64,000 nucleotides of DNA from Takakia lepidozioides (lineage: Eukaryota > Plantae > Bryophyta). Of the stretch, positions 1 to 64,000 are shown one piece after another. A model generated the notes under the pieces. That model was not told the origin of the DNA and made no database searches. It was given only the letters and a program-made list of their open reading frames with translations. Each line of letters starts with the position of its first letter. Positions within the stretch are counted from its first letter, which is position 1. The DNA is taken from positions 40,052,001-40,116,000 of the forward strand of contig CM060733.1 of the NCBI GenBank assembly GCA_030704615.1, read 5' to 3'. Position numbers and translations under genes: made by a program.

Positions 1-688
1 AATGAACAGCTTGCAGCCGCTTCAAATAGAGGTTTTCCCTTAGTGCCCTCAAGGCGCAAAGGCTGCAAAGGATGATCAGAGAGAGAAGCGAGTAGCTGAA
101 CTTGCAACGAGGGCCCAGACAACTGCAATTGCCGAAATGGCTGCAGCCACAAAAAGAAGAGCTGAAGCCTTGTCCGATGCCTCGGCATTGAGCCTCTTCA
201 CCCTACCTTGGATGGAGCACAATGATGAGGCCCTTGAATACTTGAGGTTGCGACGCTCTGAGGAGCTGTTGAAGGTGAAGTTCCGTATCCAAGGCGTTGA
301 AGCTGCTATGAAGGCTGCCGAGGTCACCCAAGCGAAGACCAATCCTCCCCCAATTATTCCCCCTGCTACTGCTCCAATTCATGAAAGTCAGCCGTCACTG
401 GCAGAGCAGCATAGTCCAACAAATTTTGTTGTGAACCTATTTCCCAAATTTAATGAACTGTTCATTGCAGAAATCCAAGGTTATTTCCGTCTATACCAAG
501 AGTATTTCAAGCCAGTAGAGAGCAGAAATGAGGCATTCAGACCTACGAACGAATTTATTCATCCCCGTCGTGTTGATGATCAATTCTACACCCCCACGCC
601 ATTCCAACAGGAGGCTGGCAATCGCCCAGACCTTGATGAGTCACAAGGAGAGGATTCAGAATATAGGATGGATTGCACATTCGAATGA
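1..688 (+). CDS. Harbinger accessory ORF1 (Myb/SANT-like or NAM-associated type), C-terminal part
   Basis: ORF 137..688 with a helical segment (AEALSDASALSLFTLP...EALEYLRLRRSEEL) resembling the C-termini of Harbinger ORF1 proteins; convergent with the transposase. The N-terminus probably lies upstream of 137. Confidence 0.55.
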
Positions 689-693
689 GAGAG

Positions 694-1445
694 ACTAGCA
701 CTCAGACAACCCTACCACAAAAATTGGTTCAATTTGCATGCAGTGTGGCTTCATAGATTTCTAACAAGTGCTATGACGATTGTATGAGGGCCTCCAGAGC
801 CTAACATTTTTTTTAATACATTGTGGACAGGTCCCAAGCACATCTGAATTTCTTGTTTGTGTTTTCGTACATACTAGCACTTAGACAGCCCTACCATCGC
901 AAAAATTGCTTCAATTTGCATGTAGTGTGGCTTCATAGATTCCTAACAAGTGCTATGACGATTGTATCAGGGCCTCCGGAGCCTAACATTTTTTTAATAC
1001 ATTGTGGACAGGCCCCAAGCACATCTGAATTTCTTGTTTGTGTTTTCGTACATACTAGCACTCAAACAGCCTTACCATCGCAAAAATTGGTTCAATTTGC
1101 ATGTAATGTGGCTTCATAGATTCCTAACAAGTGCTATGACAATTGTATGAGGGCCTCTAGAGCCTAACTTTTTAATACATTGTGGACAGGCCCCAAGCAC
1201 ATCTGAAATGTCTTGTTTGTGTTTTCGTACATACTAGCACTCAGACAACCCTACCATCGCAAAACTTGCTTAAATTTGCATGTAGTGTGGCTTCATAGAT
1301 TCCTAAAAAGTTCTATGATGATTGTATGAGGACCTCCAGTGCCTAACATGTTTTTAATACATTGTGGACAGGCCCCAAGCACATCTGAAATTTCTTGTTT
1401 GTGTTTTCGTACATACTGGCACTCAGACAGCCCTACCATCGCACC
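694..1445. repeat. Tandem repeat, ~180-bp unit, ~4.2 copies, inside Harbinger
   Basis: Unit start ACTAGCACTCAGAC-like at 694, 873, 1054, 1233 and 1415 (periods 179-182). Confidence 0.95.
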
Positions 1446-1476
1446 CATTGGTTAGTTTTGCTTATGGTATTGCTTG

Positions 1477-2130
1477 GTAGGTGGGGGGCCACACTAGGAA
1501 TGTGTGGACCCTCCCCCATGCCATTCTCATTTTTTGGCATCAACATATGCCCCAGTTTGTGAGTATGTCTTCGAAAACCACAATGTGTCAACTTAGTATC
1601 ATATCATTCCATGTATTTGACATTCTTTGTGAGAATTCAGGATTATAGTACGTGGGGGGCTTCACTTGAAATGTGTGGAGCCCTCCCACATGCCATTCTC
1701 ATTTGTTGGCATGAAGATATGCCTCAGTTTGTGAATATCTGTTCCAAAACCTAGAAAATGAGTCTTAGCATCATAAAATTCAATCTTCATGATGTTTTTG
1801 GTGCAAATTCAGGGCTGTAGTAGGTGGGGGCCGTTATTACCAATGTGTAGAGCCCTCCCACATACCCTTCTCATTTGTTGGCATGAAGATATGCCCCAAT
1901 TTGTGAATATATGTTCCAAAACCTAGAAAATGAGTCTTAGCATCATATAATTCAATCTTCATGATGTTTTTGGTACAAATTGAGGGCTGCAGTAAGTGGG
2001 GGGGCTCACTACCAATGTGTAGAGCCCTCCCACATGCCATTCTCATTTGTTGGCATAAAGTTATGCCCCAATTTGTGAATATGCCTCACAAAACGTAAAA
2101 TATTCCACTTGGCATCCTATAATTCATAAC
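1477..2130. repeat. Tandem repeat, ~171-bp unit, ~4 copies, inside Harbinger
   Basis: GTGGGGGG...AATGTGT.GAGCCCTCCCACATGCCATTCTCATTTGTTGGCAT recurs near 1480, 1650, 1820 and 1992. Confidence 0.93.
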
Positions 2131-2187
2131 CAAATCCTTTATGCATGTCAAGCACATGAAGTAACACACTTTATTGATAGAGTACAA

Positions 2188-3037
2188 TCAAAACATTGGG
2201 GCACCTTTCAACTCCCATTGGTGTTCAATGAGGTCATTTCTCAATCTGTGGTATTTCTCAAAATTCTCAATTTCTAGAGTACCTAGACGATAAGATTCAA
2301 ACTGAGACCTCTGCGAATAGGCACTACTAGGTGTTCATCAAATTGGCCTTCAAAAGCAGTGTCTTGCTCGTCATCTATTATCATATTATGAAGTATGACA
2401 CATGCTAACATGATAGATTTGATAGTGTATATGTCCCACTGTCTCAAAGGGTTTTGTATGATTGAAAACCTGCTCTGTAGTACACCAAAAGCTCTCTCGA
2501 CGTCCTTTCTCACTGACTCCTGCATCATCGCAAAATATGCCATCTTTTGGTCTTGAGGCTCATAAATTGTCTGCACAAAAATGGACCAAGAGGGATATAT
2601 ACCATTTGCCAGGAGGTAATACCTCTTGTAAACATTGTCATTGACAGAGAAGGTGACATTCTCAGCCTCTCCTTTGAGCAAATTTGCAACCAACGGAGAG
2701 CGATCTTGAACGTTAACGTCATTGTTTCCGCCTGGCAACCCAAAGAAGGCGTGCCAGATCCAAAGATCCTGAGAGGCAATTGCCTCCAGCACAATGTTGC
2801 GGTTTCCATCTTTATCTTTATATTGGCCCTGCCAAGAAACAGGGCAGTTCTTCCAAACATAATGCATATAATCTAAAGAGGCAAACATACCGGGAAACCC
2901 TCGAGCAGTATTGATCCGCATTTGCCTTTGTATGTTTTGTGCAGTTGGTTGACGAAGGAATTCTTCCTCAAAACAGGCACGAACTGCATGCACAAATCTC
3001 TTCATAGCCTCCATAACAGTGGGATTCGCTCAACCTG
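2188..3037 (-). pseudogene. Harbinger DDE transposase, C-terminal half
   Basis: Motifs RGFPGMFASLDYMH, WIWHAFFGLPG.NND, YLLANGIYP (catalytic D changed to N) and RKDVERAFGVLQSRF. A frameshifted tail LRNDLIEHQW ends at 2188. Confidence 0.93.
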
Positions 3038-3610
3038 CAACGACGCAATGGCGTGAGCGCGCGAGTGTACGCTCACGCAAGAGTGACATGGCGTGAGCCT
3101 GCACCCACGCTGACGTGGCGGCAAATGATGACATGGCACTGTCCGTCATCTGCCACGTCAGCATTAACATGCGCTGCCTATAACCGAGGATGGTCCTATG
3201 ACCGTGGAATTAATGCAGGGAATCTTTCCTAAATAGAATCAAGACTACCATGAGGCCTACAATTGTAGCATCCAACATTGTGCAATTACAAATGCTTGTT
3301 TCACTTTTACAATTACGAGGACGAGAAAATATCCTCACAAAGTGTGCGCCATAAAGGCTGCCACGGGAAGACCTTCCTCCCTCCTCAAATAACAATGAGA
3401 GTTAGGATCATCTTCAAAAGATGATTGTAGTGCATAGCGACAGCAAGACATGTAGACTTCGAACGGTGCAATGACAAATGTGCTTTTAAAAGTTGCCACT
3501 CAGAGCTCACTCCGTATAGTTGGAGGCCATATCATTGCACCGCCGACGAATTGATGTGAATTACACATTTCAAATCATGGTCGTCCACATACCACATTGC
3601 ATAGTTGATG

Positions 3611-6600
3611 CTACCCATGTGTTGTATCCCGCTGCAATAGAGTAGCAACCTCGTTGAAACTCATAGTGGCCTGGTGAATGAAGTTGTCACGTTTGGGATC
3701 GCAAACCATCATCTTCAAAAATATGAAACACAAATGTTTGCAGGGTATGAATTTACCTCTCTTGCCCAAACTGGTTGATAGCATATTCACAAAATCGGGA
3801 CATGTGCAATTGGGGAAATTGGAAACCGTGATGTCGTAGGTCCTGTCATGAACAGCAGATGTGGAAGTGATGATTGTGAATACCCGACCATATCCTGGAT
3901 CGGGTACTTCCGTGGTGCTTCCAACATGAGCTTGGAGCATTCTTGCGGACTCTACTTTGTCAAAGTGTTCAGCGGTTGGAGGGAAACGCCGAACGAGCTT
4001 TCCATCTCGTTTGGTTGGCCACAAGTCAGGATTTGCCGGGGGGACCCGGGAGGATGCAGAAGTAGTAGCACATGCATGGAGTTGGGGTTGTCTCGCAAGG
4101 GAAAAACCCGCCTCCTCCAACATTTCAATCTCCTGAAAGCTGAGACGTGTTCCCACCTTGACGGGCCAAACGGTTGGAGGAGATGGCTTCATCACTATGG
4201 AAGGACGCACAGTTCCATGCACACATCTGGCACAATCATCTGCGCAGAACCAGAACTTATGGTTCTTGGCTTATGGTTGACCGTATGGACGCATCAAACC
4301 CGTGAAAGTCGAAGCAGGAGTTCGGGCACCACCTCTGGATATAGATGAAGTGCACTTCTCGAAATTAGTTGCCCTGATCGCTGTACATTTCACACGAGAC
4401 CCTACACTTGTGCGTTCTATGTGCCAAACGTGGTCGGGGCATTCGGACTCAAGCACATCAAGGGGGTTGTTTCTCTCCTGCACCATTTCAGTGGCACTGT
4501 TTGATGCTGGAGCTTGCCGTCGTGTTGGAGGTTCCTCCACAATGGAGGTTCCGGACATGGAGCTGTCATGCAGGGGAACACGAGGCTTCAAGAAGTTATC
4601 ACGGTCTGCCCTGTGCGAATCGGAATCCGAACCAGGTGGAGTGTTCAATTTCCTCTTACAGGAGCCGAATCTCTCCTCCCCTTCAAGATGTGGAACTTTA
4701 GAAACAAGTGGCGTTCCCTGGGCATACATGCTCACCGCCCATGCTATCTTGATTTGATCCCCAGATCTGTTTGCAGCACGCAATATCAACTCCCATTTGT
4801 CCGGACCCTTGCCACCAACCCCACCTCGTAAGAAATCACGGTATCGGGTTTGTTGTTGCAAGGCACGTATCAAATCATCTGTTGTTGCCACATACAAATC
4901 CCGACCTCGTTTCCCAGACTGCTGCAACCATGCGTTGTGCACAGTTTCTGCCAAATTGCAAGATGACATGTCCGCCATTTCCTCAATGGACATGTTCTGC
5001 AAAGTGCAGAACCACACTTCAAAACAGTGAACAGAAAACAACATAAAGAAAGCGAGGATACAATAAAATGGAAAGTAAATGAATGAATAAAGCAAGAAAT
5101 ATAAGCCTCGTACCACTGGCATGGCTGCTCCCCACTGTCTATACCGGAAGTGCCAAAATGCCAGCCAATCTTCCAATGCTCTCATACTCTCAAGTGATGC
5201 AGCTCCAGAAGAGAACCACCAGCACGAATTGTTTGGAACAAAGTGTCTGCCTCCTTCATTGTTCTAGCATCTTTGTACTATTTGCACAATTTACGGTGCT
5301 GAGTCTGCATCTCTGGTTTGATGTCCGACTTTGTATGTTTTTCCAGAGATTGTGTCCAATGGAATAGACATGTACGCTCTCTTCCTCGCATTGGCACTTT
5401 TGGGTCGCCCGATCCGAAGACAATACGAACAGCATTGAAATTTGCTGGAGCACTATCCGCCATGAAACCTGCAAAATTTGGAGATGGCAGCCCATGACAC
5501 GTATCAGGGAATTCCACATGAGCTTCTGGGATTCCGTATCTTCGGATTGCATGTCACAAACTGCAATTGTCATAACTCGTTGGTACACTGGATCGTAGAC
5601 ATGACAAGCCATTGTCGTCCAATCCTTCACTCGTTTCACATGATCAAACATAAGAAAACAGTTCTGCAAGTCCCCAGTCTTCTGCATCCGCTTCACGAGG
5701 CTAATCCCACTGCCCTCCCCAACAGTCGACATTTTGAAAAGAAAAATTTGATGACACCTTGACCTGGGAATACATTGTCCTGGATGTAATCGTACTTGCT
5801 CACTCGTTTCAACTCCAAAATGTTGTCTATGTAGCCTCTGATACCAGAGCCCATTCTTAATGCATTGATCTGATGCCGAATGTTAGGTGAACTCAAAGTG
5901 GAGAAATGATCCATGACCAGGTCCAATACTGCACCGTCAAGTTTAGTCCCCACAGAATCCCCTTCACTCAAAATATGGCTTTCCAAGAAGGACTTGCTTG
6001 CGCCAAGAGCAATTGCAGATGTTGTTGCGGATGGGTTTCTCTCGAACTCCTGTTTAATCAACCTCGATACTGTCTCAATACTCTCCATGTAATCCCCCTT
6101 CGAGACAGGATGGTTATGGAATCCGAAATGCACACAAGCTCTTGTCATTGTTTTCAAACGGTGGACAACATAGTACATTCTTGCTCCACAGAGCGCCAAG
6201 CAGGATGACACAAGTTTGCAGAATTTGCAGACGGAAGTGTTTGCCGATGGTGGGGCAGTCCCAGGCTGAAATGGATTTTCCACCAGACCCTCCCATTCGC
6301 TTTGATTATGAACCCCAGACTGAAGAAAATGTCTGCAATTCAAATTATCACACCTAAGGTGTCCATTGCAAACTGTTCTCCTGAAAACAAGCTTGTCATC
6401 ATTCTGAATATTAGATGTTTTTGTTCTGCACCACGGGTGCCCGTCGTGTTTCTTGTCCATTCCATGCATCATGATTGTTACACCTCCAACTCGCGGAGGA
6501 GGAGGCAGTTCGAATAGGATATCGCCATCAAAAGTCTCTGGCAAGAACTTCACAGGCACCTGCTTCAGAGATTCCCAATCAATTCCTCGCAACTCACTTT

Positions 6601-7114
6601 TGAATCCAGCCATTCCTCCCATCGCCCGTAATTTTGGAATGACACTACAAATTTCTTCTTCATCAACTTCTCCAACCACAGTAGGAAGGATTGGATTTGA
6701 AATTTCACTTATGTCACCATCGGACGAATCCGAAAGCTCAACGATTGGAGTGGAGGACGTCTGTTCTTTTTTCACCACCACCTCCCTCTTGTCTTCAACG
6801 ACCGAAGCAGCAGTCCCGGACGTCACATATGACCCAAGGGACTTTCGCCGAGGCTCTCCAAGTACTCTGTATCAACCAGGGCGCACTCTCCACTGGCTGA
6901 TATGAGCCGTCTTATCACGGTTTTGGAAAGAGTATTTCAACAACTTCCCTTTTAAATCGTACACCTCTTTCTCCAAAAAGATGGAGCCATTCTGAAGCTG
7001 AAAACGGGTAGCCAAGACATGTTCCAGAACAATTGCAAATCCATTGTCAAGGACTTCCTGGGAGAACGGCACTGGTTTGTCGTCAGAGAAGAACTCCGCT
7101 TCAGAGGAAGCCAT
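3611..7114 (-). pseudogene. Mutator-type transposase: WRKY/GCM-like Zn DNA-binding domain, MULE DDE core and SWIM finger (stops and frameshifts)
   Basis: DGHPW...CNGHLRC...C...CKFC...C...HFGFHNHP (WRKY-GCM-like). FLMFDHVKR (D1), FMADSA (D2), CLFHWTQS (MULE CxxH) and CNLAETVHN (E). CTCPDF...PCKHL (SWIM). Probable intron ~4995-5115. TGA at 6872 corresponds to CGA in copy 2. Confidence 0.88.
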
Positions 7115-7996
7115 CTTCCTTCCTCGCGTACGTTGATACCTTGCTATCGCAGACCTTCAGTGTAAATCGGTTTACTGATGTCTCCAGAACACAGTTGAAG
7201 AATGAGCATAGAATATTGCGGAAGAAGCTCAGACGACGACTGTGCATATTTTGTTATTCATTCCAGATATGCAGCCGTCCATTTTAATTACTTTTCTTGT
7301 GGGCCCAGTGGTCAGAGTATCCCTAGGAGCAATGTCGGCAGCTGTTAAACTGTTAATCAGAACCTCATCAATAAACACAATAACAAGCCGACTTCCTGGA
7401 AGCATACCATAGGATCTGAGGGTGGGATTGCAGATTAAGTAAATGTATCTTTATACTACTACCAATGATCATGCGCACCTGGAAAATTCAATATGGTGAT
7501 CGTTTTTATTCTTAATACTTGAAAAAAAACACGACCGCCAGTTTTGTGAAACGAACGTGGGGTTGGCTAACAAGGATGACCGTGTATGATATCCCAAAAT
7601 TTGTCATCAAACTCTCGTTCATTTACATATATTTGTCTAAGATTGTGCGCCAAGATTTCTGGGATTTGCTGTTATTTTTAAATATTGAAATAAAGAACAC
7701 GCCGTTTATTTTGGGCGACACACGTCAGACATCGATAACTGAATACGAACAGCTGTACACTAATTGCTGGCATGCGCACTAATAAGGAAACGACTATGTG
7801 TAACGGTCATGCGAGAGGGAATTTGATGCTTCTAGAGACAAGCAACAACGCACGCAATCCCGCAAGAAATCGGGAGTCACTTCGTTTTTCTACTTTTCGC
7901 GCTTAGAGGGAGAGTGGTAGTCAAGCTGGAATACGAAAGAGAAGAAAGTCTCTTTATTTTACTTCCCTTAGATAGAGACGCAGTGCAAGAGAGTAA
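7115..7996. promoter_or_regulatory. Putative bidirectional promoter/5'UTR region between the transposase and the cargo gene
   Basis: ~880 bp between the divergent ATGs at 7114 (-) and 7997 (+); largely conserved in copy 2 (61571-62541). The assignment is positional only. Confidence 0.5.
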
Positions 7997-10900
7997 ATGA
8001 CGAGGCGTCGTTTGCTGGAGAACACAGGGCCAAGGCAGCAGGTGAACGCGGAGACTGATTCACAAGAGCAGACCGAGACTGAGGCAACGGCTGTGACACA
8101 GTTGGCGATAACAGTGCGCATTGGAAACCAGCCTGTGGATGCAGAGATGACTCGCAGGGAAACTGAAGGAGGTGGAAGTACGAGGAACGCTGAACCGGGA
8201 GAAGGTCCAGAAACCCTAGAGCAGACAGAAATTCCAGCAGATGTGAGAGGGAAGAGAAAAGCTGCAGAAGGGGATCCAATTTCAAAACCTAAGAAGGCGC
8301 CAGTAAGTTTTCTCTAACTTACATTTCATTGTTGAAGATCTGCTTAGAGATTGAGTGGAATGTCCCAGAAAGGGATTGTCGCTACCGACCATCACCATGA
8401 AACAACGGTGATTTGCTTTATTAAGGGTTTACCGCACAATGAGTGGGTGACTGACGGTACCGTCATTAACCGTTGTTCAGATCATACAGTCTGTCTGATT
8501 GCCTTTCAAGCAGTCCTTCCTCTTCCCTTCTTTAGCAGGAACATGTGATTGAAGTCTACTGAATTGCAAGCGTCGTTAACGCCATTCGATTCTCCTCATG
8601 AGATTTATTTACCTATGTGTTTGAAGAGAGAGTGAGGGTCGGCATATTCAGTCATAATGTATTGCAATGCATTTTCTTTGTATGAGGTTGAACAGATAGA
8701 GAAGTGGAAAGGCGGTACCGCCAATCAAAGATTTGAAGACCATACTGTAGATTCAGGTAGAGTATCGATTGGAAAGTACTCTCGACATAGACATGAAACC
8801 GTGAATGCTTGCGACGGTAATCACAATGGAGTCAATCTAAATAATCTGCACTTACTGTCCGCCCTAAACTATACTGAATGTCGTTGCCGCCAATCACTTA
8901 CACATATATGTCATTACACAACACCGATCCGGCAGGTCCTTATCTTTTGTGATTGTCGTTAACGCCGTTCGCTATCGCTCTCGCTTTTGTTTTGAATTCG
9001 GCAGGATCAGCTTTGCTTGTGTAGATGGTTCTGAATTTGTTTCACACCATTTATTGTGAGTTTCTTCGAGACAGAGTGATGGTCTTTACCGCCGTTCACT
9101 ATTTGCAAATTACTCAGTCAGATTTGAATGACATCGTGCAGAAAACTGTGAGGTCCAAGCCTACAGGATCAGAGGGGAAAGGATCTGGAGATGGGGACGA
9201 GTCTGGAAAAAGCTCAGAGAATACAGATGAAGCAGATGAATCTGAAGTGCACTACCTTGACAAGGTGAAAGAACTCATGTCATTCCAGAAGGTAAACTCT
9301 CAGGAGGTTACAAGGGACATGCTCGTATTTGGAGGGCGTCTGGACATCCCTTTGTGCTGGATGATATCTATGCCTGTTGTCCGTCCACCTCTTTCCCATG
9401 ACATAACAAAATTGGAGAGTGATTTTGTGCATGGATACAGACTTGGTGCACAAGTTTTTTATGTGTCACTGACGGATATAAATGGGAAAAACACATTAGT
9501 GTCTCCAGAGATCAGTGATAACTGGGATGAGTGCTGGAAAGATGCCAATGAGGAGTTCGAACTGGGCCTCATGATGAGAAAGAACACCCAGCAATTCTGC
9601 AACCACATGTTCTACGTCTGGGACGGCAACCACCGATTGCTGGCATAGATGGGATACATCCAGAAACACCATGCGAAAGACAAAGACAAGCATGTTGCTG
9701 TGGAGGCAATGGTTTTGGATCCAGGAAACGACATCGCTAGGCTTCTTACAGCTATGCACGACATGAACAAGTAAGTCATCCTAGAGATTTCATTCCCTCT
9801 GTAGTGTCTTGTTAATCCCAAAAAAACAGTGTTAAGGAATGCAATGTTTCCAATGTTTTTGCAGATCGACAGAGAAATCGCATGTGACAACAAGCTTGGT
9901 CCACACACTATTCCGAATTCAGAGGATTGGTCTGATGAAGCTGGATGATTTTCGGACAGTACTCCCCCCCAATATAATCAAGAAGTGCGAAACAAGAAGA
10001 GCTGCAGGTACTTGGTATTCTTTGACTCGAGAGGCGTTTCTGGAGTACATGTATGCGATAAGCCCGAGTCTGTACTCAGTTTACTTTTCGAATACATGTT
10101 TGTAGTCCCTTCGGTGCTAATCACTATTTGAATCAATGCAGCAAGAACTGGCAGAGGCAGCTGAGAAGGGAAAATCCGAATATTACCGCACTACACCAGA
10201 TGAACTAAAGACATCAAAGGGTGTAGAAGCAGCAATAAAAAAGGAGTTTGAAATGCGAAGAACCAAATTGATGTCCGCCTTCAGAAAGCAACTTAGAATA
10301 GTAGATCCTGGACTTGGTTTTGAGTTTCTTCAGCAGATCAAATCTCACTATGACAAGCATGTGTATCCGGAGATGTAGCAGGAGAAATTGCACCGGCTGG
10401 CCATATCCATGGTCGACCCACAAACAAAAATAAGGTGGCTGGAGATATGGAACTTAGATCAGACAGTAAAGGACTTGAATCAGTTCCCAAAGAGCACCAT
10501 ACAGCCTGGCACAAAGGTGGAAGGAATCAGTGATTTGGTGTTTGATAACTGGCTCCACAAGGCTACATTTTGGAGTCAGGTGTGTATTCAAATAAGTCGT
10601 TTTCTTTTCTTCAATTATGTGATAAGTATCTTATTTGCAATACTGACAAATATACAATTTGCAGCTCGAAAAGCGTGCCGTCATTGTGCTGGATCATACT
10701 TTGAAAGACTTGAACATTTCGATTGTTTCCCCTCCCTAAATGTCATTGGAGGCATACATAAGGAAGTGGAGAGGTCTCACCTGGAGATACTGTTTTTTCC
10801 GGGAGTTCTCCAAAGATGGTAACATTTTACGGTCCAACGACTTTGACAGTCAGGTTGGAGGAGAGTGGGCCATGATGCGAGTTGTGTACAGGTGCAATAT

Positions 10901-13900
10901 CATACTGGAAACTCTACTGCACTTTTTGGGAAATAATTTGGTTTCATAAGGATTGTAATCATAGATCCAAATTGAATGTCGTTGACAACATTCACTACTG
11001 TGTCTGAGTCATTCTTAAGCGAGAATTTGAATTCACCTGGATTAGGAGCTTAGGGTGTAATTATAGTGTCCCTGATTAGAATTGATAATGTCCCTGAATG
11101 GCGTTGACGACATTCATATCCAGAGTTGTTGAGAGGTCCTCAGAGTTATGTAAGTTTTTGTAATGTCCATAAAGTTTACAGTGAGGGTTCTTCACTTCAG
11201 TTTGCTGAATGTCAATGCAGACATTCAGTTGTTCTGCATTGCTTTTGCCTCTTGCGAGAAATCTTGAGGCTTGATTAGCTGTGTTATCAGAGATCCAAAG
11301 TGAATGTCGTTGACGACATTCACTTCTATGTCTGTGTCATTCACCAGCGACAATTTGAATTTACATGGATTGGGAGCTAATTAATTGGTTCCTTGTTCGC
11401 CATTTTGTGAATGGCGTTGACGCCATTCACATCCAGTGTTATTATGAGGTCAATGTTATGTTCGTTATGAATGTCCATTGAGTTTTTGGGGAGGGTTCCT
11501 TAGTCGAGTTTCTGATTTCCATCCAATGATTTTGCCTCTTTTGAGAAATCATTAGGCTTGATTAGCAGTGTATTCACAAATCCAAAGTGAATGTCGTTGA
11601 CGACATTCACTTCTATGTCTGTGTCATTCCAAAGCGAGAGTTTGCATTCACGTGGATTAGGGTGTATTTACAGTATCATTGAATGGAATGTTTTGAATGG
11701 CGTTGACGACATTCACATCCGGAGCTGTCGTGTGGTCCTGAAAGGTCCTTGGAGCATTTCTCAGAGCCATTTCATTCCATGTTTTTTTCATTTTGTGCTA
11801 CTTGCATCTTATTCACTTCGCGCTTTGGTGGGTTGGGATTTATTTCCTGTTTAACAGGTACACGAAATATGTGCTTATGGAAGGAAATCACCTGAGCGGT
11901 ATTCCAGACTATCTTGACATGTGGTCGGACCCTGCAAACGATCCAACCATGTATACTGCAGGGATATTGAAGGACTGGAGTCCTTCTCACTTCAGAGACT
12001 GTGGCTGGTACCTTGACTGCCCACCGGAGCACACGACCTTTCAAGAACAACATATGAAATATTTGAACAATAATGCTGAGATGTTGGCGCCTCTGACTGA
12101 CGAAGAGTACCAAAGAAACATAGCAACATTGGCTGCCAAGGAGCCTGATGCTCAGGGAACGCCGCAGAAGGGAAAGAAGGCGGGCCGCAAACCAAAAGAC
12201 AAGGCTCTTGATGTCATAGCCATCTCACCAGCAAAGCCAAAGGACAAAGACAAGTCCAAAGAGAAGGAAAAGGACAAGGGGAAGGAGAAAGAAAAGGAGA
12301 TGGAGAGTGGGCAGGACTTCACTGCTGGAAGATATACCCGCACAGTTCAGTGCGTGTTCGATGCCAAGCCACACCCTTCCCGTTCTGATTCGGCAGGAGA
12401 GATTAAAATTGTCAATGAGGGTTGGCTGTCGATGATGCAGAGTCGAAAGAGAGGATACACTGGGGTGTCTTCGCCTACCTGGGACAACATAATCTCATTC
12501 CTCAATCTGGTGAGAATTCTTGTTTCTTTCCTTTTTCTCTGAAAGTTTCATTGGCAGTATTTCAGTCTGGTTCTTTGAAAACATTCTTGCCATCGTTCTT
12601 AAAAAAAACATGTCTGTTGCAGGTGAGCATAGGTCCCACCTTCGTGTGCGGTGTGCAGAAAATATATGCGGCTGACATTGTCATTCTCGACATCCCGGAT
12701 GGCCATGCTGTGCCAGAAGTTCTTCCAAAGGGCAAGACGCCAGGCTGGAACAAATTCGAGGACAACTACTGGAGTTGGGTGTTCGGGTTCTGTAATAATT
12801 TCCTCTCTGATGCAGGGACACTTCTGTTTTTTCAGTCATGTGACAAAGATAGTCGTCGGGCATTGGCATCATACCTGAAGTCTTCAGGGTTTGAAGTTTT
12901 GCGCACATGGAATTGTGTGAATAGCCTCTACCTTGTGAAAGGGGGTTTCCCTGATCAACTGGTATGCCGTCTCCCTTCTGCTTGTGCTTTCATGATGAGT
13001 TTCAATGTTCTCTGCAGCTCTACTCTATAAGAATCTGTCATGATCGACACCGATCATCACCGATTCGTGATAAAAATGATTGTTTTGTGCTTGAGTTTTG
13101 AATAGCCGATGGACACACTTCCACTATAGATTGTGTTTATCACACTAACCTGCTATCTTTGGCAGACGAGGATGTTCGAGGCGATCTGCCTGCGGAGGAT
13201 TCGCACCTCCAAGACATCATTCTCCATCCGCAGCTTTGAGATTTCTGACCAGGGTTGTTTCGTCAACCCCCCCTATGAGCCGCATGTCGATGACATTTTG
13301 TACAACTTCATGCAGTCCAGTCAGACTCTAAAAAGACCAGATGGCACTCCCTGGAGAGGTGCAAAGGAAAAATCCCCAACGTTCATGCAAATACTGCTGG
13401 AGTCATACAGTCACCACTCTGCACGGGTTGATCTTTCTGTGTCCACATGTTCGTTCTCTCTCTTCCGAATTGATTTTCTTTCACCAGTTCCATCTGCTTA
13501 AATCCCCCCCACCAAACTGTTCATGTCCTCCTGTCTGGTGCAAGAGCAACTTACTATGCATGCAAGGCAGGCGGAAGAAGCCTTTTTGGCATGGAGGGCC
13601 TCTACAACACAGTGCTCCTCCCCCTTTTGTCTGGCTCCACTTCAGGCACACAGACTGATCGGATTCAAATTCAAAATGATGACGATCCCGAAGATAAGCA
13701 GGTCGACAACGACTTTTCTTGTGAGTAAGTGCTAAACCCACTTTGGGAGTCATACTCAATTTCTCAATAACATCAAAGTTACAGTAATAACTTTTTCAGG
13801 CTGTCTTTCAGGAAAGACAGCGGTGGATCTTCAGGAGATACAGTCATTTGTGGCGAGTCTGTTTTCGACAGCCCCCTTTCCAATTTTCTGCTTCCTGATT

Positions 13901-14058
13901 ATGCCGAAGCAATGGCACTTCACGCGGCCGAGTCCCTATTCCCTGAATTTTTACTGCCTAGCCGTAGGTGTAGCCAGCGTAGATCCGGAGTTCTTAAATA
14001 CTTAGACTTAGATGCAGAGGAAGTGGGGATACATTGTACTGACTCTGAGTTAGACTGA
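7997..14058 (+). pseudogene. Multi-exon cargo gene: ParB/Srx-like domain + unknown helical region + KE-rich linker + beta-class N6A/N4C DNA methyltransferase-like domain
   Basis: Approximate exons: 7997-8302, 9142-9770, 9865-10056, 10142-10579, 10665-10891, 11858-12509, 12623-12961, 13166-13448, 13544-13720, 13812-14058. ParB-like motifs VRPP...FYVWDGNHRLLA. MTase motifs ADIVILDIPDG, FLSDAGTLLFF, SGFEVLRTW, AKEKSP..MQILLES.S...RV(V)DLSVST(G) and, in the next exon, ATY.ACKA.GRSLFGME. In-frame stops at 9646 and 10376; donor at 10057 mutated. Confidence 0.8.
10960..11730. repeat. Intronic ~290-330-bp tandem triplication containing seven ~24-28-bp palindromes
   Basis: Units begin (G)ATCCAAA.TGAATG near 10964, 11292 and 11580. 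Palindromes at 10972, 11094, 11205, 11298, 11406, 11585 and 11693. Confidence 0.9.
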
Positions 14059-14179
14059 ACTATATTTTTTTACTATTCTGTTTCATCCTCTTTGGAAAAC
14101 GTTGAATCCCCTTCCTCCACCGTAGTTGTTCCTTTGGAAAGAAAAATAATCAAAGAATCAACTACCATTTAAATTGCAA

Positions 14180-14545
14180 TATGTATGAATCCATCTCACA
14201 AACCTCCCTCACTCTTGTCATATCCATTGTGCTTTCATCTACAGTGTATTCATGCGTGCTCCATTCATGAATGTTTTCCTTTGTTCAACATCCATTGTAC
14301 ATTCATCCTCTGTACTCTTTAATCCACCCCACAAACCTTCCACACTCATGTCACATATGTTGTGCATTCGTCTAAAGTTTTAGTCATGCATCTTCCTGTC
14401 ATGAATGTTTGTCATTGCTCAACATCCATTATACATTCATCCATTTGACTCTTATCCATCCCTCATTCATCCATCTACATTCATTTTTTACACTCATCCA
14501 TCTGTTGATCATCCAACTGTACATTCATCCATCCTTTATTCAATG
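14180..14545. repeat. Degenerate CATCCAT/TTCATC-rich subterminal repeat region of the MULE
   Basis: Dense, strand-biased CATCC/TTCAT motifs; mirrored at 54880-55240 in copy 2. Confidence 0.7.
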
Positions 14546-14755
14546 CTTTTTACTATGTCGTCCAGTTGTTTCCGCGGTAAAGGGTGCCAATCTGCGGGAA
14601 TACAGTCCACTTCTTCCTGGGCGCGTGGTGACGCGGTCTTCAAGTGTGATGACGTGGAGTGAGCCCCGTGATGTGGCATTGGCGCAAGGTGTCGTGGCGT
14701 GAGCGCAGTTGCGCTCACGCGCTCACGTGACAAGGCTCACGCCGAGGCATCCCTG

Positions 14756-15200
14756 CTCAACCTGCAGTACTCATCAACAGCATCGGCAGCTACTCCATAA
14801 GCGAGCATCCTTAATGCCACTGTGCATTTTTGGATACTCGACAAACCCAACAATTCACACCCATCTACCCTCTGCTTAAAATAAAGATCGTAGGCCACAA
14901 CAGAGTGCATAATCTTCAAGAAAAGATCCCTCCGTATCCTGAACGGACGGCGAAATGTCCTCTCATCGTACACAGGTTATTCAGAGAAGTAATCTCTTCA
15001 AATCCTCTCATGTCCAACGTGCCTCTCTCTATCAACATTAGCTGCTTTCCCTCGTCTCGATCCACGCCTAGCTTTAACCGTGCGCGAAGAATGATCACAA
15101 CTAGCAGTAGCAATAACACCCATGATGAAATCCTCATCATCATCTTCTAGCTCCCTCCTAATCACAGCTTGAATATCAATTCAGTTTGCACCTCCAAGCA
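14756..15200 (-). pseudogene. Harbinger DDE transposase, N-terminal half
   Basis: DYFSE*PVYDERTFRR...QKCTVALRMLAYGVAADAVDEYCRLS joins across the insertion to ES..VMEAMKRF near 3030. In-frame stops are present. Confidence 0.92.
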
Positions 15201-16984
15201 TCCATTGTATGTGTACACAAAGTGAATGTGTGAAAAAATTGTGAAAAAATTGTTTGAGATGAAGCGCTCTCGCAGCTTCTCCCTGAAGTGCTCTTGTAGC
15301 TTCCGCCACATGCTATTCCGTTGGGGTCGTCAGCGAGCCCGACGGCATATAGTGTTGGCTTTTCCGCGTCTGCGGTGGGTCGATGCATTGAGAGCGACGT
15401 AAAATAATATTTAGCGCACGAAATAGATGTCCCTATATAGAGCTTTACAGTTAAGTTTTCAGTGGATAGGGTGGAGATGCTCTAACTTCAATCCTTGAGA
15501 GTGACAAACTACATACCTTCATTACTGCACAAATTACACACGTCTAACAGGGTTTGTCATGCTGCACTCCATGCTGTGTCCACTTCACAACTTTCAAGAA
15601 CCGTGGGGTAGGTTAGGTTACAAGGTACAACCTGGTGAGGCAATCATGCGGCATGGCTGCAACGTCGATTCGGCATACGTGGCAGTAGTTTTCAACGTGT
15701 GTGTTGTGTCACCCTCACGGGTCCTTAGTCACATTCTTCACTATACAAAAGACACCAATGCTAATGTGTCAATAGTAGGCTGTAGAATACTAGCATTGGT
15801 GCAGGGAGGAACAGGGAAGTGAGAGAAGCAGGATGGGGAATATAAGAATTGGCTGGACAGAAAAAGATATGCGTGCGATAGGTAGGACCGTCCCGGAAGA
15901 TGACATGCACATGGGAGGTTGGACGAACCCTAATGTATTTGATTCCGTCTCCAATGGGACTCTGTTTGATCCCCCTTCCTTGGAACGTATGTAGCTTCTG
16001 TGTTTACAGTCCAACCGTGGCAGTCGTAGTGCCGCCGGGAAGCTGCCGATGCGGGCTTTCCAACGGATCCCTACAAGACGGGTAATTTGGCCAAGCCTGC
16101 TGTGTATGTGTGCTCCAAACAATGGCCACTAGAGTGGGATGAAGGTGAAGCAGCCATGGCTAGGAGACAAACAAGGAGGGTCGGCAGTCTATCCCAGGCC
16201 CTTGGAATGGCTCTATGAGCACTGGCGTGGAAATTGTGTGTGGACTTCCCTAGGCACAGCATTGTCAGACTACCAGCTATATTTACAAGCATTCACCATA
16301 GTCCAGACATACACCTCATGGGGGCAGGCCTCACGATTACTTGAAGAGGAAGGAGAGAGGGAGAGTATGAGAAACGTAAACAACCGAAAGAGAACTTGTA
16401 GTTGTGACGAGCTCGAGTGACAACTGTGCCAAAGAGGGGGTGAAGAAACCCGAGGTGGGGCTTAATGATATGGATGACTAGTGTATATATATATGCCTGT
16501 CGAGATACTGACGGTGACCAGCCAGGGCTTTGCAAGGTCGATCACTGTGAAGTGCATGCATGGCTATGGGTGTTTCTGTCACGGTCGATGCTGAGCACTG
16601 CGGATCATGATGCTGAGAATCTTGCAGCACAAGTTCAGCGATTATGCAGTCAATGGAGAGTCAATGGTGATTATATCACAACTACTCTGCAAATTTGCAG
16701 GGAGCCTTGTGAATCGGACACAATCTTCGTCTATTTTCTACCAGTATGCTTTCCCCTCCGTCGCTCGTGCCGGCATTACACATGGGAGGTCCCATTCATC
16801 CAGTGATTCTTAGCAGCTTGCATTGAAGTGGCACATGTATATGTTTGTCCACTTCTCAGTGTGTATGTGCTTCGTCGACTGTAGTTAATTTCCCTCTTTC
16901 CTCTCTCCCTGCACGAAAATTTCAGGCTGGAAGGACCATGGAAATGACTGACTACACTAGGTAATGCTGAAAAAGCTCATCAGA

Positions 16985-17135
16985 TGTCATAGAGTTCGCC
17001 GTAACTCCACATTCCAACGACTACCACAAGTGACCAATTTTATCAACCACGAAGTATATATTGCTACGTACTTCCATAGGATACGTTACACCATCATATA
17101 AAACCTCCAAGCCACAATCTTTAGGAAATCGACAT
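16985..17135 (-). pseudogene. Degenerate BTB/POZ paralog fragment
   Basis: KDCGLEVL.. aligns with KDHGLEVL.. of the BTB gene at 18.9-19.0 kb; the DNA blocks ACAAGTGAC..CAATTT..CAACCACGAAGTATA are shared. Confidence 0.55.
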
Positions 17136-18652
17136 CGCCTTTGCAATAGGGAAATTTTAAAACTACTCTGTAGAGCCAGCAGCAAAGCTAGCTGACAGCT
17201 CATCAGAAGATTATCCCAGGTCACTGTTCAATCTCATCACACGACCAGGGACCGCCCGTGCCTTCTCTCCGCTCATACAGGTACGTTCCTTGGTATTCTC
17301 TATTTCCAAATCTTGCTTCCCTTGGCTGACTCTCAGATCATTCACACGCTAATAAAAAAGTGACTGAAAAGCAAGCGGTCATTCTTTATTCAATTGATTG
17401 AAACTGCAAGATTTTGGGAAACTCAGTTGAAAACTCCGTAATCAAGTGACCATGTTCAGGCCACTATGTTCTTCTCCTGCTAGCCGCATTCTGTCACCCC
17501 TATTTCACTTCACTCCTTCCTCATAGTTTAATGTCCATATCTCTCTACTCTCCTGTCTGAAAACCAAAAGTATAAGAGAGCGGGCAGTGCGCAGCCCGAG
17601 CCTCAATGCCCCTTGGGAGACTGGCCGCTCATGCATGTCTAAGCGGGCTACGTAAACACACCTAACTACCTTTAGAACTCCAGAATGGCAGACACCAATG
17701 AAGCACACTTACAGTCCACCTCTGGACAAGAGAAGGCGGAGCTAATCCCTTGGATCATCACGATTAGCGGCGCCCTGTGAATATTTGATGCCCCAGGCTG
17801 TCCGATTTCCGCGGGGCAGAGTACTCACCCCCAGCAGTCCCCCCGTTTTTGTCAAGCAGCAGACTTGCGTTCCCCCTCACGACCTGCCGCCTTCACATAC
17901 ACAATATCATCACTTCCACCAGAAATTCCTCATAACAATCACAATTGTTTCTACCAGTTGTCACCCATTTTTGCTCTACACGCTCACTACTAAGAACCCC
18001 ACCTGCCCACTTGCAGGTCTCGGGGTGGACATGCTGAGGTTGAGGTTTGATCTCCTTCCTCTGCATTTGGTCACTCACATTCATCACCCAAGGGTGCCAC
18101 AGCATCCTGTCACATGCTCAAAACCTGTCCATGGTTGTTTAAGTGTTAAGTAGAAGTTCAATGAAGATGGTTAGTGGCTGCCTGCAGACAGTATTAAGAA
18201 GACGGACTTTGTTGCCATTTTTCAAGAGGAAGGGGCATGCATGCATAATCCACCTACATGGAAGTCAACAAGCTCCCTCGAGGGCTCATTACCGTGAACC
18301 ATGTGCTTGAACATGGGTTGTGAAGTAAGACTTGATTATCATTTTGTCTGCAGATTTAATTACGGACACATATTATTCAAATGAACAGTATTGAATCAGG
18401 CCATTGAACTCCAATCAGAGGTGAAGATTCTCGACAAGAGATGGTATGGCTCCGGCCATCGATCTGCTTATGACTCTATATCTACTCCTTTTCTACATGA
18501 AGGCTTCCGCTACTCCATGCACCCGAACCAATCAATCATTCTAGATTTGCTTCGCCACAAATCCTTAGATGTGGAACAGTGATTTCTTGAGTAAAGGGGA
18601 GGGAAGACCCTCACAGGAATGTCTGTCGACAGCAACCACTAGTCTGTAACTA

Positions 18653-19343
18653 CTAGGAAAGTTTACTGTGTGGTCGAAATGCTGGTGAAAGCCGTTGGAG
18701 TGACGTAGCAGCTTTGGAGGGTGAAACCTTGGGTGAAACCTCGGGTGATTCAATTGTTTGAGCAGCATATCTTATAACCTCACTGACAAGATTTGGCTTC
18801 CTCCCATTCAAGTCTGCATAACTCTCAGCCTGCAATACCTTGTAAAAATTACTACTTATGAAACCTGTGCAGTGCTTGAAAAGCTCCTCATCGTACAGAT
18901 CGCCGTACTCCAAATATTCCCAACAAGTGACAGGTAACCAATTTCTTCAACCACGAAGTATAATATTCCTTCATAGCATGAGTTATGTCGTACTTGTGTA
19001 TCAACATCAAAACCTCCAAACCATGATCTTTGAGACTTTGAGAATCGATGTTTCCCCCGTAGATAAAAATCAGAAATATCTCGAGAGCCTTTGCACTCGC
19101 ATCTGATATCTCCACCACCGATGTATGATGCTCTTTATAGTAATCCGTGGCAAACATAGCACGAAATACTGGCGACATGGTGGCCAAAATGTTGCGGTGG
19201 GCTGGAATGCTAAAGCCATCAGCAGACAGAATGTTGATGTCTGAGTGCAATCCCTCTTTAAGCAAACATTCAAGGTGCTTAACAACAAGGCTTGCTACTC
19301 CTCCTTCAAGGTAGACAGCAGCTTCTCTAGAAGTACTCATCAC
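18653..19343 (-). pseudogene. BTB/POZ-domain protein (BTB plus BACK-like helices), frameshifted
   Basis: HSDINILSADGFSIPAHRNILATMSPVFRAMF...VEISDAS..ALEIFLIFIY...HKYD; continues in another frame as EYGDLYDEELFKHC.GFISSNF. Confidence 0.8.
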
Positions 19344-20988
19344 TGGGTGTGATCGATTACTTTATATATACGCTTGCAACGTCGGAATAATGCCCGCAGC
19401 CCTTCCAGAATGCTCAAATGTTGGATGTAGATCTAGGCACGATTTTTTCACATTTGGCTACAATCTTTCATTACCTTCGGGCTATGGACTATATCACGTT
19501 CCTCCCTGGATGATCTGCCATAAACGACGGCAGGTCACTGTTATTCACAACGTGGATTATCAGGAAGACAGCTTTTTCTCTGAAGATTGCACTTGATCAT
19601 GTCTAGTATGCGTAAATTCCCACCATCACCAGAGAGTTCATCTAGGAGTCAGTGCTTAAGAAGCATCAAACAGCCGATAACATGGTTTGCTAAATTGGAG
19701 TGCTCAGCATGCATCAATCTAGGTTGACCAGAGCACGCGCACACCACCGGCAACTATGGCAATTTGTATACAAAGACTGAGTCCAGGCTGAGTTGCAGCT
19801 TAGTAGCGAACTGACCCACGAGAGTTTCTATTCAGGTGTAACGCTATGCTTTTGCACTCAACTTGCGGCTTAAGAAAGCAGCACTCTTGTTCACCGACCC
19901 ATGAAATCAGGAGATGACGAGAACTTGAAGACTGCAGGTTAAAAGTACATAGCCCAAAAGATCTGAGGTCAGCCCGTGATAGCATATTTGAAGCATGAGA
20001 CTGTACATGTAACAAGAAACAAACTGAGCCAAGTTGGCTAACTTCCCCCTTCTCCAAGATCTACCAGACCCCTATCCGAGGTCGCTTCTACCTCACGATC
20101 TTATGCTTATGGGTCTCTCACAACACTTCTATACAAGTCCTTCCGAAAGGCTTCCTCAAGGAGGAGTTTTCTTTCTTTTCCGGAGAAGGTACTCATTTAT
20201 TTTGAGCCTCTTTTCTTGGAACATATGTAACTTATCAAATCCTAACAATTGTAGTGCCACAAGGAAGGAAGCTGGGGATGCAGGCTTACCCATGGATCCC
20301 TACAAGACGGGTAATTTGGCCAAGCCTGCTATGCACGTGGGCTCCAAACAATGGCTGCTAGAGTGTCTGCAAGGTGAAGCAGCCATGACCAGGAGACAAA
20401 CAAGGAGAAGGAGAGGAGGGTGGCTAGCAATAGTTCTATGGCTGCCGTGGAGATTGTTTATCAACTTCCCCAGGCACGGCATTGTCAAACTACAGAATTA
20501 ATTACGCCTTCAACATACTCATACAGTGTTTTGTGGGAGGTCATCTGAGGCCACACTCACACATGGCACTAGAGCATCGTATGCTCCCTGTCCGTAAGGG
20601 TATTCCATTTCTAGAATGGACATAGATAACCCATGACAGTCTTCAAGGATCTGATACACCCTCATCCAGCTACATCAGGTAAAATGGTACGCATTCACTT
20701 TCTAGAACCCGCTGGATGCACAGACTCCAGCACACATATTTTACTTGCTTGTGGCAGCCTAAACACTACCTCTCGTCATATGTGCAAGGGCACAAAAAGT
20801 CCGTAGCCCATATATCCGAGAAGCCATCTGTGCTACCATTCTCAATGCTAAATATGTGACCAGCATGCATCTGCCCTCTCATTACTGTTTCTCTATTCCT
20901 GACTCAAGACCTCCTCAAGACCTTCTTCGGCATCTCACCATCAGCATATTATACCAGACTGAAGCTGTGAATTCTCATCACAGGACTA

Positions 20989-21690
20989 TTACCCACCCTT
21001 GCATCTCCGACAAATCAGCTGTGATGCCATTCTCAATGCTAAGTGTGTGCCGTGCATGCATCTGCCCTCTCCTTGTTCTCTACCTTCTTCGGCAGTGGGA
21101 CCACTACTGATTTTGCGGGGAACCTCTACAACTTGCTTCATCGTTGGTCGTTCTTGTCCGCGATGGGCCAAGCACGAAACTGCCAACTGTGCTACACACT
21201 CTATGGCGTCCAGGCTCACGGAACCGTCTTCCAGGAGCTTGGAGTCCACTATTGTGTGCATATTTCCCTGCTGTACTGCGGGAACCCAGTGCACTAAGTT
21301 TACACCCAAATCTTCTCTCGTGCCCAATGGTTTCTGAGAGGTGATCAACTCCAGCAACATCACACCAAAACTGTACACATCACTCTTGTCTGTCATTTGC
21401 CTGGTATAGATAGCCTCCGGGTCCATGTATCCGTTTGTCCCCGCAGGTTGTGTTGACATATGCGTCACATCGTTCTGGACCAGGAGAGAGATTCCAAAAT
21501 CCGAAACTTTCGCGGTAGACTTACCATCTAGGAGGAAGTTCGATGACTTGATATTTCTGTGAATAATAGACTCGGGAGACGCATGATTATGGAGGTAGGC
21601 CAAGGCCTCTGCAGTGTCAGTTGCAATTTGCAAGCGTTGGCTCCAATTCAATCGTCCCTCGTCCGAGTACTTTTCATGCAGGTGGTCAAT
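20989..21690 (-). pseudogene. Receptor-like kinase (WAK/LRK10L-like) C-lobe fragment
   Basis: LNWSQRLQIA..TAEALAYLH, IIHRNIKSSN (catalytic D changed to N), KVSDFG, GTNGYMDPE, TDKSDVYSFGV and RPTMKQV. No intact N-lobe is seen. Confidence 0.85.
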
Positions 21691-24446
21691 GAACATACTG
21701 GTGAAACACACATAGCACATGTATGTCATCCCTGCACTCACACTACAGCGGAGGGCTTCTAATTAGCTTTCGAATACAAGCAAAGTTTTAGCTGGGCAAT
21801 TGCATTTCATCCACTTGTATTGGCCAAAGAAACTGGAAATGACTCTCTTTGCTATTTGGGATGACTCTTATGCAGGCAAGCTGATGAAGTTGAGTTTGTA
21901 AGGAATGCCCAGTTCTCAATTTTTGGCCTTATTGAAGGTTTCAAAGGTTGATCTTTGCACGTTTTCATAATAGTCACAAGACCCATCACATGAGCCAATT
22001 CAGCAGTCCTCACTTCCAGCAGATCAGAGCTTGGCTTTCTGTTCGCTAGCCAAGTTTACAGGGACCATCTCACATAAAAGCGAACTGTGGACCTTACACA
22101 ACGTCACTCTAATCCAACCAGATCAAGCTGCATTCAGCTTAGTTAGAAACAGCACCAAAACCCTTCCCCACTTTGTTTTCATCTCTTCAATCTCAGCTCC
22201 TTCCTGAACTGGAAACTGCACCGAGAGACCCAGAAGATAACTTCTTCACAACACACCTGAAGCAGTTGCACTGTCCCTACGTGTCCCTAGGCGACAGTCT
22301 CTCCTAGTGCATTACTTGTAGCGATTTATTGGATACATCCCTGCCTTCGAACCTCTCTGCTAGGTTGGATTCAGATAGAATGAGATCTGCCTCATTTTTA
22401 ACCCTCCTTTGCGTGAATGGGAGATGATGCCCGCATTGACCAGACTTGTTATGGGCTCCGAATTCTTACGTTTGACATCAAACATTGGTGATGATCGTTA
22501 TGATGGTACCCCTGCTCTAGCAAACGAGAAGGAATCAAATAAACTAATGTTTGACCCCATGGGGGTGCCAAGGTCCCAGGACACATGTAGATGCCCGGTA
22601 GCCATCCGGCAGGCCAACCAGGGGCATGGCAACAGCAACAGCAAGGCCCTGACAGCAACCCCTGTCGGCAGTACCTGCTTCATCTCATCATCTTCCTTCT
22701 CGTCATGCCTACTAGCATACCATGAAGAGAGGAAAGAAACAGACAAAAGAAGCAAACAGACAAAGAATATGAACCCTTCCGTCATACCTTGATACGGAAC
22801 CCTAATGTTCTACTCTCTAGAGACCCATCGCTCTATACACTGCTTTCCAAGATTGTGATGGCGGCTCAGTTGAGTAAGGAGATTGTCATACACCGGCAGA
22901 GCATACCCTTGCAGTCACTCTCATACTTGCAAGTCTTCACCAGCAACACGGCAATGAGAGCAAAGACTCACAAGCAAGGCAGAGACCGAAAAGCAATAAA
23001 CTGCAGCCTCTAGCTCTTATCTGTGTCTTCCTCGCAGCTCACATCAAGGCCTTCCATACCCCAATGCCCGAACGCATACCATAACATCCAACAAGCAGCA
23101 AAACAAAATCAGACAAGAAAAGTGTGCGAATGTGGGGGTTGGTAGAGCCCGCCGTCTGCATCATGGCCCACTTTGGAACTTGCAACGCGGGCAGTCTTCA
23201 CCGTGCTCTGCAAGCTGCTCTATCTCGCTACACCTTCAGATCAGCCATGCCAGCCCAGCGCACCAGACGGTGGCGGCGGCAAGGCCAAACAGTCTGGAGA
23301 CGAGGAGCAGAGCAGAACACTCAGATAAGATCAAGTAGTGTGTGATACTCGGTACCCACCATCGCATTTTATAGATTTGATCTGGGTTGAGTTAGGGTTT
23401 GTGGTGCTGAGCGTGGGGTATTAAGCTTTGTTGAGCCACAAAATACCACAATGCTGCAGAGACTCTTTAGGTATACCCTGTTGGATTTCTGCCGTCTTTC
23501 CAGTCTTTGGTTGTGGATTAGTCTTAGCATAAGGCATATTACTAGATTCCCCTGAGGCTGGTGAATTCTTTGTCTATGAGGGCCTGCTGATTGCAAGGTC
23601 AGGTCTCCACCGCTGGAGGGGCTGGAAGGCGATCCTTGCCGCGATAAGATTGATGGGTTGCAATGATGTTTCAATGAAAACCCTAACTTTCAACCACAAA
23701 TTTGCAGAGTCCAGTCCATGTGCTTTGGAGACTGTTGACAAAATTGTCACCATTATGACATCAGAAGCTAAGCAAGGAGTGCAAGGACTTGCTAGTGTAG
23801 TTCACACTTTTCCGTTGCAAGCGTGACTCCTACACAACCTCTGTACTACAACTGTGAAGATCAAGCCCTCACAACATCAATGTTAAAGATGGAACCTCAT
23901 GGAATGACAACCAACATATTCATAAGCAATTATCACTATAAAATCTACGAACAAAGGCATTTCCTCAAGAATTTCTCAATGTGCGAAAGAAAAAATTGTC
24001 CGAAAACTGCACATGAGAAGGCACCCAATAAGGGCACAAAAGAGGAACTCGTGCACAGTGTCACACACAAATCATCCCAGGCTCACCTTGTTACCATAGC
24101 AAGGCCGGTATCACCTCAACTCACAATGAACCAAGCCTTGCTGGTAAGAGCGTGTTGCCGGGTTCCAAGTCTTAGATGAACATTCACCTTTTGCAATATG
24201 TAAGAAAAAAATGAGGAAGAATGTGCAAATATCATACACTTACTCAAGCTCCCAGGAATCTAGCAGCAGCCTACATTTACATGCAGAGCTCTCACACGCC
24301 TCAAGCTGGTTTCAAATCAGTGCCTTGGCAGGCTGACTTGTATGACACACGGGTGAAAGTGGGGAGGACAATAGCCATGGAGTTCTGTGGCGGGAAAGAA
24401 AGATGGGGAACGCAGGGCTCTGTATGCAAAACTGTTCAGAGTATAG

Positions 24447-25984
24447 TTAGGCCATCAAGCTGGGGTAGGAGCAAAGGTAACCAACAAGTATTCCCAGTAG
24501 GGCCCCTACACCCACTTGCAATGGTGTGTGGCCCAAGAGCTCCTTGAGCTTCTTTTCACTCAATGGATGCCCCTGGAACAAGTCCTCTACAATCATGTTC
24601 AGCACCTGCAGTCCAGTTGACTGTCGTCATCAGCCACTGATGTCTTGAGAAAGTAGTTGTACATGACAAATGTCAGTGAATGACCAAGCCTCAACAATAT
24701 TCTGCAACTGCACCAAAACAGAAAGAGTGAAAGATACCTGAATGGATGGGTTTAGCATTCATAAGCAGGATCTTGTGATTCACAATGAAGCAGAAGATCG
24801 TCCTTTCTAAATTGCTGACTGATTTAGACATGTTCAATGAGACAGGGAAGGTTAGCGTACCTGGGCCTGCCTGCCAGCATGGCGCCGGACTCCAGCGGCA
24901 TCGTACATGACAATGAGGCTGAACCCTAGGCACACCGGGAAGAGAGAGTCGCTCACTCCATGGCAAAATGCCACTGAAGTTGTTAATCCCACACACAAAG
25001 CAGAATGGGAAGAGGGCATGCCACCTGAACCTAGCAGCATCTTCAGGTCCCACTTCCTTTCCACAAAGTATGTTGTGAACACCTTCATCACCTACAAAAC
25101 TTCCTTTGATATTAGTGTTGAGGTATAACACATTAGTTGTAACATGCTTGGTAAGGGAAGTCATCTCCAGAAACAAACAAACCATATCCTTGTACGTATG
25201 AGATATCTTCATACTTGCAGTTAGAGGTAGCCAACAAAGAAGCACTGAGAAAGTCTGATTCAAGGTTAGAGGGATTTTCAGAAGAGAAAACAGCAAAGAA
25301 ACAAGAAACACTGAGTCATCTTGAACAAACAAACAAACAAAAAGTACGAGTGTTACAAATTATGGTTAACAAGACTCTGCATATTGACATACCATTACAT
25401 CAAAGTAGGTCACAAAAGTAACAAGGTACCTTCAGGTTTTTGACGATACCTGTGCTATAGCCCAAGCAAAGAGACCTGACATAAACGTAGGGTTTGCTCG
25501 CAGTGTCAGCAACAGAGGACTTATTCGATCTTTGGCAATCATTGAGGTGCTGAGCAATGCCATCCCCAACCCTCCTTGCTGCAACATCATACTAGTGAAT
25601 CCCTTCTCCCAGTCTGCTTCTTGGCCTGTGGTATCTCTTTTTTGGTGCTTTCCCGACATCTCCATTTTGCCCCATTGCAATCTCTTTCTCAACACAGATA
25701 GAAACAAAGCTGCTTGTGAGAGTACAAGAGCACTTGCTGCAAGTAGGAAGAAAGAAAGGCCAGTTGGAAGAAGAGAGGGTTTCCCATCCATCTGAATATC
25801 TCCTGCCATATCCTCTGATTCTTCTGCCCTGTTGCTATAACCGTGGCTTTGGCAAAGAGGTCGAAAATCCCCAGTCCTTGGTAGCATCTCGTACTGCCAG
25901 CTACGACCACTGCTCTTCTGTATCCTTTGACCAGTATTGTAGAACTTCAGCTGCAGATTGCTGGATTCTGCAACCCTGGCTAAC
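24447..25984 (-). CDS. DUF212 / acid phosphatase-vanadium haloperoxidase-related membrane protein (5' end uncertain)
   Basis: Exons ~25450-25984, 24861-25091 and 24447-24605 with GT-AG boundaries. Motifs NPTFMSGLFAWAIAQ|VMKVF, SGGMPSSHSA, VMYDAAGVRRHAG.QA and LKELLGHTPLQVGVGALLG. Confidence 0.9.
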
Positions 25985-28900
25985 TGCATTCACAGATTGT
26001 GATTTACACAGTTAATCTATGGAGCGATGGGCCTACTGGCAAGCCAGAACTAAGAGCTTTAAGAATCAGTACAACAAATCCCTCCAGAAAAGAGATCTCA
26101 TCTTTAGAATCAGTTGCTGAAGGAAAATAATTTCTGGAACTCCCTACAGGCAATTACTGTACAACTGCCTTATAGACTGTATTCTCAGACTGCAAGTGTA
26201 TGGCTATCCTTTATTAAGCCAACAAGAGGCCTGTCTGCATTTTTCCACCACTTGTGAGCCTCAGAGCCCCTGTTATAATAACCCCGAGAAAGAGCTTGCA
26301 AAACCCTTATACTGAAGGAGATGAACATCTCCATATGTCCAAGCCTCATGCAAAACTGACCAAGGTAAGTACATGATGAATGCATCTCTTACCCTGTGGA
26401 CGTTGCAAAGATCATCCCTCTTTCTCTCTCTCTCTCTCTCTCCCCTGAAATGTCGAGCTGACATACAGTAGCCGACGTCAAGGGAGGGGTCAATTGCAAA
26501 ATCCCCTCTACACACACACAGCCATGCCACCCTTCTTTCCATTTCTGAAGCGCAAGCATCAGGTGCTCACTGGAACGGACCAGCACTCGGGAAGCATACG
26601 GACATCCCCTCTCATCAAAGGTTTCAGTATGTAGAAGGAGGACCGAGATTGCACCCAGCACTTCACCCCCATTGGTGCAGCTGGTGGTGGCTGTGGTAGC
26701 TTGGAAGCTCTAGGATTTGTATATTCACAAGCATCATCCCCATCAAAATGTAATTCCCCTCTTCTGCCAGCGATCCGCAACAAAGCCAGGGTCACAAATT
26801 TCAGTGTTCCAAGCAACGAAAACAACACCAACCAAGACGGGCGTATCTTTCTAATGGCACCACCTCCTCTAAATTATATTGAACTACACCATCTGCGAGC
26901 TTCCTCCAAGAACACTGACCTGAAGTCCATAGCCTTCGTGAATGGCAGAAGGGAATGCAGGCCACCGCCTTTGAGAGAGTAACGAGAACCCGGTCCTTCG
27001 GAAACACACGCACGCCATAGTCTCCAGACCTTTAGCAACGCTCGCTGCTATCTCATGTTAGCGCCATGGTGAGCATCCACCTTACACGCGCTTCCGGTAT
27101 GCACAGATAGGAACCCAAAATCACAGCTCCATGCAAATGAGAGACCGAGTGGCCCAATCACCCCTGCAGCAAACCCACGAAGAAATGAAGCCCAAAACCG
27201 ATACCAGAGATGCAAAAACTTGAGCCGCACTTTATCCATCGCCAAAAGTGAGATCCTTCAATCTTATTCCATTTGGACTCGGATACACTACTCGAATTCC
27301 TGAGTAGCACCGACGGGAATATCCATTCATTCCCGAAATGCTCTCCGACGTGGACGCTGGAATGTTTGAACGAAGACCAACTTAAAGCGGGACCAACGTC
27401 TTTGGCAGACCACAGAAGTAAACCTCTGTCGATGAGCACAACAACCGAGCATTGATGGGTTTCTGATGTGTGTAGGTGGGTAGGATCTGGATGTGCAAGC
27501 TGAACTGACAAGCGGAACGTAGAGAAATTCTTCCAATTATCGATGGGTTAGTAGCATAGATGGCTGGGGGAGACAACAACACATGGATTGGAGGTGAATG
27601 AAGGGGGCAGTGCGATTTGCAAGAGAGTGATCTTTGTGAAGGGCACGTGGTTTCCAGCGTGCCTGGACCTTACATGGAATTGTTGCGAGCTACCTTCACC
27701 ATTTTTTGTCTTTCCGAATGTTCTACTCTTCAAGGCCTAGTTTAAGTGGGCTGGACTGCACATGCTGATGCCGCTTTTGCTGCAGACAGCAATTGAGTCT
27801 GTGTACTCGTAAGTGTAATGCCTTGCGTTTACAACAGATGCCGCACTCTGGCTGTTGAGTATTGACCTTGCGCTACGTAACCCTTCTGTGTGGATAACAA
27901 ATTTCCAGCTCTCAACTGCCATTAGTGTCTCGTTTGCCTTTACTTATTGGTTAAACCGAAGTAAAGTCAATGAGATAGATGGACATCTACTGAGAGACCG
28001 TTTTGTGAAGTTGGGTCCGTCAGTCAAGCCTGTGATCAGATTGCAGTCAGCTGTGCACGAGATGTTTAGCGTCTTTCAGGCTGAGTTTCATGAACCCTAG
28101 CAGGTAAGCACTAAGCACCCCCAACCCTCAATGGTCTATGTGTCTCTCTCTCGTCATGTTTTTAGGCCCTACATGTAGTTCCCTTTATAAATTTTGATTT
28201 CTGCCTAGTTCAATCCAATTCTTTGAGCTGATAACATAAGCCCATATTGTACTCCCCCTGGCCCAAGGAACGGATTGGCCAGATCCTCAAACCCTGTTAC
28301 TTACTCAAGTGCCATGCACAGGATTTGAAGAGTCCATCTGGGGCTCTGAAAAAGTTTGATATGATTGTTTCAAGATATGATTGGCTGCTGAGTCTGAGGA
28401 AGTGACAGAGAGCTTGCATGAGAGTGACATTGAGAATGCGGGGCGAATGTAATGGAGACCACTTCGCATCTTTCATATGCAAACTTAATCAGTACGGAAA
28501 TAACAAGTGCCTCCAAAGAAGGGAGTGGGACGACAGATGTGGAGCATGAAGATGACACAGCTGATAAGAACCAAACTCTGAACAAGAAGGATGTCAATAG
28601 GAGGGGATTAGAAAGTATACTCAAGGACAGTCTGAGAATGTTGTAGGCCCTGCCCTTCTTGATGATCAGGTTATACAAGCCTCCCCTGAAAATGGCATTG
28701 CTTCTGGAGATCCCATGCTTGGATTGTCAGCAAATGACGCAATTATTTCAGAGGTGTAAGGATAACTTGTTACATCCAATAGATCGCATTATCACCTACC
28801 TCCCTTTCCTCCAAGCTCTTCACTCCAAGGGGCATATTTGCATGCTTGGCATTATTTGCCCAGTGTATCTCATGGGGTACACTATGGAAGGATCTATTGC

Positions 28901-29693
28901 CCCTACATTTTTGGCCAAGGCCTCAATTTCCAAGGGATTTTCAAAAAATCTTTTGAAATGGTAGCAAAATATATGTTATTTCTGGCCCGCTATAGCACCC
29001 ATTCGGTGATCCCTGTTTATGACCACAAGTAACCGTGCATGAAATCATAAGGAAAGTGGGTAGCCCTTCTGTCTAGATACCCAGTTTGAGGAAGGCCCTG
29101 TGATGTGCACCCAGTGTTGTGCTTCTCATGAGCACAAAAGGATCATCTATGCTCCAAGCAGAGATCAAAATAACAGAATGTCCTCAGAAGATGTTTGCCG
29201 TGGCCTTGTGGCCATTGACCCCGCGCCCAGAACACAAAGGTACAGAAACTACCTTTGTCCGGGGCTGACGCTGGTAGTATGACTTGAAACAACCAATTGA
29301 ACCGAGTTAAACATCAATCTGCTGTGTGTGATTTTCCCAATACCCAGACCCCAAAAGGGCCTGGGGATCAAAATAAGAGAGGGACAGGAGGTGTGAATGT
29401 AGGTCGCCCAGTCACCTCAAACTGGCAGTAGACAGCCATTGAGGGACACTGACCTATAAACCAGTCCATGAACTGCGGCAACTACGACATGTTGGGTAAG
29501 AATGGCTTCCAAATGAGGAAGAATGATAAACAATATTTGAAGAGACCCACATAAAACTGTTAAAGATTCATTAAGGGAAGAACCTTCTTTGTTGTGGAGG
29601 AGAAACATACGATGGGAACAATGATCCCATCACATCAGACAGAACAATGTGAGTTCAAAAGGTAATGCTCCTGCACTTACCAACAAAAAAAAG

Positions 29694-32168
29694 TCAGACA
29701 ATATCTGCCAGGCATCCCAACTTACAAATTGGCCGGAAGTCAATGATATGGCTATGGGACAGGAAACAAAAGCCAAATCGACCGCTTGCATACTGCCACA
29801 CGCGGCCCTCAATGTTCTGCCTCACAGACTGTAGGTTGACATAGATGCCAGAATGGTCTACATTGGGGGTTGTACAAAGCATGCTCACAACCTCCTCATC
29901 AAAACATAAGTTGGATTCTCCACCAAAATTTGGCTGGTAATGACCCCGACTCTCGTATGATTCTTGCTCAGTTGCTGGCAGTGGGGCCATGATGCTGGAC
30001 GCCAATCTAGCTGTCCAGTAGATAGAACCACTGCGAGCGGTGCCAGAAGAGTCACCCACCTTCCGGCAGACAATGCCACCCTGTTCATCGTAAGAAAGCA
30101 AAACGAAGTCCAGGCCCATTGAGCCACATATGCCCTGTAACCACACAAGCTCTTTTAAGTACTGAAGTCAGGCTACCACTGAAAAAAAGCAGTCACCCCC
30201 ATAATGGAGAAGGGGGCTGTTAATCACCCAATGTACTCGATGCCCCCAGTACCCTATCTCCCTCCTCTCTCTATCCCAGTGGTCCCTACAGTGCCACTGG
30301 AACTCTTACATCGACCATGTATGTCACATACATATCAGTGATTGAATATACATGAGGAGTTTCTAGAATGGTGTCTATGCAAAACATGCACTAATCGCAC
30401 ACTTCGGATTGTGCGTGCCATGAAAACAAAAACCGCGGAAGCAGCCAAAAACATAAATCACCTTCCAAAGGCCTTGAAGTGGACGTGTGGAAGTTGGGGA
30501 GCAGTTCAAAATTTTGACGAAATGCTCCGGCTCGCAAGGGCGCCTTCCTTGACTGAGGGCACGATCCCTATCCCTTCGCCGCTGTTTACGGGCAGCACGA
30601 TGACTGCCTGGGCTAGTCACCTTTCTCGCCAGAAACTGGTACATTTCATAGGGGAAGCTTCCTGGGGGACTCAGCCCTGCCTCTGACCCTCCCGAGCTTG
30701 TTCCATGGCTTGCCAAAGCCTCTGGCATCATAAACCCAGCTATGTTTTCGCTCGACCCAAAGGAAGCAAGGGCTGCTGCTTCTACTAAAAACTTCTTACC
30801 AGAGAGTGGATAACCAGTAAATGGAGGCTGTTGCGGTTCTTCCATAACAATGTGATGTTTTCCAACAAAATGCACATCCACTACCACTAGTCCAGCTGGA
30901 GCTGACTGCTCCAAGTCCCAGTCTTGTCCCAATGCAGGAAATGGGCTCTTCCCTGCAACCAAGCAGGTGGAGGGAGGGACACATCATTAGACTTAGCTTG
31001 CTGTAGCCTTGTGAGCATAACCCTATGCCCAAGGTTGGTTAAGAGTTCTAGATGATTTTACCGTCCAGATTTTCTATATCATGACATCCACTTGATGCTA
31101 GTACTCACCACAGAAAACACACTCAAAGAGCCCATAGATCATGCGTAGCATGAACGACCTAGATGCACTCCCTGTCAATGTCATCCGACACCTTCAAGCA
31201 ACTGCTTATCCCACACAATACGAAAAATTTACCTCTAACAGCATTGCTTCCTTCCTCCCTGGAGAGGACTGGAATTTGTAGGGGTTGAGAAATTGGTCGG
31301 CTCTCCCCAGATGGCCTCGCTTCCGAAGAGCTGGAATCCCTATTGACCAGTATCCTGGCAGCCCATTCTGGATCCATCAAGCAAATGGGCCTACCTTCAA
31401 CTGCCACCATGATCCAGACAAAGGGAATTTTGCACACCATGTAGCTTCCTGGACAGGAAGGCATAATTCGGAAGCCCGCCATGTAGTAGGGTCCCCATTC
31501 AAACACAATTAGAGATCCGTGGCCACCACTCTCGACTCCTCTCCAAAACCCTACCAGATTTTCGAGACGTGAAAGTACAGAGTAGAGGACCTTGAAAGGC
31601 ACGCGCCCACTCGGACCCCAGTCCCGAACCCGTGTACACTCACCCCACCTCCGTTCACACATTGGCATCCATACCTGATTTCAGCAAGTGTCATGGTTTC
31701 TCTTAGAACAAGTATCCTGCAGCCTACCAGCTCTCTCTCTCTTCTGCCCTCCCCTCCTCTTTCTTACCTTCTCTTTCTCTGTGAATTGACACAAGTTATT
31801 TTCATACTGGATCTCAGGTCACTGGCATTCATCCAGTGGTTTCATAGAGGCCTTTGCATTTCTGGATACGTGCCCTTCATTTAACTCCATTAAATTCCTC
31901 CTTCAAGTCCCTCATTCTGGATTGAAAATGAAGAACTACAGCAGGTAGTATTTTGTCATACCTTGTGGTCATCCTGGCAGAGCTTTCGCAGACGCTGGCT
32001 CACGCATGTGCAGGCAGCAATGTCGGAAGGTGAAAGGAAGGACAAAATTGTTGAGAGAACATCGTTGCCAACATCATACAAACTCCCGTTACTCTTCTCG
32101 TCTTCTTCTTTCATTTCTTCAGTTTTGTCATCAATGGTGAATCCCGCCAAGCTTACTTCTACATCCAT
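29694..32168 (-). CDS. F-box protein, similar to the Arabidopsis At3g12350 type
   Basis: F-box (LYDVGNDVLSTILSFLSPSDIAACTCVSQRLRKLC..D.|VW..MCERRWG), then LVGFWRG, PPGSFPYEMYQFL and EHFVKI...PT..RPLQGLWK|GIC. About four coding exons; start codon uncertain. Confidence 0.82.
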
Positions 32169-33602
32169 GAATCCAGAGGCAGAGGCTACTACCTGGGATT
32201 TTATAGAAAACCTATGGCGCACCATCAACAAATCATTCTCCCAATCCAGTTTTGCATCCTCCGAAGTCACTCTCTCTCTCACACACACACACACCTGGTG
32301 CCTATAATAGACGCAACATAGTTATTTCTTCTTGATTTGCTTCGGAGTCAGCACTTCAATAAGGTTTTGAAGTCACTATGGACAGAGCTAATGGAAAATT
32401 CGCAATTTTTCACAAAGCCCTACATACATCGGCAGCTGAGAGGTCGCAGATTGGTAGTCAAGACCCACTCTGGATGAGAGATCGTGGAAAACCCAAATAG
32501 TGTGCACCTGAATCGGCAAACCCACATTGCAGGCAGCAAAGAATGGAAAGAAAACAGGTCGAATAGGATACCCAAAATAGATTACAACCCCATCAGTGAT
32601 ATCACTCCGAGAAGTCCGCTGAATAGCAGATGCCAAAATCCAAGTTTTAAGTTTTTTGGGTCATATACTTCTACAGAAGAAGTGCAGCTTTGTGATGCAG
32701 AGAGGGCGACAGCACAATCACCTTGAATACTTCGTGGCTCAAAACCCCACGCCAGAAAGAGAGAGTGTCTATCTGTTCTAAACCCCGACCGAATCGCCAA
32801 AGACAGGAGCGAGAGAGAAGGGTCAGCTAGATCGATCTAACTGTGCAGGCACGATTCACAACCATCTGAAGACCTGCTAACACTCAAACAACACGCAATT
32901 CTTGGTAGCAGAAGTGGCTTAAGCCTAGAGCATCCCCGAAAGGTTGCAAGGCGCCACAGTGACCCGTCGTCTTCTTCGTCTTCTTCTAGGAAACTGGGCT
33001 CTGGCGCGGCAGCGTCTGCTCTCCTCGCATGCTTTACGGACACTTCTCGTGCTTGTGTCGTGTCCATTTGCCAACGTATTTCTTTCTCTTGACAGACAAC
33101 AATTTTGTGTTCTGCGTTTCACATCCAAGCGGCTCCGGTAGTAGTGCACATCGTACCCCCCACCCCGTGAAAATCAAGTCTGTGCGAGCTGAGTTTGTCA
33201 AGCACTCTGATGTCCCTCCAAGTTCTTAGATATGTGGACAAGGGGAGATTGTCGCACAACTCTTGGATTACTTGCTTTGGCTGGCATCATCATGCTTGGC
33301 CCTCATATTGTTGGCCCACATCAACACCAACACCATTCTTGAATTAGTCCTGTCATCGTGTGTACAGTACCATGTCACCGGTGAATTTTTTTGAAAGATA
33401 TTTGGTGCATGATAATCTACGAAGGACTACATAAAGATAGAGTTGGTTTCTTGGAAAGTACTAGCCAACAATGTATGACCACGACTTGAAAACTAAGGGC
33501 ATTATCAAAATCCCAAGTCTATGCTACCTCTACACCTCTCCCCTCCTGTACTTCAACAGTTGTGATCCTTTGTCAACTTCCCTAATTCTGGAATTTACCC
33601 TC

Positions 33603-36600
33603 TTATGCACCCAACAACTTCTTGACCTCCTCCTGCATTTCACATAGGCAACACAACAGTGCAATTGTTAGGCTGGATTCCTGTATCTGAGAAAGGGCTT
33701 ACTTTTCAGACTCCCAGCTTCGCCTTTACATCTCTCGAAAAGGGACAAGCAATCTTTTGCAAAACTTGATTTTGATGGCATAGGAAGGGAACGCAGAATC
33801 ACAGAAGAAGATAATGTACTCATAAGCTTGCTGTTATTTTGTCATAGCCCTGCACCCAGTTTGGACGGAACAAGAAGGAACAGACACTAGCTTTGTGAGG
33901 GGCTCACCACAGTAGTGGGACTTATCTTGATATAAACAATTGGTTTGGCCTTTCCAGATCTCTGGAAAGCCCTTCACACACAAGCATCAATCTGCTGTGG
34001 GTGATCTGCCCAGCAGTTAGACCCTAAAAGGGCCAGGGCTTTAGGCTTAGCCACAAGATTTAGAGCAGGGACTAACTGAAGAGGGTTGCTGTCTGGTGAG
34101 AATACCCCGGACATTTTATCAGAAAGTGGCTATCGGGCTGTCTGCATATCGGGCTTTGACAGTCTTCTTTTCATCTCTGCATCTGTTTATTGTCCCCGCC
34201 CTGAGTTTAAACTCCAGTCATAGGCAAAGGAGATTCTCTCTACCTCGAGCTTCAAGGGAGAAGTTGTGGGAGGATAGCGCTCCACTGTTACACCGTCCTT
34301 GTCAATAAGAAACTTGGCAAAGTTCCACTTGATGTCGTCACTGGTCGACTTCAGAAATTTGTACACAGGTGCTTCGTTTGGCCCATTCACATCAACCTGC
34401 AAAGAAGACAATACAAGATTGTCAGGGACTGAGGACATCCAAATCTTCCGAGACTCACAATGCATAGTTTGCATTTGACAACTCACTCATCAGTCATCCA
34501 GAAAGGGGCTTGACCTGTAAGATAATCTGGAAGGGGGATCAAAAGATTACTGGACTGATTCCAGCAGTGTCCGATGTCGACAATTCCTTATCCAACCTGA
34601 ACTGTCAAAGTCTATCTGCACACTTTCTGATGAACCTACAGTGTTTGCACCTTCTGGGTTATTTCTATGTAGCTGTAAAGAATGAACTTCCAGAGGGCGA
34701 GCCATAATTGGAAAAGTTCATTCATGGAAGGCACGAAGGGTTTCGCATGCCGGTAATTGCAAAAACGAGGTCAAACAACCTCTCACTACTCGAAATTGTG
34801 AATATCACTAATCTGCATGGAGCAGGAAAGAGGGGAAAATTTGTTGGGCACTTGTGTGAAATCCCATGTTCCTTCCACACAATTGGCAGCATTGAGGGAG
34901 GAGCTCAAGCAAGAGTTTGAGGCAAGAATTGCCACTGAGTGTGCAAATAAGGTGGATGTGGAGGCCAACCATAAGTTGCAGAAAGAGTTGGAGGACGCTT
35001 AGTCTGCCCTACAGTTTGCAAAGGAAAACCTGATTGAAGCAGGTCTGGAGAGATCATTCAATGACTCTTCACTGTAAAGATGGTTATAGCACCCCTTGAG
35101 GGCTGTCAATGGAGGGTCCTTATCCTCCTGGAGCTTGTCATGGGTTTTGAGATATACAACTGTTACTCCTATCACTTGTGCAAAACCTATGTCAATCCAA
35201 TTTCGCCAGTCTAGTGAGAATAACTCTAGAGAGTATAATATTGATTCCTACTCAGAAGTGCAAAAGGCTCCATGTTTTGCACTTCAAGTCACACTGTAGC
35301 ACTAACAGGTCAGAAGAAGGGGGCGCACCTTGTCAAAGATAGGGAATTCCGCCTTGAATCTACTGCAAGCAAACTCCTTAATTTGTTCATTTGTTCCAGG
35401 CTCCTGCCCTCCGAATTGGTTCGATGGGAATGCCAAGATTTCAAAACCTACACTAGGCCCACTTTCTAATAAGCAATGCTGCCAAAAGTGAAAGAACACA
35501 AATGTGCATGCATAATCGGAAAACCCAACAATTTAAGTATGAGGATGAGATGGAGAGGTGAGGTGCTCTTTAGAGTTTGCTGAGAGGAGAAAGAGGTGGT
35601 TGTAGACTGACCGACTGTTCAGATTTGCTTATGTGGCAACAGAATGTCAGCACTCATTTTCTCCTGCTGAAAATATGTGCAGAAGCTGTAGGAAGTCAAG
35701 TGTCTGACACAAAATAGGAATTACAACAGTTTCACATCTCGGGAAAATGAGAAAGAAACAAGCCTCTTACCATTGCCCTTGTACTTGTTATACAGCTCAG
35801 TGAGCTCTGTGTAGTTGGTCTGTGTCAACCCACTGTTGTCCCCACCCAACAACCCCACAGCCTGTCACCTATTGATCATCTCTGAGATCCTTGATTCTAC
35901 TGAGTGAAGCCAACCTGCACCCTTCCCCAGGGTGCCCGAACCCTTTGCATCCAAGATTTCAATCATTAAGTGGAGAGCTGGTGTCATTAGATTTGCAAGG
36001 GGAGCTTAATGAAAGAGCCCTTTGCATCACATGTGAAACTACAAAGCCTGTCATATTGGAGTACATATGGACATTGGGTCCTTTCAATCATGCTGAAGCG
36101 TCAACACACTCATGCACATGCTTTCACTGGAAATGGTGAATGCCCATTCACATCCAGTAGAAACCACAAGGGAATTAATGGAAAACATGGTCACTTTATT
36201 TGTCTACTGAGGCAAACTCTGCCATTGTGCATCACAGAGATAGCAACAGACCAATGATGCAGAAGATGGATGAAGGAAAGACAGATACCATCGGGAGGCG
36301 ACATTCACAACCAGTAACACTTTGCCCTTGTAAATGCTCAAATCCACATCGTTGCCAGCATTGTCCTGCACCCAAACATTTGAAGTCTCAGCAAGATTAT
36401 AGTGCAGGTCACATAGGACAAAAGAAATATCGGTAACCGATTGATGAGAGCTCCTTGATACATCCTACTACCAATTTCACAGCAATTGAACTACATTTAT
36501 TCATCGAGAGGAGTAGTTTAGAAGCACAGTGAACTGACCACGGGTTATATCAAGCACGGATGAAACAAACAAATTCATTTTCCCTGGCATTATCTAAGCG

Positions 36601-36936
36601 AATACAATAGAACCGATCCTGCATTGGTCACCACCACACCTTCACTGTGAAGCCATGAAGGCTCTTCTCGGTACCAGTCGTGGAAGAAGCACTGGCACCC
36701 ATACTGGGAAACCTGAGTGAAGACTGAACCTTGAATCCAAGAACCGAATGACCCGCCAGCCGCTGCCCGAACAAAGAGGAACTGGTGGCCTGTGTTGCAA
36801 TTGACCTGACAGACCCAGCGGCTCCCCTAGCCCTGAAGTACGAGATAGGAACTTTGGGAGACAAGGAAGCGGCAGACAAACAGAATTTGCATTGTCCCGC
36901 AGACAAGACAATGCGTTGAGAACCAATGGAGCCCAT
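33603..36936 (-). CDS. GPX: Plant glutathione peroxidase (PHGPX-like, thioredoxin-dependent type) with N-terminal transit peptide
   Basis: Six exons: ~36640-36936, 36289-36365 ([25 protein letters not shown]), 35771-35832 ([11 protein letters not shown]), 35329-35447 ([18 protein letters not shown]...FACSRF), 34243-34396 (IKWNFAKFL) and 33603-33632 (EEVKKLLGA*). Confidence 0.95.
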
Positions 36937-38222
36937 TGCCTTGCGACCAACGGTTTTTCACGGTGAACGGCTCCAGAAAACAGTCAGAGGCACAGAAATC
37001 CTTTCTACTTACAACATTCCAAAAGGATCCCACAGTTTGTGATGAAACACTTGCCACAGTCTCTCTCGTGGCACTCTCTCGCCCACAGCCACAGCAATTG
37101 CTTATCCGTGACAGAGTGCCCTTGCTGTTTCTGACCCATCTCATAAAGCTTGCCCTCTGCACTGCACATTCATCACCCAACCTCATATCCCTGCAGATTC
37201 TCGGATCCATAGAAATGAAGCCTTGAATTATGCTCCGAATCCTACCCACAGCCTCTGTATCCACATAAAATTTCATAGCTTTTCGCAATATGGATTGCAG
37301 GATTGTAACGTTTTTTGGGCTTCAAATTGGATCAGTGAACTTGCAGTGTTAGTAGAGGTCCTGAAAACTTCACAACTCCTATCATTTTGTCTAACTGGGT
37401 AATATTGGGCAGCTATCCCTAAAATTTCCAGAAGTTTTGGAAGTTCTTGGACTCTTCTGTTGAGGAGATCATTCTGGGCATCACAGTGTAACCCCCATTC
37501 GGGACATAGATTAACACAGAAGAATATCCGTCCATGGGCTGCAAGCTGGCACCCTTGAGATTTGGGATGCCACAGCAACCCTCTGTATGTGGACTCATCC
37601 ACTGCCCTTTTTGTAGGCTGTACAATACCTTCCTTGGGTTGCAAGATTTGACAATAAATATAGAAGGATGCCAGACCACTTGAGTCTAGACTTAAGTGGA
37701 AGAACGAGTTGCATATAGCAATAAAAGATTTAATAGTCTATCTTTATATTTTAATCATTTTTTAGTTATTTTTAGTATTCATCTTTTTTTCTTTTTTTTA
37801 AATGAATCCCTGGTTACTTTATTGATAATTATTGTGGGGAAAAAAATTAAAACCCCGTTGTCGCCATAAGGCACACACACCGTATTCAGTGTATTAAGAG
37901 CCAATCATCTCTTGATGGAGATTAAGTCTGGAGAACAAAATACCGTGCCACTACTGATGGACACTTACACAAATATCCGTGATCCATGAGCCAAACACCT
38001 CCGGTTGGAGGAAAGTCCAAGAGACCAAAGAGTAGGGCTCTCTGCCCAAGACCTAAATCTTAACAACGCATACCCTACCCTGTCTACGATGACGCAGGGA
38101 GAGCGATGTCGAGAAAGAGTAAGAAGATCTTTGAATAAGGGGGGGCTGAGAGAGAGATCTATCTATAGTGCAGCTTAGAAGCAGTCGATGAAGGTTTTTG
38201 ATGTTACCAGTTAATGTCCCGT

Positions 38223-41200
38223 TCAAACTCCGGGGAAAGAGTGGAGTGGTACACGAAGATCTCGCCAGGCTTGAGGGGGGAGCTCGTTCCAGCTGCATTG
38301 GTCTTGCACAGGGCTGCTGCATATGAGGCCCTGTCTGCCCCAGGTGTGTTGAAACTTCCCGTGGAGCGCAGCTGCATTCATGGCGTCACGTTCAATGTCT
38401 GCACAGAGTTTCCCCCATGCTTTCCTAGCCTCAGTTTGTAAGTCCCAAAATACAGTGGCAAGGAGAGAGGATGTTGTTGTTGTGTGGCCTTGGAAAGTGT
38501 TCTTACAACGTAGTTTCCATAAGTGCCACATCGTAGAGGCTCTGAGGGTTTCAAACACTGGGCAATTTAGGGTTCTATTCTTGGAAGTTGGGTCATAGTT
38601 AAGAAGGAGGTCTGTATCCGTGAGCTGTCTTATGTCCCAATATCTATAGAATGACTTAACATATGGCCAGATTTTGGCTGGTGCTTGACATGAGAGAAGA
38701 CAATGTTCGATGGATTCCAATACTGCAGTGGAACAACAAGCACATAAGAGGGCTCCCTGAAACTGTAGGCATTCCCCCTCTTTGAGAATTCTATTAACAA
38801 CCTGCCAAAGGAAAGCTGCTATCTTTGATGGCCTGGTTTTGATCCACACTGAGCCCCAAATGATTTTCCAGTTTTCATCGTGGAAGTTGTAGAGCCCCCA
38901 TTTTGATTTCCATTTCTTGTTCATGGGTTGGGTGATTGACAGGGCTTTGTAGCCCTTTTTTGTTGTGTATGCAAAGAAGGGGTCTGGGGTGGTGTTGAAT
39001 TTCCATAACCATTAAAAAGGGTCAATATCCAATTCTGCCAGTGGTCTACCCAAAATCCATACAAAGGAGTTGATTGCTAGCCAAGCTCTAGTGGTGATAG
39101 TGAGGGGTGGCTGGGGATTCATACCCTTATCTGTGGCTGTCCAGCAGCAGACACGGATTGGGGTGGGAGGCATAATTTGGATTGTCAAAGGTTCTGTAGA
39201 GGTAAGTGTGAGTCTTAGGGAGGTGGTGGTGATGGCGAATGTGAAAACAACAATGTCATTTATGGATATGTCATCTACAAAAACAATGGTAAGCTGGTTG
39301 TGAAGTATGATGAGTGCCCAGGATTTTGGGACTGGTTTCGGAGGGCCTACGGAAAGGGTGGCCAACCACTGCACTGGTACATATTGAACAAGTTGTTGGT
39401 GGCCTTTTGTGGCCCTTGCAGCGAGGCCTACAGCCTGAGCCATAGATTGTAGAGATAATCCCTGACCATATGTTCTGAATTTGTCTGATGCCAAGGCAGT
39501 CCCATTTGGACCACCTTTTTGCCTGGTTTTTCTGAGAAGGGGTCAGAGGAGTGTCGTTTAGAAACAAGTGTTGTCTCTTATTAACTTCATAGAAGGTACT
39601 TGGCTGGGCTTTTACAAGCAATTTCCTTAGCCGCCCCCAGGCTGACCAGATGTTAGACCATAGAGCGGATCCCACTGTCTTCAGATTAAATCCTTGAGTG
39701 AGCCAACGTAGGGAGGGGCTCCATGGGGTAGTCTTGAGAGGGGAGGATTTTGTAATGTGGTCATAGACCAAGAATTTCCACCATCCCCCCTCCGGCCCTA
39801 GAAACCTGGGTATCCATTTGCCAAGAAGAGCTACAATCTATGTTTCTGGATCGAGTATCCCTAACCCCCCTTTTTTTTTGGGTAAACGAATTTGGGCCCA
39901 GGCTACAAGTGGTCGTTTGTTTTGGGATGAGGTCTCGGCTCCCCAGACAAAGTTCCTAAGCAGGCGCTTGATTTCCTGAATCTGTTTAGAGCTTGGGCGC
40001 CAGGAAGAAGCATAATACCATAATCCAGCTGAATGAATCTGATTAGCAACAAGGGCTCTACCTGTAATTGAGAGATGTTTTGAACCCCAATAAGTCAGTT
40101 TCCTCTTCAAGTTGGTCATTGTGGCAGCAAAAATCTGTTGGTCTGTCAGACCAATTCCATATGTGTAGCCCAGTAGTGTGGTGGTCTCCCCAGGTTTGAG
40201 CCACCTTAGCCCTTGATCCATTCCCCATGCAGGCGGGGATCCCATTGTGGATTTTGAGAGGTTCCCTACTAGCAAACCTGAAGTCTTATTCCAGTTTACT
40301 TTGAATCCAGATGATGCACAAAACTTGTTCAAGGTAAACCCTGCTTGGTCCAAGTTTTCCGGGGTGGCTTGCAACATTAAAAAGGTATCATCAACGAACA
40401 TTGAGTCCACCAAGAAATTGTACTGCCTGGTAATGTAGTTAGTGACCCTGAGGCCCTTTATAAACTGATTTTGTTGTAGCATGTAGCCGAGTGTATCTGC
40501 CACCACCAAAAACAGGAAAGGTGAGAAGGGGCACCCTTGCCTCACTGAGTGCTGCAGAGGGAGATAAATGGCCATTGATTGAGACTCTGCTAGATGCATC
40601 GGTGAGTAATATCCTGACCCATTTGCAAAAGGATTGGGGAAAACCCAATTTGGCCAGGACTGCCAGCAGGTATGACCATTCAACACGATCGAAAGCCTTC
40701 TCAAAGTCTAAAAGGAGGAGGGCAATAGCTTGGTTTGTTCTAGCCACGAAGTCTGGAATTTCCTGGGCTAGAAGGAGGTTATCCAGTATGTATCTACCCT
40801 TGATAAACCCTGTTTGATTTGGCCTAATTATAGTTGCGAGTAGAGGTTGCAATCTAAGGGCCAGTGCCTTCGCCACTATCTTGTAGGCTACATTGATGAG
40901 GGTTATGGGCCGATAATTCGATATGTTTGTTCTATCACCCTTTTTATAGAGTAAGGTTATAACTCTTTATGTCATAATTGTGGGCATGTGTCCCCGTTGA
41001 AACACGTGGTTTGCCATTGCAGTGAAATCCCTAGAGATTTCCGGCCACAATGCTTTGTAAAATTCCACCGATAAACCGTCTACGCCTGGGGATTTATTGT
41101 TCTGAAGTTTCGATAATGCTTCACCCAGCTCTATATCTGTGAACTCACCTTCTAATTGGGAGGCGAACTGGTGGGACAGCAGGGGAGGGGTGTGTATCAA

Positions 41201-42532
41201 ACAGGATGTTTGTTCTTCTGTTGGTTGCAGGGAGTCGAGGTCACTAAGAAAAAAATTATGGAAGTGCCTGCCAGCCAGCATGGCCATGGCCTTTGGTGTA
41301 GAAGTTGAAGTACCTGATGGCTGTTCAATGAGCTCAGAAATTGTTTGAGAAGCACGTCTCAATCTTGTTTTGTCGAAAAAATATTTATTCATTTTTTCTC
41401 CTTTTGTGGACCAGTTGACACCCGCCTGCAATTTCCACTTCCTCTCCTAGATTTTGTGATGAATGTCAAGGTTGTTTCTGGCTTGGACATATGTACGGTA
41501 TGTGTCTTCGTCACAACGAGTGGATTCTATTTTCGATTGACAAACTTTGAGGCATTTGTTTAAGGCTATGACCTTCCTCTTCCTGATGCTTGCTAGTTCC
41601 TAACTCATCCTCTGACTTTCAATATTGACAGCCTTCAGCTTGGCCAGGAAGAGATGCGTAGGGTTCAGGAGGTCACTTCCCGCCTGAGTCCAAACCCTTA
41701 GCAGACCTTGCTTGAAGCTTGGCAGCTTAAGGAGGAGGTTATTTATTTTGTAAAGGCCTCTACCCCTTCTGTAAGAGTCTGGTAGGGTTATGGAGAGGGT
41801 AATTGGTGCAGGGTCAAAGCATAAGGGTATTGGTTCTTGAGGGGCTCTCTTAGCATATTGAACTAAGTCAAGGGAAAGGTAAGCTCTATCAAGACGAGCC
41901 ATACTTAGATCTGCTAGAGAGCGGTTATTGGACCAGATAAAGGTGATGTTTGATGACTGTCCAAAGATTGGTACTGCTTCTGTGAGGTTGTGTGTTTGCA
42001 TGCAATTGAACCACTGGTCCATTTCTTCTGGGTTTGAGGTAAATAACCCCGCGCCTCTTCTATCCTCTTGCATCTCCACCATATTAAAATCTCCGGACAA
42101 TATCCAACTATCTATTGAAGGTTGTTCCTTCATTTTTGTGTTGAGAGTGTTCCAAAATTCTGCTCTGTCAGTAGAATCGTTCACCAGCCCAATCGGACCT
42201 GTTGAGTTGGGTAGGGCTAAGGCACAAAATTGCAATCTTCCAGGAAGCCAGGTGTCCTGCGTAGTGAGGAACGGTTGAATGGTAGGAGAAAGAAGTATTG
42301 CAGTACCTCCTTTCGTACCCGTGGAAGTGGGTTTCCACAAGGAGTTAGCTAATGGCCATAGAAAATCAGTGAGGCTATCTATTTTCCCTTAATCTAGTTT
42401 ATGCTCCTGCAGGAATATGATGGAATGATTTGCAAGGAAGGGAGTCAGTCAGGTTTTGATTTTCAGCCTTTTTAGAGAAGTTGGGTCTGCTCCCAACCCT
42501 CTTATATTCCATGAATGGAGGTTAAAGATCAT
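38223..42532 (-). pseudogene. LINE ORF2: APE endonuclease, reverse transcriptase and zf-RVT
   Basis: SWNIRGLG, GDFNMVE and ARLDRAY (endonuclease); KSPGVDG, QTGFIKGR, DFEKAFDRV, RQGCP.SP and FVDDT (RT); CACC...ESIEHCLLSC (zf-RVT). Many frameshifts. Confidence 0.93.
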
Positions 42533-42539
42533 TGGCAGG

Positions 42540-45108
42540 TCAAGGTAGGCTGAGGCTGACAATCTCATTTGATAGCCTAGAAGTGTGATAGAAGAATTTA
42601 ACCCTACTGTCTCTTGGTCGCAGGGAATTTTTCCAGACATAATTGTCCGGGGGCTTGCGAGTTTTATTCTGGATGAGTATGAAAACCCCTCTTGGTTTTG
42701 TGTTTTTGGGTAGGTCATGGGATGAAAGGAATTGTTCTGTAGACACTATGGAGATGGTTACAGATAAAACCGAGGCTTCAGTCGGGAAGAACATCGCATT
42801 GAAAAGATCGTTAAAACCAGGGTATCTCTCACTAATTGAGCCATCGGAGGGAAGAGTTCCAGATGGTATGTTTTCTGGCAAATCAAACACTGGTAGCCTG
42901 TGTTTGACCTGTTTCCCCCCCACGTATTTCTCTTTCTCACATAACATCCAGCATCTAGCAAGGTTCCTAGATAAGACCTGATAAATGAAACAGGGTGAGA
43001 GAGAGGATGGTACCTTGTTTGGGGACGGTGGAGAGGAGGGAGTTAAGACCTTGGGTGGAGAAGTCACTTGAGAGTTTGGCAGCGAGTTAGCCTGGGTTGT
43101 GTCAATGATTGTTGGGGAGGAAACTTGTTTGGCTCCTTTCACCGAGTCCATCATGTTGTGATTCTGCCATTAATATGATCTCTTGTCCTTTGAACCTCCA
43201 TTCTGTAATTTTCCCCATCCACTTCAGAGTCCAAGTGGGCTCCCAGCAACTGAAACCCATTTACCAGGGTATCCTGGTTTCGAATTGCAAACTATGACTC
43301 CCTCCGGGGGCTGAGAGTAGGTCCTCATAAGTCCAGATAGCCTCTATCGGTGGAGGCGAGGCATAAATTTCTGCATCCTCCATGAGAGCTAGAATGTGGG
43401 TTGAAGGTTTGACACTAAGTCCATGATAGTCTTCCATGTATGCCCCCCATGAGATTTTGGTGAGGGGTGAAAGTGAATAATGTTTTTTGTTGCTTGAGGA
43501 AGAATTGCTGAATTTTTCCCTTGAACAGAATTTGCGAATTGGTATTGGGTGGGTTGGTTTGCAGGAAATGCTTGAGATCTGCTGATGTTATCCATAATGA
43601 ATCGACCGTTTCCTAGTCGTCCGATGTAATGAGGATAGCCAGGGGTCTGCTTTTTCAAAAGATCAAGGGTGTCACACATGCTACCTTCGGGGAGTCGACA
43701 ATATCCAGTGCTGAGCATCCCACCAGGTTTAGGTGTGGGAATGAACCGATTTGGAGACAGTTGTTAGCAAACCGGGAATTACAAGCGATTCCAGTGGTGA
43801 TTTTGGGGAAGGAGTTATTAGTAGGGAGGGTCAATTTGACCACTCTTGGGGGTGAGCTACCCTGATTCTTTCCTTTACCATGGCCGATAGATGCCCCCTG
43901 CTGCTGTGTTTCCGTAAGTTTCCCTTTCCTTTTTGTGATGGGCATTCATCTGTTGCTGGTGGGCCATCAGCTCTTCTTGCATCGGATCCTTGGGTATCTC
44001 CTCCCTTTCCGGGGCTTTGCCATGATCTGAGCTGTAGAGGGTCATTTGGTGTTTTGTGCCGGGTTTGTTGCCCTCCTGGAATTGTTGCAGGGCCGGGTTG
44101 TGGTGTGGGAGACTGTAATTCCTGCCAGTGCTCCGCTGTTGATTCTGGCCCCCCTCCTTATTCATGTCTCCGTGGTTTGGATGGGGTCATGGGCTGGGTT
44201 CGCTTGCACATGGCTGCCAGGCAGTCGATTCTGAGATGTCCCAACTAGTTGAAGCAAGCCACATAGGTGGTATCCTCTATGAGTTGGATTGTAAAGTAAT
44301 TGCCCTCCTCATCTATTGGCAGTTTGACAAATTGCGGGAGAATATCCTCATCCGGCATCATCAAGACAAATTTGGCATTTCCAGTTTCATGACGTCAGGA
44401 AGCAATAGTTACTGATTTTCATGCTGGGTCCTGTCTTAGGTTGTGTGTGCACATTTGGGGGTCAAAGACAGCCAAGCATCCAAGATAAGACCCGAAATGG
44501 TTTGCAATGTCTACCAAGTTCACCAAGTACTGATCTGGGATCTTTGGGACTGAGACGATGCGGGGGCCCCACAGCTTTCCATTCTTGTTCCCCATCCTAG
44601 GATACCATGGAAATATGTTGACATTAAACCCCCTGGTATGAGGGTTAAACAGCAAAGCCTCATTAACAGCCTCTTTTGTTTCGAAGATGATAGAGAAAAA
44701 CCCCCTTCCTTTGGCATGGCAGAACAGCTGCCTCAGTTCTCCATTACCTCCAAGGTGTCTGATGGCCCAATCCCTGACTGTTGCCCTATCCATTTTTTTC
44801 CTCGGAAAGTGAATGAGGATATATGTCTCTTCCATTGTTGTGACTCTCCTTTGCAGTTCCGAGATGTTCATGTTGATCATGGGGTAGTCCTTGTCCAGAT
44901 CATCTTGATTAAGAGCGCTCTCTTCCTCCCAGTCTACTGGTGGTTCCTCCAAAATTGGAGGGTTCGGAAAGTTTGGAATGAAGGAGTTTAACCTGGGCAT
45001 TTTGAGAAGTGGTTGGGGATGGGAGAGAGGGTTGGTGGGAATGGGAGGGGAGGGATGTCTTACTGAACCACTGGCAGAAGCTATCCTGGATCGAGCTTGG
45101 TGTGCCAT
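42540..45108 (-). pseudogene. LINE ORF1 (DUF4283/RRM-like + degenerate zinc knuckle + long C-terminal region)
   Basis: GRGFFSIIFETKEAVNEAL...NIFPWYP...IANHFGSYLG; degenerate knuckle CFN*LGHLRIDC near 44220-44260. Confidence 0.75.
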
Positions 45109-46279
45109 AAAGAAGCCCGTACCAGACGACAGGGTGGGTCTTGTGTGCTGACTCTGCTGCCCTCTGGTGTTCCCCCGAGTCGCCTACTTCTCATTGTTAC
45201 GCAGCTGGTTGCTTCTGGGGGCCATAGTTAGCAAAACAGAAAGCGTTTAAGGACTCCGCTGGTTGTAAGAGATATGGATCTTAAGAGAGGGGTTGGGGGA
45301 AAAAGTAGAGGAGGGGGGTATAGGCGGGAAACGTCACTGTAGAAAGCGAACGGTTTAGAAGCTAAAGACGGCTGTGGTGGGAGGATTAGGGATGATACAG
45401 GTAGCGAAGATGGAGATGAACGGGAGCAAGATGTTAGGATGAACACTGTAGAAGAAAGTATTGAAAGAGAACCAAACAAAAACTTGTAATATGCATATCA
45501 TTTGAAAGCTAAGCTTGGGAGTATTTGCTATTTGGTGTAAGTAAAGCAAGCAGGAAGTCGATAGGATCTTATAGATGACCGTTGGAGGTTGTCTCGCAGC
45601 TCCGCCATCGCGCCTCCCCCCTTTCTGTACATCCATCTTTTTGTCATAACCTAAACTTATTAGAATCATTAAAAGTTATATTACCGTACGAATTAAATTA
45701 ACACATATTTATTATTAAAAATAATAGAACATTATTCAAAATTTAACTTTTATACAACCAGTCACTTGTAACTACACAATGCTCTTAAACATGTAAAATC
45801 AAGTATGTTATATATATATGTGTGTATATATATATTCAAAGTTCTATCACACAACATTCAGTCTCACTTTCATTTTCTAAACATCTAAAGATCGGACATG
45901 TAACAATCTGATTCTAAGTACTTCAATCTATTTTTTTCTTTCTACTGTAATTAATTAAGAGAGTCGGACTATAGGCAACATTGTCAAAAACTGCGGAAGA
46001 TGTACAGAAAAGTTGGAAGAGGCTAAGCGAGATCATGAGAGACTTGAAAACTCTAAAAGAAAAGAATATTTCCTAAGGGAAATAGAAAAAATATAAACTA
46101 CTATAATAAAAGTATCAACTTTGGTCATTATATTTATGAATCACATACACTATTTATTGGTATGTACCGACAAAATTGGTAGGTTGTCATCATTTATTAT
46201 AATTAAAACAAAACATGACAACCTTTTTTGAAATAAACCTTTACGTGTTAGTACCTATATTAAAAATAGAAAACTAGTA

Positions 46280-47765
46280 AGATGTATATTATTATTTATA
46301 ACTGCCCTTAGGACTCCTTAGGATTGCCACCCTAAGGAGTCCTAAGAGAGGGAAAATAGAAATATATAAATTATTAATTATAATTGCCCTTAGGACTCCT
46401 TAGGCCGGCCCTAAGGAGTTTAAAAAGGGGAAATGAAAACATATATATTATTATTTATAATTACCCTTAGGACTTCTTAGGACAGTCCTAAAGAGCCCTA
46501 AGAGGAAAAAAATGGAAAGACATAAATATTTGCCCTTAAGACCCATTTAGGCAGTCTAAGGGGTTATAAGAGAGGGACATTGGAAACATATAGATTATTA
46601 TCTATAATTGCCCTTAGTAAGAAGGGAAAAATTTAAAAATATAAATTATTATTTATAATTGCCCTGGGGACTCCTAAGGAGTCCTAAGAGGGGGAAAATG
46701 GAAACATGTAAATTATAGGAAAATAAAAACATATACATTATTATTTACAATTACCCTTAGGACTTCTTAGGATAGTCCGAAGGAGTCCTAAGAGGAGAAA
46801 AATGGAAAGACATAAATAATTGCCCTTAAGACCCGTTTACGCAACCTAAGGAGTTATAAGAGGGGGAAAATGGAACATATAATTATTATCTATAATTTCC
46901 CTTAGGACTTTTTAGGACTGCCCTAAAGAGTCATAAGAGGGGAAAATAAAAATATATAAATTATTATTATAATTGCCCTTAGGACTCCGTAGGGCAGCCC
47001 TAAGGAGTCCTAAGTAAAGGGAAAAATGAAAATACGATTATTATTTATAATTATCCTTAGGGCTTCTTAGGACAATCCTAAGGAGTCCAAAGAGGAGAAA
47101 AATAGAAAGACATAAATAATTGTCCTTAAGACCCGGCAGCCTAAAGGGTTATAAGAGGGGGAAAATAGAAACGTATAAATTATTATTTATAATTACCCTT
47201 AGGGTTTCAAAGGACAGTCCTAAGGAGTCATAAGAGGAAAAAAATGGAAAGACATAAATATTTGCCCTTAAGACCAGTTTAGGCAGCCTAAGGGGTTATA
47301 AGAGAGGGAGAATGGAAACGTATAAATTATTATCTATAATTGCCTAAGAAGGAAAAAATTGAAAGATGTAAATTATTATTTATAATTGCCCTTAGGACTC
47401 CTTAGGGCGGCCCTAAGAAATCCTAAGGAGTCCTAAGAGGGGAAAAATGGAAATATATAAATTATAGGAAAATAAAATATATTACTATTATTATTTATAA
47501 TTACCCTTAGGACTTCTTAGGATAGTCCTAAGGAGTCCTAAGAGGAGAAAAATGGAAAGACATAAATAATTTCCATTAAGACCCGTTTAGGCAACCTAAG
47601 GAGTTATAAGAGGGGGAAAATGGAACATATAATTATTATCTATAATTGCCCTTAGGACTCCATAGGATTGCCCTAAGGTGTCCTAAAAGGGGAAAATGGA
47701 ATATATAAATTGTTATTTTTTATTGCTCTTACGACTCCTTAGGGCGGCCCTAAGAAGTCCTAAGG
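46280..47765. repeat. Array of ~20 palindromic units (~65-75 bp): CTTAGGACTCCTTAGG-N5-CCTAAGGAGTCCTAAG
   Basis: Read directly. Bracketed by a ~180-bp direct repeat (46090-46270 ~ 47795-48000). Confidence 0.92.
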
Positions 47766-48089
47766 GGAAAGAAAAAAGAAAAAAAAGAAAGAAAAAAAAC
47801 TATAATAAATATATCAACTTTGATCATTACATTTAAGAATCACGTGTACTATTTATTGGTATGTACCGACAAAATTTGTAGGTGACACCATTTATTACAA
47901 TCAAAACAAGATTTTGTCATCGATAGACGTTCATACAGCTATTTGTAAAGCACCGACATCCATTTTTAAATAAATCTCCATGAGTTATTACCTATTCAAA
48001 AAGTGTGTGGGATAAGGTTAATAAATAGTAACTTTTCATTCTGTTTTCATCCAATTATTTTATTTTTCATTCATTCTTTTTAGATTGTA

Positions 48090-49100
48090 CCTCATTTTTT
48101 TCCCTATAAGTATAGAAAACGAGGATCATTTTCTTCTCTTTCTTCCATAAGTTGTTTGGAGACAATAGAACTATCTCTCAGTTTAGAATAGAACTTTATC
48201 TTCTTTTTTCTCTTTTATTCTGTTGTCTTTTTTTTCCTTTGAAAACTCTATAAGTATGTAGAACGAGGATCATTTCCTTCACTTTCTTCTGCAAGCAAGC
48301 TTTTTGTATAGAATAGAATTGTCTCTCAGTTCTGCTCTTTTGCAATCGTTTGTGTTTCTTCTTTACTTCTATTGTTTGTTTATGTTTCTTTGTTCTTTCG
48401 GTTCTGTGGCAAAATAGAACTATCTCTTAGTTCTTCTCAATAGCCTTCATTTGTTTTTTGCTTTCACTTTCTGTTCTTTGTTTATGTTTCTTTCTGATCT
48501 CTGTTCTTTGTATTTCTGTGTGAGTTGTTCAGCGGAATAGAACTTTCTATTCGTTCTTTGTCTTTCGTTTTGTTTTCTTTCCTCTTTGTTTGTGTTTCTT
48601 CTTTGCTTTTGTTGTTTGTTTATGTTGCTGTGTTTTTTCGGTTCTATGGCAAAATGAACTGTCTCCTAGTTCTAATTCTGAGTAGCCTTCATTTGTTTTT
48701 TTCCTTCGTTTTCTGTTCTTTGTTTATGTTTCTTTCCGATCTTTATTCTTTGTATTTCTGTGTGAATTGTACAGCAAAATAGAACTTTATATTCTTTCTT
48801 TCTTTTCGTTTTTTCTCTTTCGTTTTGTTTCTTTCCTCTTCGTTTGTCTTTCTTCTTTGCTTCTGTTGTTTGTTTATGTTTCTTTGTTCTTTCAAGACTG
48901 TGGCAAAATAGAATTGTCTCCTAGTTCTTCTGAGTAGCCTTCATTTTGTTTTTTCTTTCACTTTCTGTCTTTGTTTATGTTTCTTTTTTATCTTCTTTGT
49001 ATTTTTGTGTGAGTTGCTCAGTGGAATAGAACTTTCCCTTCTTTCTTTCTCTTCGTTTTTTCTCTTCGTTCTTTCTCTTTTGTTTTGTTTTGTTTTCTTC
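48090..49100. repeat. T/C-rich strand-biased degenerate tandem repeat (unit ~240-250 bp)
   Basis: GGCAAAATAGAA..TCTC..AGTTCT..AGTAGCCTTCATTT recurs near 48410, 48650 and 48900. Confidence 0.8.
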
Positions 49101-50294
49101 TAACATATCAGACACACTATCAGATAACTACCAAAAACACTATCTTATATTTCCAAGAAATCATCAAAATTCCTTACACTGTGATTATGCCACTTGAATG
49201 TTACATCATAATCTATAATATATATGATATTCAAGCATGATATCAGTATAGTATATACAACTTACAGATTATAAATATTTAATTATAATCAGAATTATAT
49301 ATATAGTATAAATAAGTGTATGAAAAACGAATATTTATATTATATTAAAAAAATTAATAATAAATTAGTGTATTTTAAAATCTAGCTATAACCTAACAAC
49401 ATCGCTATATAAATCAAACTATCATTCTATCCATCAACTAGTCAATTATCATTCCGTCCATTATCATAAATCAATCATTATCAGTTACAATCATGTGTTA
49501 TTTTTACTTATTACATAATTATTTATTCATATCACTTTATATCTTATCATTACATTTTATATTTCAAATTTAAAATCTTAAATATTTATATTATTTATAT
49601 AAATGAACATACTAAGATATTTATTTAAAAGAACTATATTTATTTATTTATTTATTTAATCATAATGATGTATATTATATATATTATAAATATAAATATA
49701 TTATCAATTTATGTCATGCTTTCAATGTCAGATTCATCATTCCAATTTAAATCTAATCAATCAAGTTATCTATCATATTACATCTCAAAAACTTCAAGTA
49801 TTTTAAATATATTATTTATATTAACGAATTTATTTAATGAATAATAATTTTAAATAAAATGTATATATAATAATATAATATGTATTCAATAATTTAAATA
49901 TAAATCAATATATAATGTATAATGTATAATACTATATTGTATCACAATTCCAACCTCAGATTTCATCATGTCAATAAATTCAAAATCCATTCAATCAAAT
50001 TGTTTATCATGTTACATTTCAAAATCTCCAATTTGTTTTTAACCTTTATGGTTAATCTTTAAGGCCTTTGGGCCATAATTTTGTATGCTATAATGGATAG
50101 CTATAAGGGTTCGAATCCCTATACAAATTTTTTTTTTTTTGTGAAAACCAGGGCTGAAACCAGTCCAATCTGATATAGGAGTTCATATTCGTATATTGTA
50201 TAATGTGTATATATCTATATGTGTACAACAAATATGGCATGTATAATATTGATCGTAATCTGATATACCAATTGTGAATGTGTTGTTTTTTTAA

Positions 50295-51060
50295 TCACTC
50301 TAAAAAATCCTTAGAGCGGCTCAGAGCAGCTCTAAGGGATCCTTAGAGCGATTGCAAATAGCAATATAGTTTATTTTGTTTTCTTGCTCTAAGTAATGCT
50401 TAGATCAAACCATTTAGATTTTTTTGTTTTTCCCGCTCTAATAAATCCTTAGAGCGGCTCTGAAGGATCCTTAGAGCAAATACAAATATCAATTTAGCTT
50501 TTTTCTGTTTCCCCGCGGTAGAAAATCCTAGAACGGCTTAGAGCGGCTCTAAGGGATCCTTATAGCGAATGTAAATAGTTTTTTAATTTTCTTCCTCTAA
50601 CTAATACTTAGATCGAATGTAAATAGCAAATTAGTTTTTTCTGTTTTTCCACTCTAAAAAACCCTAGAGCGGTTCTAAAGGATTCTTAGAGCGAATATAA
50701 ATAGCCATTTAGCTTTTTCTGTTTTTCCATTGTATGAAATCCTTAGAGTGGCTTAGAGCGGCTCTAGGGGATCAACAAACGTAAATAGCAATTCAGCTTG
50801 TTCTATTTTTCCAATCTAACAAATCCTTACATTGGCTCTAAGGATATTAAGGGATCGTTAGAATAAATGTAAAAAATATGTTAAGTCTATCTTCTTGGTC
50901 ATGGTTGACCGATTTGTTTTCCCGCTCTATGAAATCCTTAGAGCGGCTTAGAACGCTATAAGGGATCCTTACAATGAACGTAAATAGAAATTTAGTTTTT
51001 TTTATTTTTCCAATTTAAGAGATCCTTACATTCGCTCTAAGGGATCATTAGAATAAATGT
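50295..51060. repeat. Array of palindromic units TCCTTAGAGCGGCTCTAAGGGA
   Basis: CTTAGAGC-G-GCTCTAAG cores recur many times, separated by AT-rich spacers. Confidence 0.9.
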
Positions 51061-51313
51061 AAAAAATATGTTAGGGTTTTTTCTTCTTGGTCATGGTTGA
51101 CTGTTGAGGCCATATGGCACCCTTTGAGATTTAACTCTTCTTCCCCTTCAATAATTCAACTATTAACAATATAGTTATTTGGCTAAAAATAATGTGATTT
51201 TTTGGCTAAAATATCTTAGGGTTTAGCTAGAACTTGTCGACGTGGCCTTCTGTCTTGCCGAGAAACAAAAACTTGGCACTAGCTGGCATCCTAAAGAATT
51301 TCTGGTTTTACTC

Positions 51314-51871
51314 TGATGCCATGTTATGTTTTTTGGCCTTGGATCAGCAATAGTTTTCTCTAGTGAATTTAGGTCAGGCGGCATGATTGGAAAGCCCTTC
51401 AAACTGTGAAGCCTTAAAACAAGATGGGAGAATAATCTCTTGTTCTCTCAAGTATAGAACAAAACGACAAGGGGCGAGCAAGGAGGAGCGTGCATTCACG
51501 CGAGAGGAGGATCTCAACAAGCGAACTGACAGAAAATCATACACACGTATCGCAATTAGACAACTTTACACATCTACATACACCAAAGTACATGAGCTAC
51601 CTGACACAAGGTCAGGCCGCCGCTTTATACAAATCCTAGCTGCATGCCTTCCTGACGCGTGGCGAAGCGTGTCAGGCTAAACCCGCGACGCCACATCAAA
51701 ACCCTAGATCTATTGAACAGCCATGATGCAGCCACAAGCCATAACTAATCTTGGCTATGATATCTTTGTAACGGTTCAACGGTATTTTAAGCCAAAAAAT
51801 TATACTACGAATTAGTATCGCCGCTTTGGATGAATAAGGTAAATCTATGATGAGGAAAGTTTGGGGCATCA
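51314..51871 (-). repeat. Putative 3' LTR of the Ty3/Gypsy remnant
   Basis: Termini TGATGCC...GGCATCA (7-bp inverted repeat, TG..CA); TATAAA on the minus strand near 51628; lies downstream of the integrase. No clear polypurine tract. Confidence 0.6.
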
Positions 51872-52157
51872 CATCTGTGAAGCCTAGCCTCCACGAAAAA
51901 TCATGAGCTCCGCGAAGTACAATATAAGAAATAATAAGTAAATATTTGGGATAAAATCACCCTCCACTGCTGGGTGAAAAACCTATCAAAGGAAAACCTG
52001 GTACCTACAAATTGGGCTGATGACAAAACCTTTGGCTAGGAAAACCGTGCAGGGAGTACACGTAGTGACATATCATAGGTCTACAAATGCATCAAGAGCT
52101 AGAATAGAAGGCCAGAAAGGCCGAAAAGCCGCAAAGTGCCAAATCCGCAAGCTAACA

Positions 52158-53558
52158 CTAATCGGCCGAAGAAGCCAATCTGAAGAAGATCAAGACATCA
52201 TCCCATGTACGTCCCTCCACATTGATGCACGTAAGATCAAAGACCAGCTCGGAATGCAACAAATCCGTGAGAGAAACAGGTTCATCATGTGCGTGGACAT
52301 TGAACCCCTGTGGAAGAAGGAGAGCACATCGCCCACGTAAAAGCTCATAGATCAAGTATGGACCGTCGATCTTAAGCTTAGATTTGCATGCATGCTTACC
52401 ATGCTGCAGCCGAATGCATATGGTCTGTCCCACCTGGAAAAGGTTAGAATACTTGACACGATTGATAAAATTACGGGCTTGGGTGAGCTGAGCCTTACCA
52501 ATGTTCGTCTTGGCATCATGGATGGACACCGCATGCCGAGCATGAAGATTCTCAACAAAGGTCTCAAGATCAACCGGCTCAGCTACAGTAGAGATAAGAG
52601 GGGTAGAATGCAAAGGAGAAACACATTTGCGACCATACAACAACTCAAAAGGAGTCTCCTTAGTGCTAGCATGCACGGCGGTGCGATAAGCAAAGAGAAT
52701 AGGGGGAAGAAATGTATCCCACTCCCTGGTAAGTGCGTCATTCTTCTCCAACATGCGGCAAAGAGTTTGGTTGAAGCGTTCCATAAGGCCATTGGTCTAT
52801 GGATGGTATGGGGCTGTGGTGGAATGCTTGACACCAAAGTTGAAGCACACCACCGTGAGGAGCTGGTTACAAAACTCTTTGCCCTGATCCGTTAGTATCT
52901 CCCGAGGATACCCATGCCGCATAAGGATCTCATTGAAGAAGAACTGAGCTACAGCATCACTAGTCTTGGTACGCAAAGGCCGGACTTCTACCCACTTAGT
53001 CAAGTAGTCGGTAGCTACACAAAAATAGCTTCGACCCTTTGATGTGAGTGTGAGGGGTCCTACCAAATCAATGCCAACACGAGCAAAAACATGTGTAACA
53101 GGCAAAGGCTGCAGCTCATACAAGATCCGGGCCCTAGGGAGAGCAATGTTAGCACGACAACCTTCACACTTAGAGATGAACTCCGTGACATCCCGGTGAA
53201 TTCCCAGCCAATAGTAAACCTCTTGGATGCGGGCCACGGTTTTCTTGATACCAATGTGACCTGCATACAAAGAACAATGAAAACGCTCCAATAAAACATT
53301 CAGCTGGCTCCGTGGTGGCACCTCCAAATAGCATGGCACTCCCCCTCTAGTGAGCTCCTTGAAAAGCTTATCACCCATGAAACGGTGAGTAGACACATGA
53401 TAAAGAATTTGCTTGCACAAAGACTCGGAAAGGCCAGCTGGCGAACGCCCTGATTGGCATCGCTGGAGTAGCACAACATGTAGCTGATCATCCATGACTG
53501 CACTACACATAAGAAGTAGACAATGGGCTTTAGAGAAGGTGGTCTGGAGTGCTTGCAC
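52158..53558 (-). pseudogene. Ty3/Gypsy integrase (HHCC + DDE), frameshifted
   Basis: HCSLYAGHIG...CEGC, GIDLVGP, DYLTKWVE, TDQGKEF, TAPYHP / ERFNQTL and AYRTAVH.ST.ETPFELLYG. Confidence 0.93.
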
Positions 53559-53825
53559 CTATGATCTCCAGCCAGGGATACCTTCACCTCATTTGTTACT
53601 ACTCATGGACAACCAAATCAGGCCTTGAAGTTCAAGCCAATAGTCACACCGGAGTGCAACAGCTGAATCACAACAAACTCGGGGGCCAAGGAAAAAGAAG
53701 AACTGGAACACAACAAGGAACTTCCACCAAACCATCTAAATTCTCTCTAAGCAATAAATCCACCATACATGGGTGAAGATGTTGCAGCCATGCCAAGCTC
53801 GGAGCCCACTGGAGCTTGAAACTTA

Positions 53826-54650
53826 TCACGAGTTTGCATATTTGCTGTCAGCTAAGTCTGCCATCTTAAGATTAATTTCTGCTAGCATAGTTTTGTCATT
53901 AACAAAATGACGACGTTGGGCCCAATTTTGAATAACATGAGGCAAGCCAAGGAGAAAGTAGGTCTTGACCATATGATCACGTTCTGCTAGATCAATGATA
54001 TTTTCTGCAGCAGCAAATTTGAGATCCATGTAATACTTCCACAAGGACTCTCCTGGCTGGTAAGTCCTGGAGCTCAATTTGGTGAAGCAGTCCAAGGGTC
54101 GTTCAGGAGGCTTGAACAGGGTTTTAGCCCATTCCACAAGGGATGCCCAAATGAGATGGGGTCATCCATGATGGCTGCATGCAACAAGTCACGAGCTGGT
54201 CCCTTCATGCTCATTCTAAAGATTGCCATTTTAAAATTCTCAGGCACACATTCACATTAGCAATCACTTCAAACATATGGAGATATCTATCAAAGTCCTC
54301 TCTCATGGTGTATTCTGGATAGGGCTGGGTAGTGAGCTGAGGAAGCAAATGACATGACAGACTATGATTCATGTGACCAGGCTCAGCAGATCCATGGGCC
54401 GGGCAGCAGTGAGTCATAGCCTAAAGTCTGATTAGTGGTATTATTCATAGCATGGACCCCACTAGCAACCGGGATATAGTTGTTACTCATAACATTAGAG
54501 GGACCTTGATATGACAAAGATGGCAGACTGGGTGGCAACACTGTCATGCCCACTGGGGGAACATGTAGTGTAGGCCTCGACTGAACAGCCTGACTGATCA
54601 TTGCAGCTTGGTTGGGAGCCACCCCACTCATTGTGTGAATGGGTGACATG
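53826..54650 (-). pseudogene. Ty3/Gypsy gag remnant, interrupted by MULE copy 2
   Basis: EDFDRYLHMFEVIA, QPGESLWKYYMDLK and VKTYFLLGLP, preceded by a Pro/Ser-rich stretch. Confidence 0.7.
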
Positions 54651-55363
54651 CAGGGATGCCTCGGCGTGAGCCTAGTCGCGTGAGCGCAACTGTGCTCACG
54701 CCACGTCACCTTGCGCCAACGCCACATCACGGGGCTCACTCCACGTCATCGCGCTTGAAGGCCCCGTCAGCACGCGCCAAGGAAGAAATGGAGTATATTC
54801 CCGCGGAAGGGCACAATTCACCGCGGAAACAAGCTGGACGACATAATAAAAAGACGTGGTCAATCCCACCTGAAAGCAACAAATGAATGAAGGATGGATG
54901 AATGTAGAGTGGATGATAAACAGATGGATGAGTGCGAAAAATGAAAGTAGATGGATGAATGTGGGATGGATAATAGTAAAATGGATGAATGTATAATGGA
55001 TGTTGAATAATGGAAAACATTCATGACTGGAGGATGCATGAATACTCTGTAGATGAATGCACAATGTATATGACATGAGTGTGGTAGGTTTGTGGGGTGG
55101 ATTACAGAGTACAGTGGATGAATGTATACTTGATGTTTAATAAAGGAAAACATTCATGAATGGAGCACGCATGAATGCACAGTAGATGAATGCACAATGG
55201 ATATGACAAGAGTGAGTGGGGTTTGTGGGATGGATTCATACATATTGCCATTTTAATGAAAGTGGATTCTTTTTTCTTTTTTTTCTGCCGGAACAACTAC
55301 AGTGGAGTAAGGGGATTCAATGTTTTCCGAAGAGGATGAAACAAAACATTAAAAGAACAAAGT

Positions 55364-58300
55364 TCAGTCTGACTCAAAGTCAGTACAATGTATCCCCGCA
55401 TCCTCTGCATCTAAGTCTAAGTATTGAAGAACTCCGGATCTACGCTGGCTACACCTACGGCCGGGCAATAAAAAGTCAGGGAATAGAGACTCGGCCGCAT
55501 GAAGTGCCATTGCTTCGGCATACACAGGAAGCAGAAAATTGGAAAGGGGGCTGTCAAAAACAGGCTCGTCACAAATGGGGGTATCTCCTGAAGATCCATT
55601 GTTGCCTTTCCTACAAGTCACAGCCCGAAAAAAGTTATTACTATAAATTTGATGTCCGAGAAATTGAGATGGCTCCCAAAATGGGTTTAGGACTTACTCA
55701 CATGAAAAGTCGTTGTCGACCTGCTTATCCTCGGGATCGTCATCATTTCGGATTTGAATCCTCTCAGTCTATGTGCCTGAAGTGGAGCCAAACAATAGGG
55801 GGAGGAGCACTATCTTGTAAAGGTCAGAATCACCCTCCATGCTAAAAAGGCTTCTTCCGCTTGCCTTGCATGCATGGTAAGTTGCTCCTGCACCAAACAG
55901 GAGGACATGAACAGGTTGGGGGGGGGGGGGATTTAAGAAGATGAAACTGGTGAAAGAAAATCAATTTGGAAGGGAGAGAACGAACCTGTGGACACAGAAA
56001 GATCGACCACCCGTGCAGAATGGTGGCTGCATGACTCCAGCAGTATCTGCATGAACGTTGGGGTTTTTTTCCTTTGCACCTCTCCAGGGAGTGCCATCTG
56101 GTCTCTTGAGAGTCTGACTGGACTGCATGAAGCTGTACAAAATGTCATCGACATGCGGCTCATACGGGGGGTTGACGAAACAACCCTGGTCAGAAATCTC
56201 AAAGCTGCGGACGGAGGATGGTGTCTTTGAGGTGCGAATCCTCCGCAGGCAGATCGCCTCGAACATCCTCGTCTGCCAAAGACTGCAAGTTAGGGTGGTA
56301 AATACAAACTATAGTGGAAGTTTACACACTGGAAATTCAAAACAAATGCATACAACAATCTGTTTTGTCACGAATCTGTCATGATCGGTGTCGATCATTA
56401 CACATTCTTCTATAGTGGAGCTGCAGAGAACATTGAAACGCAGCATAAAAGCACAAGAAGAAGGGAGACGACAAACTAGCTGACCCGGACAACCCCCTTT
56501 CACAAGGTATAGGCTGTTCACACAATTCCATGTGCGCAAAACTTCAAACCCAGAGGACTTCAGGTATGATGCCAAGACCCGACGACTATCTTTGTCACAT
56601 GATTGAAAAAGCAGAAGTGTCCCTGCATCATAGAGGAAATTATTGCAAAACCCCAACACCCAACTCCAGTAGTTGTCATCGAATTTGTTCCAGCTTGGCG
56701 TCTTGCCCTTCAGAAGAACTTCTGGCACAGCCTGGCCGTCCGGGATGTCGAGAATGACAATGTCAGCCGCAAATGTTTTCTGCACACCGCACATGAAGGT
56801 GGGACCAGTGCTCACCTTCAACATACATGTCAAATTTTAGAACGAAGACAAGAATGTTTTCAAAGAACCAAACTTTAAGGCAGCAAATGACACTTACAGA
56901 TGCAAAGGAAAGAAAATCAAATTGTCACCAGATTAAGGAATGAGATCATCCCAGGTAGGCGAAGGCACCCCAGTGTATCCTCTCTTTCGACTCTGCATCA
57001 TCGCCAGCCATCCCTCATTGACAATCTTAATCTCGCCTGCCAAATATGCACGGGAATGGTGTGGCTTGGCATCGAACACGCACTGAATTGTGCGGGTATA
57101 CCTTCCAGCAGTGAAGTCCTTCTCACTCTCTTTTTCCATCTCCCTTTCTGTTTCTTTCTCCTTCCCCTTGTCCTTTTTCTTCTCCTTGTCCTTGGACTTG
57201 TCTTTGTCCTTTGGCTTTGCTGGTGACCTGGCTATGACATTAGGAGCCTTGTCTTTTGGTATGCGCCCCACCTTCTTGCCTTTCTGCGTCGTTTCCTGAG
57301 CATCAGGCTTCTTGGTAGCCAATGTTGCTATGTTTCTTTGGTACTCCTCGTCATTCAGAGGCGCCAGCATCTCAGCATTATTGTTCAAATATTTCATGTC
57401 CTGCTCTTGAAAGGTCGTGTGCTCAGGTGGGCAGTCTAGGTACCAACCACAGTCTCTGAAGTGAGAAGGACTCCAGTCCTTCAATATCCCTATAGTGTAC
57501 ATGGTTGGATCGTTTGCAGGGTCCGACCACATGTCAAGATAGTTTGGAATACCGCTGAGGTGATTTCCATCCATAAGCACATATTTCGTGTACCTGTGAA
57601 ACACGAGACAAAACACAACCCACCAAAGCGCGAAGTGAGTAAGATGCCAGTAGCACAGAATGAAAAAGGAGCTCTCAGGAGCTCACAACAGCTCTGGATG
57701 TGAATGTCGTCAACGACATTCACAATATTCCATTCAAGGACACTGCAAACACACCCTAAGTTCCTAATCCGGGTAAATACAATCTCTGGCTTTGGAAGGA
57801 CACAGACATAGGAGTGAATGTCGGCAATGACATTCACTTTGGATCGTTGATTACAACGATTTCTCACAAGAGGCAACAACATTGCGAGGAAAGTGAATAT
57901 CGGCAACGACATTCAGAAACCTCGAGTGAGGAACACTCACCAAAATGTCAACGGAACATATAAAATGTACAAAAAATCTCTGGAGCTCACAACAGCTCTG
58001 GATGTGAATGTCGTCAACGCCATTCACAAAATTCCATTCAAGGACACTGCAAACACACACTAAGTTGCTAATCCAGGTGAATGCAATCTCTAGGTTTGGA
58101 AGGACACAGACATAGAAGTGAATGTCGGCACCGACATTCACTTTGGATCTGTGATTACATTGCTAACAAAGTCTAAAAAATTTCTCAGTAGGACATTGCA
58201 CCTGTAGACAACTCGTATCATGGCCCACTCTCCCCCAACCTGACTGTCAAAGTCGTTGGACCGCAAAATGTTACCGTCCTTGGAGAACTCTCGGAAAAAA

Positions 58301-61300
58301 CAGTATCTCCAGGTGAGACCTCTCCACTTCCTTATGTATGCCTCCAATGTCATTTGAGGCGGGGAAACAATTGAAATGTTCAAGTCCTTCAAAGTTTGCT
58401 CGAGCACAATGGTGGCGCGCTTCTCTAGCTGCAAATGGTACATTTGTCAGTTTTGCAAATAAAGTACTCATCACATTCATGAAGTCAACAAAAATGGAAT
58501 TTCTTTGAATACATATCTGACTCCAAAATGTAGCCTTGTGAAGCCAGTTGTCAAACACAATGTCACTGATTCCTTCCACCTTTGTGCCAGGCTGTATAGT
58601 GTTCTTTGGGAACTGATTCAAGTCCTTCACTATCTGATCTGAGTTCCAAATCTCCAGCCACCTTATTTTGGTTTGGGGGTCGACCATGGAGATGGCCAGC
58701 CGGTGCAATTTCTCTTGCTGCATCTCCGGGTGCACATGCTTGTCATAGTGAGATTTGATCTGCAGAAGGAACTCAGCACCAAGGCCACGATCTACTATTC
58801 TAAGCTGCTTTCCGAAGGCGACATCAGTTTGGTTCTGCGGATTTCATACTCCTTCTTTATTGTTGCTTCCACACCCTTTGATGTCATAAGTTCCTCTGTT
58901 GTAGTGCGGTAGTATTCGGATTTCCCCTTCTCAGCTGCCTCTGCTAGCTCTTGCTGCATTGATCAAAATATGGATGAGTACAAAACGAAATACAAACATG
59001 TATTCAGAAATACAAGTGAGTACAGGCTCGGCCTTACCGCATACATGTACTCCAGAAACGTCTCTCGAGTCAAAGAATACCAAGTGCCTGCAGCTCTTCC
59101 TGTTTCGCACTTCTTGATTATATCGGGGTGGAGTACTGTGCGAAAATCATCCAGCTTCATCAGACCAATCCTCTGAATTCGGAACAGTGTGTGGACCAAG
59201 CTTGTTGTCACATGCGATTTCTCTGTCGATCTGCAATAAGATTGGAAACAATGCATTGGTAAACATCGTTTTTCGGTGGGATTAACAAGACATTGGAGAG
59301 GCAATGGAGTCTCTAGGATGACTTACTTGTTCACGTCGTGCATAGCTGTCAGAAGCCTAGCGATGTCGTTTCCAGGATCCAAAACCATTGCCTCTACAAC
59401 AACATGCTTGTCTTTCTCTTTCTCATGATGTTTCTAAATGTATCCCATCTATGCCAGCAAATCGGTGGTTGCCGTTCCAAACGTAGAACATGTGATTGCA
59501 GAATTGCTGGGTGTTTCTTCCCATCATGAGGCCCAGCTCGAACTCCTCATTAACATCCCAGCACTCATCCCAGGTATCTCTGATACACTAATGTGCTTTT
59601 CCCATTTGTAACCGTTAGTGACACATAAAAAACTTGTGCACCAAGCACAAGTCTGTATCCATGCACGAAATCAGTTTCCAATTTTGTTATGTCATGGGAA
59701 AGAGGGGGACGCACAACAGGCATAGATATCATCCGGCATAGTGGGATGTCCAGACGCCCTCCAGAGACGAGCATGTCCCTAATAATCTCCCGAGAGTTTA
59801 CCTTCTGGAATGACATGAGTTCTTTCACCTTGTCAAGGTAGTGCACTTCAGGTTCATCTGCTTCATTGCTATTCTCAGAGCTCTTGCCAGACTCGTTCCC
59901 ATCTCCAGAACCTTTTGCCTCTGTTCTTGTCTGCTTGGACTTCACAGTTTTCTGCACGATGCCATTCCAATCTGTCAGTGAATAATGTGCAAATAGTGAA
60001 CGTCCGTACCGACCATCACTCTGTCTCCTCTCAAATCACAGTGAATGGCGGCACCGACATTCACAACAATCTACAAAACCAAAGCTGATCCAGACGAATG
60101 CAAACCAAAACAATATGACTACATAGTGATGCAAATGCATTGTCGTTAACGCCGTCCGCTAATGCTCAGAACCTCAGTGTACATGTTTGCCCATAAACAT
60201 GCTGAGGTTCTGAGCATTAGCAAACGGCGTTAACGACAATGCATTTGACATTGCATTTGAAGGACCTGCTGGATCGGTTTGGTGCAATGAAATATATGTC
60301 TAAGTGATTGGCGGCACCGACACTCAGTCTAGTTTAGGGCAGAAATTGAGTGCAGATAAGTCAGAGAGACTCCATTGTGATGATCGTCACAAACAATCAC
60401 TGTTTCTTGTCTATCTCGAACGTACTTTCCAATCGATACTCTACATGAATCTATAGTATGGTCGCCAAAAAAGTGATTGGCGGTACCGCCATTCCACTTC
60501 CCTAATCTGTTCAACCTGAAACATAGAAAATGCAATGCAAGACTAACTAACTGAATATGCCGACCATTACTCTACCTCCACGCACACATGTACATAATGC
60601 TCATGAGGAGAATCGAATGGCGTTAACGACAATCGCACTACACTAGAATCAAATGCCGACAATCACATGTTCCTGCTACAGAATGAAAGAGAAGGAGTGT
60701 TTGAAAGGCAATCAGACTGACTCTACGATCTGAAGAATAGTGAATGGCAGTACCGCCAGTCACAAACTGCTGGTGTGGAAAACCATAAATAGATGAGTAC
60801 AAATCAAATCAACGTGGCTTCATAGTGAATGGCGATACCGACAGTCATAAACTGCAGGTGTGGAAAACCATAAACAGAGGAGTACAAAGCAAATCAAGAT
60901 GGCTTCATAGTGAATGGCGGTACCACCAGTCACAAACTGCTGGTGTGGAAAACCATAAACAGAGGAGTACAAAGCAAATCAACATGGCTTCATAGTGAAT
61001 GGCACTACCACCAGTCACGAACTGCTGGTGTGGAAAACCATAAACAGAGGAGTACAAAGCAAATCAACATGGCTTCATAGTGAATGGCGGTACCACCAGT
61101 CACAAACTGCTGGTGTGGAAAACCATAAACAAAAGAGTACAAAGCAAATCAACATGGCTTCATAATGATGGTCGGTACCGACCATCACTTTCTAGGACAT
61201 TGCACTCACTCTCTTCGTAGATCTTTAAACAGGAAATTGAAGGTAGAGAACACTTACTGGCGCCTTCTTAGGTTTTGAATTTGGATCCCTTTCTGCAGCT

Positions 61301-61570
61301 TTCCTCTTCCCTTTCTCATCTGCTGGAATTTCTGTCTGCTCTAGGGTTTGTAGACCTTCTCCCGGATCAGCGTTCCCCGGACTTCCACCTCCTTCAGTTT
61401 CCCTGCGAATCAGCTCTACTTCCACAGTCTAGTTTCCAACGCTCACTGTTCTCTCTGACTGTGTGACAGGATACAGCTGCAGCCTCATTCTCGGTCTGCT
61501 CTTGTGTTGCACTCTCCGCGTTCACCTGCTGCCTTGGCCCTGTGTTCTCCATCAAGCGGCGCCTCGTCAT
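55364..61570 (-). pseudogene. ParB-like + amino-MTase cargo gene, copy 2
   Basis: Same exon structure as copy 1. Motifs FAADIVILDIPDG and ESCSHHSARVVDLSVST|GATYHACKASGRSLFSMEGDSDLY; last exon ...YLDLDAEDAG. Contains frameshifts and stops. Confidence 0.8.
60738..61188. repeat. 85-bp tandem repeat, ~5.3 copies, each with an imperfect palindrome GTGAATGGCGGTACC[AG]CCAGTCAC
   Basis: Units start at 60738, 60823, 60908, 60993, 61078 and 61163, in intron 1 of cargo copy 2. Confidence 0.95.
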
Positions 61571-62541
61571 TTGCTCTCTTGCTCTGAGTCTCTCTCTAAG
61601 GGAAGTAAAATAGAGTGTCTTCCTTCTCTTTCGAATCGTAGAAGAAACCCTCTCCAGCTTGACTACCTCTCTCCCTCTAAGTGCGGAAACTTGAAAGACA
61701 AAGTGAGTTGCGTGCGTGCATTGGGGATTGCCTCTAGAAGCATCGGATTCCCTGTCGCATGACCGTTACACAAATGTCGCTCCCTTATTAGTGCACCTGC
61801 CAGCCATTAGTGGACAGCTGTTCGTCTGCAATGTAGTAATCGATGTCTGACGTGTGTCGCCCAAAATGAACGGCGTGTCATTTATTTGAACGGTTTCAAT
61901 AATTGAAAATAACAGCGACAGATAATATAAATGAATACTACATTGCATATAAACAACGACTGCTCAGCCTAAAACCAATGGTTTGACTGCTCTGCCTAAA
62001 CCAAAATGCCTATGTCATCAGAACCTTGCCACCGTGGAATAAAATATATGGGGCCATCTTACGAACAATCTCAGACAAATAAATGTAAATGAACGAGTGT
62101 TTGATGACATATTTTTGGATATCATACACATTCATTCTTGTAATCCAACCCCATGTACGTTTGATAGTTTGGACTTTCCAGGTGCGCATGATCATTGGTA
62201 CTAGTATAAAGATGCATTTACTTCATCTATCCCACCCTCACATCCTTTGGCACACTTCCGAGAAGTCGGCTGGTTATTATGTTTATTGATGAGGTTCTGA
62301 ATAAAAGTTTAACAGCTACCGAAATTGCTCCTAGGGATACTCTGTCTACAGGGGCCACAAAAAAAGTAATTAAAATGGACGGCTGCATGTCTGGAAGGAA
62401 TAACAGAATGTGCACAATCATCGTGTGAGCTTTCTTCGCGATATTCTCTGCTCATTCTTCAACAGTGTACTGGAGACCTCAGTCAACAGATTTCACTGAA
62501 GAACTGCGATAGCAAGGCATCTTCGTACTAGAGGAGGGAAG

Positions 62542-63866
62542 ATGGCTTCCTCTTAAGCAGAGTTCTTCTCTGACGACTACCAGTGCCGTTCTCCAAGGAA
62601 GCCCTTGACAATGGATTCGCAATTGTCTTGGAACATATCTTGGCTACCCGGTTTGAGCTTCAGAATGGCTCCATCTTTTTGGAGAAAGAGGTGTACGATT
62701 TGGAAGGGAAGTTGTTGAAATACTCTTTCCAAAACCGTGATGAGACGGCTCATGTCAGCCAGTGGAGAGTGCGCCCTGGTCGATACAGAGTACTTGGAGA
62801 GCCTCGGCGGAAGTCCCTTGGATCATATGTGACGCCCGGGACTGCTGCTTCAGTCGCTGAAGACAAGAAGGAGGTGGTGGTGAAAAAGAGCAGACGTCTT
62901 CCACTCCAATCGTTGAGCTTTCGGATTCGTCCGATGATGACATAAGTGAAATTCCAAATTCAGACCTTCATACTGTAGTTGGGGAAGCGGATAAAGATTG
63001 CATTTGTAGTGTCATTCCAAAACTGCGGGCGATGGGAGGAATGGCAGGTTTCAAAAGTGAGTTGCGAGGAATTCATTGGGAATCTTTGAAGCAGGTGCCT
63101 GTGAATTTCCTACCAGAGACTTTTGATGGCGATATCCTATTCGAGCTGCCTCTTCCTCCGCGAGTTGGAGGTGTCACAATCATGATGCATGGAATGGACA
63201 AGAAACACGACGGGGCACCCGTGGTGCAGAACAAAAACATCCAATATTCAAAATGATGACAAGCTTGTTTTCAGGAGAACAGTTTGCAATGGACACCTTA
63301 GGTGTGATAATTTGAATTGCAGACACTTTCTTCAGTCTGGGGTTCACAATCAAAGCGAGTGGGAGGGTCTGGCGGAAAATCCATTTAAGCCTGGGACTGC
63401 CCCTCCACCGGCAAACACTTTCGTTTGTAAATTCTGCAAACTTGTGCCATCCTGCCTGGAGCTGTGCGGAGCAAGAATGTACTATGTTGTCCACCGTTTG
63501 AAAACAATGACAAGAGCTTGTGTGCATTTCGGTTTCCATAACCATCCTGTCTCGAAGGGGGATTATAGGGAGAGTGTTGAGACAATATCGAGGTTCATTA
63601 AACAGGAGTACGAGAGAAACCCATCCGCAACAACATCTGCAATTGCTCTTAGCGCAAGCAAGTCCTTCTTGGAAAGCCATATTTTGAGTGAAGGGGATTC
63701 TGTGGGGACTAAACTTGGTGGTGCTGCATTGGACCTGGTCATGGATCATATCTCCATTTTGAGTTCACCTAATATTCGGCATCAGATCAATGCATTGAGA
63801 ATGGGCTCTGGGATCAGAGGCTACATAGACAACATTTTGGAATTGAAACGACTGAGCAAGTACGAC
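62542..63866 (+). pseudogene. MULE transposase copy 2, N-terminal WRKY/GCM-like part only
   Basis: Homologous to 7114->5790. Early TAA and frameshifts; truncated before the DDE core. Confidence 0.9.
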
Positions 63867-64000
63867 TCTAGATGTGAAATGACCATGCTATGAAATGTCC
63901 AATTTGCAACATTGTCATGGAAATTCAATTCAAATCAATTCGTTTGCAACATCGTCGGCGGTGCAATGATATGGCGTCCCTTATCCCTCCATTATGCTTC

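Follow-up and report, generated by a model that had tools for sequence, protein, structure and literature searches.

Intronic palindromes of a Mutator-like transposon as candidate landing sites for its own ParB-methylase-like protein

Two introns of the cargo gene of a Mutator-like transposon, present twice in the 64-kb window (the whole stretch of DNA analysed here), carry arrays of palindromes which we take, with a probability of about 55%, to be self-recognition landing sites on double-stranded DNA for the element's own protein, predicted to be ParB-fold and methylase-like. The reading is likely because distant relatives of the gene share the core of the palindromes and differ in their arms. 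An initial annotation had proposed it, and it is supported in part: the palindromes are internal to the element, clustered in introns, fixed in spacing and conserved beyond the flanking intron, they accompany a gene for a predicted ParB-fold, methylase-like protein, and their geometry is kept in deep relatives. The compensatory covariation that it saw at GTCG/GGCG, however, was not borne out.

The element and its intronic palindromes

Copy 1 of the transposon interrupts a Harbinger nuclease gene (PF04827 match on the flank). Read contigs contain the empty site (joint 3022>14755; runs X1, X5 and X6), and the insertion junction at 3037 was found in contigs of run X1. The target duplication is best read as 7 bp from the one full copy, and the end of copy 2 also favours 7; up to 12 bp is formally possible because the flanking GC and GCA are repeated too. 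Mutator-like elements have target duplications of 8-11 bp (PMC6446971). The gene content of the element is a transposase and a cargo gene only, with no ParA partner. The transposase has, by eye, a WRKY-GCM1-like Cys/His zinc region and an acidic catalytic region with CLFH; its C-terminal SWIM match (E=0.02-0.04) is below cut-off, and no MULE family of Pfam matched. The domain order (WRKY-GCM1-type finger, DDE core, SWIM) agrees by eye with that described previously (PMC1702500).

Table. Features of the transposon copies, their genes and their palindromes (positions in the window).
Feature	Position	Strand	Remarks
Transposon copy 1	3037..14756		11,720 bp, ends GCA...TGC; empty-site joint, self-BLAST
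Left target-site duplication TCAACCT	3030..3036	+	7 bp; sequence
Right target-site duplication TCAACCT	14757..14763	+	sequence
Left subterminal GCGTGAGC/GCTCACGC repeats	3051..3099		candidate transposase sites, unlike intron motif
Right subterminal GCGTGAGC/GCTCACGC repeats	14697..14743		copy 2 equivalent at 54664-54702
Mutator-like transposase gene	3611..7156	-	broken; translations
Cargo gene	7998..14058	+	about ten exons; divergent; broken in copy 1
Intron 1, copy 1	8303..9141	+	inferred GT..AG; 8-9 degenerate palindromes
Intron 1 palindromes, copy 1	8373, 8448, 8567, 8706, 8802 (weak), 8875, 8950, 9032, 9077		
Predicted ParB/Srx-fold exon	9142..9771	+	DGNHR (GxxR) box
Intron B, copy 1	10892..11857	+	7 palindromes, in duplicated units of roughly 300 bp
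Intron B palindromes, copy 1	10973, 11095, 11206, 11301, 11408, 11588, 11694		
Methylase-like exons	12623..13722	+	DIPD, PGWN, PWRGAKEK, DLSVSTG-like; permuted (beta) order
Doubtful variant ATGATCG-ACAC-CGATCAT	13040..13057		intron 7; not a matrix hit
Transposon copy 2	54650..64000	-	~84% identical; transposase internally deleted; extends past window edge
Intron B, copy 2	57701..58140	-	5 palindromes
Intron 1, copy 2	59997..61187	-	14 palindromes
Inverted duplication, copy 2 intron 1	60132-60247		
Tandem array, copy 2 intron 1	60737-61188		85 bp x5.3

The intron palindromes span 22 bp, with the consensus TGAATG[T/G]CG[T/G]-NN-[A/C]CG[A/C]CATTCA. A pattern built from the window's own palindromes (TGAATGKCGKNNMCGMCATTCA, up to 3 mismatches) has 23 matches in the 64-kb window, all confined to two introns of the cargo gene (10 for copy 1, 13 for copy 2); 100 shuffles scored with it gave a mean of 0.01 matches and a maximum of 1. 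When a matrix was built from 34 sites chosen by hand and used with a 2-nt spacer, 34 of its 35 hits fell in the same two introns of both copies, the other being a weak one at 23342; spacers of 0, 1, 3 and 4 gave 2, 4, 2 and 0 hits, all weak. The claims of constant spacing and, within these 64 kb, of a motif restricted to the element are supported. The individual palindromes listed in the initial annotation are also present: perfect ones with 13-bp arms (11298-11325, 11585-11612 and, in copy 2, 58116-58143), with 12-bp arms (11406-11431) or with 9-bp arms and an N6 spacer (11205-11228), further perfect ones at 57699 and 57813, and the degenerate intron-1 sites of the Table other than 8802 and 9032. 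A site claimed near 13037 shares the motif geometry and recurs in copy 2, but it is no matrix hit and is doubtful. Six more copy 2 sites (60614-61187), five of them within the 85-bp tandem array, had been overlooked. The exact motif was absent from the viral contigs searched.

Conservation between copies and in distant relatives

The arms were said to change in compensating pairs. We observed this for the innermost pair only (T/A versus G/C, counts 11:1:4:14, nominal p=5e-4 with non-independent sites), whereas GTCG and GGCG halves combine freely (7:4:10:12, p=0.46). Quantified between copies, compensation is rare, with 3 two-sided versus 23 one-sided changes, and 12 identical mismatches are retained in both. 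Half-site mixing and the rarity of two-sided changes point less to an RNA hairpin than to a dimer that reads DNA half-sites. On the sense strand, all 34 sites have T as their first spacer base.

Sites no better conserved than the flanking intron had been named as an outcome against the proposal. In the two copies they are more conserved, at 87% identity (250/286) versus 78% (906/1159) in the rest of both introns (p=4e-4), an excess inflated because sites were picked for matching and duplicated sites are non-independent; for intron 1 alone it is not significant (150/176 versus 529/662, p=0.13). Near-fixed family differences inside intron-1 sites shift toward the consensus in 4/4 cases, and family-majority bases repair four degenerate palindromes of this intron. 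The intron-1 sites sit in mutually unrelated flanks, and the palindrome units lack visible terminal repeats or target duplications. Summed contig depth, which is not copy number, is no higher in the motif introns than in exons and gives no hint of a distinct small element of high copy number.

Distant relatives, with ParB exons 35-49% identical to the window's, also have palindromes upstream of this exon, in which the CG-N4-CG geometry is retained but the arms differ (GTCTCGG-NN-CCGAGAC). Ten such upstream sites were counted among 8 of the 19 distant loci; shuffles gave 0.22, and the downstream sequence 0. Other CG spacings give 0-2 sites, and seven loci have no site in the 2-483 bases of upstream sequence covered. 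The distant sites lie in unalignable flanks and are often tandem-duplicated. The half-sites have a core identity of 0.83, versus 0.30 in the flanks (table drawn from 30 relaxed matches, with 9 downstream and 1 poor upstream excluded), and the CpG-bearing cores persist across a protein distance of about 3 substitutions per site. At the level of sequence, a TCG[G/T]-NN-[C/A]CGA-type core is kept across deep relatives and the outer arms are lineage-specific, in a comparison of only two deep lineages, since all 19 distant loci fall in one clade. Small arm variants (GTTT in L004 and L014, GTCT in both subclades) are not sorted by the tree of the distant ParB exons, which carries a long-branch warning.

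The cargo gene and its predicted domains

The cargo gene, whose intron limits were set from GT/AG signals and homology, is colinear with a fern protein (P0174) and with locus L001. Its layout comprises a domain of predicted ParB/Srx fold, a helical middle, an amino-methylase-like domain and an acidic tail. Values of dN/dS of 0.1-0.25 (0.23 and 0.11) indicate, from substitution patterns, that it is under purifying selection, and the stop at 9646-9648 in the ParB exon is not in the family majority. In run X8, guessed to be RNA, contigs leave the motif introns without cover, and some contig pieces start no more than 2-5 bases from predicted exon starts (10140, 11854, 13168); the intron limits draw on neither observation.

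The initial annotation called this gene a ParB-methyltransferase. For its N-terminal domain, a ParB/Srx (ParB-CTPase) fold is predicted by structural modelling (pLDDT 93.7): the top Foldseek matches are ParB, Noc, PadC and Srx (best E 0.012, probability 1.00), and a second fold search gave KorB (Z 7.9, rmsd 2.5, 89 aligned) and PadC (Z 7.6). All 8 entries of that search with Z of at least 5 presumably belong to the ParB/Srx superfamily, judging by their names. In the box II GxxR, G128, N129 and H130 are invariant in 39 rows, and R follows in nearly all rows displayed. No Pfam family matched this domain, PDB sequence searches gave no meaningful match, and no relative was found in viral contigs. 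The middle domain of the fern homologue is modelled as all-helical (mean pLDDT 69.5). No helix-turn-helix was recognised in it, the matches being generic helical ones (best Z 6.1); its Foldseek alignments span whole ParB/Noc chains, but at an rmsd near 18 A, and its Atlas leads (DUF6551, DndB) are all under 0.9.

The C-terminal domain is predicted to be a beta-type amino-methylase of the phage ParB-N6/N4 type. DIPD occupies the catalytic-motif position and the DLSVSTG-like stretch the SAM-motif position in the window's exons, and the catalytic motif precedes the SAM motif in the window, L001 and P0174. Among named families, the full-length fern homologue comes closest to phage ParB_N plus N6_N4_Mtase (nearest clusters: features 0.81-0.82; structure of residues 609-883, TM 0.74 by target). 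The L001 methylase exon alone reached PF01555 (E=0.0034, below cut-off), and the PHROGs matches of L001 exons to methyltransferases were all weak (E 0.067-0.23). In the window itself, the methylase exons matched no Pfam family, and a homologue search with the first of them found no match among longer proteins. The canonical catalytic motif (DPPY/SPPY/NPPY type, as given in the passages cited of PMC8885841) is absent in the window, L001, P0174 and P0058. These have DxPx instead (DIPD, DYPE, DLPT and DVPF, respectively), retaining D and one P, with an aromatic residue in 1/4.

Known systems, proposed function and alternative readings

A close parallel is the anti-silencing VANC of the VANDAL elements of Arabidopsis, likewise an accessory gene of a Mutator-type element. 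According to the sections consulted of PMC5735166, VANC motifs lie in introns and other non-coding parts, are multiplied by tandem repeats and are family-specific, as the palindromes appear to be; they are, however, 8-9-nt non-palindromes, and the window cargo is instead predicted to contain a ParB fold, together with a methylase-like domain. With ParB/parS, Noc/NBS and KorB (parts cited of PMC7383237 and bioRxiv 10.1101/2025.10.10.680097) it shares the predicted ParB-CTPase fold with GxxR and multiple two-fold sites near the gene, the cognate pairing being putative here; 16-bp palindromes are read as two-fold dimers by ParB and Noc (PMC7383237, in part), and one L004 half-site (GGTTTCGG) is similar to parS TGTTTCAC. 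In contrast to these systems, the window site has 22 bp and a free 2-nt spacer, there is neither a recognised helix-turn-helix nor ParA, and the cargo has large fold inserts and a fused methylase-like domain and is eukaryotic, intron-containing and transposon-borne. Phage ParB_N - N6_N4_Mtase fusions (PF02195 + PF01555) have the same domain order, but the cargo has about double their length, a helical middle of roughly 300 residues and an atypical catalytic motif; the literature passages retrieved on these fusions describe no cis sites. The bdelloid N4CMT, also permuted (beta), and the Marchantia 4mC methylase are bacterial-type amino-methylases in eukaryotes too, but both are host genes, N4CMT with SPPY and a chromodomain (PMC8885841, in part), unlike the transposon-borne, ParB-fused domain without SPPY found here. 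The chlorophyte Dam with a fused ParB-type HTH (PMC4738411, in part) belongs to a different family.

We suggest that dimers of the cargo protein would bind the palindromes and thereby single out the element's own family of copies. Its half-sites may be read by the helical middle domain or by a target-recognition part of the methylase, and nucleotide binding by the ParB domain could gate dimer closure or switch on the second domain. As with VANC in VANDAL, the element could in this way escape silencing specifically or mark itself; alternatively, the cargo gene would be repressed by its own product. A fuller scenario, which we consider doubtful, is a nucleotide-gated clamp that loads at the palindromes, spreads along the element, and writes 4mC/6mA or shields DNA from host 5mC, each family protecting only its own copies, with a phage ParB-methylase taken over by a transposon family that is widespread in early land plants. 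The atypical catalytic motif and the lack of a recognised helix-turn-helix count against self-recognition by the cargo protein, as does a phage ParB-like partner of a DNA-modifying enzyme that has no obvious DNA-binding domain and dispensable NTP residues (PMC13229309, in part). For the canonical ParB/parS clamp, with its CTP binding and sliding, specificity is reported not to be predictable from sequence or AlphaFold3 (excerpts of bioRxiv 10.1101/2025.10.10.680097).

We found no description of this element in the open literature, subscription journals being outside its scope; supplements of PMC4738411 and of a recent ParB survey could list such proteins. The main text of that survey, as far as cited, gives sulfiredoxin as the common eukaryotic protein with a ParB fold and does not mention transposons or plants. 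Palindromes of the same geometry with other arms in distant relatives are new here. Few transposon-encoded self-recognition systems have been worked out, all from flowering plants in the literature cited, and the spreading of the VANC effect over kilobases was left open (PMC5735166, sections consulted). The ParB fold offers a ready mechanism for it: loading at a site, then sliding. Moreover, a protein-site pair with natural arm variants could yield orthogonal DNA-targeting modules for plants.

That the transposase of the element binds the palindromes instead, its zinc-finger DNA-binding domain also activating its own copies, is improbable. The same element does encode a Mutator-like transposase, and for AtMu1 the transposase is sufficient to bind cognate sites and to make its family hypomethylated and active, but the AtMu1 peaks lie at terminal repeats (bioRxiv 10.64898/2026.08.24.746577, in part), whereas the ends here carry GCGTGAGC and no intron motif. 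This distinct repeat supports self-recognition by the cargo protein. The palindromes also lie 2.9-5.3 kb inside the element, and L018, the only distant locus with long upstream sequence, has four sites beside a degraded divergent gene without similarity to the window's transposase, although this is one locus only. Less probable still are sites of host transcription factors recruited by the element. Inverted repeats of TGTCGG or TGTCTC are the sites of auxin response factors, and CCGAC and GCCGCC are AP2/ERF cores. TGTC does occur in 26/68 window halves and 19/40 distant-locus halves, and TGTCTC in 16/40 of the latter; both halves, however, have TGTCGG in only 1/34 window sites and TGTCTC in 5/20 distant sites. 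The IR2 arrangement is reportedly over-represented among genes down-regulated by auxin, but the spacing required is 7-8 bases for ARF1 and 5-9 for ARF5 (PMC7533888, passages cited), against registers here of 2 and 6, by lineage. The constant feature is CG-N4-CG, with lineage-specific outer arms, which argues against a host factor.

Hairpins in the pre-mRNA, for splicing control or as small-RNA precursors, are very improbable. Perfect sites fold to 11-12-bp stems with 4-nt loops, intron B has a folding z=-5.3, departures from pairing are more often G-U than A-C (15 versus 6), and the sense-strand spacer T is invariant. The G-U excess is nevertheless expected from CpG deamination; a mid-stem T-C or G-A is found in 14/34 sites and a second non-pair in 16/34, and no Rfam family scored above cut-off. 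The shared mismatches and the scarcity of two-sided changes tell against pairing as well, the sequence itself being conserved beyond it, and the covarying pair falls at the would-be loop. The least probable reading is neutrality of the palindromes, with a single one of chance origin, or the relic of a small element, multiplied in tandem and symmetrised by template switching. Many sites are indeed duplicates, and the inverted duplication covers a copy 2 site; the unrelated flanks of the intron-1 sites and the lack of terminal repeats or target duplications around the units speak against neutrality. The reading is under strain from the geometry and core identity of the deep relatives, in which the cores persist and the flanks are at background.

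Palindromic sites in the cargo introns

The positions at which palindromes had been noticed in introns of the cargo gene were borne out by our check of the window sequence, and the sites share the consensus TGAATG[T/G]CG[T/G]-NN-[A/C]CG[A/C]CATTCA. This pattern, itself derived from the sites, has 23 matches in the window at up to three mismatches, versus 0.01 in shuffles. With a matrix built from 34 hand-picked sites, we found 35 two-armed matches in the window at 2-nt spacing, 34 of them within two introns of the two element copies; other arm spacings gave at most four weak matches each. The covariation of the arms proposed in the initial annotation holds at the innermost pair alone (nominal p=5e-4, the sites being non-independent), but not at GTCG/GGCG, where the left half varies independently of the right (7 G/G, 4 G/T, 10 T/G, 12 T/T, 1 other; p=0.46). 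Pairing fails at another arm position in 16 of 34 sites. Across 13 orthologous site pairs, two-sided changes kept pairing in three cases and broke it in four, alongside 23 one-sided changes and 12 mismatches retained unchanged. Independent halves, together with so few pairing-preserving two-sided changes, suggest a degenerate half-site in two-fold repeat, an arrangement that fits recognition by a dimeric DNA-binding protein and not a hairpin.

Between copies 1 and 2, identity is 87% in sites versus 78% in the remainder of the two introns (p=4e-4 overall, with a selection bias favoring sites). The excess of conservation over the rest of the intron is significant in intron B (p=3e-4) but not in intron 1 (p=0.13). 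Among the 40 intron 1 variants listed, of 60 found, six fall within sites: all four near-fixed variants of sequencing run X1 shift toward the consensus, and the two minority variants go one toward and one away. Part of the site degeneracy is therefore private decay of copy 1. We conclude that the palindrome array is a real, constrained cis-element of the transposon system.

Palindromes in distant relatives

In a metagenome scan we found 19 distant loci whose ParB exon is 35-49% identical to that of the window and lies ~3.2 substitutions per site from it (in a tree with long-branch warnings). All form one clade, and thus the comparison covers two deep lineages. Outside coding sequence, these loci cannot be aligned with the window introns (best E 0.028). 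CG-N4-CG palindromes lie upstream of the ParB exon in 8/19 loci, with 10 sites in 11,964 bases versus 0.22 expected (200 shuffles, largest 4), none in the 28,702 bases from the ParB exon onward, and 0-2 sites at other CG spacings. A relaxed pattern finds a site in 12/19; the remaining seven have <500 upstream bases each. The arms of the upstream palindromes are unlike those of the window, being mainly GTCTCGG-NN-CCGAGAC (GTTTCGG-NN-CCGAAAC in locus L004), and pairwise identity among eight representatives is 0.83 in the core and 0.30 in the flanks, the two spacer bases being free. In three loci (L011, L014, L018) palindromes are repeated within duplicated units. The degraded gene upstream of the cargo in L018 has no similarity to the window's transposase, and in this locus the cargo may travel on another carrier.

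The cargo protein and its possible role

The product of the 9244-9771 exon is confidently modeled as a predicted ParB/Srx fold with its GxxR box intact, and a search of 50%-identity representatives at E ≤0.001 gave 468 relatives of this exon. The gene is colinear with P0174, a 958-residue protein of the fern Adiantum capillus-veneris; named homologues belong to ferns of the genus Adiantum, and the Atlas clusters fall within the streptophytes, pointing to a land plant as host. As leads only, with scores of 0.81-0.82, the named families nearest to P0174 are phage ParB_N + N6_N4_Mtase fusions, and structural matches concur; an exon of distant locus L001 matches PF01555 below cut-off. Since the canonical aromatic is missing at the catalytic position in three of four methylase-like sequences, this domain could be a methylase of an unusual kind or one without activity. 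Cargo dN/dS between the copies is 0.23 over 485 codons (0.24-0.26 in methylase exons), and the ParB-exon median is 0.11 for the 27/55 unsaturated pairs among 11 distant loci. Structure and feature comparisons gave no clear match for the ~300 helical residues between the domains, at the position of ParB's helix-turn-helix; read by eye, this stretch offers one candidate recognition helix, which is basic and stands ahead of a conserved hydrophobic-x-[N/D/H]P motif.

We suggest, at a probability of about 0.55, that the palindromes direct the cargo protein to members of the transposon family that encodes it, on the basis of observed site geometry, location, conservation, multiplication and selection on the cargo, and of two predicted folds. 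The protein would dimerize, bind the palindromes and possibly be nucleotide-gated, and the outcome could be anti-silencing or self-marking, alternatively self-repression. That it is a nucleotide-gated clamp, loading at palindromes, spreading, and writing 4mC/6mA or shielding from 5mC, is doubtful.

Binding by the element's transposase, which has a precedent in AtMu1 (10.64898/2026.08.24.746577), is unlikely given that the element ends bear a different repeat, and a host factor such as ARF, which the spacing and sequence match poorly, slightly more so. RNA folding of sites and intron B favors hairpins, but half independence, mid-arm non-pairing and scarce pairing-preserving two-sided changes make them improbable; an origin by neutral duplication seems least probable.

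The element resembles VANDAL/VANC in layout and ParB/parS in parts (PMC5735166; PMC7383237), but is classed under neither because it is without ParA, a recognized helix-turn-helix and the canonical catalytic motif. In the main text of a recent ParB survey, "transpos" and "plant" occur nowhere. The literature listings searched held no published description of the element, and the system is apparently undescribed so far.

The transposon family and its surroundings

Copy 1 interrupts a Harbinger nuclease gene (PF04827) between 7-bp repeats TCAACCT, and contigs of 3/4 runs examined carry the empty site, with flanks joined. Beside the left junction, the window carries a single base that these contigs lack. 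The 27,579 run-X1 contigs mapping onto the element show a family with many variants, most of which lack the listed defects of copy 1 (two stops and one damaged splice donor; 9647, 10376, 10058).

Features of the window and of related sequences
Feature	Position	Remarks
Copy 1	3037-14756	ends GCA...TGC; single visible end of copy 2 (54650) agrees
Mutator-like transposase gene	in copy 1	broken; minus strand
Cargo gene	in copy 1	divergent to transposase gene; ~ten exons
Acidic [Y/F][L/I]D[L/D]E-type motif	~14000-14022; L001 ~4380-4402; C-termini of homologous proteins P0173, P0174	conserved; ends cargo after LPxY helix; possible short partner-binding motif
Split Harbinger element	44-3029; 14764-15150	split by copy 1
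180- and 172-bp tandem arrays	694-2082	between genes of split Harbinger element
Protein-kinase-like exon	20992-21762	by eye
LINE-like reverse transcriptase/endonuclease frames	38053-45183	by eye
AT-rich unit, ~77-bp tandem arrays of other palindromes	46270-47800; 50298-51100	CTTAGGACTCCTTAGG...CCTAAGGAGTCCTAAG; CTTAGAGCGGCTCTAAG; possibly end arrays of unrelated element
LTR-retroelement integrase-like region	52158-53558	adjoins end of copy 2; by eye
134-bp duplicated unit	14188-14532; 54883-55236	3' of cargo gene; rich in CATTCATCC
Inverted duplication	60132-60247	copy 2 intron 1; gave rise to extra palindrome site
Degraded divergent gene	L018 201-1924	minus strand; upstream of cargo; weak RING-like match (E 0.12)

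The repeated motif of the 134-bp unit has CATTCA in common with the palindrome outer arm, but is without the CG core.
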